A stretch of 64,000 nt of DNA from an uncultured bacterium (GTDB lineage: Bacteria > Chloroflexota > UBA5177 > JANWHV01). Under the pieces are notes generated by a model that saw only the letters and a program-made list of their open reading frames with translations, did no database searches and had not been told where the DNA came from. Of this stretch, positions 1 through 64,000 are shown one piece after another. Positions within the stretch are counted from its first letter, which is position 1. Each line of letters begins with the position of its first letter. The DNA lies in assembly GCA_963729625.1 (NCBI GenBank), contig CAVSOU010000009.1, forward strand, positions 88,581-152,580, given 5' to 3'. The position numbers and the translations under genes are program-made.

Positions 1-188
1 TGATGGTGACGAGAGCTCGACGATAACTCAATCGGATCAGACTCTGGAAAGGAGGCAAAGCGAGAAGAGCAGTCGATTGCTAGCGGGTCCCGCCTGGCGC
101 GCGACCAGCAAAGCTGGCGCGAGTCACCGTCGGGCACTCGGCGCACATGGGTTCAGCACCGATTTTCGACTCATAGGAGGCAGCACAT

Positions 189-1256
189 ATGTCCAAGATA
201 CTTCGATTTGCCGTCTCGGCGGCCGCCTTGACGGGGATGTTCGTTGCATCCGTCGGCGCCACGGGTTCGGTTACCGCTCAGCACGCAAACGCGGGCAAGG
301 GAACGATCGCCTTCCTGCGCTCGGGGCCTGACCTGTACTACCAGTACGGGCTCAACGGAGCCGAGGCGGCGGCCAAGCAGTTGGGTTACAAAGTCGTCGA
401 CTACCCTAACCCGACAGTCAGCCCTGCTCAGGAGAAGACGAACATCCAGAACGCCATCGCGGCCGGCGTCGTAGCGATCGACGGCTACTCGGTTGGCCTG
501 GCTACCGAGACCGCCTCGATCGACGCCGCGGCGAGCGCAAACATCCCGATCTTCTTGATGTACGGATACAGCCCCAAGTACATCGCGAATAAGGATGTGA
601 TCGGCTTCGAGCAGGTCAATCTGGGGCCGTTCAGCTACGCTGTTGGCCAGTATGTGAAGACGCACGTCAAGAGCGGGCAGCTCGCGATCATCACCGGACA
701 GCTCGGACGCGGCGACGCGGAAGGATACCGCACCGGCTTCCTGCAGGGACTGGGCTGCGGAAACGATCCGACCGGGGCATACAAGAAGTGCGGCGGTATC
801 GATTACGTCGATCAGGAGAGTGGCGGCTGGCTGCGCCCCACGGCGTACACGAAGGCGCAGGACATCATCGCCAAGTATCCGAATCTCGCCGTCTTGTGGG
901 CGATGAACGAGGACATGGCTGTGGGCGCGCACAGCGCGCTCGTGGCGGCCCACAAGGACAAGCAGGTGATGCTCGTGTCGCAGAATGGCGCGCCGTACGG
1001 CCTTGCCGGCATTTCAGCCGGCTGGCTTCAGGCGTCCGACACCTGCTCGCCGTTCCTGGAGGGCATGATGTCCGTCCGGCTGACCGATGCCTTCCTTAAC
1101 AAGACGATCACCGGCGGTCACCTGTACTACTCGTACTCCGTGTTCGTCACCAAGGCAAACCTCAGCCAGGCAGTGGGCTGGAATCCTGCCAGCTCGTCGA
1201 TCCCAGGGCTTATGAAGCTGCCGCTGCCGAAGCCTGTGAGCCCGGCGCCTATGTGA
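189..1256 (+). CDS. Sugar ABC transporter substrate-binding protein (RbsB-like fold)
   Basis: AGGAGG RBS, N-terminal signal peptide (..QHANA), WAMNEDMAVGA and VSQNG motifs typical of type-1 sugar-binding proteins. Confidence 0.9.
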   Translation: MSKILRFAVSAAALTGMFVASVGATGSVTAQHANAGKGTIAFLRSGPDLYYQYGLNGAEAAAKQLGYKVVDYPNPTVSPAQEKTNIQNAIAAGVVAIDGYSVGLATETASIDAAASANIPIFLMYGYSPKYIANKDVIGFEQVNLGPFSYAVGQYVKTHVKSGQLAIITGQLGRGDAEGYRTGFLQGLGCGNDPTGAYKKCGGIDYVDQESGGWLRPTAYTKAQDIIAKYPNLAVLWAMNEDMAVGAHSALVAAHKDKQVMLVSQNGAPYGLAGISAGWLQASDTCSPFLEGMMSVRLTDAFLNKTITGGHLYYSYSVFVTKANLSQAVGWNPASSSIPGLMKLPLPKPVSPAPM

Positions 1257-1265
1257 GCCATCGCG

Positions 1266-1306
1266 CGTGACTGCGGCTCCTCTCCATGAGAGGAGCCGCA
1301 GTCACG
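1266..1306 (+). terminator. Perfect 19-bp hairpin after SBP gene (terminator or mRNA-stabilising stem)
   Basis: CGTGACTGCGGCTCCTCTC-CAT-GAGAGGAGCCGCAGTCACG starting 10 nt after the stop; no U-tract. Confidence 0.7.
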
Positions 1307-1588
1307 GAACGTGATGGTTGATTGGGGGCGGGGCATCTTTGGCCACGAATCTGCGCAGATTCCGGCGACCCGGAGCGTGCTGGCGGCGACAGAGATTGGT
1401 TTGGCGCTCGACCAACGTGCCCTGCCCCCATGGCGGCCAGAGATCAGGGGTTTGTCGGCGTACCTTGGTGGCCTCGACCGCTACGTTTGGTCGGGCGACA
1501 CGAAGCATCGTCCCGTCCGACGGCTGGTTTGAATGGGCTGTCACGTAGCAGAGCGCCGACAGGCACGCGGGAGGAGAACGATACATCC

Positions 1589-2446
1589 ATGAAGATAGGC
1601 ATTGACAGTTACTGCTTTCATCGGTTCTTCGGTGAGGTCTATCCCGAGCAACCGCCGGCGCCGCGACAGATGACGATGGACGACTTCCTCGCATTCGCGC
1701 ATGAGCTCGGCGTCGACGGCGTGTCTCTGGAATCCTGCTTCTTTCCGTCGCACGATGCGGCCTGGCTTCGAGACCTGAAGGCCAGGCTCGACGATTACGG
1801 CTTCGATCGCGTGTACGCCTGGGGCCATCCCGACGGCCTGGAGGCCGGTAAGAACCGGCGCGCGCTGGACGATATGATCGCGCAAATCCCGAACGCCGCC
1901 ATGATCGGCGCCCCGGTTATGCGTGTCACCGGCAGCAGCCTGATGTTCCGCAACGAGCCTCATCGGCCGCAGCTCGAGATTCTGGCAGGCTGGTTCAAGG
2001 AGGCGATCCCGGTTGCCGAGCGCCACGGTGTGAAGCTGGCCGTTGAAAACCATATCGACTACACTGCCGACGAGATCGTCTGGCTGGTCGAGGCAGTGGG
2101 CTCCCCGTCGTTCGGCGTGAACTTCGACACCGGTAATTTCCTGCGGCTGCTCGACGATCCTATCCGCGGCATGGAGAAACTGGCAAAGTACACGCTGGCC
2201 ACGCATATCAAGGACCTCAAGGTACGCAAAGGTGTCTCCCCAACCGAATGGTTCTTCTTCTCAAGCACTCCCGTGGGCGACGGTCTGGTCGACAATCAGA
2301 AGCTCGCGCGGCTTCTCAGCGACGCGGGCTACCAGGGATTCCTGGCCGTGGAGATCGACCATCTGCATCCGGACTACCAGTATGATGAACACGCGGCGGT
2401 GCGGCAGAGCGTGCTGGAGTTGCGCCGTGTTGCAAGTGGCCTGTAA
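1589..2446 (+). CDS. Sugar phosphate isomerase/epimerase family (xylose isomerase-like TIM barrel)
   Basis: Start moved to ATG 1589 after GGAGGAG; LAVENH, NFDTGN, HIKD, VEID metal motifs. Confidence 0.9.
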   Translation: MKIGIDSYCFHRFFGEVYPEQPPAPRQMTMDDFLAFAHELGVDGVSLESCFFPSHDAAWLRDLKARLDDYGFDRVYAWGHPDGLEAGKNRRALDDMIAQIPNAAMIGAPVMRVTGSSLMFRNEPHRPQLEILAGWFKEAIPVAERHGVKLAVENHIDYTADEIVWLVEAVGSPSFGVNFDTGNFLRLLDDPIRGMEKLAKYTLATHIKDLKVRKGVSPTEWFFFSSTPVGDGLVDNQKLARLLSDAGYQGFLAVEIDHLHPDYQYDEHAAVRQSVLELRRVASGL

Positions 2447-2461
2447 CAGGTAGGATGGGGG

Positions 2462-3631
2462 TTGGCGATGGGCAGTGATTCGATCAATGTCGCCATCATC
2501 GGCACCAAGTTCATGGGCAAGGCGCACAGCAACGCCTGGGCAAACGCTCACCACTTCTTCGATCTCGAACGCAAGCCGGTACTCAAGGTGGCGTGCGGGC
2601 GCGATAAAGAGGACCTTGGGCGATTTGCGCAACGGTGGGGCTGGGAGGATACAGATACCGACTGGCGCAGGGTGATTGCGCGGCCGGATGTAGACATCGT
2701 GGATATCGGCGTGCCGCAGAATCTGCACCGAGAGATCGCGGTGGCCGCCGCTAAGGCAGGAAAGCATATCTTCTGCGAGAAGCCGATCGCGCTTTCGTTG
2801 GCCGAGGCGCGGGAGATGCTCGACGCGGCGCAGGCAGCCGGCGTCGTTCACTACCTCAACCACAACTACCGGCGCGTCCCCGCCGTCGCATTGGCCAGAC
2901 GCCTGATCGACGAAGGCAAGATCGGACGGATCTTCCACTGGCGCGGCGCGTATTTGCAGTCGTGGATCATCAATCCGTCGTTTCCCTTGACCTGGCATTT
3001 GCGACGGGAAACGGCGGGATCGGGGCCGAACGGCGACCTCAATTCGCACAGCATCGATCTGGCGCGCTATCTCGTGGGCGAGATCAGCGAGGTGATGGCG
3101 ATGACGGCGCAGTTCGTAGGCGAGCGACCGCTACCGGGGGCCGGCGCGGCCACGTTCTCCGCGGGTAGCTCAACCGGCGGTGAAGTCGGCAAGGTCACCG
3201 TGGAGGACGCGGCCTTCCTCGTGGCGCGGTTTGCAAACGGCGCGCTTGGGACCTTTGATGCGTCTCGTTTTGCCCTTGGGCGCAAGAACTACAACGTCTT
3301 CGAGATCTACGGAGACAAGGGCAGCATCCTGTTCGACATGGAGCGCATGAACGAACTGCAGTATTACTCGGCGTCAGATCCCGACGATGCGCAGGGCTTC
3401 AGGACCATCCTTGTCACCGAGCCGGTGCATCCATACATTTCGCATTGGTGGCCGCCTGGACATATCATCGGCTATGAGCATGAGTTCAGCCACGCCGTGG
3501 CCGACTTCATCCATGCGATTGCCACAGGCGGGACCATAACGCCGAACTTCGCGGACGGCGTGGCGGGGATGGCTGTTATGGAGGCGGCGTTGAAATCGGC
3601 AGAGAGCGGCCGACTGGTTACCGTCGCCTAG
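2462..3631 (+). CDS. Gfo/Idh/MocA family NAD(P)-dependent oxidoreductase
   Basis: IIGTKFMGKAH Rossmann start, CEKP motif, NYRRVPAV, GDLNSHSID. Confidence 0.93.
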   Translation: MAMGSDSINVAIIGTKFMGKAHSNAWANAHHFFDLERKPVLKVACGRDKEDLGRFAQRWGWEDTDTDWRRVIARPDVDIVDIGVPQNLHREIAVAAAKAGKHIFCEKPIALSLAEAREMLDAAQAAGVVHYLNHNYRRVPAVALARRLIDEGKIGRIFHWRGAYLQSWIINPSFPLTWHLRRETAGSGPNGDLNSHSIDLARYLVGEISEVMAMTAQFVGERPLPGAGAATFSAGSSTGGEVGKVTVEDAAFLVARFANGALGTFDASRFALGRKNYNVFEIYGDKGSILFDMERMNELQYYSASDPDDAQGFRTILVTEPVHPYISHWWPPGHIIGYEHEFSHAVADFIHAIATGGTITPNFADGVAGMAVMEAALKSAESGRLVTVA

Positions 3632-3641
3632 CGCTCGCGGT

Positions 3642-3665
3642 AGGGGGTGGCGCCCGCCACCCCCT
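3642..3665. terminator. GC-rich hairpin between convergent genes
   Basis: AGGGGGTGGC-GCCC-GCCACCCCCT just after the 3631 stop. Confidence 0.6.
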
Positions 3666-3731
3666 TCGGTTTCCGTTGCGCGCCCAGCGCGGAGCGTTGC
3701 GCTCGTAGCTGGTGTCGGATCGCAGCCTGCG

Positions 3732-4568
3732 CTACGCTCGGCCGAGCACGCCCTTCAGGTGAGCAATGGACGTTGCCGCCTGCTCAACCGTTCCGCACTC
3801 GACCGACAGCACGCCGGTGTAGTTGGCGCTTTCCAGGATTTCCACTACCTCGCGCCAGTTCACGGCCCCATCACCGCACGCGCAGCCTACAGGTGTGCCC
3901 GTCACGTGACCGCGCTTTTCCTCCGCCATGTCGAAGGCGATGTCCTTCGCGTGCACATGGACAACTCGGTCCACAACCTGCTTCAGGTCGCGAATTGGAT
4001 CGGAGCCGGCAAGGTAGCTGTTCCCGGTGTCGAAATTGATACGAATCCACGGTGACGGCACGAGCTCGACAATGCGCAGGAGGCCCTCGACCTTCGTCGT
4101 ATACACGCCGTGGGGTTCAATGCCGACGTAGATGCCATAGCGCTCCGCCGTTTGGGCCACCACCGTGAGTGAATAGCGCATCATCTCCCAGGCCTGGTCT
4201 TCGCTCATCCAACCCGGCTTGATCCCTTCGTCGGTGTTGACAACAGGAGCTCCCAGGTCCGAGGCGTAGCGAATGGCCTGCCGCAAGTACGGTACGCCCG
4301 CATCCGGCCGCATGAGCGGCGCGTGTGCCGAAATGCCCGAAGGCTTGAGACCGGCTGCCGCGAGCTGGTCTCGGACTTCGATTGGGTCTTCCTCCATGGT
4401 GCGGAAATGATAGTAGCCGGCTTCGATCAGCAGGTCTCTTCCGGTCATGACGCACGGCTCGAGGTATTCGTATCCCAGTTCGGCAGCTTTCGATACGGCG
4501 TACTCAAAGGGCTTGTCCTCATGCCGAACGAACTCAGCGTTCACGCCTATGCCGATGTGACCAGACAT
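3732..4568 (-). CDS. Sugar phosphate isomerase/epimerase family (TIM barrel)
   Basis: GIEPH, NFDTGN, HVHAKD, LSVE motifs. Confidence 0.9.
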   Translation of the reverse strand: MSGHIGIGVNAEFVRHEDKPFEYAVSKAAELGYEYLEPCVMTGRDLLIEAGYYHFRTMEEDPIEVRDQLAAAGLKPSGISAHAPLMRPDAGVPYLRQAIRYASDLGAPVVNTDEGIKPGWMSEDQAWEMMRYSLTVVAQTAERYGIYVGIEPHGVYTTKVEGLLRIVELVPSPWIRINFDTGNSYLAGSDPIRDLKQVVDRVVHVHAKDIAFDMAEEKRGHVTGTPVGCACGDGAVNWREVVEILESANYTGVLSVECGTVEQAATSIAHLKGVLGRA

Positions 4569-4957
4569 CCCAACAACCTTTCGCTAAGATGATTCCGCGG
4601 CGCCGTTGCCGTCCCTGCCTGAGGCAGCGACCGCTGGTCGGGCTCGACACTGTGAACATACTCGATCTGGGTTGCGTCAGGCGTCGTTTGCGGTACGGGA
4701 GCGGTGAGCAATCTGTCGCCAGATTCGCGGGTCGAGGGAACATCGGCCCCAGAGTGCGGCGCCCTGGTGTCCGCGGAGCCGTCGGTAACGACCGCAGTGC
4801 GCAATCGCATCCGGCTCTCTCGCCCTGGCAGCTCTTTTCCAGCGGGCGAAACGGCCAGGGCTTCGCACTGCCGGCCGCGATAGGCGAGACGATCGCTGGC
4901 CCCGATCGTCCGGCTGTGTGCGTGTTGGGCGATGTACGTGTACCGCAGCGGCGGCTG

Positions 4958-5248
4958 CTAGGGTCCAGGCGGCGCTCCGGATGCATCGGGCGGTGCGGAG
5001 CTCGCGGTAGTGGTTGGAACGGACAGCGACACGGCCGGCTGACTATCCGTGGCCGGAGCGTACTGGCTGATCAGCGTCCGATCGATCCCATGCTGATAGA
5101 CGGTGCCCTGCCAGAAGGATAGGCACCCTGCCGCGGCCAGGCAGAGTGTGACGACGACGAACCGGCGTTGCTTTGCGCCCGGTAAGGCTCGGGCAGCATG
5201 CGGCAGCAATCGGACCAGGTGGGCCGGTTGCGTTGCGGTATGGAGCAT
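4958..5248 (-). CDS. Hypothetical small membrane-anchored protein with Pro/Ser/Thr-rich tail
   Basis: GAGGGGGA RBS before ATG; one hydrophobic segment FVVVTLCLAAAGCLSFW after KQRR; low-complexity C-terminus. Confidence 0.5.
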   Translation of the reverse strand: MLHTATQPAHLVRLLPHAARALPGAKQRRFVVVTLCLAAAGCLSFWQGTVYQHGIDRTLISQYAPATDSQPAVSLSVPTTTASSAPPDASGAPPGP

Positions 5249-5420
5249 AGGTTCCCCCTCGTTTGCCAGTGTTGTCCCTGTGTGGACGTCTGCGCATCAG
5301 GCCGGCGGCGAGCGCCTGCTCAATCGGGCGCATCACGAGTCTCGCCTGGTGGCAGTTGCAGCTCTTGTCGAATATCCAGCAGGAGTATGCTCGGCGATGA
5401 TGGCAGCAATGTGACAATCG

Positions 5421-5460
5421 GGTAAGTGATGGCTAAGAAGTGGCTAAGGCTTTGCTAAGG
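5421..5460. promoter_or_regulatory. Four direct repeats with a TAAG core at 11-bp period; candidate winged-helix regulator site
   Basis: TAAG at 5423, 5434, 5445, 5456 (GCTAAG in the last three) in a divergent intergenic region. Confidence 0.55.
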
Positions 5461-5756
5461 GTCGAGAGGGCTTCTGTGGCACTCATCCACGCACGCCGCG
5501 GACGAGCCTGTCGATCGTGGTAAGCTCAGATTGTGCCTGCTCCGAAGTGGACGCGGTGGCTAGTCCTTGACGGGTGCTTGGTGACAACCTGGGTGGTACA
5601 CGGCGGCTACCGGGCTCCGACTTGGTGACCGGCGCGCCGTGGCCGTCGAGTGGCGCCAACGCGTATGCGCGGTTGCGGACCGTGGCTCGGTAGCGAGCCG
5701 TCCACGATCGAAATGGGTCTGAGGTGATCGGACATACTGCCGAGGAAGGAACAACT

Positions 5757-6737
5757 ATGAGATGCGTACGGCCAACGTTCATTGCACTGGCGATCTTGTT
5801 CAGCGCTTTGCTGCCGTCCGCACGCGTAGCGGTTAGTCATGCGACGGCCGGTAGCTTCGTCGTGGCCAGTGCCCTTGACGACGGCAGTCCAGGCACGCTG
5901 CGCGCTGTGCTGGCCGCCGCGCCCGCCGGTTCGAGCATCACGTTCGCCCAAAGTCTTGTCGGCAAGACCATCACCTTGAGCCTCGGCCCGCTGATCCCGG
6001 TGCACAATGTTGTGATTAGCGGGCCCGGCAGCAGCAGCTTGGCGTTGTCAGGTGCGTATGGCTTCTGCTTGCTACAAATCAACGCAGGCTTGAACGTAGA
6101 GGTTGACGGACTGGCCTTCGTGGACGGCTGCGCCTCGACCACGCCCCTAGGCGCCTCCATCGTTAATTACGGCACGCTCTACATGCACCATGACATGCTC
6201 ATGCAGAACACGGGCGCGCTGGCCGGGGCGATCTACAACACCGGCTACCTGAACGTGTTCAGCAGCACGGTCGTCGACAATGGGGCGGTGCAGAGCCCAC
6301 CGTATGCCGGCGTGCCCATGCTGGCGGGCGGCATCGCCAACCTCGGCATCGCGTACCTTGATGGCGACTCGCTGACCGACAACACTGCCGGGAACGAAGG
6401 CGCCCTCTACAACAAGGGCAGTATGGTCGTGAATAACACCATGTTTCTGCGCAACCAAAGTTACGGCGCTGCCGGAAGCATTGCCAATGTCGGAGGCACG
6501 CTCGCCGTGGCCAGTTCGGTGTTTGAGCAGAACAGTTCGGTCTACGGCCAGGGCGGTATCTACAACATGGCCTCGCTCTCGCTCTCCAGCGTGACTATGA
6601 TGTATAACTCTGGCAAGTACTACACGACCATCGTGAACGCCGTACCCGGCACCGTGACTGTTCGCTACTCACGTATCGACGGGACCTGCCTGGGCGTGGT
6701 TATTCCGACGTGTCCCGTACCGAGCGTCGGCCCGTAG
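5757..6737 (+). CDS. Secreted right-handed beta-helix (pectin-lyase-like/Pmp-repeat) protein
   Basis: GGAAGGA RBS, signal peptide, DDGSPGTLRAVL motif, repeated G(A/G)(I/L)xN units (GAIYN, GGIAN, GALYN, GGIYN). Confidence 0.75.
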   Translation: MRCVRPTFIALAILFSALLPSARVAVSHATAGSFVVASALDDGSPGTLRAVLAAAPAGSSITFAQSLVGKTITLSLGPLIPVHNVVISGPGSSSLALSGAYGFCLLQINAGLNVEVDGLAFVDGCASTTPLGASIVNYGTLYMHHDMLMQNTGALAGAIYNTGYLNVFSSTVVDNGAVQSPPYAGVPMLAGGIANLGIAYLDGDSLTDNTAGNEGALYNKGSMVVNNTMFLRNQSYGAAGSIANVGGTLAVASSVFEQNSSVYGQGGIYNMASLSLSSVTMMYNSGKYYTTIVNAVPGTVTVRYSRIDGTCLGVVIPTCPVPSVGP

Positions 6738-6944
6738 TCTGAGCATTCGCATAACGCCGTCAAACCCCGACCAGGCACATCGCCGCGATTCACTTTGCCG
6801 CGGACCGACCGCACTCCACCTGGCGCCCGGCTGCGAGTCCGCCTGTAGGTCGACGGCAAGCATTGAGCATACACGCACCAGGATGTGGTGGCGCCACGTG
6901 GCTGCAGTCGGCTGTGACTCGAGCAGGATGCGCCGGCGGCACGC

Positions 6945-7928
6945 TTAACAATCGCTCGCCCGAAGGCGGAACTTCTGGAAGGTGTGACAATCGGTGGTCA
7001 CCAAGCCAGTCGGACCGCCGTGCGTGTGTGTGACCTCCGCCACGTACAGGTCGCCGCGCGAATCAACGCCTATGTCGTGGGGGGCGACGAAATTGCCTGG
7101 AGCGCAGCGGTCAGGGCCGCCCCAGCGAGCGACGAGCCGGCCGGCGCGGTCAAACACGCTTACGCGTCCCGGCTGGTCCGCGACGATCTCACCGTGGACC
7201 ATTGACCGGTTGCCGACTTGCCACCAGAGCTCCGCCACGTAGAGGTTCCCTTCGCCGTCGAAGGTCAGGTTCGTAGGCCGCTGCACGTCTGTCCATTGCT
7301 CCAGAAATCCTCCATCGGGTGTGAAGACCTGGACCCGGTCGCTCTCGCGGTCGGCGACGAAGACTCGCCCGTCCCCGGCCACGCAAATTCCGTGCGGCAG
7401 GTGGAACTGACCTGGCCCGATTCCCGGCTCACCCCAGGACTGGACCAGCTTGCCGTCGGCCGTGAAGCGATGGACCTTGCAGTTACCATAGCCGTCGGAT
7501 ACGTAGATATCGCCACCAGGCGCGACGGCGACATTGGTCGGCCGGTTGAAGGGCGGACCGCCACGAATGCTCGCCATGTTTCGTCCATCATACCCAGTCT
7601 CAGAAGCCAAACCCGGCGCTCCAATCGTGCCCAGCAGATCACCGCCCCCCGTGAAGACGTAAATGCACTGACTGCCTTCGTCGACACAGTAGACGTGACC
7701 GTCCGGAGCGACGGTCAAGCCGTGGGTACGCGCGGTAAACAAGTCCTTGCCCCAGGAACGGAGGAAGGCGCCCGCTTGGCTATACACGATCACGCGCGAC
7801 TGATAACGCGTGAGCACGTAGACGTTGTCCTCGGCGTCGACGCCCACGCCCACGCAATCTCGATGCGTGAAGCCGCTCGGCAGCTGCTCCCACTCCTCGA
7901 CTACGTCGTACTGCCGCTCCGCTATCAT
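6945..7928 (-). CDS. NHL-repeat beta-propeller, peptidyl-alpha-hydroxyglycine alpha-amidating lyase (PAL)-like
   Basis: THGL, SDGYGN, LPHGI, ADRESDRV, APHDI motifs; GGAGG RBS. Confidence 0.85.
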   Translation of the reverse strand: MIAERQYDVVEEWEQLPSGFTHRDCVGVGVDAEDNVYVLTRYQSRVIVYSQAGAFLRSWGKDLFTARTHGLTVAPDGHVYCVDEGSQCIYVFTGGGDLLGTIGAPGLASETGYDGRNMASIRGGPPFNRPTNVAVAPGGDIYVSDGYGNCKVHRFTADGKLVQSWGEPGIGPGQFHLPHGICVAGDGRVFVADRESDRVQVFTPDGGFLEQWTDVQRPTNLTFDGEGNLYVAELWWQVGNRSMVHGEIVADQPGRVSVFDRAGRLVARWGGPDRCAPGNFVAPHDIGVDSRGDLYVAEVTHTHGGPTGLVTTDCHTFQKFRLRASDC

Positions 7929-8017
7929 GCTGTTCCTCCCCGTTACGATCTACTTTGTCCCGCTGGAATGCCGGAGTCTGCCCTCACCACCGCTCGAAGC
8001 GACGCGGAACTGCACAC

Positions 8018-9259
8018 TCAAAATGTCACGCGCAGCGCGCTCAGCACGCGTGAATTGGGCTTGTGCACGTCCCAGTCCGGGACGTTGTCGACCAACTGGA
8101 TGTGCGGAAGACGATCGAGAAGCGTCTGGAAGACAATTTGGCCCTCGGCGCGGGACAGTGGAGCGCCGATGCAGAAATGAATGCCCCGGCCGAACGCAAT
8201 ATGCCGGTTTGGGGAGCGCAGGATATCGAATCGTGCGGCGTCGCTGAAGTACGCAGGGTCGCGATTGGCGGCGTTGAGCATCTGGAACACCATTTGTCCA
8301 GCACGAAGCTTACGGCCGTCCAGCTCGGTATCTTGCTTCAGAAGCCGCGGCTGGCGGGCAACGGGACTCTCAAAGCGGAGGATTTCCTCGATCGCCTGTG
8401 TGACGAGGGACCGATCATCCTGAAGCTTCTGCCACTCTCCCGGATGCTGCAGCAGCGTCACGAGTCCGTTGCCGATCAGAGACGTTGTGGTCTCGTGCCC
8501 GGCCACCAGGAGAGTGATGCCCGTGTTGATGATCTCCGCGTCCGACAACACTTCACCATCCGGGCTCCCGGCCGCCATGAGACTGATCAAATCATCCCCA
8601 GGATCGCTGCGTCGCTGTGCCAGGAGAGAGGTCAGATACGCGCGCACCTCGAGCAACGCCTGCTGCGCGGTCAACAGGATCGCCTCGTCGGGCTTGTTCA
8701 CACCTTGAAAGGCAAGGATGCGGTCGGCCCAGCTTCGGAAGAGCAAACCATCGGATGTCGGGACGCCGAGCAGGCCGGCCAGGACCGTGACCGGCACCGC
8801 GAAGGCGAGGTCCTCGATGACCTCCATGCTGCCCGCATCCGCGACACGATCGATCAGGTTGTCGACAATGGATTGGATGTGGGGGCGCATCGCTTCGATG
8901 GCGCGAGGGGAGAACGCCTTCTGAACAAGCCTGCGCAGCCGAGTGTGGTCCGGTGGATCGGAGTGCAGCAACCCCTTGGTGCGGTAGTGATCCTCAAAGG
9001 CGCTCAGCTTGGCGCGGGATTCCGCAGGGAGATACGCCGTCGCGCGCCCGAGGCGCCCTTCGTTGGAATAGGAGGCCACGTCCATAAAGGTAACCACGAT
9101 GTCGTCGTAGCGCGTAAGTACCCATCCGCCGATCGACTCGCTCCAATGCACTGGGTCTATGTCTCGGAGGCGGTCCAGAATCGCGTATGGCTCCCTGACG
9201 AAATCCTCAGACACCAGCAAACCGTCAAGCTTCTGCACATCTCCGGTCAGGTCGTACAT
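8018..9259 (-). CDS. Cytochrome P450
   Basis: DPPDHTRLR, AGHETT I-helix, EILR (ExxR), FGRGIHFCIG heme ligand. Confidence 0.97.
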   Translation of the reverse strand: MYDLTGDVQKLDGLLVSEDFVREPYAILDRLRDIDPVHWSESIGGWVLTRYDDIVVTFMDVASYSNEGRLGRATAYLPAESRAKLSAFEDHYRTKGLLHSDPPDHTRLRRLVQKAFSPRAIEAMRPHIQSIVDNLIDRVADAGSMEVIEDLAFAVPVTVLAGLLGVPTSDGLLFRSWADRILAFQGVNKPDEAILLTAQQALLEVRAYLTSLLAQRRSDPGDDLISLMAAGSPDGEVLSDAEIINTGITLLVAGHETTTSLIGNGLVTLLQHPGEWQKLQDDRSLVTQAIEEILRFESPVARQPRLLKQDTELDGRKLRAGQMVFQMLNAANRDPAYFSDAARFDILRSPNRHIAFGRGIHFCIGAPLSRAEGQIVFQTLLDRLPHIQLVDNVPDWDVHKPNSRVLSALRVTF

Positions 9260-9628
9260 CACATTCCTTTGCGTGTGTTGTTGCCGCGACTCTGGTGGCG
9301 CGGAATGAATTGGCTCGTGTATCTATCGTTCGTGGTAATCGGCTGGCGCCTCGTCCGGTACGTGTCTGCCAAGCGGCCCTGGCGCACGACCTTACCGTAG
9401 GCTGCACCTTCGTACGCTTAACAACAGTCATTCTACGCCTACAGAACACAGTTTGGAGCCGGCCGCAGCCGCGCGCACGGCACGCTTGCCACCACGCCCT
9501 AATGCCAGGATTGCTGAGCCTGCTGCAATGGAGTACTGTTGATATCGAGAAACGGATAGCACGAATGGGCTAGTAAATTCTGTCGCGGTGGCGATGTTCG
9601 AGAGGCTCGTCAGTCCCGAGGAAGTGCA

Positions 9629-11488
9629 ATGGAGAGTTTTCCGCAGGGTCCGCAGGTAAAGGATGGGTCCGAACCCGACTTCACGGTCCTGAAGTCGGGT
9701 CCTGACGCTGCTCTGGCGGCTGATGCGCAGCGCCGAGCCGACCACTACTTGCTGCTGAGCGATGCCGGCCGTGAGTTGATGGCGCTGCGCACCGTGCCCG
9801 AGGTGTGTGATGCGCTCTACGCCCAGACGAAACGGTTGGTCGATTGTTCGGTGTTCTACATTGGCCTACACGCCCAGGAGCGACATGCAGTCGACATCGT
9901 GCTGAAGATGGATGCCGGAATCGCCTATCCCCTGAGCGCTGTCCGCGCGGTGGAGACGCAAATCTGGAGGGCAATCACCACCAAGCAGCCGATTGTGCGG
10001 CACGTGGAAGCCGTCGAGCAGCCCTCCCCGGTCGGTAATAGCGCACCACGACTTCGTTCAGCATTGTTTGTGCCCATGGTCAGTGGGGATCGCGTGGTTG
10101 GCGTGGTTGCAGCGCACAGCTTCCGCGAGCGCGCCTACGATCAGGAAGACACCCTCGTGATGCAGGCGTTCGCCAAGCAGGCAGCCGTAGCAATCGATAA
10201 CGCCCGCTTGTTTGAGCAGGCCCGCTCGTGGGCGTCGCGGCTGGAAGCGATTCAACAGGTTGGCGCCGACCTGCAGCAGTGTGGCACGGCGAGCGAGATC
10301 GGCGCGGCGGCCGCGCGGGCGATGCAAGCGCTGATCCCGCTTGACACCTACCGCATCATGCTCGTCGAAGATGACTCGCAAGATCTGCTGACGCTGACCT
10401 CTGGCTCGACAGCTGGGCCAGACGATGGCGTGCAGGCTGGCGACCTTCGCGTGCCCAAAGGAGAAGGCCCTTTCGGGCTTTGCGCTTCGCAAGGCGATGT
10501 CGTGCTGATCAACGACGCCACGGTTGAATCGGCGAGCCAAGCGGCTTCCTCTGCCCCCCCAGCCGCGCAATCGATCCTCGCAGTGCCGTTGCGCCATCAC
10601 AAGGCCGTATTTGGCGTTGTGGGCGTGACCGCACAAGGCCACGACCGGTATCGCGCGGAGCACGGACGTTTGTTACAGCTTGTCGCCGACCATGTGGCGT
10701 CGGCCGTCTTCACCACGCTGGTAATCGAGCGGACGAACCACCGACTTGATCGGTTCAACGAGCTCGACCAAATGCACACGGAGTTCATGTCCGTGGTGCG
10801 CCACGAGCTTCGTACGCCGCTGACCAGCATTCTCGGATTCACCGAAATGCTGCTGCACTTTTGGGATCGATTGACCATCCTGCGCCAGAAGGAGATGGTA
10901 TCCACAATCCAGGTATCCACCAGTCGCTTGCAACGTCTCGTGGACGACCTGTTTTCGAGTTCGCGTCTTGGCGACGCCGCCCTGTCGCTCACGCTCGAAT
11001 CGGTCGACTTGGCGGCCCAGATCAGACAGGCAATAGTGGAGATCACGACAACACATCGAGGACAGGTCGTCGTGCAAGAGGCGCCGCCCGAAGCACTGTC
11101 GGTGCGCGCAGACGCCCACAGGGTGCAGCAGGTGATCGTGAATTTGCTGGACAACGCGGCGAAGTACAGTCCCGAAGGAAGCCCGATCGCCGTTCGCTGG
11201 CGAGTCGCCGGCGATTTCGCGGAGGTCTCCGTCGAGGACTCAGGCCCGGGCATTGCCGACTCGGACATGGCAACGCTCTTCACCCGGTTTGGAAGGATAG
11301 AGCGGACGATACGACCGGGCCAATCCGGCACGGGCTTGGGTCTCTATATCTCACGCCAGCTCGTCGAGGCGATGGGCGGCGCCATCTGGGTGGACACGGA
11401 AGTCGGGCACGGCAGCACATTTTCATTCCGGTTGCCGCTTGCGCGCGAACTGCCGGATTCTCCTGCCACGGAACACGCGGCGCAATAA
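9629..11488 (+). CDS. Cytoplasmic GAF-GAF sensor histidine kinase
   Basis: HELRTPLT H-box, NLLDNAAKY, DSGPGI, GTGLGLYI boxes; two GAF-like segments; no TM helix. Confidence 0.93.
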   Translation: MESFPQGPQVKDGSEPDFTVLKSGPDAALAADAQRRADHYLLLSDAGRELMALRTVPEVCDALYAQTKRLVDCSVFYIGLHAQERHAVDIVLKMDAGIAYPLSAVRAVETQIWRAITTKQPIVRHVEAVEQPSPVGNSAPRLRSALFVPMVSGDRVVGVVAAHSFRERAYDQEDTLVMQAFAKQAAVAIDNARLFEQARSWASRLEAIQQVGADLQQCGTASEIGAAAARAMQALIPLDTYRIMLVEDDSQDLLTLTSGSTAGPDDGVQAGDLRVPKGEGPFGLCASQGDVVLINDATVESASQAASSAPPAAQSILAVPLRHHKAVFGVVGVTAQGHDRYRAEHGRLLQLVADHVASAVFTTLVIERTNHRLDRFNELDQMHTEFMSVVRHELRTPLTSILGFTEMLLHFWDRLTILRQKEMVSTIQVSTSRLQRLVDDLFSSSRLGDAALSLTLESVDLAAQIRQAIVEITTTHRGQVVVQEAPPEALSVRADAHRVQQVIVNLLDNAAKYSPEGSPIAVRWRVAGDFAEVSVEDSGPGIADSDMATLFTRFGRIERTIRPGQSGTGLGLYISRQLVEAMGGAIWVDTEVGHGSTFSFRLPLARELPDSPATEHAAQ

Positions 11489-11842
11489 GCCGTCCCTCGA
11501 GACTTGCCGGCGGGCGGATCCGTGACTGGTGTCGTCGAGCGCTGAGCGGTCCTCCGGAAGCAGCCAACGCCTCCCCGTGACACCGAAGAACTCCCTCCGA
11601 GCGCGGTGAAGACCTCGACCGTGAACTGGTAGGGGTGTGCGCAGACGGCCTGCTCCGGCCAACTCTCGCTTGCAGGGCACCGCTGCCGCGACAGTATGGC
11701 GCAGCGTCTGCCGAGGGACGGGCGTTGACTCGATGCTGCTGCCCTGGTTGCCGACTCGCAAGGACGTCCACGCCGCCTGCGACGGCTTGCGCCAGGCACC
11801 GCGACAACCGTAGGCTGAAGGTGCAAGCATGCGTGGTCCAGA

Positions 11843-11977
11843 ATTCGAGAGCACACCGTACCGGGGCTTCGCCGGGCCGGAGCCGACACCATCGTGATGG
11901 GATCGCTCGCCTTCAACGCGGAGAATCTCCGTGACCGCATGACTTGGGTTCATGCACTATGCAAGGAGGCAGCCTGA
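11843..11977 (+). pseudogene. 3' remnant of a ribulose-phosphate 3-epimerase-like gene
   Basis: Reads IREHTVPGLRRAGADTIVMGSLAF...WVHALCKEAA*; TGA overlaps ROK ATG; in-frame stop at 11816 with no start codon between; absent from ORF track. Confidence 0.7.
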
Positions 11978-12954
11978 TGGCGCGGGTGCTCACAATCGGC
12001 ATCGATCTCGGAGGCACTCAGGTGCGTGCGGGATTGGTGGAGCATGGCCGGGTTCTACGACGGGCTGCGACCGGCACGGATGTTCTCGGTGGCCCGACCG
12101 CCGTCATCGATCAGTTTAGGCAGCTTATAGAGCGAATCTGCGGTAAGAACGACCGAGAACCATTCGCCGGCATTGGAGTCGCGGCTCCCGGGCCGCTCGA
12201 CAGCGAGACCGGCACCGTCATCCACATCCCAACACTTCCGGGGTGGGAGAACCTCGCGCTGCGAGATATCCTCGCTGCTGAATTCGGTGTGCCGGTTGTC
12301 GTCGAGAACGACGGCATTGCCGCGGCATATGGGGAGTGGCAATTCGGGTCGGGGCAAGGCTTGCGGCATCTGGTCTATGTGACCGTCAGCACCGGGATCG
12401 GCGGAGGCATCGTTCTGGATGGCCGCCTATTGCACGGTCGCCGCGGCATGGCCGGTCACGTCGGGCATTTCAGGATGGCGGCTGATGGGCCTCGGTGTTC
12501 GTGCGGAGCAACCGCCTGTTTCGAAGCGCTGGCAGCCGGTGCCGCACTCGACCGCCGGGCCAGAAAGGCAGCGCGCGACAGCCCGGCCGGTTGGCTGGGG
12601 ACCCGGTCGGTCACGAAAACTATCGACGCTCGAGACGTGGCCGACGGCGCTCGACGTGGCGACCCAGCGTGCCTCGCCCTCATGCGAGAGGAGGCGAGCT
12701 ATCTTGGGGCGGGTTTCACCGGACTCATCCATCTCTACAGCCCGGAGCGTGTGATCATGGGTGGGGGGGTGTCACAAGCGTTTGATCTGCTGGAGCCTGA
12801 TATTCGAGCCGTGGTCCAGCGCGACGCATTGCCGCCTTTCAAGAATGTGCCAGTCGTTCGCGCTGGACTCGGCGACGACTGCGGCCTGGTCGGCGCCGCG
12901 GAGCTCGCCCTCGCGGCACATTCGAACAAGCAAAGGCCGATCGAGCAGTGTTAA
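11977..12954 (+). CDS. ROK family sugar kinase (glucokinase-like)
   Basis: GIDLGGT, END, STGIGGG, GHVGH, CSCGATACFE; AAGGAGG RBS; no N-terminal HTH. Confidence 0.92.
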   Translation: MARVLTIGIDLGGTQVRAGLVEHGRVLRRAATGTDVLGGPTAVIDQFRQLIERICGKNDREPFAGIGVAAPGPLDSETGTVIHIPTLPGWENLALRDILAAEFGVPVVVENDGIAAAYGEWQFGSGQGLRHLVYVTVSTGIGGGIVLDGRLLHGRRGMAGHVGHFRMAADGPRCSCGATACFEALAAGAALDRRARKAARDSPAGWLGTRSVTKTIDARDVADGARRGDPACLALMREEASYLGAGFTGLIHLYSPERVIMGGGVSQAFDLLEPDIRAVVQRDALPPFKNVPVVRAGLGDDCGLVGAAELALAAHSNKQRPIEQC

Positions 12955-12997
12955 CCATGGAACATGGCCGCATCGTCGCGGCAGTGAGGAGAGGGAG

Positions 12998-13765
12998 ATG
13001 GATGTACTCGCGTCCTTCGCATTGACGGATAAGGTGGCCATCGTCACGGGGGGCAACACCGGTCTCGGCGAGGCATTCGCGCACGCTCTGGCCGGGGTCG
13101 GGGCGCGCGTGGCCGTCGCGGCGCGCAACCCAGAGCATAACAACTTGGTCGTGCGGGCGATCGAAGCGGCTGGTGGCGCCGCCATCGCCGTGGCTGTGGA
13201 TGTACGTGAGCGGGCGAGCGTGGAGAGGATGCTGAACGAAGTCACGAATCAGCTCGGTCCCGTCGACGTGCTGGTGAACAACGCCGGTGTTTGCTATCAT
13301 CGCCCGGCACTCGACGTGCCCGATGAGGAGTGGCATGAGGTCTTCAACGTGAACGTGCACGGCCTGTGGCATTGCGCCCAGACCGTGGGCCGGCAGATGG
13401 TCGAGCGGCGAAGCGGGGTCATCGTCAATATCGGCTCGCTTTCTGCGCTCATCGTGAACCGGCCGCAAATGCAGCCAGCGTACAATGCCTCCAAGGCGGC
13501 GGTCCATCAGCTCACCAAGTCCTTGGCGGCAGAATGGGCGCCCTTCAACGTGCGCGTTAACGCGCTCGTCCCCGGCTACGTAAAGACGGGCATGGCGGCG
13601 GTCGATCGTCCGGAGTTCCGGCGCCACTGGATCGAGGACACGCCGATGCAACGCTATGCGTTGCCGGAAGAAATCGCGCCCTCGTTGATTTATCTCGCAT
13701 CCGATGCCTCGCGTTTCATGACCGGATCCGCGCTGATCATCGATGGTGGCTACACACTCTGGTAG
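12998..13765 (+). CDS. SDR polyol/ketose oxidoreductase
   Basis: TGGNTGLG, NNAG, NRPQMQPAYNASK. Confidence 0.92.
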   Translation: MDVLASFALTDKVAIVTGGNTGLGEAFAHALAGVGARVAVAARNPEHNNLVVRAIEAAGGAAIAVAVDVRERASVERMLNEVTNQLGPVDVLVNNAGVCYHRPALDVPDEEWHEVFNVNVHGLWHCAQTVGRQMVERRSGVIVNIGSLSALIVNRPQMQPAYNASKAAVHQLTKSLAAEWAPFNVRVNALVPGYVKTGMAAVDRPEFRRHWIEDTPMQRYALPEEIAPSLIYLASDASRFMTGSALIIDGGYTLW

Positions 13766-13895
13766 CGGTGCCGCTCACGGGCAGACACCTTGAAGCTCGA
13801 CGAGGCGTGATACTGATGCAGCAGCAGGTCGGCGACGGCGTGCGTCGTGCCACTGTTGCTGCCTGGTTCGCAGGTGCGGTAAGGAGTATTTCAGC

Positions 13896-15125
13896 ATGTC
13901 CAGGCAACTTCGCGTCGGCATTGTTGGGTGTGGGCGGATCCTGAATGCTCACTTGAACGGATACAAGGCGCTGCTCGGTGCTGGCATCAGCGACGTGATC
14001 ATCACGGACCTGTGCTCTCGCCAGGAGGAAGATGCCTACAGATTCGTCGCTCCGGGCGGGCCACCGCCGCTTCCACGCGGGAGTGCGGATGATGGTGACC
14101 CATTGAATGCGCCGCAAGTCTACCTCAACCACCTCTTTCCCGATCAGCATGTTCGAGTGTGGACGGACGCCGCACGCATGATCGACGAGGCCGATATCGA
14201 TGTGGTGGATATCACCACCTCAGTGCTGGCCCACAGTTCGATAGCGACCCACGCCGCATCGCGCGCCAAGCACGTGATGGTGGAGAAGCCTATGGCCGCG
14301 TCGGTTGCCGCCGCACACGACATGGTCGAGCAGGCAGCCAGGGCCGGCACCGTGTTGGCAGTGATGGAGAACGTGCGCTATGAAGCTCAGGTGCTCTTGG
14401 GACATTGGTTGGTCGAGCGTGGCTACCTGGGCCGCGTGGAGATGGCGGCAGCCGCATACCTGGGCAGCTGGTGGAGTCCCGATGCAATCGTGGCGCATAC
14501 AGCTTGGCGCCATCGCCGTGCGGAGGCTGGAGCCGGGATCAGCTTCGATCTCGGTGTTCATTTCTTCCAGCAACTGCGCTGGGTGTGCGGTCCCATCGCA
14601 CGCGTCTACGGGACTGTCCGGACATTCGAGCCCGTACGCTACCGGCGGAGCGATGACGGGTCTGTGGTACAGCGCGTCGATGCGGACGCCGACGACACGA
14701 TGTTTTGCCAAGTCGAGTTCGAGAACGGCGCCGTCGGGCACGTGAGCGCCTCCTGGGCGGCCCATGGCGTCGCGACCGAACTACCCGGCGGCTTCGCCGT
14801 GTACGGCAGCAAAGGCTGCCTGCGCGGCGAAGAGCTCTATCTGGACGGTCAGGGAGTGATCGCCCTCGCCGACTTCTTTGCCACGCATGCGAGCGACGCG
14901 GAGAAGGCTGCTCTTTTCCCTTTCGGTATGCACGATTCCTTCGCCTTGGCGTATCTGGACTTCTTTCGTGCGATTCGAGAGGGGAAGACGCCGCCCTACG
15001 ACGGGGTCGAGGGACTTACGGACCTCGCCTGGGCCGCGGCGGTACTGGCCTCGTCGCTTGAGCGCGTGCCAATGACTGCGCAGGAACTGATTCGCCGCCG
15101 ATCAGACTTTGCCGCCGGGCTTTGA
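13896..15125 (+). CDS. Gfo/Idh/MocA family oxidoreductase
   Basis: GIVGCGRI, VEKP, DLGVH. Confidence 0.9.
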   Translation: MSRQLRVGIVGCGRILNAHLNGYKALLGAGISDVIITDLCSRQEEDAYRFVAPGGPPPLPRGSADDGDPLNAPQVYLNHLFPDQHVRVWTDAARMIDEADIDVVDITTSVLAHSSIATHAASRAKHVMVEKPMAASVAAAHDMVEQAARAGTVLAVMENVRYEAQVLLGHWLVERGYLGRVEMAAAAYLGSWWSPDAIVAHTAWRHRRAEAGAGISFDLGVHFFQQLRWVCGPIARVYGTVRTFEPVRYRRSDDGSVVQRVDADADDTMFCQVEFENGAVGHVSASWAAHGVATELPGGFAVYGSKGCLRGEELYLDGQGVIALADFFATHASDAEKAALFPFGMHDSFALAYLDFFRAIREGKTPPYDGVEGLTDLAWAAAVLASSLERVPMTAQELIRRRSDFAAGL

Positions 15126-15517
15126 TCCCGCCGGCACGGAGCCTTTCTTCGGTGCCTGTTTCCCGGAATCGACGCGCGCGAAGCCATCCAGGGCGGTCGC
15201 GGAGCCCGGCAGAGACCGCTCCAGACGTCGCCAGAGCTGGAGCGGCTGCACATCACGTGGACCGTCAGGGCGCGATCGTCAAGCCACCACGTGCTCTCGA
15301 CACTCCAGTCCGGCTCCTCCGCGACCGTGTGGGCCAGTGCCTCGGCCTTCGGCAGCAGGCTGCCAGGGAAGACGTCGCCTGCACTGAGCCGGCGGGCCGA
15401 GAACTCCTGCTCGTGAATGAGGAAGCCGCGCAGCCAAGACCACACTTCTTGGTCGCCCGCCTGAAACCGGGCCGCCGCGGCTTCCACGTCGAGGCGCTCG
15501 TCAGGTGGGTCCAGCAT
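15101..15517 (-). CDS. Possible hypothetical protein (3' end uncertain, possible frameshift near 15210)
   Basis: Protein-like stretch MLDPPDERLDVEAAAARF...DVWS within ORF 14996..15769; no family recognised. Confidence 0.3.
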
Positions 15518-16050
15518 GGCGCGGTTGTCGTCGTGATCCCCCTTCGCATGGGGCTCGATGCGGCCTGCAACAGTCATCGGATTCTTCGGCCAGCATTGGT
15601 GCCTCCCGTACTTGAGCCGTGCCCTCACGATGCCAGTGAGCCGCGGCCGCGGCTGCATGGAGGCGGTCGCCACTGGAGCGGTCAGGAACAGGGGTGCCGA
15701 CCGCAGGGCAGCGCGCGGGTCGCGAGGCTCCGGTCGAGGACCGACCAGCCGAGGAGTGGGCGCCGCCATCGGGCTCCTCCTTCCCGCCGCTCAAGGGATT
15801 GCGGCGGGGCGGGCCCCATCAGCAATGTGCCCGAAGTCAACACGTCAGGCACCTCCGCACCTCACCGTATACCGCGACCGCGATAACATCAATTGCCAGA
15901 CGGCACCCGATATGACGCCAAGCGTCATGATGTGCGATGAGCGGCCCGATGTTCCATGCTCAGTCTCCGACGATGGCCTTCATCAGGGCAGCTTCTTCGG
16001 CGTCGCGGTCGGCAACCGAAATGGGCATGGCCAGAATATATCCCTGCGGC

Positions 16051-16263
16051 CTACTGGATGAGGTTGGCAACCCTGTCTCGCTGATCCGGAAAGAGGTCCG
16101 CAGGGACCGCTTCGGCTCCCTTGGCTATGAGCATTATCCGGCGCGCGCACAGCCGAAAGATGCCTCGGCAATACTCTCTCTTGATCAATTCACTGGTGCC
16201 GGGCATGTTGGCAAGGCGATCGGAAAAGAACGGACACGCCGACAGCCTGTCGCATTCCTGCAT
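16051..16263 (-). CDS. Small four-cysteine protein (70 aa), putative metal binding
   Basis: MQECDRLSACPFF...EYCRGIFRLCAR...VPADLFPDQ; AAGGA upstream of ATG 16263. Confidence 0.7.
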   Translation of the reverse strand: MQECDRLSACPFFSDRLANMPGTSELIKREYCRGIFRLCARRIMLIAKGAEAVPADLFPDQRDRVANLIQ

Positions 16264-16667
16264 CAACTCGTCCTTCATGCGTTGGCAGGCGATAAGCTCG
16301 CGCCTCGCCCTGCCCAGCCCAACGGCAAATCTGGGCGCGCGTCTTCGCGGGCCGTCGCCAGCTGACCCATCTCGAGGCATTCTATCATCTCACCTGACCA
16401 TGTGAAAGTACTGGCTCCCAGGCTTGCTATCCCACCATACGGTTATGACTGCCCGGCTCGAAAGGGCGACACGCCCGTCGTCCAGCAATACGATGTCTGG
16501 GCCGAAGGCGTTCGCGATATCGTCGTCCCGATCCGCTGGGAGGCAGCCTGGTTTTGCACTTTGAGCCCCAGTTGGTCATGCTTGACTGTAGCAGCCGCGG
16601 CGGCTACGTGGGCCTCAGCCCAGGTTGGCCGGCGCCGGCCAGGCTTGTTGTTCCAGAGGCAGGCAAA

Positions 16668-17057
16668 ATGCGCCGCAAGGGAATTCGCCTGAGCCCGCAA
16701 GATTTCGAGTCAGAGGTCGCGCGCGCGCTCGAAGACATACCGGAGCCGTTCGCGAAAATGCTGGATAACGTGGCGATCGTGGTCGAAGACGAGCCAGACG
16801 CGGAGACGCGCGCGGCACACGGGCCGATTCTCGGGCTCTATGAGGGAGTACCGTTGACCGCAGGCACCGAGGGATTCGAGCCGAGCATTCCACCGTGTAT
16901 CACGATCTTTCAACGCCCTCATGAGCGCGCCTGTCAAACGCTGACCGAGCTCCGCTCGGAGATTCGTGAGACCGTCCTGCACGAAGTAGCTCACCAATTC
17001 GGCATGGACGACAGCGATCTGGATGCCCTTGGGCCGCTGCGGCCTCAGCGTCGCTGA
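16668..17057 (+). CDS. Minimal zincin-like metallopeptidase family protein
   Basis: LGLYEGVP, ITIFQRP, HEVAHQFG (HExxH). Confidence 0.88.
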   Translation: MRRKGIRLSPQDFESEVARALEDIPEPFAKMLDNVAIVVEDEPDAETRAAHGPILGLYEGVPLTAGTEGFEPSIPPCITIFQRPHERACQTLTELRSEIRETVLHEVAHQFGMDDSDLDALGPLRPQRR

Positions 17058-17592
17058 GCCTGTCTCCGGAGTGCAGCGCGGCACTGCTATCGCCGCGCGG
17101 TTGGGCACCCCTCTCGAATCGTGTCAGCAGACGCGGCACACTGCCAATAGCGCTCTCCGGGAGCCCGGATGAAGGCCCTAGTGCCCGATGCGCGCGGACA
17201 TTCTTGGTGTGGCATGTGTCGGGCCCAGGCAAGGCAGAAGGATCGAGGGCTCTTCTTGCGCCTCGGTGCTACCATGTGCGAGACGGCGACGTCGCACCCG
17301 GCACGTACCCTGAGTCGCACAGGCTGCCGGCATCATACAGGGAGATGCAGATGGCCCGATTCGGATCAGGAGTGCTAAGCGGAGCGATCGGCGGAGCCGG
17401 TATGGCCATTTCACCCATGCGGAATGTCGCGCGGTGTGAGCTATCTGCGTTCGCGTCGCCGGGTCAAACGGCGGCTCGCTCCCTTCCAGGGCGAACCGGC
17501 CACTCGCGAGTGCGCCACGGCGCCGCGACGACGACCAAGGCGATCACGTCTATGGCTGGACCATATCGGTCATCTGCGACTCGCAGGTTCGG

Positions 17593-19062
17593 ATGATCGA
17601 TACTGTCCGAGCCCATGCGCGAGCCCGGCCCGTGAACAAGTGGGTGACCTTCGTGGTAGTGGCCATCTCTGTCTTCATGGCCACCCTGGATGGGTCAATT
17701 GTGAACATCGCGCTGCCGACGGTTGCGGCGTACTTTCACACCGGGATCTCAGGTGAGATCGAATGGGTAGTCATTGCATATCTGGTTGTAATCGCGGCGC
17801 TACTACTGTCGATCGGCCGGTTATCCGATGTCGTGGGCCGCAAGGCCATCCTGTTCTGCGGCGTGGCGATCTTCACGTGCGGCTCAGCCCTGTGCGGCGC
17901 GGCACAATCTCTGCCCATGCTGATCCTCTCGCGTGCCCTGCAGGGAATCGGCGCCGCGCAGATGATGGCGGTGACACCGGCTATCCTGACCGGGGCTTTC
18001 GCGCCTGCCGAGCGGGGCAGAGCGCTGGGTCTCAACGCGCTGGTCGTGGCCATGGGTACCAGTGTCGGACCCACCCTGGGAGGTGTCATCACCCAGCAAA
18101 CAAGCTGGCGATGGATCTTCTTCGTGAATCTGCCTGTCGGCGCGGTTGCTCTGCTCGGCATTGCGCTTCTCTTGCAGGACACTGTCGAGCGGCGCCCGCT
18201 GCGGCTCGACCTGGCCGGCACATTTGGCGTGGGCATCAGCTTGGCATCGTTGACGCTCGGGCTGTCGTTTGGACAGGAGTGGGGCTGGACATCAGCGCGA
18301 CTGGTTTGGACGCTTGGCGTCGCGCTCGTGGCGGTCGTGCTCACGGCGCTGCTTGAATCACGCGCGCCCGATCCGCTCATCGACGTGTCGCTGTTGCGCC
18401 GGCGGGTATTTGCCTCCGCTAACGCCAGCTTGGTTCTCAGCTTTCTGGCCCTTTTCGCGGTCTCGTTTGTCATGCCCTTCTATCTGGAGGAGTTGCGCGG
18501 GTACTCCGCCCAGGACGCAGGGTTTCTGCTGACGCCGCTGCCGCTCACGATTGCGGTCGTAGCGCCCTTTGCCGGCGCGCTTGCCGATCGCATCGGCACG
18601 CGCTGGCTCGCTGCAGGCGGCCTGACGATAGCGTGCTCGGGTTTGCTGCTCCTCGCCGAACTCTCAGCCACCGCCACGGCGTGGGATGTCGTGTGGCGGC
18701 TCGTCGTGATCGGCCTGGGCCAAGGCCTGTTCCAATCACCGAACAACAGCGCGCTCATGGGCGCCGCTCCGCGCCAACAACAGGGACTGGCGGCGGGCTT
18801 CATGGCTACAGGTCGGGTGGTGGGTCAGAGCATGAGCGTTGCCCTGGCCGGCGTCGTGCTGGGCGCGTACGGCAGTACCTCCGCCGGTGCGATGCTGGCG
18901 CGGCTGCGGGAGGTGCCGCCGAGCCCGCGTCAACTGGCGCCGCTGGAAAACACGTTTCTAACGGGCTTTCACGCGGCCTTTGTCGTCTGCGCCTGCGTGG
19001 CCGCGTGCGGGATCCTCACTTCGCTGGTTCGCGGCCAGGACCATCGCGCGGGAAAAGCCTGA
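17593..19062 (+). CDS. MFS drug:H+ antiporter, DHA2 (EmrB/QacA) family
   Basis: LDGSIVNIALP, GRLSDVVGRK, WRWIFFVNLPVG; many TM segments. Confidence 0.93.
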   Translation: MIDTVRAHARARPVNKWVTFVVVAISVFMATLDGSIVNIALPTVAAYFHTGISGEIEWVVIAYLVVIAALLLSIGRLSDVVGRKAILFCGVAIFTCGSALCGAAQSLPMLILSRALQGIGAAQMMAVTPAILTGAFAPAERGRALGLNALVVAMGTSVGPTLGGVITQQTSWRWIFFVNLPVGAVALLGIALLLQDTVERRPLRLDLAGTFGVGISLASLTLGLSFGQEWGWTSARLVWTLGVALVAVVLTALLESRAPDPLIDVSLLRRRVFASANASLVLSFLALFAVSFVMPFYLEELRGYSAQDAGFLLTPLPLTIAVVAPFAGALADRIGTRWLAAGGLTIACSGLLLLAELSATATAWDVVWRLVVIGLGQGLFQSPNNSALMGAAPRQQQGLAAGFMATGRVVGQSMSVALAGVVLGAYGSTSAGAMLARLREVPPSPRQLAPLENTFLTGFHAAFVVCACVAACGILTSLVRGQDHRAGKA

Positions 19063-19070
19063 GAGCGAGC

Positions 19071-20351
19071 CTACCGCCGCGACCGGCCCAAAGCCTGATC
19101 CAGGTCCTCGACGAGATCCCGGCGATCCTCAATGCCGACGCTGAGTCGAATCAGCCCGTCGGAGATGCCGGCGTTGGCCCGCGCGCGGGGCGTCATCGAC
19201 GCGTGGGTCATGCTGGCCGGATGCGAGACCAGGCTTTCTACTCCGCCGAGGCTTTCGGCAAGTGTAAACCAGCGCAACGAGCGGAGCACTGTGTCCACTG
19301 CCCTCCGCGATCCGTCCACCAGCTCAAAACTGACCATGGCGCCGAATCCTTGCTGTTGGCGCCTGGCAAGCGCGTGCTGTGGATGGCTCGGCAATCCAGG
19401 ATAGTTCACTTTCGCCACCGCGACATGGTTAGCGAGGTGTTCGGCGACTGCCTGCGCGTTGGTCTCGTGCGCGGCCATGCGCAGCGCCAGGGTCTTGATG
19501 CCCCGCAGGACGAGAAAGCAGTCGTGCGGGCTCTGGCAGGTTCCCATGAGGTTGTTCAGCGATGCGATGCGCTGCGCGAGCGCATCCCGGTCGGGACCGG
19601 CAACGACGACGCCCCCAATGACGTCGCTGTGACCATTCAAGTATTTTGTCGTACTGTGCACGACCAAGTCTGCGCCAAGATCAAACGGACGCTGCAGGAG
19701 CGGTCCGAGAAACGTGTTGTCCACGACCGCGAGGGCGCCTGCCTCCCGCGCCATGCGGGCCACCAGCGCGATATCCGTGAGCCGCAGGAGCGGATTGGAC
19801 GGCGTCTCAATCCAGACCATGCGCGTGTTCGGTTTGATCGCGCGCGCGACTGCATCCAGATCCATCAGGTCCAGATAGTCCACAGATAAGTTGTTGACCT
19901 GTCTTGCGTGCTCGAACGTCCGAAACGATCCGCCATAGCAGTCGATAGTGCACAGAATGTTGCTTCCGGCCTCCACCAGATTGAGTGCCAGCAGTACCGC
20001 GGCCATTCCGCTCGAGGTGCACGTTGCGCCCGAGCCCCCTTCGAGCCGATTGATGGCGTCTTCCAACCGCGCGCGCGTGGGATTCCCGCTTCTCGAGTAG
20101 TCAAAGCCGGCGTTCGTGCACAGGTCGCTAAAGGCAAAGGTCGAAGTCTGATAGATTGGCGGCGCGACACTGCCAAACGCGGGGTCGGGCAACGCTCCGA
20201 CGTGGACGCACTTCGTGCCGGGCTGTGCCGCGGACAGCAGGAGCGGCCGTTCGCCCCAGCCGGCCTCCACTTTGGTCCCGGGCGGCACCACGGAGAAATG
20301 ATATGCCGGGTTGCCCGGCACATTGGAATCGACGTGCGTATCCTCGTTCAT
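19071..20351 (-). CDS. Cystathionine gamma-synthase/lyase family PLP enzyme
   Basis: YSRSGNPTR, ETPSNP, DNTF, HSTTKYLNGHSD, AESLGGVES, RLSVGIE. Confidence 0.95.
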   Translation of the reverse strand: MNEDTHVDSNVPGNPAYHFSVVPPGTKVEAGWGERPLLLSAAQPGTKCVHVGALPDPAFGSVAPPIYQTSTFAFSDLCTNAGFDYSRSGNPTRARLEDAINRLEGGSGATCTSSGMAAVLLALNLVEAGSNILCTIDCYGGSFRTFEHARQVNNLSVDYLDLMDLDAVARAIKPNTRMVWIETPSNPLLRLTDIALVARMAREAGALAVVDNTFLGPLLQRPFDLGADLVVHSTTKYLNGHSDVIGGVVVAGPDRDALAQRIASLNNLMGTCQSPHDCFLVLRGIKTLALRMAAHETNAQAVAEHLANHVAVAKVNYPGLPSHPQHALARRQQQGFGAMVSFELVDGSRRAVDTVLRSLRWFTLAESLGGVESLVSHPASMTHASMTPRARANAGISDGLIRLSVGIEDRRDLVEDLDQALGRSRR

Positions 20352-20522
20352 GGCGGCCCTCCCGACACAAGCATAACGGGTCGGGGATCTAGGGATCCAT
20401 GCCCTGGCCCGCCTGATCGCCCTCCGATGTTGCGGACCGGCGACGTGTTACGTCGTGCCGGCGTAACACGCCTGCAGAGGAAGGCGGCGTCCCGTCCCAG
20501 CCGAGACGGATTCTCTGTGCCC

Positions 20523-21258
20523 TCAAATGATCTGTGCCTGCGGCAGCGCCACAATATCTCGAATTGTCAGACGCCGCGGCATCCTCAGCATGAAGTTGAT
20601 GAGCTCGGCAACATCCTCGGAGCATAGACCGCGCCGTTCACGCAACCCCGCGGCCACCTCGGCGGGGTCGGTGACGCCCCAAATCTCATTGAGCACCATC
20701 CCAGGGGAAACACATGCGACGCGCAGCCCGTGCGGCGCCACTTCCTTCCTCAGCAGGCTGACCAGCGTCATGACGCCGTGCTTGCTGGCGCTGTAGACGG
20801 CCTCGTCCTCAATGTCCTGATGGCCGGAGATCGACGACGTGACGATGATGTCGCCGTCCTGTTGTGCGATCATGTGCGGCAGTACCTGTTTGATGCAGCG
20901 GATCACGCCAATCAGGTTCGCGTTGACGATTGCCACGAGTGTCTCGGTGTCGACATCGGCAATCCTTCCTTGCGCGAACTGCCCGGCGTTCGCCAGGAGA
21001 ATATCGATGCGCCCGAAGCGGTCGAGCGTGTTCGCTATGAGGTCCTCGACGTCGCGCGCTCGGGAGACGTCGGTCAGGCACGGCCAGCGCGACCCCAGTC
21101 CCCAATCCAGCTTGGAGCGCCTGCAAGCGATCAGCGCGCCGTCCAGCTAGCGTCACGCGCACGCCCTGACCGACCAGTAGCCGCGCTGTTGCCGCGCCGA
21201 TGCCAGACCCGGCGCCCGTGATAATGGCAACCTTGCCTCTTAGGTCCTGCGTTTCCAT
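20523..21258 (-). pseudogene. Ribitol 2-dehydrogenase-like SDR split by a +1 frameshift near 21076 (possibly a sequence error)
   Basis: METQDLRGKVAIITGAGSGIG in one frame; TDVS..LANAG..VYSASKH..TIRDIVALP in the next. Confidence 0.8.
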
Positions 21259-21451
21259 ACTCAATCCATTTCGGTAGCGCGGAACGGCACTCAGCGGTTG
21301 CACCTGCCATTCCCATGTGTTCGAAAGTATAGTCCAAGAAACACCGCCCTGCATGCGCTGCGGAGACCAGCGCGTCATAATGTGTAAGAATCCGTCATCT
21401 GGTGTGAGACACGGCTGTCGTTTGCTATAATCCCACGTGAGGGAAGTGACG

Positions 21452-22291
21452 TTGAGCGACATGGCGATCCACACTCGATCGCCCCGGCCGGACGAGTCGC
21501 GGTTGTTGCCGGAACAGAGACAGCTGCAAGTTGCGGCATTGCTGGCTGGGACCGATGCGGTCGCGCTGGACGACCTCGCCCGGCGGTTCGGAGTGTCGGC
21601 GCAGACCATCCGCCGCGACCTTGCGCGGCTCGAACGCAAGGGTCTGGTGCGACGGACCCATGGCGGCGCGGTCACGCGCGACGCGCTCAACTTGAGTGAG
21701 CCCGCGTTCATTTCTCGGCAAAGCGAGCACGCTGCCGAGAAGAAAGCTATCGCCCATGTGGCCCTCAGCCTGTTGCGTCCGGGCGAGAGTCTCTTTCTCG
21801 ACGCGTCGACCACAGTTCTCGCGCTGGTCAACCTGCTTCCTCCGGACTGGTCCGGCGACGTCGTGGTGACTTCGCTTCCGGCGGCTGTCGAAATGTCGCG
21901 TCTCGCGGGCGTCCGCCTCATGGTCGTGGGCGGAGAGTTCCGCCACTCGTCGCGGTCGTTCGGCGGTCCTCTGGCCGAGGAGATGCTCGAGCGGTTGGCG
22001 GTTAGCACCGTCCTGATGTCAGCTCGCGCGATCCACCATCGTCTTGGTCTCATGGAGGCTCACGCCGGAGAGGCCGCGCTCAAGCGAAGTATTCTGGCAC
22101 GCGCCGACCGGGTGATAGTGCTCGCGGACAGCAGCAAGCTCGGCAGGGTTGCCATCCATAGGGTCTGCGGAGTCGACCTCGCGCGTGCCCTGATTACCGA
22201 CTGTGGCGCCTCCGCGGATGAGCTCGATGGCCTGCGTCGAGTTCCCTGCGACGTGCGTGTCGCCGACGTGCCCGGCGCCGAAGCTCGCTGA
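21452..22291 (+). CDS. DeoR/GlpR family transcriptional regulator
   Basis: LARRFGVSAQTIRRDL HTH, RTHGGA, LDASTT, LADSSK; TATAAT at 21426; start uncertain (21437-21461). Confidence 0.93.
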   Translation: MSDMAIHTRSPRPDESRLLPEQRQLQVAALLAGTDAVALDDLARRFGVSAQTIRRDLARLERKGLVRRTHGGAVTRDALNLSEPAFISRQSEHAAEKKAIAHVALSLLRPGESLFLDASTTVLALVNLLPPDWSGDVVVTSLPAAVEMSRLAGVRLMVVGGEFRHSSRSFGGPLAEEMLERLAVSTVLMSARAIHHRLGLMEAHAGEAALKRSILARADRVIVLADSSKLGRVAIHRVCGVDLARALITDCGASADELDGLRRVPCDVRVADVPGAEAR

Positions 22292-22744
22292 GCTGGCGGT
22301 CGCTCGGCAGCCCGCCGCACGCCGGTGCTCTCCCCACCTGCGAGCGTTTTTCGCCTGGCTGGTCCGGCGCGAACGGAGCGCGGCGGTGTGCGTGGCAGGC
22401 GCTGCACGGTCCAGAAACACGCACGCCCTGACGACCACTCATGGCATGATTATGTGGTATTATGGTCGGCGGTGAGCAAAGCTGACCAATGTCGGTGCGT
22501 TCGCGGCGGCAGGTCGCTAGTGGGTAACCTTTCACGTTTATGGCCTTTCCCGGTGCGCGAGAATCTGGTCGGCCTGAAGGCCACGGCTGGGCGACCGGGT
22601 GAGGACACCCACTCTTGTGGGTACCCGGGCGTGAAGGCCGGAGTCTCACGCGAAGCGACAGTGGCCATGAGCAACGCACTTGACCCACGAACAGGGCGGT
22701 AATGCGTTTTGTCGCACGGGTTGCGGCACGGTCTGGAGTCGTGA

Positions 22745-23551
22745 ATGCTTGCGTTCGAGAGGCGGATGGCCCTGGCGGAACTGCTCGAGCAGAGCCCCGT
22801 GCTGACGGTCGACGACCTCGCGCGTCGCTTCACCGTGTCGCCACAGACGGTCCGCCGTGACTTCCAATACCTTGAGCAGAAGGGCCTGATCACGCGGAGG
22901 TATGGTGGCGCCGTGGCGCGCGAGGACGACCAGTCCGGCCGTGAACGTGCGTTTGTTGCGCGCGAGTCCGAGAGAATGAGCCAGAAGCGAGCGCTTGCGG
23001 CAGCCGCGTTGGACCTTGTGAAGCCGGGCACGACGGTGATCATGGATGCGTCGACAACCATTCTCGAGCTGGCTCGGGCTCTCCCGTCGACCATTCAACT
23101 CACTGCCATAGTCAATGCGCTGCCGATTGGCATGGAGCTGAGCCGGCGATCCCAGGTGTCGCTCACGATGCTCGGAGGAACGCTGCGGCACACGTCGCTT
23201 TCCTTCAGCGGCACTATCGCCGAAACCGCCCTCCGGCGCCTGTTTGTCGACACAGCCTTCATTTCAGTGCGAGGCCTATCCCTTCAACACGGTTTGACTG
23301 AGGCCAACGTCTCGGAAGCGTCGCTCAAAGAGATCATGGTGCACAATGCCTCGAGTGTAATCACGCTAGCCGACAGCACGAAGCTCGAAAGGATGGCCTT
23401 AAGCTACTTCGCGCCTGTTGCCGCCATCGGGGTACTGATTACCGACGATGGAGCCGACCCACAGATCGTGGCGCAGCTTCGCGACGCCGGGATCGACGTT
23501 CGAGTGGTGTGGACGGGCGCGCAGACGGAGATTGCGGCCAGGCGCGCATGA
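22745..23551 (+). CDS. DeoR/GlpR family transcriptional regulator
   Basis: LARRFTVSPQTVRRD, RYGGA, MDASTT, LADSTK. Confidence 0.93.
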   Translation: MLAFERRMALAELLEQSPVLTVDDLARRFTVSPQTVRRDFQYLEQKGLITRRYGGAVAREDDQSGRERAFVARESERMSQKRALAAAALDLVKPGTTVIMDASTTILELARALPSTIQLTAIVNALPIGMELSRRSQVSLTMLGGTLRHTSLSFSGTIAETALRRLFVDTAFISVRGLSLQHGLTEANVSEASLKEIMVHNASSVITLADSTKLERMALSYFAPVAAIGVLITDDGADPQIVAQLRDAGIDVRVVWTGAQTEIAARRA

Positions 23552-23622
23552 GCCGGACGAGATCAGTACAGGGTAATGCCGAGGCCGAAAGTGCACAGTA
23601 GCGCTCAGGATTTAATGTATAT

Positions 23623-23651
23623 TTGACAACAACGCTCAACAGTGGTAGTGT
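23623..23651 (+). promoter_or_regulatory. Sigma70-type promoter of the rha operon
   Basis: TTGACA-17-TAGTGT with extended TG and an AT-rich upstream element. Confidence 0.7.
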
Positions 23652-23790
23652 TGCTCCAGCGTTTTGCGTCTGGAAAGCAGGCTGAATTGTATCGCACGCC
23701 TATCTGTTTCGCGAGCAGAGCGCTGCCATTCGGGCTGGCAGTTAGGTGGTGCGGCTGCACACCAGATCGGAACGATTCTTGGAGGTAGAG

Positions 23791-25308
23791 ATGCACGGCC
23801 GGGTGCCGATCCTGCGGCTGGAGAACATCAGCAAGTCATTTGCCGGAGTCCATGCCTTGCGCGACGTGTCATTTGAGGTATATGGCGGCGAAGTGCACGC
23901 ACTCGTAGGCGAAAACGGCGCCGGCAAGTCGACGCTGATCAAGGTCCTGGCGGGCGTCCATAAGCCCGATACAGGTCATGTGTTCGTGGACAGCAATCCG
24001 GCCGAAATCGGATCGCCGTCCGCTGCGCAGTCGCACGGCGTGGCAGTGATCTATCAGGAACCGACTCTGTTTCCCGACTTGAGCGTGGCCGAGAACGTGC
24101 TGATGCGGCGGCAGCCAGTCGACCGTTTGTACAGAATTCGCTGGCCGGCGATGAACGCATCTGTCCAGAGTATTCTGGACAACCTCGGCGTGTCGATTGC
24201 AGCTAACAACAAAGTGCGAGGTTTGAGCATCGCCGACCAGCAAATGGTCGAGGTCGCGAAGGCGCTGTCGATGAATGCTCGCGTGCTGATCATGGACGAG
24301 CCGACAGCCGCGCTCACTCCGCGCGAGGTCCGTGACCTGTTCGCGATCGTCGACCGGCTGCGCGCCAACGGAGCCGCCGTTGTCTTCATCAGCCATCGAC
24401 TCGAGGAAGTGCTCCAGATCGCGGATCGCATCACGGTGCTGCGCGACGGCCAGCAAGTGGCGACCATGCCGCGGTCAGAGGCATCCTCGGAGAAGTTGGT
24501 GCAGCACATGGTGGGTCGTCCGCTCAGCGTGCTGTTCGAGCGCGGAGCGAGCAACGTCGGCGACCCCTGTCTCGAGGTACGCGGACTCAGCCGCGGCCGC
24601 ATCTTCCAGAACATCGACCTCGAAGTGCGGCACGGCGAGATCGTCGGACTTGCCGGCCTTGTTGGAGCCGGAAGGTCGGAAGTTGCGCGGGCTATCTTCG
24701 GTATCGATCGCCCCGATGGCGGCAGCGTGCTGCTTGACGGCCGCGAGCTCAGGATACGGAGCGCTCGGCAGGCCGTCCGCCTGGGTCTGAGCTATGTGCC
24801 TGAGGATCGTGCCGCCCATGGATTGGTGGCGCCTATGTCCATTCAGCACAACGTCACGCTGGCGATCCTTCGTCACGTGAGCGGGGCGGGCTGGACACGC
24901 GACGCGCGAGAGCGAGTCGTTACCCAGGAGTACGAGTCGCGCTTGCGCATTCGCATGTCTGGTGTCAGGCAGAGGGTGCGTGAGCTGTCGGGCGGGAATC
25001 AGCAGAAGGTCGTGCTGGCGAAATGGCTGGCCACGCAGCCAAAGGTCCTCATCCTCGACGAACCCACGCGCGGTATCGACGTCGGCGCCAAGGCGGAGGT
25101 CCACCGGTTGATGGGCGAGCTGGCCGGGCAAGGGCTGGCTATCCTCATGATCTCATCCGAGCTGCCCGAGGTACTGGCGATGAGCGATCGCATCGTTGTC
25201 ATGCGCGGCGGCCGCATCGCCGGCCGATTTACGCGCGGCGAGGCCACGCAGGAGTCGATTATGGCCGCGGCAGCGGGGCAAACAGTGGTGGAAGGAGTCG
25301 CGTCGTGA
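23791..25308 (+). CDS. rhaT: Rhamnose-type sugar ABC transporter ATP-binding protein (two NBDs)
   Basis: [13 protein letters not shown] twice, LSGGNQQKV; rha context. Confidence 0.92.
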
Positions 25309-26363
25309 TCGCCGGAAGCGCGGTCGGCCGTGAGACCCGGCTGGATCGCGGCAGTTCGCTCATCATCTGGATTGCTCGTCTTCGCGAGGCCGGCATTATC
25401 GTGGCGTTGCTGCTGCTTATGACCATGGTCAGCTTCAGCAATTCGACGTTCCTGACTACCGAGAACTTCCGTAACATCCTGCTGGCCATCGCCATCTTGG
25501 CGACGCTGGCGATCGGCGAGACCATGGTTATCCTCGCCAAGCAGATTGACCTGTCCGTCGCCGCCAACATGGGCGTCACGGTGATGATCATCGCCCAGTT
25601 GCTCAAGGCGCATCCAGGCATGTCGCTGGGGATAGCCGTACTGATCTGCGTGGTCATCGGCATCGGGCTCGGCGCCGTGAACGGGGTGCTCGTCACCGTT
25701 GGGCGCGTGCCGGCGATCATCGCCACGCTGGGTACGCTCAACATCTACCACGGACTGCAGTCCATCGCCAGCGGTGGCGGCGAGGTGGTCAGCGGCGACC
25801 TTCCCGGCAGTTACCTCAACCTGGCCGGCAGCAACGCGATCGCCATTCCGCTGCCCGGCGGGATCGTCTTCAGCATTCGCTGGCTGGTGATATTCCCGGT
25901 CGTGCTGGCCATCCTCGCCGCGTATTTCCTGCGCAGCACTCGAGTCGGCCGCCAGATCTACGCCGTCGGCAGCAACGCGCTGGCAGCGCGGTTGGCCGGC
26001 GTCCGCGTCAACTGGATCGTGTTTCTTGTGTTCGTGCTGTCGGGCGCCCTGTCCGGGCTCGGCGGATTCCTGTACGGCGCGGACTACGGCACGGTGACGG
26101 CCGGCGCCGGCAACGGTTTCGAGCTGCAGGTCATCGCCGCCGTGGTCATCGGCGGTACCACCATAGCCGGAGGCAGTGGTACCATGCTGGGCACGATTCT
26201 CGGTTGCCTGCTGTTGGGCGTCGTTCAGAACGCCCTGGCGCTGCTCAATTTGTCTGAGTTCTGGTCGCAGGCGATCACTGGCATGATCATTCTGGCAGCG
26301 GTGGTCTCCGACGCATTGATCAGCCATCGCTTGCAACGCCTTCTGCAGGGGGTTCGACGATGA
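25305..26363 (+). CDS. rhaP: Sugar ABC transporter permease
   Basis: GTG overlapping the previous TGA; [19 protein letters not shown]. Confidence 0.9.
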
Positions 26364-27442
26364 GCGCGGGAAGCGAGCGAGACACCGGGATCGCCGCGAC
26401 TCCGGTCATGGCAGAGCATTCCACGGCGCCTGTAAATGCCCTGTTTCGCCGACCGTCCTTGCAGCTGCTGTTGCGCTGGGAAGTTCTCCTGGTAGTGCTG
26501 ATTGTCGTCGCCGGTGCATGGTCGTCGTGGCTGTCGCCGTACTTTCTGGACTGGTCGAACATGTTCGACATGACGTCCCAGTTCATGGAGAAGGCAATCA
26601 TGGCCCTTCCCATGACGCTGATCATCATCAGCGGCGGCATCGACTTGTCCATCTCGTCAGTATTGGCACTGGCCGGTGTCTCGTTCGGCCTGCACTATTC
26701 GACATCCGGCGATCTCTCGGTCAGTATCTTCCTGGCGCTGGCCATAGGTCTGGTCGCGGGATGCGCCAACGGCATGATAACCACGCGCGTCAGGCTTCAC
26801 CCGTTGGTGGTGACGCTGGGGACGATGGCGCTGTACCGGGGACTGGCGCAGGTTATCCTCGGCGACCGCGCGATCAGCTCATTCCCAGACAATTTCAACA
26901 ACCTCGGCCAGGGTTACGTGGGCGTCAAGCCGTTGCTGCCGTTCGGCGACATGCTGCCGTGGCCGCTGGTGATTTTCGCCGTACTGGCGATCATCTTTGC
27001 CCTGCTCCTGCATCGCACAAGTTTCGGCCGATTGATCTACGCCATCGGCAACAACGAGGATGCCTGTCGCTACTCAGGCATCGCGGTCGACAGGATCAAG
27101 CTGGTGCTGTACACGGTGTCCGGACTGTTCGCCGCTACGGCCGGTCTCATCTACGCCTCGCGACAGGGCAGCGCGCGCTGGGACATGGGCACGGGGTTCG
27201 AGCTCGACGTGATCACGGCCGTCGTGCTCGGCGGCACGGACATCAACGGAGGCTCTGGCAGCATACTCGGCACCGTGCTCGCCCTCTTCCTCATCGGCGT
27301 GCTCCGCAACGGCATGGGCCTGGCCAATATCGGCGACCAGAACCAGACCATTGTGATTGGCGCATTGCTGATCTTCTCCATTCTTGGGCCATCGATTGCG
27401 CAGCGATTGGGTCTGCGCCGCGTGGAAGCAAAAGGAGGTTAG
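26360..27442 (+). CDS. rhaQ: Sugar ABC transporter permease
   Basis: LLRWE N-terminus, [21 protein letters not shown]. Confidence 0.9.
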
Positions 27443-27534
27443 TTAGCAGTCGTCGGCAAGTAAACTTGAGCACGAATGTGCAAAGCACCTCGAACGTGCT
27501 TGCGTCGAGCTATCAATAAAGGAGTATTCGTAGT

Positions 27535-28545
27535 ATGCGCCGTTCCCTTCGCGTCATTTGCGCCGCAGTGCTGGTCGGCAGTGTGGCCGCGACCGCCCTA
27601 CCCCAGTCGATGTCTCTCACTGCACACGCGAAATCCTACAAGATCTTCGTGTTGCCCAAGACCACCGACAACCCCTACTTCACAACGGCCTACAATGGTA
27701 GCCTTCGGGCCAACAAGGCGCTTGGCGACTCGCTGAAGATGGTCGGACCAACCTCCAGCAGCACCACGACGCAGACGCAGTACGTGAACCAGCTCATCCA
27801 GGAGCACGCGGATGCCATCGTCGTCTCGGCGAACGACCCGGGCGCGATCAAGGCCGCGCTGCAGAAGGCAATGGCCAAAGGGATCAAGGTAGTCGGCTAC
27901 GACTCTGATCCGGTCGGCGCTCGCAACGTGTTCGTCAACCAGGCCGACACCGAGCAAATCGGGCGCATCGAGGTTCAGACGATCGGCAAACTGCTCAACT
28001 ACACGGGCGAGATTGCCATCCTGAGCGCGACCACCACGGCGACGAATCAAAACGCCTGGATCGGCTTCATGAAGCAGGAGCTGGCCCTGCCCAAGTACAA
28101 GAACATGAAGCTCGACAAGATCGCCTACGGGAACGACGATCCGAACAAGAGCACGACCGAGGCCAACGGCCTGCTCACCAGCTTCCCCAATCTCAAGGGC
28201 ATCATTTCTCCGACCACGATCGGTATCCTCGCGGCCGCGCAGGCGGTCAAGGTTGCGGGCGATACAGGCAAGGTGCTTGTCACCGGACTGGGGACACCTA
28301 ACGACATGCGCGCGTACGTCAAGGGTGGCCAGTGCCCGGCGTTCGCGCTGTGGGATCCCGGAAACCTCGGCTATCTGGCCGAGTACATCGCGCACGACCT
28401 GGCGGCGGGGACCATCACCGGCAAGGTGGGCGAGAAGTTCACGGTTCCAGGGCTTGGAGCCTACACCATCGGCGCCAACAATGTCGTCGTGCTCGGGCCA
28501 CCGACCGTCTTCGACAAGACGAATATCGACAAGTTCCACTTCTAG
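27535..28545 (+). CDS. rhaS: Rhamnose ABC transporter substrate-binding protein (RhaS/LsrB-like)
   Basis: Signal peptide, PKTTDNPYF, ATNQNAWI, FALWDPGNLGY. Confidence 0.9.
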   Translation: MRRSLRVICAAVLVGSVAATALPQSMSLTAHAKSYKIFVLPKTTDNPYFTTAYNGSLRANKALGDSLKMVGPTSSSTTTQTQYVNQLIQEHADAIVVSANDPGAIKAALQKAMAKGIKVVGYDSDPVGARNVFVNQADTEQIGRIEVQTIGKLLNYTGEIAILSATTTATNQNAWIGFMKQELALPKYKNMKLDKIAYGNDDPNKSTTEANGLLTSFPNLKGIISPTTIGILAAAQAVKVAGDTGKVLVTGLGTPNDMRAYVKGGQCPAFALWDPGNLGYLAEYIAHDLAAGTITGKVGEKFTVPGLGAYTIGANNVVVLGPPTVFDKTNIDKFHF

Positions 28546-28798
28546 TCCCAGCGTACGATCGAGCTCTTTGTTTGCCGGGCCTGCGTCGAGAGGCGAATGG
28601 TACGGGTGGGTGAGCTGACCTGCGGGTCAGGGACGGTGAATTGGCATGAGCCGTCATGCTCGCTCCAGGCCTGCAAACGAAGGTCATCGAGATTGCGCTG
28701 AGGAGCACGCTCAAGCTGGGGGCAGGTATTCTGCCCCCAGCGAGCGCTCGACAGACGCTGCCGGCCGTCTGCCCGATTTGCCGACCGGAGGGAGTAAG

Positions 28799-29854
28799 AT
28801 GACACCTCGCCAACGGTGGCGAGCATTGCTCGCCGGAGAACGTCCCGATCGAGTTCCCTGTGACTACTGGGGCACTGCCGAAGTCACCGCGCGCCTGCTC
28901 CGCGATCTGGGCTGCGCGGGCGAAAAGGAGCTGTACGAGCGACTGGGCGTGGATAAGTGCATCCACCTTGTGCCGAGCCATCCGACGGTTGCTTCCGACG
29001 GGTGGCACATGCAGTCGCATTTCCAGGTCTGGAACATCGGCACGGAAATGATTTCCTACGGCGACGGACTCGGCGTCTATGAAGAGGCGGTCTCGCATCC
29101 GCTCGCCGGCGCACGTACCGTGGCCGACGTGGAAATGTTCAACTGGCCCAGCGTAGACGTATGGGACTACTCCACGCTGCGCGACCAGTGCGCCGCTTGG
29201 CCCGACAATCCTATCCTTTGCGGCTCCAGCGAGCCTTTCTACCTCTACTGTCGCCTGCGCGGCATGGAGCGTTCGCTATCAGACCTCATCGAATGTCCAG
29301 AAATAGCGGAGTCAATTCTCGAGCATATCTTCGCGGTAGACTTCGCGGTGTTCAGCCGGATCCTGCGCGAAGTGGGCGATCGCATCGATCTCATGTACGT
29401 GGCGGAAGATCTCGGTACCCAAGCCTCTCTGCTGATGAGTCCGCGACTCTTCCGGAGATTCCTCAAACCTCGCATGACCAGGCTGATTGAGCTGGCACAT
29501 TCATTCGGCGTGCGGGTGATGCATCACGACGATGGAGCGATCCGGACCGTGATCCCGGACCTGATCGAGGCCGGAATCGACATTCTGAATCCCATCCAGT
29601 GGCGCTGTGCCGGCATGGAACGCGAGGGCTTGGCGCGGGATTTCGGGTCCCAGCTCGTCTTCCACGGCGGTGTCGACAACCAGCAGACGCTGCCCTTCGG
29701 GACCGCGGCCGATGTGCGCGAGCAAGTGGCCGAGAACATCCTGGCATTTCGCGATGGTAAAGGCTATATCGTGGCGCCATGTCACCACATTCAAGCCAAC
29801 ACGCCGACCGAGAATATCGTGGCCATGTACGCTGCCGTACAGGAGTTCGGCTGA
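28799..29854 (+). CDS. Uroporphyrinogen decarboxylase / MtaA-CmuA family TIM-barrel protein
   Basis: MTPRQR..PDRVP start, LRGME, EDLGTQ, HHDDG, GGVDNQQTLPFGT, APCHHIQ..TPTENI. Confidence 0.85.
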   Translation: MTPRQRWRALLAGERPDRVPCDYWGTAEVTARLLRDLGCAGEKELYERLGVDKCIHLVPSHPTVASDGWHMQSHFQVWNIGTEMISYGDGLGVYEEAVSHPLAGARTVADVEMFNWPSVDVWDYSTLRDQCAAWPDNPILCGSSEPFYLYCRLRGMERSLSDLIECPEIAESILEHIFAVDFAVFSRILREVGDRIDLMYVAEDLGTQASLLMSPRLFRRFLKPRMTRLIELAHSFGVRVMHHDDGAIRTVIPDLIEAGIDILNPIQWRCAGMEREGLARDFGSQLVFHGGVDNQQTLPFGTAADVREQVAENILAFRDGKGYIVAPCHHIQANTPTENIVAMYAAVQEFG

Positions 29855-29983
29855 ATCTGAGGTGACAATAGCCTCCATCTGCGGAAGGATGGCAGAGACG
29901 GGCCGACTGCGGTCGGGCGAGCGCGGCGGTTTTCATGCGTGGTGGCGGCCCACCGGACCATTGGTATCTAGGGAGGAATTGGA

Positions 29984-31498
29984 GTGTCACGCTATCTTGC
30001 CGTCGACCTGGGCGCCGAGAGCGGCCGTGTCATGGCCGGCGTGTTCGGCGGTGAGCGCATTGAGCTCGAGGAAATCCATCGTTTTGCCAATATTCCGGTG
30101 CGCACGCCGGACGGCTTGCACTGGGACACTCTGGGCATCTATCGCGAGATCCTGGCCGGCCTTCGACGTGCGTCCGACCTCCATTCCGGAGAATTCGCGG
30201 GCATCGGCGTCGACTCCTGGGGTGTCGACTACGGGCTGATCGACGCGGATGGGCGGCTGCTGGGCAATCCCTACCACTACCGCGATGCGCGCACGGACGG
30301 TATGCCAGACGCTTCCGCGAAAGTCGTCCCCGCGTCCGAACAATACGCGCGCACGGGCATCGCGGCGCTGCAATTCAACACGCTGTACCAGCTCATGGCG
30401 GCCGTTCAATCGGGCGATCGCACGATCGAGCTGGCGCGCAACCTGCTGCTCATGCCGGACCTCATGCACTACTGGCTGTGCGGCGTGCAAGCCTGCGAAC
30501 GAACGAACGGCAGTACGTCCGGCGCACTCGACACGAATGGAACCTGGGCGCGCGACATGATCGAGCGTCTCGGCGTGCCGACCCACATGCTGACAGAGCC
30601 CGTGACCGCTGGGTTCAGGCTCGGCGCGCTCCGTTCGAGCGTGCAGCAGGACAGCTGCCTCGGGGCGGTGCCGATACTATTGCCTCCGACGCACGACACG
30701 GCCTGCGCCGTCGTCGCGGTGCCCGCGGAGCCCGCGCGCGAGGGCGCCGGGCACATGTACCTGAGCTGCGGCACGTGGTCGCTCATGGGGATGGAACTGG
30801 AGAGGCCAAACACCAGCGAGGCGGCACGACTGGCAGGCTTTACAAACGAGCATGGCGCCGGCGGAACGTTCCGCTTTCACACCAACATCATGGGGCTCTG
30901 GCTTCTGCAGGAGTCCCGCAGGGCCTGGGCCCGAAGGGGCTTGCATGCGGACTGGAGCTACCAGGAGCTCATGGAGCGCGCCTCGGCTATCGAGTCCCCG
31001 CACGTGGTTATCGACGTCGATGCGCCCGGATTCCTCCACCCAGACGACATGCCGGCTGCCATCGGGGCGAGCCTCGCTGCTGCCGACCGTGCGCGCGTGA
31101 GCGATCCTGTCTACCTGACGCGCGCGATCCTGGAGAGCCTGGCTGTGGCGTACCGCGTAACTGTCGAGCGCGTCGAACGCCTGACGGGAGTGGCGGTGCG
31201 GACTATCCACATCGTGGGCGGCGGCTCGCGCAACAGCTTGCTGTGCCAGCTTGCGGCCGACGCAACAGGGCGCCACGTGGTTGCCGGTCCAACTGAAGCT
31301 ACCGCCCTCGGCAACATCATCATCCAGACGCTGGGCGCGGGAGAGATCCGCGACATGGTCGAGGCGCATGAGGTTGCTCGCGCATCGGCCCAGGTGACGC
31401 ACTACGAACCGCGCGCAGGCGAAGTCTGGGACGAGCTGCATGCGCGCCTGGTTGGACTACGGGCGGCGGCCCCGAATGCGGGGGCCGACCATAGCTGA
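29984..31498 (+). CDS. rhaB: Rhamnulokinase (FGGY family)
   Basis: AVDLGAESGR, DSWGVDY, HYRD, HDTACA, GFTNE, NIMGLWLLQE, EATALGN. Confidence 0.93.
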   Translation: MSRYLAVDLGAESGRVMAGVFGGERIELEEIHRFANIPVRTPDGLHWDTLGIYREILAGLRRASDLHSGEFAGIGVDSWGVDYGLIDADGRLLGNPYHYRDARTDGMPDASAKVVPASEQYARTGIAALQFNTLYQLMAAVQSGDRTIELARNLLLMPDLMHYWLCGVQACERTNGSTSGALDTNGTWARDMIERLGVPTHMLTEPVTAGFRLGALRSSVQQDSCLGAVPILLPPTHDTACAVVAVPAEPAREGAGHMYLSCGTWSLMGMELERPNTSEAARLAGFTNEHGAGGTFRFHTNIMGLWLLQESRRAWARRGLHADWSYQELMERASAIESPHVVIDVDAPGFLHPDDMPAAIGASLAAADRARVSDPVYLTRAILESLAVAYRVTVERVERLTGVAVRTIHIVGGGSRNSLLCQLAADATGRHVVAGPTEATALGNIIIQTLGAGEIRDMVEAHEVARASAQVTHYEPRAGEVWDELHARLVGLRAAAPNAGADHS

Positions 31499-31613
31499 AC
31501 TGAAGTATTCTGGGATGGCCGTGCTATTGAACGGGCGGAAGGGCTGCGCAGAGAGCGATTTGTAGGGGACGGCGATCCGCGCAGCAGTAGGTAGTGTGAA
31601 GTGGAGCGCGAAA

Positions 31614-32849
31614 ATGGTCGTTGAACAGACGCAGTCGGCCGGGCTGTCGGTCATTGCCGAGGGCCTGACGCGGCAGGGCCGGTCATTGGAAGACGTATTG
31701 GCGCGCCTGCGCGCTCAGCGCATCGAGATGCCAAGTTGGGCATTTGGGAACTCCGGCACGCGTTTCAAGGTGTTCCCGCAGACCGGGGTGCCGCGGACGC
31801 TGTTCGAGAAGCTCGACGACGCCGCGCAGGTGCAGTCGCTCGTCGGCGTGGCGCCAAGCGTCGCCCTGCACATTCCATGGGACCGCGTCGAGGACTGGAA
31901 CGCGGCGCGCCAGTACGCTGGGGAGCGAGGGTTGGCGCTCGGCGCGATCAATCCCAATCTCTTCCAGGATGAAGACTACAAATTCGGCTCGCTGACGCAC
32001 CCGAACGGCGCGGTTCGCGCGAGGGCCGTCGCGCATGTACGGGAGTGCATCTCCATCGCGCAGTCCACGCACTCCTCCCTGATCAGCCTGTGGCTGGCCG
32101 ATGGAACCAACTACCCTGGCCAGGACGACCTGCGGACGAGACGGCAGCGGCTCATCGCCTCGCTGCGGGAGATCTACGGCGATCTGCCCGCCGGCATGCG
32201 CTTGCTCATCGAGTACAAGTTCTTTGAGCCGGCCTTCTACGCCACCGACATCCCCGATTGGGGCACGTCGCTGTTGCTGTGCCAGAAGCTCGGGCCGCAG
32301 GCCCAGGTGCTTGTCGACCTCGGTCATCATGCCGCCGGGGCCAACATCGAGCAGATTGTGGCCACATTGGTCGACGAAGGGCGGCTTGGCGGCTTCCATT
32401 TCAATGCGCGGAAGTACGGTGATGACGACCTCATCGTCGGCACGACCAATCCGTTTGAGCTGTTCCTGATTTACAACGAGCTCGCCGCGGCGGAGGACGA
32501 TCCGGTTGCAGGCGCGGCGACGCGAGAAGTCGCGTACATGATCGACCAGTCGCACAATGTTGAGGCAAAGATTCCGGCAATGATACAGTCGATCGTCAAC
32601 TGCCAGATCGCGTATGCGAAGGCACTGCTCGTCGATCGAGGCGCCCTGAACGAGCTTCAGCAGTCCGGCGACGTCGTCGGCGCCCTGGGCGCCGTAATGG
32701 CCGCGTTCGAGTCGGATGTGCGCCCACTGCTCGTCCAACTTCGGACTGAACTAGGGCTTCCGGCCGATCCGCTGGTGGCCTTTCGCCAAAGCGGCTATCA
32801 GGAACGCGTCGCCGCGGAGCGCGTGGGCGGCACGCCGATGAGCTGGTAA
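31614..32849 (+). CDS. rhaI: L-rhamnose isomerase (RhaI type)
   Basis: PSWAFGNSGTRF, LHIPWD, EYKFFEP, DLGHH, DQSHN. Confidence 0.95.
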   Translation: MVVEQTQSAGLSVIAEGLTRQGRSLEDVLARLRAQRIEMPSWAFGNSGTRFKVFPQTGVPRTLFEKLDDAAQVQSLVGVAPSVALHIPWDRVEDWNAARQYAGERGLALGAINPNLFQDEDYKFGSLTHPNGAVRARAVAHVRECISIAQSTHSSLISLWLADGTNYPGQDDLRTRRQRLIASLREIYGDLPAGMRLLIEYKFFEPAFYATDIPDWGTSLLLCQKLGPQAQVLVDLGHHAAGANIEQIVATLVDEGRLGGFHFNARKYGDDDLIVGTTNPFELFLIYNELAAAEDDPVAGAATREVAYMIDQSHNVEAKIPAMIQSIVNCQIAYAKALLVDRGALNELQQSGDVVGALGAVMAAFESDVRPLLVQLRTELGLPADPLVAFRQSGYQERVAAERVGGTPMSW

Positions 32850-32864
32850 AGGAGCGCCGGGAAA

Positions 32865-33188
32865 ATGGAACGCTATCTGCAAATCGTGCGCGTCAAGCCG
32901 GAGTACATCGAGGAGTACGAGCGCATTCACCGAGAAGTGTGGCCCGGCGTGCTGGCCACGATTCGCGCGTGCAATATTCGTAACTACTCGATCTATCGCT
33001 ATGGCAAAGTGCTTATCGCCTACTTTGAGTACGTTGGCCAGGACTACAAGGCGGACATGGCCAGGATGGCTGCGGATCCCGTGACAAAGGAGTGGTGGAC
33101 GCATACTGACCCGATGCAGGAGCCGGTGCCCGAGCAGAAAGCGGGTGAGTGGTGGCTGCGGCTGCCGGAGGTGTTTCACGTCGATTGA
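32865..33188 (+). CDS. rhaM: L-rhamnose mutarotase
   Basis: EEYERIHREVWP, NYSIY, EWW, EVFH. Confidence 0.92.
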   Translation: MERYLQIVRVKPEYIEEYERIHREVWPGVLATIRACNIRNYSIYRYGKVLIAYFEYVGQDYKADMARMAADPVTKEWWTHTDPMQEPVPEQKAGEWWLRLPEVFHVD

Positions 33189-33357
33189 GCGCGCCGCGGC
33201 ACTTGGCGCCGAACCGTCGCTGGTTGTAACATATTGTCACAGTATGTAATACTCTGATGAGCGACCGAACTGATGGGGCTGCTCCGATCTGGCCGGTGTT
33301 CGTGGGCGCTAATCGAATGAGAGCCGGCGGCCGGCGTCGCCGCAATGGGAATGGCAG

Positions 33358-34662
33358 ATGGCAGTCGAACGCGATCCACTGGCCGCGCTGAAGATGCTGG
33401 GTGACCTCTCTGGTCCGCGGAGTCGGGCGGCGGATGCGCCCAGGCGACTCAAGGTGAACGCGCACATACACATTCCGCCGAACTTCTCCGCGTTTAGCAG
33501 CGTCAGGGAGGCGGTAGAGCTGGCAGCGGCGCAGGACGTCCGCGTGGTGGGGGTAAGTAACTACTACCATTTCGGCGCATACGCAACGTTCGCCGAGCAC
33601 TCGCATGCGATGGACGTGTTCCCGCTTTTCGGCCTGGAGGTCATCTGCCTTCTCGACGATCTCGTGCAGGCGGACGTCAAGATCAACGATCCGGGCAACC
33701 CGGGCAAGATGTACCTCTGCGGCAAGGGCGTGACGCGGTTTGCACCGATGTCCGGCGATGCGGTGGGTCTCATGGATACGATCCGCCGCAATGATTCCAC
33801 GCGGATCGCCACCATGATCGAACGGGTCGCCCGCCTGTTCGAGGACGGCGGCGTGGACACCGGTGTAACCGAGGCGTCGGTGAAGGCCGCGATCGTCCAG
33901 CGCCACGGGTTACCGCTGGACACGATCTACTTGCAAGAACGCCACGTGGCTCAGGCCTTTCAGGAAGCCGTGTTTGCGCGTGTTTCCCCCGAAACGCGGA
34001 CTGCGACACTGCGGGCCGTCTTCGGCTCGGACCCTGGACCCGGCCTCAACGAAGCGGTGAGGCTACAGAGTGCCATACGCACGCATCTCATGAAGGCGGG
34101 CAAGCGCGGTTACGTGGACGAGACCTTCGTGGGCTTTGACCATGCCTATCGGTTGATCCTGGCGCTGGGCGGCGTGCCGTGTTATCCCGTGTTGGCGGAT
34201 GGCGCTGCGCCGATCTGTCCGTTCGAGGATCCGCTGGAGCGCCTGGTTCGGTCGCTCAGGGACCGGCGCATCTACTGTGCCGAGCTCATCCCAAACAGAA
34301 ATTCTCCGCAGGTGCTTGCTGCATACGCGCGGGGGCTGCGCGCCGCCGGCATCGTGGTGCTGGCGGGCACCGAGCATAACACGCTGGAGATGCTGCCGAT
34401 GGAGCCGCAGTGTGCGGGAGGCATTCCGATCCCGGAAGCGATCAAGGAAGTCTTCTGGGAAGGAGCGCTCGTGGTGGCCGCGCACCAGTACTTGACCGCG
34501 AACGGACAGATGGGCTATGTGGACGAATCCGGAGCGCTGAACCCAGCCTACACGAGCGGCGAGGCACGCATCGAGGCGTTTGCCCAGCTCGGGGAGTCGG
34601 TTATCCAGCGATACGGACGGGTCGCTTGCGCGTCTGCATCAGTCTCGGGTAGAGGATGTTGA
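33358..34662 (+). CDS. PHP-domain-like metalloprotein of unknown function
   Basis: NAHIH N-terminal motif, FGLE, ERH, GTEHN C-terminal motif. Confidence 0.7.
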   Translation: MAVERDPLAALKMLGDLSGPRSRAADAPRRLKVNAHIHIPPNFSAFSSVREAVELAAAQDVRVVGVSNYYHFGAYATFAEHSHAMDVFPLFGLEVICLLDDLVQADVKINDPGNPGKMYLCGKGVTRFAPMSGDAVGLMDTIRRNDSTRIATMIERVARLFEDGGVDTGVTEASVKAAIVQRHGLPLDTIYLQERHVAQAFQEAVFARVSPETRTATLRAVFGSDPGPGLNEAVRLQSAIRTHLMKAGKRGYVDETFVGFDHAYRLILALGGVPCYPVLADGAAPICPFEDPLERLVRSLRDRRIYCAELIPNRNSPQVLAAYARGLRAAGIVVLAGTEHNTLEMLPMEPQCAGGIPIPEAIKEVFWEGALVVAAHQYLTANGQMGYVDESGALNPAYTSGEARIEAFAQLGESVIQRYGRVACASASVSGRGC

Positions 34663-36715
34663 TGACGTCAACGATGCACTGGCCGGCGTTCACGGGAGCG
34701 CCGAGCCCCCTGGAGATACTCGTCGAGCTCTCTCGTTTCTTCGGATCTGACCCGGAGCTGGTGCTCGCCGGCGGCGGCAACACCTCGGTCAAGCTCGACG
34801 ATCGGCTGCTGGTCAAAGGCAGCGGGCACGCGCTGGCCACGATTGGCCCTGAGGGGTTCGTGGATCTCAATCGCAAGACCCTTCAGGTGCTTCTGGAGAG
34901 CGACCTGGGCAGCGCGAGGGACCAGCGCGAGGCCGCCTTCAAGCACGCCGTCCTTTCGGCACGACGAGAACCGGAGAAAGGGCAACGACCCTCGGTCGAG
35001 GCCGTTCTGCACCATCTCATGCCGGGACGTTTCGTCATTCACCTGCATGCAACGCTCGTAAACGAGTTCAGTTGTTGTCGGGAAGGCAAGCGACTCGTCG
35101 AGCAAAGCCTGGGCGACGATGTTCTCTGGATCGACCTCGTGGATCCCGGCTTCGCGCTCGCCAAGTCGCTGCAGCACGGGCTCGCGGCGTTCCAACGCAG
35201 AACAGGCAAGAACTGCCCACGCGCGTTGATCATGCAAAACCACGGACTCGTGGTCAGCGGCGATACGCCTGATGAGATCAGAGAGCGCATGGAGTGGCTG
35301 TTCGCATCGCTTCGAGACATTCGGGTGCACGCCTGCGTTGAGCAGCCGGGTCCGATTGAGACCGTCGTTGCCGTCGCCGAGGCGTCGGCGCTCGTGAACA
35401 TCATCGCGCCGGCGCTGCGCGGCCTGCTCAGCGTCGGGCAATCGCTGAAGGTGGTCACGTTCGACGATTCGGACGCGGTGCTGGGCCTGGTTTCGCGCGA
35501 GGCAGGCCAGTACGACTGCGATGGGTGGGCCGCTCACGCCCGACCAGATCGTGTACTGTCGATCGTTTCCACTGTGGTTCGAGACGAGAGTCGGCGAGAC
35601 ACGCTTCCGACCTGGTGCAGCGGCTCACGGCGGCGGTGCGTGAGCACGCGGCCACCTACAGCGTTCTGCCGAATGTGGTGTTGGTCCAGGGCCTCGGCCT
35701 GTTCGCGTGCGGCGACGCCTGGACCGACGCAAACATCGTGCGCCTGGTTTACGTCGACGCCATCAAGATCATGGCCGGCGCCGCCGGAATGGGCGGCGTC
35801 CAGTACCTCGATGCCGACTTCAGGAGCTTCATCGAGCAGTGGGAAGTCGAGTCATACCGCCGGCAGATAGCGGCCTCCGCGACCGGAAGGGGCCGGGCGG
35901 CGGGGAAGGTCGCGATGGTGACCGGAGCCGCGCAGGGATTCGGATTGGAAATAGCCCGGGATCTTGCCGCGCAGGGTGGCCACGTCGTGCTATCCGACGT
36001 CAATGTGGAGGGAGCGCGCCAGGCGGCTGCGGCCCTGGTGGGCCGGTTCGGCGAAGGTCGGGCGCTCGGCCTGGCCATCGATGTGACCAACGCTGAGTCG
36101 GTCGCGGAGGCCGTGCACCGGGTGGTTCGCATGTACGGCGGCCTTGACGTGCTGGTCTCCAACGCGGGTGTCCTTCGCGCCGGCAGCGTGAAAACGCAAC
36201 TGGAGCGGGACTTCGACCTCTCGACCGCGGTCAATTACAGGGGTTACTTTCTTTGCGTGCAGAAGGCGGCGCCCATCCTGGCCGTCCAGCACGAGGTGCG
36301 CCGCGACTACTGGAGCGACATCATACAGATCAACTCCAAGTCGGGCCTCGAGGGGTCGAACAAGAACTTTGCCTACGCTGGCAGCAAGTTCGGCGGCATC
36401 GGCTTGACGCAGTCCTTCGCGCTTGAGCTTGTGACTGACGGCATCAAGGTGAACTCCATCTGTCCGGGAAACTTTTTCGACGGACCGCTGTGGTCCGACC
36501 CAGACACGGGTCTGTTCGTACAGTATCTGCGCACGGGAAAAGTACCGGGCGCCACCACGATCGAGGACGTCAAACGTTTCTACGAGAGCAAGGTGCCAAT
36601 GGCTCGAGGATGCACATCCGCCGACGTGATGTCGGCCATTTACTACCTTATCGAGCAGCAATACGAGACGGGTCAGGCGCTTCCAGTGACCGGTGGACAG
36701 GTGATGTTGCACTAG
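34656..36715 (+). CDS. Class II aldolase-like domain fused to sorbitol-6-phosphate 2-dehydrogenase (SrlD)-like SDR; interrupted by two +1 frameshifts (~35510, ~35600)
   Basis: GGGNTSVK, PSVE, HLH, QNHG; GPLTPDQIVYC in a third frame from 35521; then TGAAQGFG, IIQINSKSG, YAGSKFGGIGLTQSFALEL, KVPMARGC, TGGQVM. Confidence 0.85.
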
Positions 36716-36743
36716 TCGCGACAAGGCGAGTAGCGGAAAGACA

Positions 36744-38459
36744 ATGCACATGACGCAACGTGACGCGGCCGTTCCTACGACGCAATTCGCCGTTCAGTTG
36801 GTTGGACCGGGCCAACTGGTATTGAACGCGAAGAAGGATGTTCTCCAGCCTGGTCCGCACGAGATCTTGGTGAAGGTGGATGCCGTCGGCCTCTGCTTCT
36901 CGGACCTGAAGCTGCTGAAGCAGTTCTCCGCTCACCCACGCAAAGGCGAGATCGTCACGGGTATCGCCCGCGAGGTGCTTGACTCGTGCCCCAGCTACGT
37001 GCCAGGCGACAAGCCCAGCGTGCCGGGACATGAAGTGGCCTGCCGCATTGTGGCGGTGGGCGATGCGGTCCAGCGCCATCGGGTCGGCGAGCGGTGCCTG
37101 GTGCAGACGGACTATCGCGGCCTCAAGACGCTCGGATCGAACGCCGCGTTCGGCTATAACTTTGAGGGCGGTTTGCAGGAGTATGTTCTGCTGGATGAAC
37201 GCGTCACAGTCGAGGCCGCTACGGGAGAGCGCTATCTGATCCCCGTGCCGGAGACGTTGGGTTCCTCGGCCGTCGCTCTGGTTGAACCGTGGGCTTGCGT
37301 CGAGGACGCCTACGCCCACGCCGACCGACGGACCATACTGGCGGGAGGACGTCTTCTGGCAGTCGCCGACGCCGGACACCAGGTCATCGGCCTTAGGGAA
37401 GCGGTTGCGGCGAGTGGTGGCAGTGTGTCGGTCACGGCCGTCACTGCCGATCCGGACCAACGGGGCGGCCTTGAGGCTCTCGGCTTCCCAATCGTGTACG
37501 CGGATCGGATTCAGGATCTGGTCGATGAAGGCTACGACGACATTGTGTATTTCGGCGCCTCAAAAGAGTCGATCGAGGTACTGAACAATAAGCTGGCGTC
37601 CTTCGGCATTATCAACATTGTGCTTGGCGGCGAGACGATCGGCCAGTTGGTGTCGGTAGGCGTCGGCCGTATCCACTACGGCTTTACGAGATGGATCGGC
37701 ACGCCGGGACCGTCGGCGGCCGACTCCTACGCGATCATTCCTGAATCGGGCGAGTTGCGACCGCGCGACAAGGTACTGGTGGTCGGCGCCGGTGGGCCGA
37801 TGGGACAGATGCACGTGATTCGCGGCCTGTGCTCTCAGATCGACGGGCTCTCGGTCGTGGGTACCGACGTGGACGACGCGCGGTTGGAATCGCTGCGGCG
37901 AAAGGCCGAGCCGCTGTCACTGCGCAATGGTGTACCGTTGCGGTTGGTCAATACGGCCAAGGCTCCGCTCGACGAGCGCTTCAGCTACCAAATCCTCCTG
38001 GTTCCGGCCGGAGCGCTGGTGGCGGCCGCGATCCAAGCCAGCGACGACGGCGGCCTGATAGACATCTTCGCCGGCATTCCTGCTCCGACGCGTCACGACC
38101 TCGATCTGGACACGTACATCGCGCGCCGCTGCTACATGTTCGGCACCAGCGGCTCGGATATTCGCGACATGAAGATCATGCTCGACAAGGTGAACTCTGG
38201 GCAGCTGGACACGAACTGTTCGGTCGACGCGATATCAGGAATGGCGGGCGCGATTGACGGCATCGGCGCGGTGGAGAATCGCACGATGGCGGGGAAGATC
38301 GTCGTCTATCCGATGCTTCACGACGTCGGATTGATTTCCCTGGCCGAGCTCGGCGATCGATTTCCCACCGTGGCTGCGAAGCTTGACGCGGGACAGTGGT
38401 GCAAAGAGGCGGAACAAGAACTGCTCCGGGTGACCGCCGCGGTCAGCCCGAGCGTCTAG
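36744..38459 (+). CDS. MDR-family Zn dehydrogenase, L-sorbose-1-phosphate reductase (SorE)-like, extended
   Basis: GLCFSD, GHE, EPWACV, GAGGPMG, FAG, GTSGS, KIVVYP, WCKEAEQELL; no structural-Zn Cys4 lobe. Confidence 0.8.
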   Translation: MHMTQRDAAVPTTQFAVQLVGPGQLVLNAKKDVLQPGPHEILVKVDAVGLCFSDLKLLKQFSAHPRKGEIVTGIAREVLDSCPSYVPGDKPSVPGHEVACRIVAVGDAVQRHRVGERCLVQTDYRGLKTLGSNAAFGYNFEGGLQEYVLLDERVTVEAATGERYLIPVPETLGSSAVALVEPWACVEDAYAHADRRTILAGGRLLAVADAGHQVIGLREAVAASGGSVSVTAVTADPDQRGGLEALGFPIVYADRIQDLVDEGYDDIVYFGASKESIEVLNNKLASFGIINIVLGGETIGQLVSVGVGRIHYGFTRWIGTPGPSAADSYAIIPESGELRPRDKVLVVGAGGPMGQMHVIRGLCSQIDGLSVVGTDVDDARLESLRRKAEPLSLRNGVPLRLVNTAKAPLDERFSYQILLVPAGALVAAAIQASDDGGLIDIFAGIPAPTRHDLDLDTYIARRCYMFGTSGSDIRDMKIMLDKVNSGQLDTNCSVDAISGMAGAIDGIGAVENRTMAGKIVVYPMLHDVGLISLAELGDRFPTVAAKLDAGQWCKEAEQELLRVTAAVSPSV

Positions 38460-38615
38460 GCGCGCCCGCTGGCCACGGGCTCGTGCCTGAGGTTGGACGG
38501 GTCGCCCGGATGAAATATCTGTGAGGTAACGATGACAAGTCGCACGTCATATCGTGCCGGTGCCGTATTGCCGCGGCACCTGCCGGATCTCGTTGTGCGA
38601 GAAGGGTTCCACTAG

Positions 38616-39992
38616 ATGGCGACAGTGGTCGAAATGCCGAAGCTTGGCAACACCGTCGAGGAGTGCCTCCTGGCGGCATGGCGAAAACACAAAGGCGATA
38701 CCGTTGCCGAGGGCGAGATCATCGCCGAGATTGAGACTGACAAGACCAACTTTGAGATCGCGGCGCCGGTGGCCGGCACACTCCTGGAGACGTTTTTCGA
38801 AGAGGGGGCGCTCGTTCCCGTCTTCACGAGTCTCTGCGTGATCGGCACGGCAGGCGAGGACGTCGAAGCTTTCCGGCCGCGCACTGCCGCCGACGGCACA
38901 GTTGTTGCTTGGAGCGGTGAAGCATCCGGCGGAAGCTCCGTACAGGCCAGTCCGGCCGTGCAGACGGCGCCGAACGTGGGATTCGCACCCGGTGCGCGTA
39001 CGGCGCCACTTGCGCTGGGCCCGTTGAGCCCGCGGGCGCGACGGTTTGCCCGCGAACACGACTTTTACCCGGAAGCGGTAACGGGAAGCGGGCCGGGCGG
39101 CAGAGTCCTGGAGGGAGATCTGCGCGATCTCTACATGTCCTCGCCGCGCATCTCGCAGGCGGCAAGGCGACAGATGACACAGGGCTCGGTGGCGAATGGC
39201 GCCGGATCCGGCATCGGCGGCATGATACGCGCGGCCGACCTGACCGAGCCATCCACGCAGCGCCCGGCAGCGCCGCAACCGGCATCGACCACTGTCGAAC
39301 GCGGCTCTACAACAGGCGAACGCCTGTCTACGACCCGCGAGCGGATCGCGAAGCGCCTGCGGGAGTCCTTGAACTCAACCGCCCAGTACACGCTGAATGG
39401 CTCGGCCAACGCCGGCGGATTGCTTGCGGTGCGGAAGAAACTCAAGAGCTCGAGCACATCTGCCGATATCAACATCAACGACCTGGTGGTCTTCTGCACC
39501 GTACAGGCGCTCTTGGAGCTCCCTGACCTGAATGCCGAATTCATCGACGGCAGGTTGTGCCGACATGCCGAGATTCACATGGGATTCGCGTGCGACACGG
39601 ACCGCGGTCTCGTCGTTCCCGTCATCCGGGACTGCCAGAACCTGTCCTTGATCGGGATGGCCAGGCGCATGAAGGAGCTGGCCGCGCAGGCGGTCCAGGC
39701 GACCATTGCCGTCGACGACCTGAGCGGTGGAACGTTTACCGTCAGCAACCTCGGCAATCTCGGGATTGAGTCGTTCACGCCGGTGATCAATCCGCCGCAA
39801 GTGGCAATTCTTGGCGTGAACGCCATTCAGCTCAAGCCCGTGCGAAAACCCGACGGGAACATCGAGTTCATCGATTCCATAGGGTTGTCGCTGACCCTGG
39901 ACCATCAAGTTGTCGACGGCGCCCCGGGCGCGAGATTCTTGAAGGTCCTGAGGCACAAGATCGAACACGTGGAGGCGCTGTGTACGATTTGA
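38616..39992 (+). CDS. Dihydrolipoamide acyltransferase (E2)
   Basis: Lipoyl motif ETDKT, E3-binding SPRARRFARE..GSGPGGRV, GTFTVSNLG, catalytic DHQVVDG. Confidence 0.95.
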   Translation: MATVVEMPKLGNTVEECLLAAWRKHKGDTVAEGEIIAEIETDKTNFEIAAPVAGTLLETFFEEGALVPVFTSLCVIGTAGEDVEAFRPRTAADGTVVAWSGEASGGSSVQASPAVQTAPNVGFAPGARTAPLALGPLSPRARRFAREHDFYPEAVTGSGPGGRVLEGDLRDLYMSSPRISQAARRQMTQGSVANGAGSGIGGMIRAADLTEPSTQRPAAPQPASTTVERGSTTGERLSTTRERIAKRLRESLNSTAQYTLNGSANAGGLLAVRKKLKSSSTSADININDLVVFCTVQALLELPDLNAEFIDGRLCRHAEIHMGFACDTDRGLVVPVIRDCQNLSLIGMARRMKELAAQAVQATIAVDDLSGGTFTVSNLGNLGIESFTPVINPPQVAILGVNAIQLKPVRKPDGNIEFIDSIGLSLTLDHQVVDGAPGARFLKVLRHKIEHVEALCTI

Positions 39993-41323
39993 TCGTGATC
40001 GGCGCCGGCCCAGGCGGCTATGAGGCGGCCGCGCACGCGGGTCAGATGGGCAAGAGGGTGGCCCTCGTCGAGAAGGAGCGGATCGGCGGGACATGCCTGA
40101 ACGTTGGCTGCATTCCCGCGAAAGCGTTTTTGCGCTCATCGCGTCTGTATCGCGAATGCGGCGAAGCCGCGTCGTTCGGCGTGCGGATCGATGGATTCAA
40201 GTTTGACATGCCTGTGGTCGTCGAGCGCAAGAATCGCATTGTCGGTGTGCTCGTGAAGGGCGTTGAGGGCTTGCTGAAGCGCTCCGGCGTCGAGGTCTTC
40301 ACCGGCCACGCCCGATTGACTGACCGCAAGCAGATCCAGGTCGGCGCGGAGCGACTCGAGGCCGCCAACATCCTGATCGCGACCGGTTCTCGCCCGGCGG
40401 TGCCCCCGATTCCGGGCATCGATGCCCGGCAAGTCCTCGATTCGAACTCGGTGTTCGATCTCACGGATGTCCCGGCCAGGGTCGCGATCATCGGCGGTGG
40501 TTACATAGGGCTCGAGTTCGCCTCGTTCTTCAAGGAGATCGGAACGGAAGTCACGGTGTTCGAGATGTTGCCGCAGATTGCCGGCGGCTGCGACGGCGAC
40601 GTCGCAAACCGCCTTCTGCAATCGCTAAAGCGCAGTGGAGTCGCAATCAACCTCTCGTGCCGGGTGCTTGGAATCGAGGCCGGGACGATACGGTACGTCG
40701 ATGGCGCCGGTGCCGATCAGACATATTCGGCGGCCACCATCCTGAACGCAACCGGCCGGGCGCCGGTCGTGCAGGATCTCGGGCTCGAGGTCGTCGGCGT
40801 CGATTACAGCTCCAGAGGCATCCGGATCAGCGATCAGGGCAGGACAAACGTCCCAGGCGTGTGGGCGTGCGGAGACGTCACCGGGCAGCACATGTTGGCG
40901 CACGTCGCAACGCGTGAGGGGATTGTCGCCGTGAACGCGATGTTCGGGAAGCCGGACCGGATTCGTTATGATGCCATTCCTGCTGTCATCTACACGCATC
41001 CCGAAGTGGCCATGGTTGGCCGCACCGAGGAGGAGTTGAAGGCCGCGGGCGTCCCATACAAGAAGGCCATGGTGCCGATGGGCGTAGCGGGTCGATTCCT
41101 CATCGAGAACGAAAAAGGCGTCGGGTTCGTCAAGGTGCTGACGGGCGCCGCCCATGGCGAGATTCTTGGCGTGCACGCGATGGGCGACTCATCCAGCGAG
41201 TTCATCGTCGCCGCGGCCGCCCTGATTGAATTTGAAATGCTCGCGTCTCACGCTGCTGAAATTGTCTTCCCGCATCCCACCGTGTCGGAGGCGTTGCGAG
41301 AGGCCATTCTCCAGGTCCAGTAG
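39980..41323 (+). CDS. lpdA: Dihydrolipoyl dehydrogenase (E3)
   Basis: GAGPGGY, GGTCLNVGCIP, GGGYIGLE, HPTVSE. Confidence 0.95.
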   Translation: MYDLIVIGAGPGGYEAAAHAGQMGKRVALVEKERIGGTCLNVGCIPAKAFLRSSRLYRECGEAASFGVRIDGFKFDMPVVVERKNRIVGVLVKGVEGLLKRSGVEVFTGHARLTDRKQIQVGAERLEAANILIATGSRPAVPPIPGIDARQVLDSNSVFDLTDVPARVAIIGGGYIGLEFASFFKEIGTEVTVFEMLPQIAGGCDGDVANRLLQSLKRSGVAINLSCRVLGIEAGTIRYVDGAGADQTYSAATILNATGRAPVVQDLGLEVVGVDYSSRGIRISDQGRTNVPGVWACGDVTGQHMLAHVATREGIVAVNAMFGKPDRIRYDAIPAVIYTHPEVAMVGRTEEELKAAGVPYKKAMVPMGVAGRFLIENEKGVGFVKVLTGAAHGEILGVHAMGDSSSEFIVAAAALIEFEMLASHAAEIVFPHPTVSEALREAILQVQ

Positions 41324-41335
41324 GAGTGAAGAATA

Positions 41336-43795
41336 ATGACCAAGTCGCTGATTATCGAACCCGAGAAGGCTTTCGCAAAGGATGCCATTCATCTGTGCGA
41401 TATTCCTGTCAATGCATACCAGAAGAGTGTGAAGGACGAGCTCACGCGCTTTACGCCGGAGGACTTCCTGGACATCTGGCGGGACATGTGCGCCATCCGG
41501 GAATTCGAGACGATTCTCAATGAGATCAAGATCAAAGGTGTCTACCGGGGCATCACCTACAATCACGCGGGGCCGGCTCACCTCTCCATCGGGCAGGAGG
41601 CGTCGGCGGTCGGCATGGCGTTCACCTTGACGCCGGATGACCACATCTACGGATCGCACCGCAGCCACGGCGAGATCCTTGCCAAGGGATTCTCCGCCAT
41701 CCGCCGGTTCAGTAGCGACCAGCTGCTCGCGATCATGCGCTCCTACCGTGACGGAGCCATTCTGGCGCCGGTCGAGAAGCGATACAGCGGGTCGGTCCGG
41801 GACCTGGCGTTCAGATTCTTCGTCTATGGCGCGTACAGTGAGATTTTCGCGCGAGAGACCGGCTTCAACCGTGGCCTGGGCGGCTCGATGCACGCGTTCT
41901 TTGCGCCGTTTGGCATCTACCCGAACAACGCCATCGTCGGCGGATCCGGATCCATTGCCCCGGGAGCCGCGCTCTACAAGCGAGTTAACCGGAAGCCGGG
42001 TATCGTCGTGGCCAACATCGGCGATGCCTCATTTGGCTGCGGCCCCGTCTGGGAAGGCATCACGTTTGCCAGCATGGACCAATACAGGAAGCTGTGGGAC
42101 CAGTCGCTGGGCGGTGGCCTTCCGATCATCTTCAACTGTATGGACAACTTCTACGGGATGGGCGGCCAGCCCAACGGTGAGACGATGGGCTGCCAATTCA
42201 TCGCGCGGCTCGGCGCCGGAGTCAATCCCGAGCAGATGCACGCGGAACGGGTCAACGGCTACGACCCACTCGCGGTAATCGACGCCTTTCTGCGCAAGAA
42301 GCAAACGCTCCAAGAGGGTCTGGGCCCTGTGCTGCTTGACACCATCACGTACCGGATCAGCGGGCACTCACCGTCGGACGCCTCGAGCTACCGGTCGAAG
42401 GAAGAGGTCGAGCACTGGCAGGCCGCAGACTCACTGCGCTCGTACCATGAGCGCATGGTCGAGAGCGGCGTGCTGAGCGCCGATGTTCTGGACGCGGCAC
42501 AGCGTGATGTCCAGGAGGCGGTGTTCTCCATGTTCGAGCTGGCAGTGGATCTTGAAGCCAGCCCGCGCGTGCAGATGAGCTCCGAGCTGGTGGGAAGCGT
42601 CATGTTCTCGAACCGGCGAGTAGACCGGTTCGACGATCGCGAGCCGGAGTTCCTGCAGGATCTCGCGGAGAATCCCCGCGTACAGCAGATACGCGGCAAG
42701 GTGCGCACTGCCTTCCAGGAAGGCAAGCCGGTGCCGAAGATGAAGATGTTCAACATTCGGGACGGCATCTTCGAGGCCATGCTGCACCGCTTTGCCATCG
42801 ATCCGACGATGGTCGCATTCGGCGAGGAGAACCGGGATTGGGGCGGTGCGTTCGCCGTGTACCGCGGGCTGACTGAAGCCCTCCCGTACCACCGGCTGTT
42901 CAACTCTCCGATATCGGAAGCGGCAATCGTGGGCGCCGCCGTGGGGTACGGAATGGAAGGTGGCCGCGTCGTCGCCGAGCTCATGTACGCCGACTTCATG
43001 GGTCGGGCAGGCGATGAGATCTTCAATCAGCTGTCGAAGTGGCAGTCGATGTCGGCCGGAATGCTGAACATGCCTGTGGTGCTGCGCATATCCGTCGGCG
43101 CCAAGTATGGAGCCCAGCACTCGCAGGACTTCACGGCGCTCGCGGCCCACATCCCAGGCCTCAAGGTCGTGTACCCGGTGACTCCCTACGACGCCAAGGG
43201 CATGATGAACGCCGCGCTTGCAGGCACCGACCCGGTCGTCTTCTTCGAAAGCCAGAAACTCTATGATTTCGGCGAGATGTTTGAGGCCGATGGCGTTCCT
43301 GTCGGCTACTATGAAATCGACCTGTCCGAGCCTTCGGTCAAGCGCAAGGGGAAAGATCTGACGATCGTGACGCTCGGGCCGGCTCTGTATACGGCGACCG
43401 CCGCCGCCGACGACCTGGCTGCGAAATACGATCTCGCGGCGGAGATTGTCGACCTGCGCTCGGCCAACCCGCTGAACTACGATGTGCTGGCGGAGTCGGT
43501 GCGGAAGACCGGCAAAGTTCTGCTGGTCTCCGATGCGGTGGAGCGTGGAAATGTCATGCAGAACGTAGCGTCGAACATCACGCAGCTTTGCTTCGACGAC
43601 CTCGACGCGCCGCCGGTGGTAGTGGGCTCTCGAAACTGGATCACTCCCGCGGCGGAGCTCGAAACGATGTTCTTCCCGCAGCCTGGGTGGCTGTTGGACG
43701 CCGTGCACGAGCAGATACTGCCTCTTAAGGGGCATCAGTCCGAGACCAACCGCACGCGAGGCGAACTGATGAGACGCGCGCGGCTCGGCGTGTGA
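41336..43795 (+). CDS. Fused E1 alpha/beta TPP-dependent dehydrogenase (acetoin/2-oxoacid dehydrogenase family)
   Basis: [21 protein letters not shown] motif, YRISGHS; beta part [22 protein letters not shown]. Confidence 0.93.
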
Positions 43796-43796
43796 C

Positions 43797-44453
43797 GTGA
43801 TCGCTGCAGTCATCTTCGACATGGACGGCCTGCTGATCGACAGTGAACCGTTGTGGGAAGCGGCAGAGATGGTCATCTTCCCGTCTCTTGGCGTGCCGCT
43901 CACGCCCGCAATGAAGAAGGAAACCACTGGGCTGAGACCGGAGGAAATTGTCGACTATTGGTACTCGCGCTACCGGTGGACTGAGCCCTCGGTCGCCGTG
44001 GTGGCCGGGAGGCTTGTCGATCGGCTGGTCGAGCTCGTCAGGGAGCGAGGCGTCTTGCGCGAGGGCGTGCGCCAGGTGCTCGACATCTGCTCGCATGCCG
44101 GACTGCCGTTGGCCATCGCGTCCTCTTCACCGAAGGCGTTGATTCAGGCGGTACTGGCCAAGTTTGCCATTGCAGACTACTTCACTGTCGTGCAGTCGGC
44201 CGAGCTCGAGCCATATGGAAAGCCACACCCGGGAGTCTACATAACGACGGCTCGGAAGCTGGGCATACGACCAGAGCAATGTCTTGCGTTCGAGGACTCG
44301 CCGAACGGCGTTGTATCTGCGAAGGCGGCGAAGATGGCGTGCGTAGCGGTTCCCGATGAGGCTCTGAGAAGTCACCCAGCTTTCAGCATTGCCGACAAGG
44401 TGCTGGCCACGCTTGCGGACTTCGACGCTCACATGCTGATCGAACTGAGCTGA
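43797..44453 (+). CDS. hxpB: HAD-IA hexitol/2-deoxyglucose-6-phosphate phosphatase (HxpB/YniC-like)
   Basis: FDMDGLLIDSEPLW, GLR..VDYWY, KPHPGVY, EDSPNG; closely follows E. coli YniC as I recall it. Confidence 0.85.
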   Translation: MIAAVIFDMDGLLIDSEPLWEAAEMVIFPSLGVPLTPAMKKETTGLRPEEIVDYWYSRYRWTEPSVAVVAGRLVDRLVELVRERGVLREGVRQVLDICSHAGLPLAIASSSPKALIQAVLAKFAIADYFTVVQSAELEPYGKPHPGVYITTARKLGIRPEQCLAFEDSPNGVVSAKAAKMACVAVPDEALRSHPAFSIADKVLATLADFDAHMLIELS

Positions 44454-44476
44454 CCGGCCATTTAGCCGGTCAGCTC
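44447..44476 (+). terminator. 12-bp hairpin closing the plus-strand rha/dehydrogenase gene run
   Basis: GAGCTGACCGGC-CATTTA-GCCGGTCAGCTC. Confidence 0.65.
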
Positions 44477-44744
44477 CTTGACTTGTGGACAAGGGCGCAA
44501 TGCGCTGCACCATAGCACATCGCGCGTCGTCCGCCAAACGGACCCACCGTGCGGCCAGCAATCGCTTGTATCCCGCTGAGGCAGTCAGCGGCGTACGCAG
44601 CTCACGGCTGACCGATGGCTCTGACGAAGGGAGCGAGAGCTGCCGGGAAGCGTTCTCGCGCGAGCATCCCCGGCTCCAGCGGGACAGGCAACCCGGTCCG
44701 GGCCAGATCGGCAACAGGCGATGGGCGGGGCGCAGGGCGTGACG

Positions 44745-46301
44745 TTACCGTTGCTCCGCTGGGTACGCTGTGTCGACGAGTGAGTCGAGCGCCGCCATAT
44801 CGTCGAATATGCCCGCGGTCATCATCACGCTATAGAGCCGATCAAATAGCCGGAACATTGTGTCATAGAGCTCGCGATTGACGGTTGACGGCTCAACGAT
44901 GCGATCGACGCGCGCCATGTCGTGCACCTTGGAGAAGTCGCGCCAGAGACCGACGCCGATCCCGCCGGCTACCGCAGCACCCATTGACGTTGCCTCTTCG
45001 CGTATAGCAAGCACGTGGACCGGCAGCTGGAACACGTCCGAGAGAACCCTGCTCCAGAGCACGCTCTGCGCACCGCCCCCAATGGCTCGCAGGGCGGCGA
45101 TCGGAATTCCCTGACCTACCAGCGCCTCGAGGATCGCGCGAAGGTTAAAGGACACTCCTTCGAGCACGGCGCGCAAGAGATCGGCTCGCCGGTGTCGCAT
45201 GGTCAGACCGACGAAGGCCGCCCGCGCGTGCGGGTTCCAGCGCGGGCTCCGCTCGCCGAGCAGATAGGGCAGGAACAGGGCCCCTCGAGCCCCGGGAGGC
45301 GACTGTTCCGCCTCCCGGTTGAGTAGCTCGAACACGGGCTCGCCGGACTGTTCCGCGAGGATCTGGAGATCGCGGCCGAGTTGGTTTCGCGCCCACTGAT
45401 AGGAGGCGCCGCCCGCCTGCATCGCACCGCCGACGACAAACAGGCCGGGGACCAGGTGCGCCCAGGTTACCGTGCGCATCTCCGGATCCCACGTAGGCGC
45501 GGATGCAGCTGCCATGATCCACGACGACGAGCCGATATACGTATACGCGTCGCCGGGTTCAACCGCTCCGGCCCCCGCGGCGGCGCACGATCCGTCGCCA
45601 CCGCCGATCACCACCGGGGTGCCGACGCGCAGCCCTGTCTCCGCCGCCGCCCCACGATGGATCTCCCCGACTACCGTGGTCGAGGGGCAAATGGGCGGCA
45701 GTTTCTCTCTTGGCACGCCGAATGTCTCGAGCAGCTCAGGAGACCAGTCACCGCCGGCGATGTCGTTGAGATTGGTGCAGGATGCGTCGGACCGGTCGGT
45801 GGCAAAAACACCCGTGAGACGCGCCACCATTGCATCCTTCGCTTGCAGGTACGCCGCCGCGTCGGAGGCTACTGCGGGCTCGTGGATTTGTAGCCAACGC
45901 GCCTTCGCCGCCGTATACGACGCACTCAGTCGATGGCCGGACAGGTCGTACACGCGACGGGCGTCAATGTGGGCGATGAGATTGGCTGCACGATGATCCG
46001 CCCAGATGATCGCGTCGCGAATCGGCTTGCAGTTCCTGCCGACCGCGACCAACCCTTGCATCTGACCGCTGAAGCTAACACCAGCGATGTCGTGCGGCGT
46101 GACGGATGTCTCATGCAGCAGGCGGCGCGTGGTGCCGCAGAATGCCTCCCACCAGTCATTGGGGTCTTGTTCGGCCCATCCAGTATGCGGATAGCGCGTT
46201 TCGTACGCCGAGAATGCGGTCCCTCGCAACACCCCGTCCTCGTCATAGAGTGTTGCTTTATCTCCGGTGGTTCCCAGGTCATGGGCCAGAATGTACGGCA
46301 T
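44745..46301 (-). CDS. Xylulokinase-like FGGY carbohydrate kinase
   Basis: HDLGTTGDK, SGQMQG, IWADHR, GGGDG, LPYLLGERSP, VLEGV. Confidence 0.92.
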   Translation of the reverse strand: MPYILAHDLGTTGDKATLYDEDGVLRGTAFSAYETRYPHTGWAEQDPNDWWEAFCGTTRRLLHETSVTPHDIAGVSFSGQMQGLVAVGRNCKPIRDAIIWADHRAANLIAHIDARRVYDLSGHRLSASYTAAKARWLQIHEPAVASDAAAYLQAKDAMVARLTGVFATDRSDASCTNLNDIAGGDWSPELLETFGVPREKLPPICPSTTVVGEIHRGAAAETGLRVGTPVVIGGGDGSCAAAGAGAVEPGDAYTYIGSSSWIMAAASAPTWDPEMRTVTWAHLVPGLFVVGGAMQAGGASYQWARNQLGRDLQILAEQSGEPVFELLNREAEQSPPGARGALFLPYLLGERSPRWNPHARAAFVGLTMRHRRADLLRAVLEGVSFNLRAILEALVGQGIPIAALRAIGGGAQSVLWSRVLSDVFQLPVHVLAIREEATSMGAAVAGGIGVGLWRDFSKVHDMARVDRIVEPSTVNRELYDTMFRLFDRLYSVMMTAGIFDDMAALDSLVDTAYPAEQR

Positions 46302-46382
46302 ACTACGCCTCCACCTGCACCTGCGTCGTGAGAGACCTCTACAACGTGCCCGCCACCCCCGCTTGTGCCTCTTCCGCCGTAT

Positions 46383-47153
46383 CTAGGCGACGATGTCGGC
46401 CACTGATTCCACGATATGCGTGGGCCGGTACGGGAACGAATCGACAGACGCGCGCTTCGTCACGCCGGAAAGAACGAGTATGGTTTCCATGCCGCTTTCC
46501 AGGCCCGAGATGATATCCGTATCCATGTTGTCGCCGATCATTGCCGATTCTTCTGAATGAGCGTCGATCGCATTGAGGGCGATACGCATCATCAGAGGAT
46601 TCGGCTTGCCGATGAAGTACGGCCGGCGGCCAGTTGCAGCGGATATCAGCGCCGCTACCGCTCCGGTTGCCGGCACTGTTCCCGTCGTGCCTGGCCCAGC
46701 GACATCCGGGTTCGTGGCAACGAATTGTGCCCCGGCCGCTACGAGCTGTACTGCACGGGTGATTCGCTCGAAGGAGTACGAGTGGGTTTCGCCGACCACG
46801 ACATAGTCCGGCCGGCTGTCCACGAGCGTATAGCCAATATCGTGCAGCGCCGTGGTCAACCCAGATTCACCAAGTACGTACGCCGATCCGCGCGGGTGCT
46901 GCGAGTGCAGGAAGCGAGCGGTGGCCATGGCCGACGTGTAGATCGAGGTCTCCGGAACGTCCAGTCCGGCGCGGACGAGGCGGGCGCGGAGGTCGCGAGC
47001 AGTGTAGAGTGAATTGTTGGTGAGCACGAGATACGCTGCCTTCCGTGCCACGAGGCGCGCGAGAAACTCGGGAGCGCCGGGCACGACGAGATCGCCGGAG
47101 AGCAGCACGCCGTCCATGTCGATAAGGAAGTTCTTGAGATGCGACGCGTCCAT
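46383..47153 (-). CDS. HAD-IIA (NagD-like) phosphatase
   Basis: DMDGVL, LTNNS, ATNPD, GKPN, IGDNMDTDI. Confidence 0.92.
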   Translation of the reverse strand: MDASHLKNFLIDMDGVLLSGDLVVPGAPEFLARLVARKAAYLVLTNNSLYTARDLRARLVRAGLDVPETSIYTSAMATARFLHSQHPRGSAYVLGESGLTTALHDIGYTLVDSRPDYVVVGETHSYSFERITRAVQLVAAGAQFVATNPDVAGPGTTGTVPATGAVAALISAATGRRPYFIGKPNPLMMRIALNAIDAHSEESAMIGDNMDTDIISGLESGMETILVLSGVTKRASVDSFPYRPTHIVESVADIVA

Positions 47154-47373
47154 CGAACCCCCAGGGTTTACAGCTGAGGCGGAACACGCGCCCGCCCCTC
47201 CAAATCCTATGGCAACAATCGCTATGCAGCAGATACATCGTACCCGACAGTGCTTGGCTCCGAGAACCGCGGCAAGGCCGCTGCCACCAGCCAGACGAGC
47301 ACGATGTCCGGTCCCCAGTAAATCGCCCGTGGTCGCTCGCGGTTGCGATGCGCGAACGCCTGGGCGTCCATGA

Positions 47374-47435
47374 TTGACAGCGGGGCTTCGCAGGTTATAG
47401 ACTCGTCTTTGGCCACTGGTGCCGAAAACGTTTTC
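47374..47435 (+). promoter_or_regulatory. Promoter plus LacI-type operator
   Basis: TTGACA-18-TAGACT, then perfect palindrome GAAAACGTTTTC (47424-47435). Confidence 0.75.
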
Positions 47436-47464
47436 CAGCGTGAGCGAAACCGGCTTGACGAGCG

Positions 47465-48529
47465 ATGGCGAACATCTATGACGTGGCAAGGCAAGCGGGA
47501 GTCTCGATAGCCACCGTGTCGCGCGTCCTCAATGGCACGGCAAACGTTAACGTCGAGGCTGCGGAACGGGTTCGCTTGGCTGCGCAACGGCTTGAGTATC
47601 GTGCAAACAGTGCGGCTCGCGCCTTGCGGGTCAGCCGGACCAACATCATAGGGTTACTGATCACCGATATTCAGAATCCGTTCTTTACGGCGTTGGTACG
47701 TGGAGTCGAAGACGTGACGCAGCGCGAAGGCTACAGCCTCATCCTGTGCAACTCCGACGAGAATCCGCGGAAGGAGCGCCGCTACATCGAGGTGCTCTGC
47801 GCCGAACAGGTGGCGGGCGCCATCTGGGCGCCGACGCGGGAGCGGCAGCGCGCCGGGCAGCTGTTCCGCGCTCACAACATCCCTGTGGTCGCGGTCGATC
47901 GGCGCATTAGAGATCGGCTCATCGATGCCGTCCTGGTGGACAACGCTCGCGGGGCGCGTGAAGCGGTCGCTCACCTGATTGCTAATGGTTATAGACGCAT
48001 CGGGGTCGTCACCGGGCCGCAGAACACGACGACGGGGCGGGAGCGGCTAGAGGGCTATCGACAGGCATTGACGGAGGCCGGAATACACCCGGATCCGACT
48101 CTCGAGCAGGTCGGCGCCTTCAAGAACGAGACCGGCTTGCGACTTACGGCCAAGCTACTTGATGTAATGCCGCGAATCGACGCACTGTTCGTTACGAACA
48201 ACGTGATGGCGCTTGGCGCGCTCGAGGCGCTGGATGCTCGACGACTGCGATTCCCGGACGACGTCGCGGTCGTGGTGTTCGACGAGATGCCGTGGGCAGC
48301 CATCGGCGCCGTTTCTTTGACGACCGTGAGACAGCCGGTCTACGAGCTCGGCAGCACGGCTGCGCTCCGGCTTTTCCAGCGGCTTCGTCATGCAAACCTT
48401 GTCGCCAGGCAGGAGGTCGTTCTGCCGCCGACCCTGTGCGTTCGCGGATCCTCTGCGGCAGCGCACCTCGGATTGCGCGGTGACGCAGTCGGGCCGGCGC
48501 CGCACGTCGTCCAGCAAAGCTCAGCGTGA
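47465..48529 (+). CDS. LacI family transcriptional regulator
   Basis: NIYDVARQAGVSIATVSRVLN, NPFF, LTTVRQP. Confidence 0.95.
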   Translation: MANIYDVARQAGVSIATVSRVLNGTANVNVEAAERVRLAAQRLEYRANSAARALRVSRTNIIGLLITDIQNPFFTALVRGVEDVTQREGYSLILCNSDENPRKERRYIEVLCAEQVAGAIWAPTRERQRAGQLFRAHNIPVVAVDRRIRDRLIDAVLVDNARGAREAVAHLIANGYRRIGVVTGPQNTTTGRERLEGYRQALTEAGIHPDPTLEQVGAFKNETGLRLTAKLLDVMPRIDALFVTNNVMALGALEALDARRLRFPDDVAVVVFDEMPWAAIGAVSLTTVRQPVYELGSTAALRLFQRLRHANLVARQEVVLPPTLCVRGSSAAAHLGLRGDAVGPAPHVVQQSSA

Positions 48530-48596
48530 AAGGGCCGGCCAACCACAGCACGATCGTACCTAAGGCCCGTCGCTTACCTATAGAGAGGGAGGATCC

Positions 48597-50414
48597 ATGA
48601 CAACAGACCAGACCGACGCTGCTTCTCGTTCGTATCGCTACATCGGTGGCAAGCCGAAAGTCGGAATACGTCCGACAATCGACGGTCGGAGGCGAGGCGT
48701 GCGCGAGTCTCTGGAGGAGCCCACCATGGGCATGGCCCGCCAGGCGGCCCGGCTCATCAGCGACAGTTTACGCTATCCGAACGGCGAGGCAGTCGAGTGC
48801 GTCATAGCCGACACCTGCATCGGCGGCGTGGCCGAAGCCGCGCAGGCCGCCGACAAGTTCGCACGCGAGGGAGTGGGCGTGTCTCTCACGGTCTCTCCGT
48901 GCTGGTGTTACGGATCTGAGACCATGGACATGGATCCCCTGATTCCCAAGGCTGTCTGGGGATTCAATGGAACGGAACGACCAGGCGCCGTCTACCTGGC
49001 GGCGGTCCTGGCCGGGCACACGCAGAAGGGCCTGCCCGCCTTCGGCATCTATGGCAGAGATGTGCAGAGCCTCGGCGATGCCACAATCCCTGACGACGTG
49101 CGGGAGAAGATTCTCCGCTTTGTGCAGTCGGGCCTCGCCGTGGCCATCATGCGGGGCAAATCGTACCTTTCGCTGGGCAACGTCTCCATGGGCATTGCAG
49201 GCTCACGCGTGAGCCAGGAGTTCTTCGAGCAGTACCTCGGCATGCGCGTCGAGACCGTCGATATGGTCGAGCTGGCTCGGCGTGTTGAACGAGGGATCTT
49301 CGACGACGTCGAGTACCGTAGGGCCGCGGCTTGGGTGAAGGAGCATTGCCGCGAAGGCAAGGACTACAACGTGGAGTCCGATCGTCTGCCCGCGGCCGAA
49401 AACCGGCGCGCGTGGGAGTGGTCAATCAAGATGGCCATGATCGGCCGCGACCTGATGGTCGGCAACCCACGCCTGGCTGAGCTCGGCTACGGAGAAGAGG
49501 CGCTCGGGCACAACGCCATCGCGGCCGGCTTCCAGGGACAGCGCCAGTGGACGGACCATTTGCCTAACGGCGACTTCATGGAGGCAATGCTCTGTTCGTC
49601 GTTCGACTGGAACGGAATCCGGGAGCCCTTCATCATGGCAACCGAGAACGACAGTCTCAACGCGACTGCTATGCTCTTTGGCCACCTTTTGACCGGCACG
49701 GCACAGGTCTTTGCCGACGTGCGCACGTACTGGAGCCCCGCCGCGGTCAAGCAGGCCACCGGTTACGACCTGACCGGCGACGCCGCGGGCGGGCTGATTC
49801 ACCTGATCAACTCCGGCGCGGCGGCTCTCGACGGTTCCGGCATGCAAGATCTGGACGGACATCCGGCCATGAAGCCGTTCTGGAAGATTACTGACGCTGA
49901 TGTTCGTTCCTGTTTGAGCGCTACATCGTGGCACCCCGGCATGACCGAGTACTTCCGTGGCGGCGGCTACTCATCGAAGTTCGTCACGCGTGGCGGCATG
50001 CCGATCACCATGTCCCGGGTGAACCTCGTGCATGGCCTGGGGCCGGTCCTGCAGATCGCCGAAGGCAGCACGTTCGAGCTGCCCGATGGAGTGCAAGCCG
50101 CGATTGACGAGCGCACGAACGTCACCTGGCCGACCACCTGGTTCGTGCCGAGGCTGACCGGGGCCGGCGCCTTCAGGGACGTCTATTCGGTGATGAACGC
50201 GTGGGGTGCGAATCACGGCGCGTTCAGTTACGGTCACATCGGACCTGAGCTCATGACACTGGCGTCGATGCTGCGGATCCCGGTGTTCATGCACAACATC
50301 GACGAGCACCGGATCTTCCGTCCCAGCGCGTGGCACTCGTTCGGCACCGCGGATCTCGAGGGGGCAGACTTCCGCGCCTGTGGCAACTTCGGCCCGCTCT
50401 ATGGCAGAAAGTAG
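48597..50414 (+). CDS. fucI: L-fucose (D-arabinose) isomerase
   Basis: [62 protein letters not shown]. Confidence 0.97.
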
Positions 50415-50486
50415 CGGACCTTCGCGGGCTCGACACGACACTTCGTGGCATCTCCCGATGAGCACCGACCGACAAGGAGAGAATCA

Positions 50487-51347
50487 ATGAAGCTTGGTAT
50501 CCATGCATATGCCTGGACGAATCACTGGGACAACAGCCAGCTTCCGCTTTTCGAGCGGGCCGCGTCATTTGGACTCGACCTTCTCGAGGTTCCACTGATG
50601 GCCATCGACGACATCGATCCGGCTGCTATCCGAGACGCCGCGCGCATGGCCGGGATACGCGTTGTAACCAGCACGACGCTGAGCCGCGCAACGGACATTA
50701 CGTCGGACGACCCGGCCGTGCGGAAGGCGGGTGTCACGTACCTCAGGCGCTGCATCGACGCTGCTAGCGCGATGGGCGCGGACCTCGTCAGCGGCGTCAT
50801 CTACGTTGAGCACGGCAAAAGGCCGGACGAGCGGCCAGACGAGACGACGTGGGCGCTCAGCGCGGATGCGCTGCGCGTCGCGGGCGAATATGCGCAAAGT
50901 GCAGGCATCTCTCTTGGCATTGAGCCTGTGAACCGCTACGAGAGCTGCCTGATCAATACGAGTGCCCAGGCAATCTCGATGGCTGAACGCGTTGGGCTGC
51001 CGAACGTGATGGTCCACCTTGACACCTATCACATGAACATTGAGGAAAAGGACTGGGTGCAGCCCGTACTGGCCGCGGGCAAGCGGCTCTGCCATATCCA
51101 TCTCTGCGAAAACGATCGAGGTATCCCGGGCACTGGGCTGGTGCGATGGGACGACTTGTTCGGAGCGTTGCACGACATCGATTACGACGGCTACGGCGCG
51201 ATGGAAAGCTTCTTCTCGGTGTCGGACGACATGCGCTCCGGCACATGTATCTGGCGGGATCTTGCCCCGGACGGCGACACATTGGTCAGAGAAGGACTGA
51301 GCTTTCTCAAGGCGATGCAGGCCAAGTACGCGCCTGCCCGCGTCTAG
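50487..51347 (+). CDS. D-psicose/D-tagatose/L-ribulose 3-epimerase family
   Basis: EPVNRYE, HLDTYHMNIEE, HLCENDRGIPGTG, ESF, IWRD. Confidence 0.88.
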   Translation: MKLGIHAYAWTNHWDNSQLPLFERAASFGLDLLEVPLMAIDDIDPAAIRDAARMAGIRVVTSTTLSRATDITSDDPAVRKAGVTYLRRCIDAASAMGADLVSGVIYVEHGKRPDERPDETTWALSADALRVAGEYAQSAGISLGIEPVNRYESCLINTSAQAISMAERVGLPNVMVHLDTYHMNIEEKDWVQPVLAAGKRLCHIHLCENDRGIPGTGLVRWDDLFGALHDIDYDGYGAMESFFSVSDDMRSGTCIWRDLAPDGDTLVREGLSFLKAMQAKYAPARV

Positions 51348-51394
51348 CGGCGGCGTCGCTCAGCGCTGTCGCGAAGCAGCTCAAGGAGGAGCGG

Positions 51395-52168
51395 ATGCTC
51401 TCGGAGTTTTCACTGAAGGATCGAGTGGCGGTTGTTACAGGCGGCGCGAGAGGACTTGGCCTGGAGATGATGGACGCGCTTGCCGAGGCAGGGGCGTCTG
51501 TCGTGGCAATCGACCTACTCGGCGACCAAGCGTGCTCGGCGGCTGAGGAGGTCGGCAAACGACACGGGGTGCGCTCGGCAGCGTGGGCCGCAGACGTGAC
51601 CAATTACGATCAGACTTTGGCGACGTTCGAAACGATCGAGAAGGAGTGCGGCCCGGTCGACATACTCGTTGCCTCCGCGGGAATCGTCATCGGCGAGGCA
51701 GCGGAAGAGTCCACGCCAGCCACATGGCGCAAGGTGATCGACGTCAACGTCAATGGCGTGTTCTTTGCCGCGCAGGCTGCCGGCCGGTCCATGCTGGCAC
51801 GAAAGCGCGGCAGCATCGTCTTGATTGCTTCAATGTCGGGCATGATTGTCAACACGCCCCAAAAACAGGCCTCCTACAACACGTCCAAGGGAGGGGTGAT
51901 CATGCTGGCGAAGAGCCTCGCCGCCGAATGGGCGCCTTACGGCGTGCGTGTCAATGCACTGTCTCCGGGCTACATGCGTACGGCGATCACCGATCAAGTT
52001 TTGGCCGGCAAGCCCGGCCTGCTTGAGACCTGGGAGCGCCTCATCCCACTTGGACGGATGGGCGAGCCGCGCGAGCTCCGCGGGGCCGTGGTGTTCCTGG
52101 CATCCGATGCCTCATCGTACGTGACCGGGCATTCGCTCGTAATCGACGGCGGTTACACCACGTGGTAG
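51395..52168 (+). CDS. SDR polyol/ketose oxidoreductase
   Basis: TGGARGLG, ASMSG, NTPQKQASYNTSK; AAGGAGG RBS. Confidence 0.92.
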   Translation: MLSEFSLKDRVAVVTGGARGLGLEMMDALAEAGASVVAIDLLGDQACSAAEEVGKRHGVRSAAWAADVTNYDQTLATFETIEKECGPVDILVASAGIVIGEAAEESTPATWRKVIDVNVNGVFFAAQAAGRSMLARKRGSIVLIASMSGMIVNTPQKQASYNTSKGGVIMLAKSLAAEWAPYGVRVNALSPGYMRTAITDQVLAGKPGLLETWERLIPLGRMGEPRELRGAVVFLASDASSYVTGHSLVIDGGYTTW

Positions 52169-52311
52169 CTGTTCCCGAACCGGTTGCGCGAAGAGCGGAG
52201 GTTCCTGTATTGAAATGATCGGATGAGGCTCTTCGGCGAACGTCGCCAGGCACGCGTGGAAAGACTCCGTTTGAAGGCTACTTAATCGGTACGAGTGTGA
52301 AAGGATCAGCA

Positions 52312-53361
52312 ATGGCAACTATGAAGGGTGTCGTACTTCCGGGCAGCCGGCGTCTGGAGTTCCGCGAGTTTCCGGTGCCGACTCCGGGGCACGGGCAGGT
52401 GTTGGTCCGCATGAAGGCATCGTCCTTGTGCGGCAGCGATCTTCGCGCGATCTATAGGCCGGTTGACCAGGGGAGCGGGCCGGAGGCATACAGAGGCGTC
52501 ATCGCCGGCCACGAACCCTGCGGCATCATCGAGCACGTGGGCCCCGGCGTGACCAGATTCCACGCCGGTGACCGCGTCGTTATGTACCACATCGCCGGTT
52601 GCGGTCTGTGCCCGGACTGCCAGGGTGGCTGGCAGATCAGTTGCACCAGCGAGTCGCGCGCGGCGTATGGCTGGCAGCGCGACGGCGGACACGCCGAGTT
52701 CCTCCTTGCTGAGGAACGGACCCTCGTCGGACTACCCGACGAGCTGAGCTATCTCGACGGCGCGATGGTTGCCTGCGGCCTGGGCACGGCCTACGCGGCG
52801 TGCCTCCGCGCCGCCGTTTCGGGACGCGACACGGTCCTGATCACCGGCTTGGGGCCGGTCGGGCTGGCCGTGGCGATGCTCTGCCAGGCGTTGGGCGCGC
52901 GAGTTGTCGGTACCGATACCATGCCCGAGCGGCGAGCCCTGGCCGAGACCCTTCAGGTGTGCAAGGTCGTGGCTCCGGAGAACCCGGATGACCTGAAGGC
53001 GGCGCTGCTCGAGGAAACACATGGCCATGGGTATGAGGTGGGAATAGACTGCTCCGGCAACGCCATTGCGCGACGACTGTGCCTGGAGGTCGCGCGCGAG
53101 TGGGGACGCGTCGTCTACGTGGGCGAAGGCGGCCTCGTCGAGTTTGCGCCCAGTCCGATGCTCATTCACAAGCAGATCACGCTGCACGGATCCTGGGTGT
53201 GCAGCATGCCGCAGATGATCGACCTGGTGGAGCACCTGGTGCGCTGGGGTCTGCATCCCGACCGCATGGTGACGCACCAGTTCACGCTCGACCAGGCGCG
53301 CGAGGCATACGAGATCTTCGACCAGGGCAAGACCGGTAAAGTGGCTATCGTCTGGGAGTAA
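52312..53361 (+). CDS. Zn-dependent alcohol/polyol dehydrogenase (MDR)
   Basis: LCGSD, GHE, CGLCPDC..C, GLGPVG. Confidence 0.93.
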   Translation: MATMKGVVLPGSRRLEFREFPVPTPGHGQVLVRMKASSLCGSDLRAIYRPVDQGSGPEAYRGVIAGHEPCGIIEHVGPGVTRFHAGDRVVMYHIAGCGLCPDCQGGWQISCTSESRAAYGWQRDGGHAEFLLAEERTLVGLPDELSYLDGAMVACGLGTAYAACLRAAVSGRDTVLITGLGPVGLAVAMLCQALGARVVGTDTMPERRALAETLQVCKVVAPENPDDLKAALLEETHGHGYEVGIDCSGNAIARRLCLEVAREWGRVVYVGEGGLVEFAPSPMLIHKQITLHGSWVCSMPQMIDLVEHLVRWGLHPDRMVTHQFTLDQAREAYEIFDQGKTGKVAIVWE

Positions 53362-53376
53362 GGCAGGAGGCAAGCA

Positions 53377-54426
53377 GTGTCAGAAGGGCAGCAATCCGCA
53401 CCATACGTGGGCGCGTCTGACGGCGTCGATCCGCGACGGGTGCCCCAGCGGACGGTCTGGACCGGTGCAAAGGTGCCGGCGATCGGCCTGGGCACATTTG
53501 CCTCGGACCGATTTCCGCTGGAAGCAGTGGGCGAGGCAGTAGTAGGCGCGATCGAGGTCGGGTACCGGCACATCGACTGTGCCTCCGTCTATTTGAACGA
53601 GCCGTTCGTGGGCGAGGCACTGCGCGCGGCGATGCGCGCCGGGCTCTCCCGCGGAGATCTCTGGGTCACGTCGAAGCTGTGGAACGACAAGCATGGGGAG
53701 CAGGATGTCATCCCGTCATGCGAGCAGTCGCTGAAGGACCTGCAGCTTGACTATCTCGACCTGTACCTCGTTCACTGGCCGTTCCCCAACGCTCACGCGC
53801 CGGGCGTCGATGTCAACGCGCGCGATCCGCACGCCAGGCCGTACATCCACGACGAGTTCATGCGCACGTGGAGACAAATGGAAGCCCTGGTTGACCGCGG
53901 CCTGGTCCGCCACATCGGCACGTCCAACATGTCGATAGCGAAACTCTCGCTGCTGCTCAGAGATGCCAGGGTCAAGCCGGCCTGCAATGAGATGGAGCTG
54001 CATCCGCATTTCCAGCAACCCGAGCTGTTCACCTTCGTGCGGGACAGCGGGATCGTGCCGATCGGGTTCAGTCCGATCGGATCGCCGACCAGGCCGGATC
54101 GGGACAAGACGGACACAGACACGGTTGACATTGAAGATCCGGTGATTGTGCGTATCGCCCAGCGACTGCACGTGCACCCGGCAGTAGTGTGCGTGAAGTG
54201 GGCGGTGCAGCGAGGGCAAATCCCGATCCCGTTCTCGATTCACCGACATGAGTACCTGAGCAACCTGCAAGCAGCCGTGTCCGATCCGCTGACCGATGAG
54301 GAGATGCGGGAGCTTTCAAGCATCGACAAGAACTGCCGTCTCATTAAGGGACAGGTCCTTCTTTGGCCGAGCGCGCGGTCATGGGAGGACCTGTGGGACC
54401 TGGATGGCGCGATCGCGTCCGCCTGA
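53377..54426 (+). CDS. Aldo/keto reductase
   Basis: GLGT, GYRHIDCASVY, SKLW, DYLDLYLVHWP, IGTSN. Confidence 0.93.
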   Translation: MSEGQQSAPYVGASDGVDPRRVPQRTVWTGAKVPAIGLGTFASDRFPLEAVGEAVVGAIEVGYRHIDCASVYLNEPFVGEALRAAMRAGLSRGDLWVTSKLWNDKHGEQDVIPSCEQSLKDLQLDYLDLYLVHWPFPNAHAPGVDVNARDPHARPYIHDEFMRTWRQMEALVDRGLVRHIGTSNMSIAKLSLLLRDARVKPACNEMELHPHFQQPELFTFVRDSGIVPIGFSPIGSPTRPDRDKTDTDTVDIEDPVIVRIAQRLHVHPAVVCVKWAVQRGQIPIPFSIHRHEYLSNLQAAVSDPLTDEEMRELSSIDKNCRLIKGQVLLWPSARSWEDLWDLDGAIASA

Positions 54427-54762
54427 GATACTGCCAGGCCAGTTCAAGAGCTCCGTCGTTCGATTCGACATAACAAAGGGGCAGTGCGTGCGGCCGCCTC
54501 ACAGTGCAACAGAGGCGGCCGCGCGACTGGTAGCGCACGGCGGGCTCGGCAGTGCCGATACGCGCGACCACCTTCGTCCCGGCACGTGCAAACGATCGGG
54601 CTCGCGGTTGACCGGCGTACGTGCGGAGGTCGCTTGTGCTGATGGGACGTCGTGCTTGACGTTGGCAGACGCGCCGGACGAACAATATGTTAGCGATTCG
54701 CGCGTTCAACCGAAGCAGGGCACACCGAGACTACTCGCGGTCCGCTAGCGAGGCCATGCGCG

Positions 54763-55848
54763 CTAGGACAACGCGGCTAATTGCGGCGCCTTTCCGACGA
54801 CGTCCGCACGTGGTCGCGAAGACTCGCGCACGGCGAGCCGATGAGTGAGGATTATCTCCTGGCGTGTTGCGGCGGTCGGATGTTGGATCCGTTGCACGAG
54901 ACGCGCTGCGGCCGTGCTTCCTATCTCGTAGGCGGGCTGCACCACTGACGTTATGGATGAGCCAACTGGCGATGCCCACGATACGTCGTCAAAGCCCACG
55001 ATCGCGATGTCAGCCGGGACTGACAGTCCACGAGACTGGATTTCCTCGAGCGCGCCAAGCGTAATGCGACTGTTTCCCGTGAACAGCGCCTCGAGGTCGG
55101 GAACTCCGTCGAGAAGCTCGGCTACCATCCGTCGAGCCAGGTCCTGGCTCGGGAGACCGCGCCGCTCCAGGTGTGAATCTCGTGGAATGCGCGCCTCGCG
55201 CAGCGCGTCGCGGTAGCCGTCGAGTCGGTCCCTGCCTGTTGTGGTCGTGTGCAATCCGGTGACGATGCCGATCCGCCTATAGCCGTTGGCGATCAGGTGC
55301 GAGACGGCTTCGCGGGCAGCGGAGACATTATCGATGAGTACTGCGTCGATATTGTCAACTTTCGGCCGTCGGTCTATAGCGACCACTGGTATGCCTCGCC
55401 GCTGAAACATCTGGAGGCAAGGCTCCGGATCGCAGCTAGGCGTCGCAATCACCCCGGCTACATCCTCCGCGCACAGCGCCTCGGCGTAACGGCGCTCCTT
55501 CCGAGGGTCTTCTCCCATATTGCACAGAACTACGAGGTAACCGTTTTGCAGGGCCACATCCTCGACACCCCGCGCGACCTCCATGAAGAAGGGCGTCTGA
55601 ATGTCGGTGACAAGCAGGCCAATGATCTTTGACGGATGGCCCGCGAGCGCGCGGGCGGCCCGGTTCGGCTGAAAGTGCAGCGCGGCACAGGCCGCGCGCA
55701 CGCGTTCAGCCAGCTGGTGATCCACGGACGGAATTCCGTTAAGGACGCGGGACACCGTGGCGATCGACACGCCGGCCAGCCCGGCAACGTCCCCGATCGT
55801 GGCGGCCTTCGACTCCCGGGCTGCGTCGCTCACTTTTGCTCTCGACAA
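54763..55848 (-). CDS. LacI family transcriptional regulator
   Basis: TIGDVAGLAGVSIATVSRVLN, GFDD, ITSVVQP. Confidence 0.95.
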   Translation of the reverse strand: MSRAKVSDAARESKAATIGDVAGLAGVSIATVSRVLNGIPSVDHQLAERVRAACAALHFQPNRAARALAGHPSKIIGLLVTDIQTPFFMEVARGVEDVALQNGYLVVLCNMGEDPRKERRYAEALCAEDVAGVIATPSCDPEPCLQMFQRRGIPVVAIDRRPKVDNIDAVLIDNVSAAREAVSHLIANGYRRIGIVTGLHTTTTGRDRLDGYRDALREARIPRDSHLERRGLPSQDLARRMVAELLDGVPDLEALFTGNSRITLGALEEIQSRGLSVPADIAIVGFDDVSWASPVGSSITSVVQPAYEIGSTAAARLVQRIQHPTAATRQEIILTHRLAVRESSRPRADVVGKAPQLAALS

Positions 55849-55879
55849 CGCGCCCTCCCGACCACCAGCGCAGTAGGGT

Positions 55880-55931
55880 GAGAAAACGGTTACTCAAAGG
55901 CGACTATAGCATTCGCACATGAGCCAGTCAA
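55880..55931 (-). promoter_or_regulatory. Promoter plus LacI-type operator of the second lacI-family gene
   Basis: Minus strand TTGACT-17-TATAGT (extended TG), then GAGTAACCGTTTTCTC. Confidence 0.7.
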
Positions 55932-56142
55932 GAGACGCATCAGCGCCCGCTACCATCAGGCGAGACCGCGCAGACGCACGGGCCAGGTGCGAAGCGGGGA
56001 TTGGCTTTTCCGGTCGCTCAAGTCGGCGCCCACGCATGCCACATGCCTGCATTCCCGGGCTTCCGGACTTTACCTAGCCTGACGGCGCTCGAAAGCACTG
56101 CCTCGACGCATCCTCGCGCCAGAGGACGAGAAGCCGTTGATA

Positions 56143-56199
56143 TTGACACGACCTCCGGCAGCGGCGTAGACTTGCTGCTGAGCGATGGAAAGCGCTTTC
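56143..56199 (+). promoter_or_regulatory. Promoter plus LacI-type operator
   Basis: TTGACA-18-TAGACT, then perfect palindrome GAAAGCGCTTTC (56188-56199). Confidence 0.75.
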
Positions 56200-56356
56200 T
56201 CTCAAATACAATCTGCGAGAACTCATTTTGTCGACGCGCTGGAGAGCGGTACGTAACACCACGGTGCACAATGAAGCCGCGGGGCTCGATCCGAGAAGAG
56301 TATGCAATCTCCGGCGCAACAGCCGTATCGACTCAGCACGGTCGGAGGATTGATCC

Positions 56357-56590
56357 ATGTGCGTTATGGGGCTTGACATCGGGACAACCGGCTGCAAAGC
56401 TGCCGTATTTGACGCCGGCGGGCTCATCGTCGCCAGCTCATATCAAGAGTATCCGCTGCTCTATCCGCGCAAAGGATGGATGGGGCTTGACCCCGAACGT
56501 GTGCTCGAGTCTGTGTATGCGTGTATCGCGCACTGCGCAAGATCGGCCGAGACCGCGAGAGTACGCGCCTTGGCAATTTCAAGCCAGGGC
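56357..56590 (+). pseudogene. 5' fragment (~78 codons) of an FGGY carbohydrate kinase
   Basis: GGAGG RBS; MCVMGLDIGTTGCKA..YQEYPL..LAISSQG, after which similarity ends. Confidence 0.85.
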
Positions 56591-57407
56591 AGGGGTTGCT
56601 GTGATCCCGTTACTGCCGTGCCGGCGATGCAGCATGTGCGAGATTGGCATGTTCGCCCAGCGTGAGCACTACGGATTCCTGGGTTCGCGCGACGACGGTG
56701 GTTTCGCCGAATTCGTGCGCGTTCCGATGAACAACGTGGTTCGCGTTCCGGATAGCGTTGACGACGATGCAGCAGCGCTGCTCGAACCCATATGTGTGGC
56801 GCTGCATGCGGTGAGGAATTCCGGGCTTAGCTGGGGCGACAACGTGGCGGTGTTCGGGCTCGGGGCGATTGGGAACTTCATTGCGCAGTGGGCCCGGGCA
56901 TTCGGCGCCAAACACGTGTTTGCCGTGGACACGGTGCCCGAGAAGGTCGAGATAGCGAGGGCGGTGGGCTTGACCGACGCGCTGTGCGCCGCGTCGGATG
57001 TGGAGGATAGTATCGCGCGCGGAACAGGCGGCTCAGGGATCGACGTGGCATTCGAGGCATCAGGATCATCGCGTGCTCTCGCACAGGCCGTGTCCCTGTT
57101 GCGCCCCTGTGGTCGCCTGGGATTGGTCGGACGGCCGGCGGATGGCATGGCACTGTCGGGCAGCACGTTTGAGAAGATCTTGCGAGCCCAGCTGGTTTTC
57201 CGCGGCACCTGGAGTTTTGAGTTTACCGCCTTCCCACACAATGCCTGGGCCCAAGGCGTTGAGGCCCTCGAGAGCGGGCAAATAAGCACGGCATCCCTGG
57301 TCACGCATCGGCTGCCGCTGGCCAGGACGGGCGAGGCCGTGAGGATGATGGCGGAGAAGAAGGAGTTCATCCACAAGATCCTTGTCGAGCCCTGGCAGGA
57401 ATGCTGA
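56591..57407 (+). pseudogene. 5'-truncated galactitol-1-phosphate 5-dehydrogenase-like MDR
   Basis: Begins at VAVIPLLPCRRCSMC; lacks the CGSD/GHE catalytic segment; has GSRDDGGFAEF, GLGAIG, THRLPL. Confidence 0.8.
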
Positions 57408-57428
57408 TAGTTCTTCGGGGAAGAGAAG

Positions 57429-58544
57429 ATGCACGCGGAAGACATTCCATCAAAGATGAGAGCGGTGGTGACCCACGGGCCGGGCGATTGCCGGTACGAG
57501 CTTGTCGACACGCCAAGAGCGGGGCCCGGCGAGCTAATCGTCAGAGTGGAAGCCTGCGGTATATGTGCAGGCGACATCAAGGCCTACAAGGGCGGTGAAG
57601 TCTTCTGGGGCGGCAATGGTCGTCCACCGTACCTCGAAGTGCCGGCCATCGGAGGCCATGAGCTCGTAGGCCGGATCGTCGAGCTAGGACCTGACATGGA
57701 CAGCAAGCCCAGCTTCAATACCGGGGACCGCGAGTTTGGGCTTGGGGACAGGGTGACAGTCGAGCAAATCGTACCGTGCGGGACATGCAGGTACTGCGGT
57801 ACGGGCCGCTACTCCCTATGCATGAAGCACGACGTATTTGGGTTCAAGAATTATCTCAACGGAGGGTTTGCCGAGTACGCCAGGCTCCCGGCTAACGCAA
57901 TCGTGTACAAAGTGCCGGATCACGTGCCCGTCGATAGTGCCGTGCTCATCGAACCCTACTCCTGTTCGATGCATGCGGTAGAACGAGCCAGGATCAGCGC
58001 GGATGATATCGTGATAATCTCTGGCGCAGGGCCTTTGGGACTCGGCATGATAGCTGCTGCGGCGAGGCTGAAGCCGGCGTCGCTGATCGCGCTCGATCTG
58101 CAGGACCACAGGCTCGTGAAGGCGCGGCAGTTCGGCTGCGACCTTGCCATGAATCCGCTCAAGGTCGATGTGCCGGAGCGCATAGCTGCGCTGACCGACG
58201 GCTATGGGTGCGACGTCTATATCGAAGCAACCGGACATCCGTCGAGTGTAAACCAGGGACTTGAGCTGATTCGCAAGGCGGGCCGGTTCGTGGAGTTCAG
58301 CCTGTTCAACGAACCCGTAACCTGCAACTGGAGCGTGGTCGGCGACGGGAAGGAACTGGACATCCTTGGCGTGAGTCTCAGCCCATTCTGCTACTCAAAG
58401 GTGATAGACGGGATGGCTGACGGGAGCCTCGTCACTGGCGGCGTGGTCACCCACAAATACCCTCTCGACCAATACCTGGAGGCATTCGCCGTCTCGATGG
58501 AGGGGAAAGAGGCGATCAAGGTGGTGCTGACCGCGCAGCAATGA
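57429..58544 (+). CDS. eltD: Erythritol/L-threitol dehydrogenase (EltD)-like MDR
   Basis: MRAVVTHGP, ICAGDIK..FWG, EQIVPC, HAVERA, DVYIEATGH, GDGKELDILG follow the M. smegmatis EltD pattern as recalled. Confidence 0.75.
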   Translation: MHAEDIPSKMRAVVTHGPGDCRYELVDTPRAGPGELIVRVEACGICAGDIKAYKGGEVFWGGNGRPPYLEVPAIGGHELVGRIVELGPDMDSKPSFNTGDREFGLGDRVTVEQIVPCGTCRYCGTGRYSLCMKHDVFGFKNYLNGGFAEYARLPANAIVYKVPDHVPVDSAVLIEPYSCSMHAVERARISADDIVIISGAGPLGLGMIAAAARLKPASLIALDLQDHRLVKARQFGCDLAMNPLKVDVPERIAALTDGYGCDVYIEATGHPSSVNQGLELIRKAGRFVEFSLFNEPVTCNWSVVGDGKELDILGVSLSPFCYSKVIDGMADGSLVTGGVVTHKYPLDQYLEAFAVSMEGKEAIKVVLTAQQ

Positions 58545-58638
58545 TCGGCGCCCGGGCAACCGGTGGTGGCCCAAGCGCCGGGTCGACCAAGCGACTTTGC
58601 CGCGGCACGCGCGCGCATCAGTCGCGGGCGCCGCGCAT

Positions 58639-59412
58639 CTACCATGCGGTGAAGCCTCCATCGATGATGACGTCGCTTCCCGTCATGTAGCTCGATGCGT
58701 CGGAGGCCAGATACACCGCGAGCCCGCGCAACTCTTGCGGAGTGCCCATGCGTCCGACAGGGATCTGGCTGTTCCAGGCCTTGTAGAGTTCCGGCTGTTC
58801 CTCGACCACCTTGGCGGTCATATCCGTACGGATATACCCCGGAGACATGGAGTTCACCCGAACGTTGTACGGCGCCCACTCCGCAGCCAGGCTCTTGGCA
58901 AGCATGATCACGCCGGCCTTGGAGACATTGTAGGCAGTCTGCCCTTGCGGGTGATTGGCTATCGAACCCGACATCGACGCGATGAGGATAATGCTGCCGC
59001 GCCGGCGCGCAATCATGCTTCGTCCTGCGGCTCGGGCACAAATGAACATCCCGGTCAGATTGACCTCCAGGATTCGCCGCCAATCCGCGAGGCTCATCGC
59101 CTCCGTGGCAACGTGCATCGCGATTCCGGCGCCGGAGACGAGCACATCGGCGGGGCCGAGCTCGGCCTCGATTGTGGCAAACGCCGCTGAAACCTCACCC
59201 TCGTTGGTGACGTCCGCGACGTGAGAAACCGCCTTCACACCGAACCCGGAGGCCACGTCGGCGGCGGCTGTCTCCGCCTGCGCGCGCAACACATCGACAA
59301 TTGCGACGTTGGCGCCAGCCTCGGCAAGGGCGCGAAGCATCTCGAGGCACAGCCCTCGCGCGCCGCCGACCACTATGGCGGTTCGACCCGCCAGGGAGAA
59401 CTCGTGCAGCAT
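58639..59412 (-). CDS. SDR polyol/ketose oxidoreductase (paralogue of 51395..52168)
   Basis: GGARGL, ASMSG, NHPQGQTAYNVSK; AAGGAG RBS. Confidence 0.92.
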   Translation of the reverse strand: MLHEFSLAGRTAIVVGGARGLCLEMLRALAEAGANVAIVDVLRAQAETAAADVASGFGVKAVSHVADVTNEGEVSAAFATIEAELGPADVLVSGAGIAMHVATEAMSLADWRRILEVNLTGMFICARAAGRSMIARRRGSIILIASMSGSIANHPQGQTAYNVSKAGVIMLAKSLAAEWAPYNVRVNSMSPGYIRTDMTAKVVEEQPELYKAWNSQIPVGRMGTPQELRGLAVYLASDASSYMTGSDVIIDGGFTAW

Positions 59413-59877
59413 GGCAACTCCTTGCATTACAGCCTGTTCGAGCGCATTGCGGAGCCAGTATACTGCTCTGGTCGCTCGCCGGCCAGTTTGCAGCTCCGCG
59501 AGGGCGCATCTGTCCATAGCGATCGACCGTGTGCGGTGATCAGTCGGGCCGCGGGCATCGTGTCCGTCCCGTTGTCTGGAGCGCGCGGCGCCGGGAGCAG
59601 AGGCACTTTGCGGGCCTGAGAAGGCGTTGCGGCCGTCGCGAGGCACCGGGAGGCCCCGTGCCGGGACCAAGCGCGAGCGGACAGGAGGCCCGCGCTCGCC
59701 GCAACCCAGCGATCGCGATTTGCAGGCACGCCCGCTCCGCGGCTCCGCGATACGGCGCAGACGGGCTGTCGTCACGGTGCGATTCGGTGGCGACGCAGCG
59801 ATTAGGCGCGAACGAGGTGTGGCAAAGCAGTCCCGCGGGCGCCAAATGCGTTGCATGCTGGTAGCTTCGTCACGCGC

Positions 59878-59935
59878 TTGACAAAGCGCAGCGTGGTATG
59901 TATTATCGCACTGGGTAGTTCTGGTAAGCGTTTTC
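59878..59935 (+). promoter_or_regulatory. Promoter plus LacI-type operator of the third ABC system
   Basis: TTGACA-17-TATTAT, then GTAAGCGTTTTC (59924-59935). Confidence 0.7.
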
Positions 59936-60086
59936 TCATGAGCGCGTAGCGGGCTGCGCGCGGGTTCAGGATTATCTGGAGCGGCTGAAGGGGGGTGGTC
60001 GGCTCGGCTGTGCCGGATGCAGATGTAGTCAAAGGCGTGATGATTTCCGCTTGATTTTCATCCTGTTCGAGGGAGGACAAAGTAAC

Positions 60087-61139
60087 GTGAAGCGAAGCAG
60101 TTTTCTTAAGGGTGCGGCACTTGCTGGCGCCGGAGCCGCGGTGACCGGTTCTGGACTGGGCAGTTTTGGCACGGTTGCCGAGGCGCTCGCCGCGTCGTCA
60201 GGCCGCAGCCTCAGCAGCGTCAAGTTCAGCTGCATTGTGAAGACGGTTGCATCTCCCTACTGGTCGATCGTACTCGCCGCGGCCCAGAAGGCGGCCAAGG
60301 ACCTTGGCATCAACGGCTTGCAGTACACCGGCGGGCCGTCCGAGGCGGACATCGCGGCCGAAGTGAACTTGATCGAGAACAACGCCGCCAAGAAGCCCGA
60401 TTTCCTCGTCATCGCGCCCACCGACAAGACCGGTCTCAATGCGGCAATCGCCAAGGCGTACAAATCCGGCATCAAGATCATCCTCATCGACTCCGATGCA
60501 CCTGCCGCACCGCGCCAGGCCTTCCTCTCGACCGACAATTTCGCGGCCGGCACGGACTGTGCCGACGCGCTCGCGGCGGCGATCAAGGCCAAGACCGGCG
60601 CGGCCTCCGGCCAGGTCGCCTACGCGACGTTCCAGTCCAACGTGGGCTCCCTCTCGCTTCGCGACAACGGCTTCCTCGCCGGCTTGAAGAAATACCCCGA
60701 TCTCAAGCTCGTTGCGCATAAGGACGCCGCGGGCGATCCGAGCTACGTGAAGGAGGCCGCGATCGCGGCGGATACGTTGACGGCGTTTCCGAACCTCGTC
60801 GGCTACTTCGGCGACAACCTCCAGTGCGTCGAAGGCGCCGCCAAGGCGTTCAAGGAAAAGGGCGTCGACATGAAGAAGATTTCGCTGGTCGGCTTCGACA
60901 GCGATTCTACGCTCGTGGCCGAGCTCAAGGCCGGAGCGGTCGACGGCTTGCTGCTCCAGGATCCGTACATGATGGGCTACGGCGGGGTGCTGTATGGCCT
61001 CATGTGCGCGCTGGGCGTCAAGGTGCCGCTGTTCCTGGACACCGGCGCCACGGTCGCCACGCCTGCGGCGTCGAGCTCTGCCCTGATTCAGGGCCTGCTG
61101 GATCCGACGGGCAAGCCTGGCCGCGGTTTGGGTCTATAG
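60087..61139 (+). CDS. Sugar ABC transporter substrate-binding protein with Tat-like signal
   Basis: GGAGG RBS, KRSSFLKG leader, SPYW, TDNFAAG, VGFDS, QDPYMMGY. Confidence 0.92.
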   Translation: MKRSSFLKGAALAGAGAAVTGSGLGSFGTVAEALAASSGRSLSSVKFSCIVKTVASPYWSIVLAAAQKAAKDLGINGLQYTGGPSEADIAAEVNLIENNAAKKPDFLVIAPTDKTGLNAAIAKAYKSGIKIILIDSDAPAAPRQAFLSTDNFAAGTDCADALAAAIKAKTGAASGQVAYATFQSNVGSLSLRDNGFLAGLKKYPDLKLVAHKDAAGDPSYVKEAAIAADTLTAFPNLVGYFGDNLQCVEGAAKAFKEKGVDMKKISLVGFDSDSTLVAELKAGAVDGLLLQDPYMMGYGGVLYGLMCALGVKVPLFLDTGATVATPAASSSALIQGLLDPTGKPGRGLGL

Positions 61140-61156
61140 GGCTAGGGAACGGGAGA

Positions 61157-61207
61157 GCCGGGCAGGCTGCATCCGCGATGGCTCGCGGGGCCTGCCCGGC
61201 CTTTCCT
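61157..61207 (+). terminator. Hairpin after SBP gene
   Basis: GCCGGGCAGGC...GCCTGCCCGGC followed by CTTTCCT. Confidence 0.6.
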
Positions 61208-61220
61208 CGCCCAGGGGATA

Positions 61221-62255
61221 ATGCTTGTGCCTGCTTCACCGATGCCTGAATCGCTCAATGAAGGGCCGCCTGCCGCGCAGGTCGTAGCCGGCAGGGAAAG
61301 TCTCGACGCGTGGCTGGCAGCGCGGGCCGACCTGGTGCTGCGTTTGGGCCTGTTTATCATCATTGTCATAGCCGCGGTATTTTTCACCCTCAAGACCATT
61401 CAAACGGGGAACCTCAGCGACATCCGCCAGGCGACATTTGTCAGCACGGACAACTTGCAGAACATCGGCCGCCAGATGGCGGTAGTCGGGGTGATCGCGC
61501 TGGGCGAGACCTTCGTGATCATCACGGCCGGTATCGACCTCTCGGTCGGCTCCCTGCTGGGCCTGTGCGGCGTGCTCGCGGCCAATGCGATGGTGGACGG
61601 ATGGCCTGCCGCCCTGGTGGTATTCGTCATTCTGGCATTTGGCCTGGGAATCGGGCTGGTTAACGGGACGCTTGTCAACGTAGGCGGAATCCCTCCGTTT
61701 ATCGTGACCCTTGGCATGCTCGGTATCTTGCGAGGAATTGCGTATCTGACGACGAGCGGCCTGAACGTGGCGCTTCCGCTCAATCCAAGTGGCGACGCAG
61801 AGCCCTTCGCCGCCTGGGTTGACAATACGTTCCTCGGACTGCCCAACATATTCATTGTCCTTGCGGCCCTGGCGATCGTGGCGGGACTGTTCCTGCGCTA
61901 TACCCGGCGCGGCCGGTACATCTACTCGTTCGGGAGTAATCCTGAAGCGGCGCGCAGGTCAGGTATCAACGTTCGAGCGACCATTCTCACCGTGTACGCG
62001 GTAAGCGGCGTGATGGCCGCGGTGGCCGGGCTGCTTCTCACCGGACGGTTCGGCACTGCAAACCCCAACGCAGGGACGAGTTACGAGCTGGACGCAATTT
62101 CGGCCGCCGTGCTCGGCGGCGCCAGCCTGTTTGGGGCGCGGGGCTCGATCTTGGGGACGTTCCTCGGGGTGGTGCTGGTCAACATGCTGGCCAACGGCAT
62201 CGATTTGATCAACATTGATCCGCACATGCGAGGTGGTTTCAGGAGGAACCTCTAG
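61221..62255 (+). CDS. Sugar ABC transporter permease, C-terminally truncated at ~62226
   Basis: GIDLSVGS, PPFIVTLG, GSNPEAARRSGI, YELDAISAAVLGG; last TM helix missing after INIDPH. Confidence 0.88.
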   Translation: MLVPASPMPESLNEGPPAAQVVAGRESLDAWLAARADLVLRLGLFIIIVIAAVFFTLKTIQTGNLSDIRQATFVSTDNLQNIGRQMAVVGVIALGETFVIITAGIDLSVGSLLGLCGVLAANAMVDGWPAALVVFVILAFGLGIGLVNGTLVNVGGIPPFIVTLGMLGILRGIAYLTTSGLNVALPLNPSGDAEPFAAWVDNTFLGLPNIFIVLAALAIVAGLFLRYTRRGRYIYSFGSNPEAARRSGINVRATILTVYAVSGVMAAVAGLLLTGRFGTANPNAGTSYELDAISAAVLGGASLFGARGSILGTFLGVVLVNMLANGIDLINIDPHMRGGFRRNL

Positions 62256-64000
62256 CTCACCCGCAGTCGCTAGTTCTACGGGAACCATTAGCTTGGTGGC
62301 CGGCAATGTTAGCGGTTCTGCCGGGTACGAGGGGGATGGCGGTTCTGCCACGAGTTCGAATGTGCTCTTGAGTAGTCCAGATAACATCGCATTCGATTCC
62401 GTGGGCAACCTCTACTTTACAGATACAAATAACTGCGTGGTGCGCAAAGTAACTCCTGTTACTGCAGGAGGCATCATCACTACGGTGGCTGGCGCTACTA
62501 CGACTGCTGATGGTGTCACAACACCTGGCACCCCCTTATCCACATGCGGTAGTACAAGCGGAAATTACTCAGGTGACGGAGGCTTGGCAACCAGCGCAGC
62601 ATTGGACAATCCCACAGGCATCGCCGTGGATTCGTCCGGCAACATCTATGTTGATGACGAGAGAAATCATCGCACGCGCGTCTTTGTTCAGCTCAAGTCG
62701 ACACCCACAGTCTCGGCATGGCCGACGGCATCGCCTATCACTTATGGCCAGACGTTAGCTTCTTCGACTCTGACCGGCGGTACGGCCTTGGTTGCGGGCA
62801 GCTTTGCATGGACCACGCCAACCACTGTTCCCGGCGCAGGTACCGCATCTCAGAGTGCAACCTTCACGCCAACAGACACGGCCAATATCAACACGGTTAC
62901 TGCAACGGTCTCGCTGACGGTGTCGGCGTTGACGCAGTCCACCTCTGGCAACGTCGGTGTCGGAACAACCTCCCCGATTGCAACATTACAAGTTGGTAAC
63001 GGCAGCACAAGCGCCGCGCAGGCCCTCTATGTGGACAGCAATCTCAATGGAAATACTGTGAGCGCGCTTGGTCCGGGAGCATGGATCGAATGGAATGGAA
63101 TTTCGGGCACCGGCGATGCAGCCGCAGGCATGACTGACTTCGTCAATAACGAGGGCGGTGGAACAGGCGGCTGGCAGTTCATCAATACGAACGCCAGCGG
63201 TACACCCATCAATCCGCCAGCGATGGTGATCCAAGGAACTTCTGGGAGTGTCGGAATCGGCAATGCGGCACCCGCTTTTAAGCTCGATGTAGCTGGCCAG
63301 ATCAATTCCTCTGTCGGATTATCTGTGAATGGAACATCTGTAATCAACGCAAGCGGAGCCTGGGTTGGCTCTCCTACCGGTCTTGTCGGCCCTCAAGGAC
63401 CAGTAGGAGCAACCGGCCAACAAGGCACAGCAGGCGCAACCGGACCGGCAGGGGCCAGTCCGTGGGTTCTCTCTGGCTCAAACGCCTATTACACCGCTGG
63501 CATGATTGGGATTGGGACGATTACCCCGACCACCGTTCTTGATGTGGAATCCAGCACAAATACATTATTAACAGTTGGTTCATCTTCGAATGGAAATTTT
63601 GCGGGTCTGAAATATCTCAGCAATAATTCTGATGGGACGGCAAATAATTGGCTGGCCGGGCCAGGAATCAGCGCTAATAACGCTTGGCAAATTGCAAATA
63701 TCAATAGTGGTGGTTGGGGTTCCACTCTCTTTTCGATTGGTTCCTCCGGCAACGTCGGCATCGGAACGACGAACCCAACATATAAGCTCGATGTGGCTGG
63801 GCAAGTCCACACCTCCAGCGGATACGTCTTTGCGGATGGCAGCATCCAGACTACGGCCTACACAGGAACCTGCGGCGGCGACTATGCCGAGACAGTGGAT
63901 GTGGCCGGAGACCGGAAGAGCTACGAACCCGGCGACGTGCTTGTGATCGGCGCGGAGAGCGGCTCCGATGTCCTCAAGTCTGCCGAACCTTACTCCACAC
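62230..64000 (+). CDS. Partial large extracellular/fibre-like protein (NHL repeats, Ig-like module, GNVGIGTTxP repeats, collagen-like stretch, DYAE module); lacks both ends
   Basis: Manual translation: frame open from 62209 to the window end; GDGGLATSAALDNPTGIAVDSSGNIY, PITYGQTL, GNVGIGTTNP, GGDYAETVD. Confidence 0.88.
63379..63459 (+). repeat. Collagen-like (Gly-X-Y)9 coding repeat
   Basis: GLV GPQ GPV GAT GQQ GTA GAT GPA GAS. Confidence 0.85.

Follow-up and report, generated by a model that had tools for sequence, protein, structure and literature searches.

Behind the L-rhamnose genes of an uncultured Chloroflexota bacterium lies a run of seven genes that raises the question of how L-rhamnulose-1-phosphate is processed in this genome (G000), and whether the methyl end of the sugar may become acetyl-CoA by an undescribed route. 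We analyzed a 64,000-nucleotide stretch of DNA (the window, whose coordinates are used throughout), in which the operon lies entirely on the forward strand. It is headed by a DeoR-family regulator (22745..23551; Pfam HTH_DeoR and DeoRC), followed by a sugar ABC transporter comprising an ATPase, two permeases and a binding protein (23746..28545; ABC_tran, BPD_transp_2 twice, Peripla_BP_4) and a URO-D/MtaA-like protein (28646..29854; PF01208, 73 bits) that matched MtaA-type NCBIfam models far under their cut-offs. Next come a rhamnulokinase-like FGGY kinase (rhaB-like; 29984..31498; TIGR02627, 399 bits, under the cut-off of 528), the L-rhamnose isomerase RhaI (31596..32849; TIGR02635, 586 bits, over the cut-off of 531) and the L-rhamnose mutarotase RhaM (32865..33188; PF05336, 119 bits). 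The seven genes behind rhaM encode a PHP-fold protein (33358..34662), a class II aldolase::SDR fusion (34656..36715; Aldolase_II and adh_short), an oversized Zn-dependent MDR dehydrogenase of 571 aa (MDR571; 36744..38459), an E2 dihydrolipoyl acyltransferase (38616..39992; Biotin_lipoyl, E3_binding, 2-oxoacid_dh), an E3 dihydrolipoyl dehydrogenase (39980..41323; TIGR01350, 466 bits, over the cut-off of 409), a fused E1 alpha-beta thiamine-diphosphate enzyme of 819 aa (41336..43795; E1_dh, Transket_pyr, Transketolase_C) and an HxpB-type HAD hexitol/sugar phosphatase (43797..44453).

The gene order from the rhaB-like kinase to the phosphatase, on one strand, was as the preliminary description had given it, and so were the close junctions: PHP/aldolase and E2/E3 overlap by 7 and 13 nt, and 28, 12 and 1 nt separate aldolase::SDR/MDR571, E3/E1 and E1/HAD, with wider spacing at rhaM/PHP (169 nt) and MDR571/E2 (156 nt). 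A GC-rich hairpin over the HAD stop codon (44447..44476, forward strand; 12-bp stem, -29.1 kcal/mol, z = -4.9) likely marks the operon end, in keeping with the earlier claim that a hairpin closes the run. None of 200 shuffles folded equally well; the hairpin carries no T-run or T-tail, and a terminator scan of 33000-45000 returned 0 sites.

To place these genes in context, we compared G000 with four other genomes of its genus and with a sample of 401 genomes of the phylum. In two of the four (G163 and G172), the gene flanked by DeoR and rhaB in the rhamnose locus, with rhaI adjoining, encoded a canonical RhaEW (869 and 873 bits); neither genome carried the module, and no PHP-like gene was found in either. 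By contrast, G000 and G190 shared the order rhaI-rhaM-PHP-aldolase::SDR-MDR571-E2-E3-E1-HAD and had no match to the RhaEW model TIGR02632 at E<=1e-80. Within the genus, then, the module occupies the rhamnose loci that lack canonical RhaEW. PHP-like genes were present in 6 of the 401 phylum genomes; all five of these besides G000 also encoded the fused E1 (38-85% identity) and MDR571 (51-60%), and in four of the five all three genes were clustered in about 19 kb of a single contig. RhaEW over the cut-off occurred in none of the six, compared with 100 of the 401 overall. This comparative evidence supports the view that the seven genes behind rhaM form a conserved unit rather than a chance neighborhood.

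The statement that no recognizable RhaW is present was too strong, as the fusion aligns full-length to TIGR02632 and its SDR half is a RhaW homologue. An intact orthologue (L013:3385-5466) covered positions 2-670 of the 676 in that model at 334 bits, under the cut-off of 568; because it aligns along the whole model but scores under the cut-off, we regard the fusion as a RhaEW paralogue. In this assembly, two +1 frameshifts interrupt the gene, after about 35510 and 35598, and with the L013 orthologue as tblastn query it was recovered as three pieces in three frames (65%, 82% and 81% identity), so the module may be non-functional in this genome. The aldolase half retains, as read off the translation, the Glu, His-x-His and His at class II aldolase positions, which we take to be the metal ligands and acid-base residues of these enzymes; with these kept, ordinary aldol cleavage by this domain could still occur. 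Two further class II aldolase genes lie elsewhere in the genome. Among standalone-SDR models, the SDR half scored best on sorbitol-6-phosphate dehydrogenase (228-230 bits, under the cut-off of 307). The likeness to SrlD is common to genuine RhaW, which is likewise reported to resemble SrlD (PMC3870299).

MDR571 and the PHP-fold protein were characterized mainly by predicted structure. In a Pfam search of MDR571, ADH_N alone was detected. Its AF2 model (pLDDT 95) contains an extra Rossmann-like insert, and Foldseek returned the secondary-alcohol/polyol dehydrogenases 4c4o, 6ie0, 1pl6 and 2dq4 at target-normalised TM scores of 0.7-0.8, from alignments about 530 columns long to targets that have about 340 residues. 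These structural neighbors (butanediol, threonine, sorbitol and carbonyl dehydrogenases) form or reduce ketones adjoining a CHOH group. C51, H96, E97 and the glycines of a GxGxxG motif at 348-354 were invariant. The designation SorE-like holds only at superfamily level, and MDR571 is not a SorE orthologue: its best NCBIfam match was IolM (40-43 bits), and no polyol-phosphate dehydrogenase model matched. The PHP-fold protein, called simply PHP before, had no Pfam or NCBIfam match and owes that name to its fold, with an AF2 model (pLDDT 91) that in Foldseek retrieved 3e0f, 9etk and 2yb1 (E about 1e-8) and was closest to TrpH/RNase AM/Cv1693-type PHP phosphoesterases. In the nearest Atlas clusters, 12% of members carried PF02811. 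It belongs to a family of at least 1990 proteins annotated as 'hypothetical'; H36, H38, E94, H196, E339, H340, H376 and several Arg/Lys are among the invariant residues. A second copy in G000 (54% identity) adjoins clpB, with sugar genes absent nearby.

The complex had been described as acetoin-dehydrogenase-like, and this held at the superfamily level but not beyond it, since E1 and E2 scored best on PDH models and the AcoC match was restricted to the E2 lipoyl domain. All of these PDH scores fell below the equivalog cut-offs (178 vs 394, 225 vs 321 and 270 vs 445). Against the PDB, PDH and BCKDH E1 chains matched the fused E1 about equally, and the usual 2-oxoacid E1 motifs are retained. E2 has a lipoyl domain, a PSBD and a classical 2-oxoacid_dh catalytic domain; the catalytic-motif residues D429 and H430 are invariant, as is the lipoyl TDK (T41 D42 K43). 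G000 also encodes a separate E1 of the split type and two further intact E2 genes, so this complex is not the only one of its kind in the genome. The HxpB-like phosphatase was confirmed (NF008087, 248 bits, over the cut-off of 191) and follows E1 in G190 as well (74% identity); among 80 loci of the close E1 clade, which spans several phyla at 75-85% identity, it had one weak match (28% identity, L051).

We then examined metagenome neighborhoods. A scan seeded with MDR571 yielded 80 loci, and in 26 of the 50 with at least 2.7 kb upstream, an SDR lay immediately upstream of MDR571. An aldolase domain was present in 21 of these 26; the other five all had E2, and four of them had E1. Where at least 8 kb was available upstream (n = 25), rhaB-like genes, E1 and E2 occurred in 10, 14 and 12 loci. 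The kinases adjoining MDR571 were rhamnulokinase-like (38-48% identity to the rhaB of the window), RhaI or RhaA accompanied the module in several lineages, and DeoR homologues also flanked it in L100, L102 and L120. L120 is a compact unit of FGGY kinase, E1, DeoR, E2, E3, PHP, SDR, MDR571 and lipoate ligase, with no Aldolase_II domain in its 21.6 kb, while L147 and L182 combine the module domains with an E. coli-type RhaA and a separate aldolase gene. In L182, a DeoC/LacD aldolase and a ketose-phosphate 3-epimerase of the RPE family are present as well. Rare natural fusions joined MDR571 to the SDR (MDR571::SDR) or Aldolase_II to MDR571, and in two cases MDR571::PSBD was fused to an E2-like domain with the catalytic His replaced (an inactive scaffold). 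The fusion of MDR571 to such a scaffold is an argument for a substrate common to the MDR and the complex. PHP, SDR, MDR571 and the fused E1/E2 occurred together in many lineages, often with rhamnulokinase-like genes and RhaI or RhaA, and the complex stays with PHP, SDR and MDR571 even at E1 identities of 28-38%. Among the 61 loci of the close E1 clade with at least 4.5 kb upstream, rhaB or rhaI occurred in only four. There, a TAL_FSA-family gene was the most frequent neighbor, adjoining in 29 of 61, which fits a ketose-phosphate or tetrose-phosphate partner, and other neighbors included GFO/IDH/MocA, xylose-isomerase-like TIM and FucI-like genes. A separate E1-complex context contained Zn-ADH, MoCo oxidase, UPF0261 and aldehyde dehydrogenase.

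From the observed gene content, conservation, RhaEW swap, domain fusions and folds, we infer substrates, step order and products as follows. At a probability of roughly 40%, 33358-44453 is a self-contained module that takes L-rhamnulose-1-phosphate in the place of RhaEW, by a carbonyl flip followed by E1-E2-E3 cleavage; L-fuculose-1-phosphate may also be a substrate. MDR571 and the SrlD-like SDR would perform one reduction and one oxidation, moving the carbonyl from C2 at the phosphate end to C5 at the methyl end, by way of a deoxyhexitol phosphate, to give the methyl ketol 1-deoxy-2-ketohexose 6-phosphate. Acting as acetoin dehydrogenase does, the dedicated complex would then split the CH3-CO|CHOH bond, releasing a tetrose 4-phosphate and forming acetyl-CoA and NADH. 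The aldolase-like domain could be an AraD-type epimerase that fixes the stereochemistry so that erythrose-4-phosphate rather than threose-4-phosphate is formed, or could provide an aldol branch, and the phosphatase might relieve any build-up of the hexitol-phosphate intermediate. A distinct deoxy-sugar route is supported by the genome and locus comparisons, and we found no description of this pathway in the literature. Several observations weigh against the flip: E1 matches PDH/BCKDH best and its sequence features do not demonstrate a sugar-phosphate substrate, the PHP-fold protein and its clpB-side copy have no place in the scheme, and the fusion is homologous to an enzyme that by itself converts rhamnulose-1-phosphate to DHAP and L-lactate (PMC3870299). 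Moreover, PMC4187192 and PMC4510573 describe Caldicellulosiruptor saccharolyticus as converting rhamnose to 1,2-propanediol, acetate, H2 and CO2 at 1:1:1:1, so that under those conditions the methyl end is not routed to acetyl-CoA despite a PDH-like gene (Csac_0872) in the rhamnose-induced cluster Csac_0865-0876.

The same genes could be read with the aldolase acting first. The fusion, like RhaEW/RhaD, would cleave rhamnulose-1-phosphate to DHAP and L-lactaldehyde, and MDR571 and the SDR would make a methyl ketone for E1-E2-E3, either hydroxyacetone by way of 1,2-propanediol or methylglyoxal; the ketone would yield acetyl-CoA and a C1 unit, directly or after FSA-type addition to GAP. FSA takes hydroxyacetone as donor, and the TAL_FSA neighbors of the E1 clade (29/61) could bind such a unit, but a TAL_FSA gene is absent from the operon in the window. 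Full-length RhaEW homology, the retained metal and acid-base residues, the resemblance of MDR571 to butanediol and secondary-alcohol dehydrogenases and the aldolase domain in 21 of 26 SDR-adjacent loci, or as a separate gene in L147 and L182, all favor this order, which is also compatible with propanediol formation in C. saccharolyticus (PMC4187192). We nevertheless consider it unlikely, because five of the 26 loci lack the aldolase domain, L120 has a kinase but no such domain in 21.6 kb, direct hydroxyacetone cleavage would yield formaldehyde and a detoxifying gene is absent from the cluster, the SDR half fits a hexitol-phosphate dehydrogenase best among standalone-SDR models, a hexitol-phosphate phosphatase is attached to the module, and L182 adds a ketose-phosphate 3-epimerase.

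Two other readings depart further from the flip-and-cleavage route. If a working RhaEW-like fusion yielded L-lactate, an ordinary 2-oxoacid dehydrogenase, acting on pyruvate or another 2-oxoacid, could carry the C3 product to acetyl-CoA, with MDR571 and PHP accessory or unrelated. The complete set of standard domains and motifs and the best scores on PDH models would suit this, as would the lactate dehydrogenases that extend some rhamnose regulons (PMC3870299), but it appears quite improbable given that every E1/E2 score is below the PDH equivalog cut-off, that neither the operon nor the window yielded a match to a lactate dehydrogenase family, that other E1 and E2 sets exist in the genome, that MDR571 occurs fused to an E2-like scaffold, and that the complex is co-inherited with PHP, SDR and MDR571 down to 28-38% E1 identity. 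There is a slim chance that the substrate is a different sugar or that a different acyl unit is released, for instance glycolyl-CoA from a non-deoxy ketose phosphate, comparable to QncN/QncL-type C2-unit transfer, with the rhamnose link secondary. The scarcity of rhaB/rhaI near the close E1 clade (4/61), its TAL_FSA, GFO/IDH/MocA, xylose-isomerase-like TIM and FucI-like neighbors and the separate Zn-ADH, MoCo oxidase, UPF0261 and aldehyde dehydrogenase context are consistent with such a role; set against them are the rhamnulokinase-like kinases beside MDR571 (38-48%), the RhaI or RhaA genes in several lineages and the exchange with RhaEW inside a single genus.

The module lies at the end of a single co-directional run of genes on the plus strand, leading from a DeoR regulator (22745-23551) to a HAD phosphatase, in a metagenome-assembled genome of 5.4 Mb (21 contigs, 87% complete, 5% contaminated). 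Behind the regulator follow a sugar ABC transporter (23746-28545), a URO-D/MtaA-like gene (28646-29854; PF01208, 73 bits), a rhaB-like FGGY kinase (29984-31498) that scores 399 on TIGR02627, under the cut-off of 528, then rhaI (31596-32849; TIGR02635, 586, cut-off 531) and rhaM (32865-33188). After a gap of 169 nt come a PHP-like protein of 434 aa without a Pfam or NCBIfam match (33358-34662), a class II aldolase::SDR fusion (34656-36715; Pfam Aldolase_II and adh_short), an oversized zinc-dependent MDR of 571 aa, here called MDR571 (36744-38459), an E2 (38616-39992), an E3 (39980-41323; TIGR01350, 466, cut-off 409), a fused E1 alpha-beta chain of 819 aa (41336-43795; E1_dh, Transket_pyr and Transketolase_C) and an HxpB-type HAD phosphatase (43797-44453). 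From the PHP-like gene to the phosphatase the junctions measure -7, 28, 156, -13, 12 and 1 nt. The preliminary description had named the phosphatase HxpB-like and closed the run with a hairpin, and both assignments stood: NF008087 matched at 248.3 bits (cut-off 191) over model positions 7-219 of 222, and a GC-rich hairpin with a 12-bp stem (44447-44476; -29.1 kcal/mol, z = -4.9) overlaps the phosphatase stop codon. The hairpin has no T-run, and a consensus terminator scan of 33000-45000 returned 0 sites. The URO-D/MtaA-like gene sits between the binding protein and rhaB and scores far under the cut-offs of the methylcobamide methyltransferase models; one possible role is to demethylate O-methylated deoxy sugars.

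Past the hairpin, the opposite strand encodes a second FGGY kinase and a HAD-IIA protein, beyond which lie LacI, an L-fucose isomerase and several oxidoreductases. This fucose-type cluster adjoins the module (44745-54426); its divergent FGGY kinase scores 360 bits on the XylB model (cut-off 380), the isomerase has 605 aa, and a xylose-isomerase-like TIM protein, an SDR, a Zn-ADH and an aldo/keto reductase make up the remainder. As no FucA-type aldolase occurs within the window, this module may take up fuculose-1-P as well.

We compared genomes of the same genus to see where the module resides. In two of them (G163 and G172), rhaI is divergent from the ABC transporter genes, DeoR, a canonical RhaEW (869 and 873 bits) and rhaB, and there is no PHP-like match. 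The genome under study and a further relative (G190) instead carry rhaI, rhaM, the PHP-like gene, the aldolase::SDR fusion, MDR571, E2, E3, E1 and the phosphatase in this order, and neither has a TIGR02632 match at E<=1e-80, which places the module where RhaEW would be expected. A fifth genome (G127, 83% complete) has neither RhaEW nor the module. The hexitol-phosphate-type phosphatase is attached in both module copies examined in the genus. Across the sampled phylum, the PHP-like gene is found in 6 of 401 genomes; the five carriers other than the genome under study all have a fused E1 and MDR571, on one contig within about 19 kb in four of the five. In a second actinobacterial family (GC 68-72%), E1 and E2 run divergently from the PHP-like gene, the aldolase::SDR fusion and MDR571, and in one genome (G300) rhaI, rhaB, an ABC transporter and DeoR lie between these two halves of the module. 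RhaEW over cut-off was found in 0 of the 6 module genomes, which are interrelated, and in 100 of 401 overall, a tally in which one genome (G038) is unpublished.

With MDR571 as the seed, a scan of metagenomes matched 597 stretches, 540 of them relatives, and 80 loci were kept. Fifty of the kept loci extend at least 2.7 kb upstream, and in 26 of the fifty an SDR lies directly upstream of MDR571; 21 of these 26 include the aldolase domain and five lack it, the latter accompanied by E2 (5/5) and E1 (4/5). Where at least 4.5 kb of upstream sequence was present (33 of the kept loci), we found the PHP-like gene in 20, a rhaB-like gene in 13, E1 in 15 and E2 in 17; with at least 8 kb upstream, 21 of 25 kept loci have one or more of rhaB-like, E1 and E2, and four have none. 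The arrangement is most compact in one locus (L120) that encodes an FGGY kinase, E1, DeoR, E2, E3, PHP, a 371-aa SDR, MDR571 and a lipoate-protein ligase, with no Aldolase_II domain across its 21.6 kb. Two others (L147 and L182) each have an FGGY kinase, PHP, MDR571, an RhaA of the E. coli type (about 690 bits) and Aldolase_II as a gene of its own; E1, E2 and FucI are also present in L147, and a separate SDR, a DeoC/LacD aldolase and an RPE-family epimerase in L182. Together, the exchange with RhaEW within the genus, the co-occurrence in the phylum, the metagenome scan and the natural fusions described below establish that the module genes form a conserved unit. The preliminary description had treated lack of conservation as fatal to its proposal; the unit recurs in the genus, in the phylum sample and in metagenomes.

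Rhamnose and fucose rank among the major sugars of plants, algae and mucin, and the textbook bacterial routes for them are either phosphorylated, with aldol cleavage (RhaD, FucA, RhaEW), or non-phosphorylated. In the L-sorbose pathway, the zinc MDR SorE acts as a ketose-1-P reductase and the SDR SorD/SrlD as a hexitol-6-P dehydrogenase; acetoin dehydrogenase cleaves acetoin to acetyl-CoA and acetaldehyde. The pathway put forward in the preliminary description would join these two chemistries. Reduction at C2 and oxidation at C5 would turn rhamnulose-1-P (or fuculose-1-P) into a 1-deoxy-2-ketohexose-6-P, which E1-E2-E3 would cleave like acetoin to acetyl-CoA, NADH and a tetrose-4-P. By Fischer projections, rhamnulose-1-P would give 1-deoxy-D-sorbose-6-P or 1-deoxy-L-fructose-6-P, and with SorE-type stereochemistry the cleavage would then release D-threose-4-P. 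If the aldolase-like domain acted as an AraD-type C4 epimerase, the product might instead pass through 1-deoxy-D-psicose-6-P to D-erythrose-4-P, and fuculose-1-P could likewise run via 1-deoxy-D-tagatose-6-P and 1-deoxy-D-fructose-6-P to erythrose-4-P. The module would share with the sorbose pathway one zinc MDR and one SDR, and a carbonyl shifted from the phosphate end to the far end. The two differ in that the SDR half of the fusion is under the SrlD cut-off of 307, that MDR571 has about 220 residues beyond ordinary MDRs, and that the product would be a 1-deoxy-ketose without direct entry into glycolysis.

The aldolase::SDR fusion was the first component for which the preliminary description had to be revised, as it had found no RhaW. 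That statement was too strong. An intact orthologue (L013:3385-5466) aligns to TIGR02632 positions 2-670 of 676, making the fusion a full-length RhaEW homologue, at a score of 334.3 bits that stays under the cut-off of 567.75; the pieces of the window's own fusion score 108.8 and 207.2 bits against the same cut-off, no gene in the genome exceeds it, and the orthologue reaches none of the 11 NCBIfam 'bifunctional aldolase/SDR' models. Fusion and RhaEW have in common a class II aldolase, linker and SDR aligned over the full length, and a rha locus with rhamnulokinase, RhaI and a DeoR regulator. The fusion is unlike RhaEW in its score (334 against 568), in its identity of about 30% to the canonical RhaEW of the same genus, in always being accompanied by PHP, MDR571 and E1/E2, and in that some lineages have the SDR without the aldolase domain. 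The description of the SDR half as SrlD-like was correct insofar as sorbitol-6-P dehydrogenase is its best standalone-SDR model; the scores on NF009050 (229.8 bits for the window ORF, 227.7 for the L013 orthologue) are under the cut-off of 307, and the likeness is generic to RhaW.

With the L013 orthologue as tblastn query, the fusion reads in three frames: residues 1-293 at 34662-35510, 295-322 at 35515-35598 and 324-693 at 35603-36712. At both joints four bases stand where three are expected, neither site is a homopolymer, and the rest is stop-free with 65-82% identity to the orthologue. We lean towards an assembly error because reading frames are also broken in G190, in three genes of the module (PHP-like in three pieces, the aldolase half of the fusion in two overlapping pieces, and MDR571), and both assemblies consist of about 20 contigs. 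No public sequencing run was found to cover 34700-36700, the best reaching a share of 0.11.

MDR571 had been called SorE-like, which holds only in the broad sense of a zinc MDR. Its AF2 model (pLDDT 95) has a GroES-like catalytic domain and resembles MDR dehydrogenases generally, with carbonyl reductases and butanediol, sorbitol and threonine dehydrogenases among the Foldseek matches, and it carries an extra 200-220 residues or so that include a Rossmann-like domain at roughly residues 200-335; no polyol-phosphate dehydrogenase model matched. Invariant in 45 sequences are the zinc ligands C51, H96 and E97 and the GxGxxG glycines G348, G351 and G354. Among its relatives (970 cluster representatives at E<=1e-3, 252 at E<=1e-30), we found one MDR571::SDR fusion and one Aldolase_II::MDR571 fusion, the latter in a 90% cluster of 4 members. 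In two further, independent proteins (P0250 and P0252), MDR571 takes the place of the lipoyl domain before a PSBD and an E2-like catalytic domain whose catalytic His has given way to Gln in one protein and to Arg in its counterpart; to judge from their domain order and residues, these look like E3BP-style inactive scaffolds that would tether the dehydrogenase to a lipoamide complex. At the level of domain architecture, then, rare fusions link MDR571 with the SDR, the aldolase domain and the complex core. A complex prediction for MDR571 with E2 residues 1-235 scored 0.00 (mark 0.32), which gives no answer either way.

The assignment of the first module gene to the PHP superfamily was upheld at the level of fold, a distorted TIM barrel. 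The AF2 model (pLDDT 91) matched 3e0f, 9etk, 3o0f and 2yb1 in Foldseek at E 1e-7 to 1e-8, probability 1.00 and target-normalised TM of 0.65-0.72, matches of the TrpH/RNase AM/Cv1693 type of phosphoesterase, and its Atlas neighbours agree. At the level of family it was not, since a Pfam search found no family at E<=0.001, PF02811 included, and PF02811 occurs in just 12% of the members of the nearest Atlas clusters. PHP metal ligands are His-x-His, Glu, His, His and Asp-x-His; in 30 sequences H36, H38, E94, H196, E339-H340 and H376 are invariant, and a C-terminal Asp-x-His was not seen at sequence level. The genome has a second PHP-like paralogue (G000:C11:785016-786266; L097:10011-11318, minus strand; 54% identity), directly upstream of clpB on the same strand and near an MMPL transporter, a TetR regulator and an arabinofuranosidase-like gene, with a counterpart in G190 (C12:439686-440957). 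MDR571, SDR, E1 and other partner genes are absent around it, and its setting offered no hint of function. A second URO-D-like fragment lies close to this copy (L097:85-855).

The complex itself had been likened to acetoin dehydrogenase. A ThDP-dependent E1 with alpha and beta parts and a lipoamide dehydrogenase E3 are both present, and like AcoA/AcoB/AcoC/AcoL the set of ThDP E1, lipoyl E2 and E3 is encoded separately from housekeeping complexes; the proposed step, in which CH3-CO-CHOH-R would yield acetyl-CoA and an aldehyde, would also parallel the cleavage of acetoin. The likeness goes no further, as E1 and E2 are equally PDH- and BCKDH-like: profile and structure comparison of E1 found nothing closer to Aco than to PDH/BCKDH, E1 is a single fused chain, and E2 has a classical 2-oxoacid_dh catalytic domain (PF00198, 223 bits) and matches the AcoC model NF011457 at 63.8 bits (cut-off 307) by its lipoyl domain only. 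PDH cut-offs were not reached either (TIGR03182, 178 against 394; NF006667, 225 against 321; TIGR01349, 270 against 445). Compared with human PDH E1 alpha, E1 keeps the ThDP motif, the GHS histidine and the HRSHG arginine and has an insert of about 46 residues (121-168); as read from the alignment, these active-site features do not tell one substrate from another. A homologue search with the E1 alpha part returned same-clade fragments and near-full copies and no named split relatives. We rejected the idea that this is the only PDH of the cell, since the genome has two more intact E2 genes, one beside a split E1; an AceE-type E1 was not found in it. A precedent for sugar chemistry is QncN/QncL (NapB/NapD) of tetrahydroisoquinoline antibiotic biosynthesis, which performs ketose-phosphate:lipoyl C2 transfer. 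A PDH-like E1 and a lipoyl carrier there take a C2 unit from a ketose phosphate and not from a 2-oxoacid; unlike the module, the Qnc system serves biosynthesis, hands glycolicacyl on to an ACP and lacks a catabolic, CoA-forming E2/E3 complex.

We then asked with which genes this E1 occurs elsewhere. A scan with this E1 identified 311 relatives among 331 matched stretches, and in the best 80 of the 311 the window's E1 has 75-85% identity to proteins of several phyla, labelled Acidimicrobiales (the label on its best relatives), Dormibacterota, Bryobacterales/Terriglobia, Chloroflexia, Rhodospirillales, Streptosporangiaceae and Vicinamibacteraceae. The preliminary description had suggested checking whether this clade keeps company with the dehydrogenases, PHP and rha/fuc genes, and the outcome was divided. 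Among those of the best 80 loci with at least 4.5 kb upstream, E2 stands beside E1 in 61 of 61 and E3 in 49, the PHP-like gene occurs in 12 and MDR571 in nine, and rhaB or rhaI in just four. More frequent are a TAL_FSA-family gene, mostly directly upstream of E2 (29/61), and an ordinary Zn-ADH of the Tdh/IolM-like type (13/61); GFO/IDH/MocA oxidoreductases, xylose-isomerase-like TIM proteins, FucI-like isomerases, a GH28-like protein and TonB-type outer-membrane proteins also recur. The E1 found beside MDR571 elsewhere has only 28-61% identity to that of the window, so the partnership predates the clade or arose more than once. A TAL/FSA-family partner might consume erythrose-4-P, or it might make or split 1-deoxy-fructose-6-P from hydroxyacetone and GAP.

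Of the readings considered, we prefer the flip-and-cleave scheme, from rhamnulose-1-P or fuculose-1-P to acetyl-CoA and a tetrose-4-P, because it uses most of the observed facts: the position of RhaEW, two polyol/ketol-type dehydrogenases, a ThDP/lipoyl/FAD complex with intact motifs, rare fusions of the MDR with the complex, an aldolase domain that is dispensable in some lineages, a hexitol-phosphate-type phosphatase, and class I aldolase/transaldolase families and an RPE-family epimerase found with the set elsewhere. Several observations count against it. RhaEW (YuxG, Caur_2283) is described by Rodionova et al. (2013; PMC3870299) as a bifunctional L-rhamnulose-1-P aldolase / L-lactaldehyde dehydrogenase; the Chloroflexus and Bacillus enzymes were shown there to convert L-rhamnulose-1-P to DHAP and L-lactate with NAD+, no product was observed without NAD+, and on that account RhaEW alone suffices for rhamnulose-1-P. 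The fusion keeps the catalytic residues of its aldolase half, and its SrlD likeness is generic to RhaW. The genome holds two more class II aldolase genes, the E1 active site bears no mark of a phosphate-bearing substrate, and the PHP-fold protein, with its paralogue beside clpB, has no place in the scheme.

Products reported for Caldicellulosiruptor saccharolyticus weigh in the same direction. According to two papers (PMC4187192, PMC4510573), Csac_0865-0876 is rhamnose-induced, and rhamnose yields 1,2-propanediol, acetate, H2 and CO2 at 1:1:1:1. As described there, that cluster resembles the module in its rhamnose isomerase, its aldolase and Csac_0872, a 'pyruvate/2-oxoglutarate dehydrogenase' gene, and growth on rhamnose goes along with the presence of the cluster; unlike the proposed route, the organism excretes 1,2-propanediol 1:1 from the sugar. 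These products fit aldol cleavage or an FSA-type split to hydroxyacetone and do not fit acetyl-CoA from the methyl end. On balance, we give the flip-and-cleave scheme in its specific form a probability of roughly 0.4; that the complex acts on some sugar-derived ketol and not on pyruvate is the better bet, and we think it probable. A broader combination strikes us as rather unlikely, namely a widespread third 6-deoxyhexose route with an MDR/SDR flip and ThDP/lipoamide cleavage, bypassing lactaldehyde and with the MDR tethered to the E2 core in some organisms, together with a hub, in Acidobacteriota and further soil phyla, of E1-E2-E3 and an enzyme of the TAL/FSA family that would turn a methyl ketol into acetyl-CoA and an aldose phosphate (for example, hydroxyacetone and GAP to 1-deoxy-fructose-6-P and on to acetyl-CoA and erythrose-4-P). 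A literature search outside most subscription journals found no description of the module or of ThDP/lipoamide cleavage of deoxy-ketose phosphates. The module is thus a real, conserved and uncharacterised deoxy-sugar module, for which the flip-and-cleave scheme is the best available, if unproven, hypothesis.

If the scheme is true, rhamnose and fucose would have one more route, differing in carbon and redox yield, in which the methyl end would become acetyl-CoA and NADH in place of lactaldehyde, propanediol or lactate, and predictions of deoxy-sugar use would change for bacterial genomes from soil, peat, gut and mouth. It would also extend 2-oxoacid-dehydrogenase-type complexes to catabolic sugar-phosphate substrates and give functions to three large unnamed families: the PHP-like proteins (at least 1990 members), MDR571 and the fused E1 clade. 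Should the specific chemistry be wrong, the module is still a well-defined, expressible biochemical target.

The E1 scan also turned up other settings. In seven loci (L010, L011, L015, L024, L048, L059 and L078) from Dormibacterota, Chloroflexia and some Actinomycetota, the same E2-E3-E1 lies in a different conserved cluster, with a PEP-utilizer mobile-domain protein, a MoCo aldehyde-oxidase-like protein, a cyclase and a Zn-ADH upstream, and UPF0261, a ComB-like phosphatase, an aldehyde dehydrogenase, TAL_FSA, IclR, a Tyr-phosphatase-like protein, a second UPF0261 and a PEP-hydrolase-like protein downstream. In Bryobacterales (L016, L019, L030, L032, L035 and L039), genes for a Zn-ADH, an aldolase::SDR (about 35% identity), a PHP-like protein (about 30%) and a myo-inositol-1-phosphate-synthase-like protein recur on the strand opposite to E2-E3-E1; in the loci examined the last is in line with the other three, all four being so in L016 and L019 and subsets in the remaining loci, some of them cut by contig ends. 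The same synthase-like gene was dropped as a module part in Acidimicrobiales, where it follows downstream of E1 but sits amid housekeeping genes, panB and dnaB for example. A GH28/rhamnogalacturonase-like gene directly precedes E2 in L016, L019, L032, L035 and L039. In the genome under study, two small contigs hold more E1- and E2-like genes, each in several frames (G000:C13:18118-22099 and G000:C18:1047-5422), which suggests low-quality contigs or contamination. Finally, GC falls to 0.57 at 62001-64000 of the window, from 0.61-0.66 elsewhere, over an NHL-repeat ORF (62215-63999) with an open 3' end.
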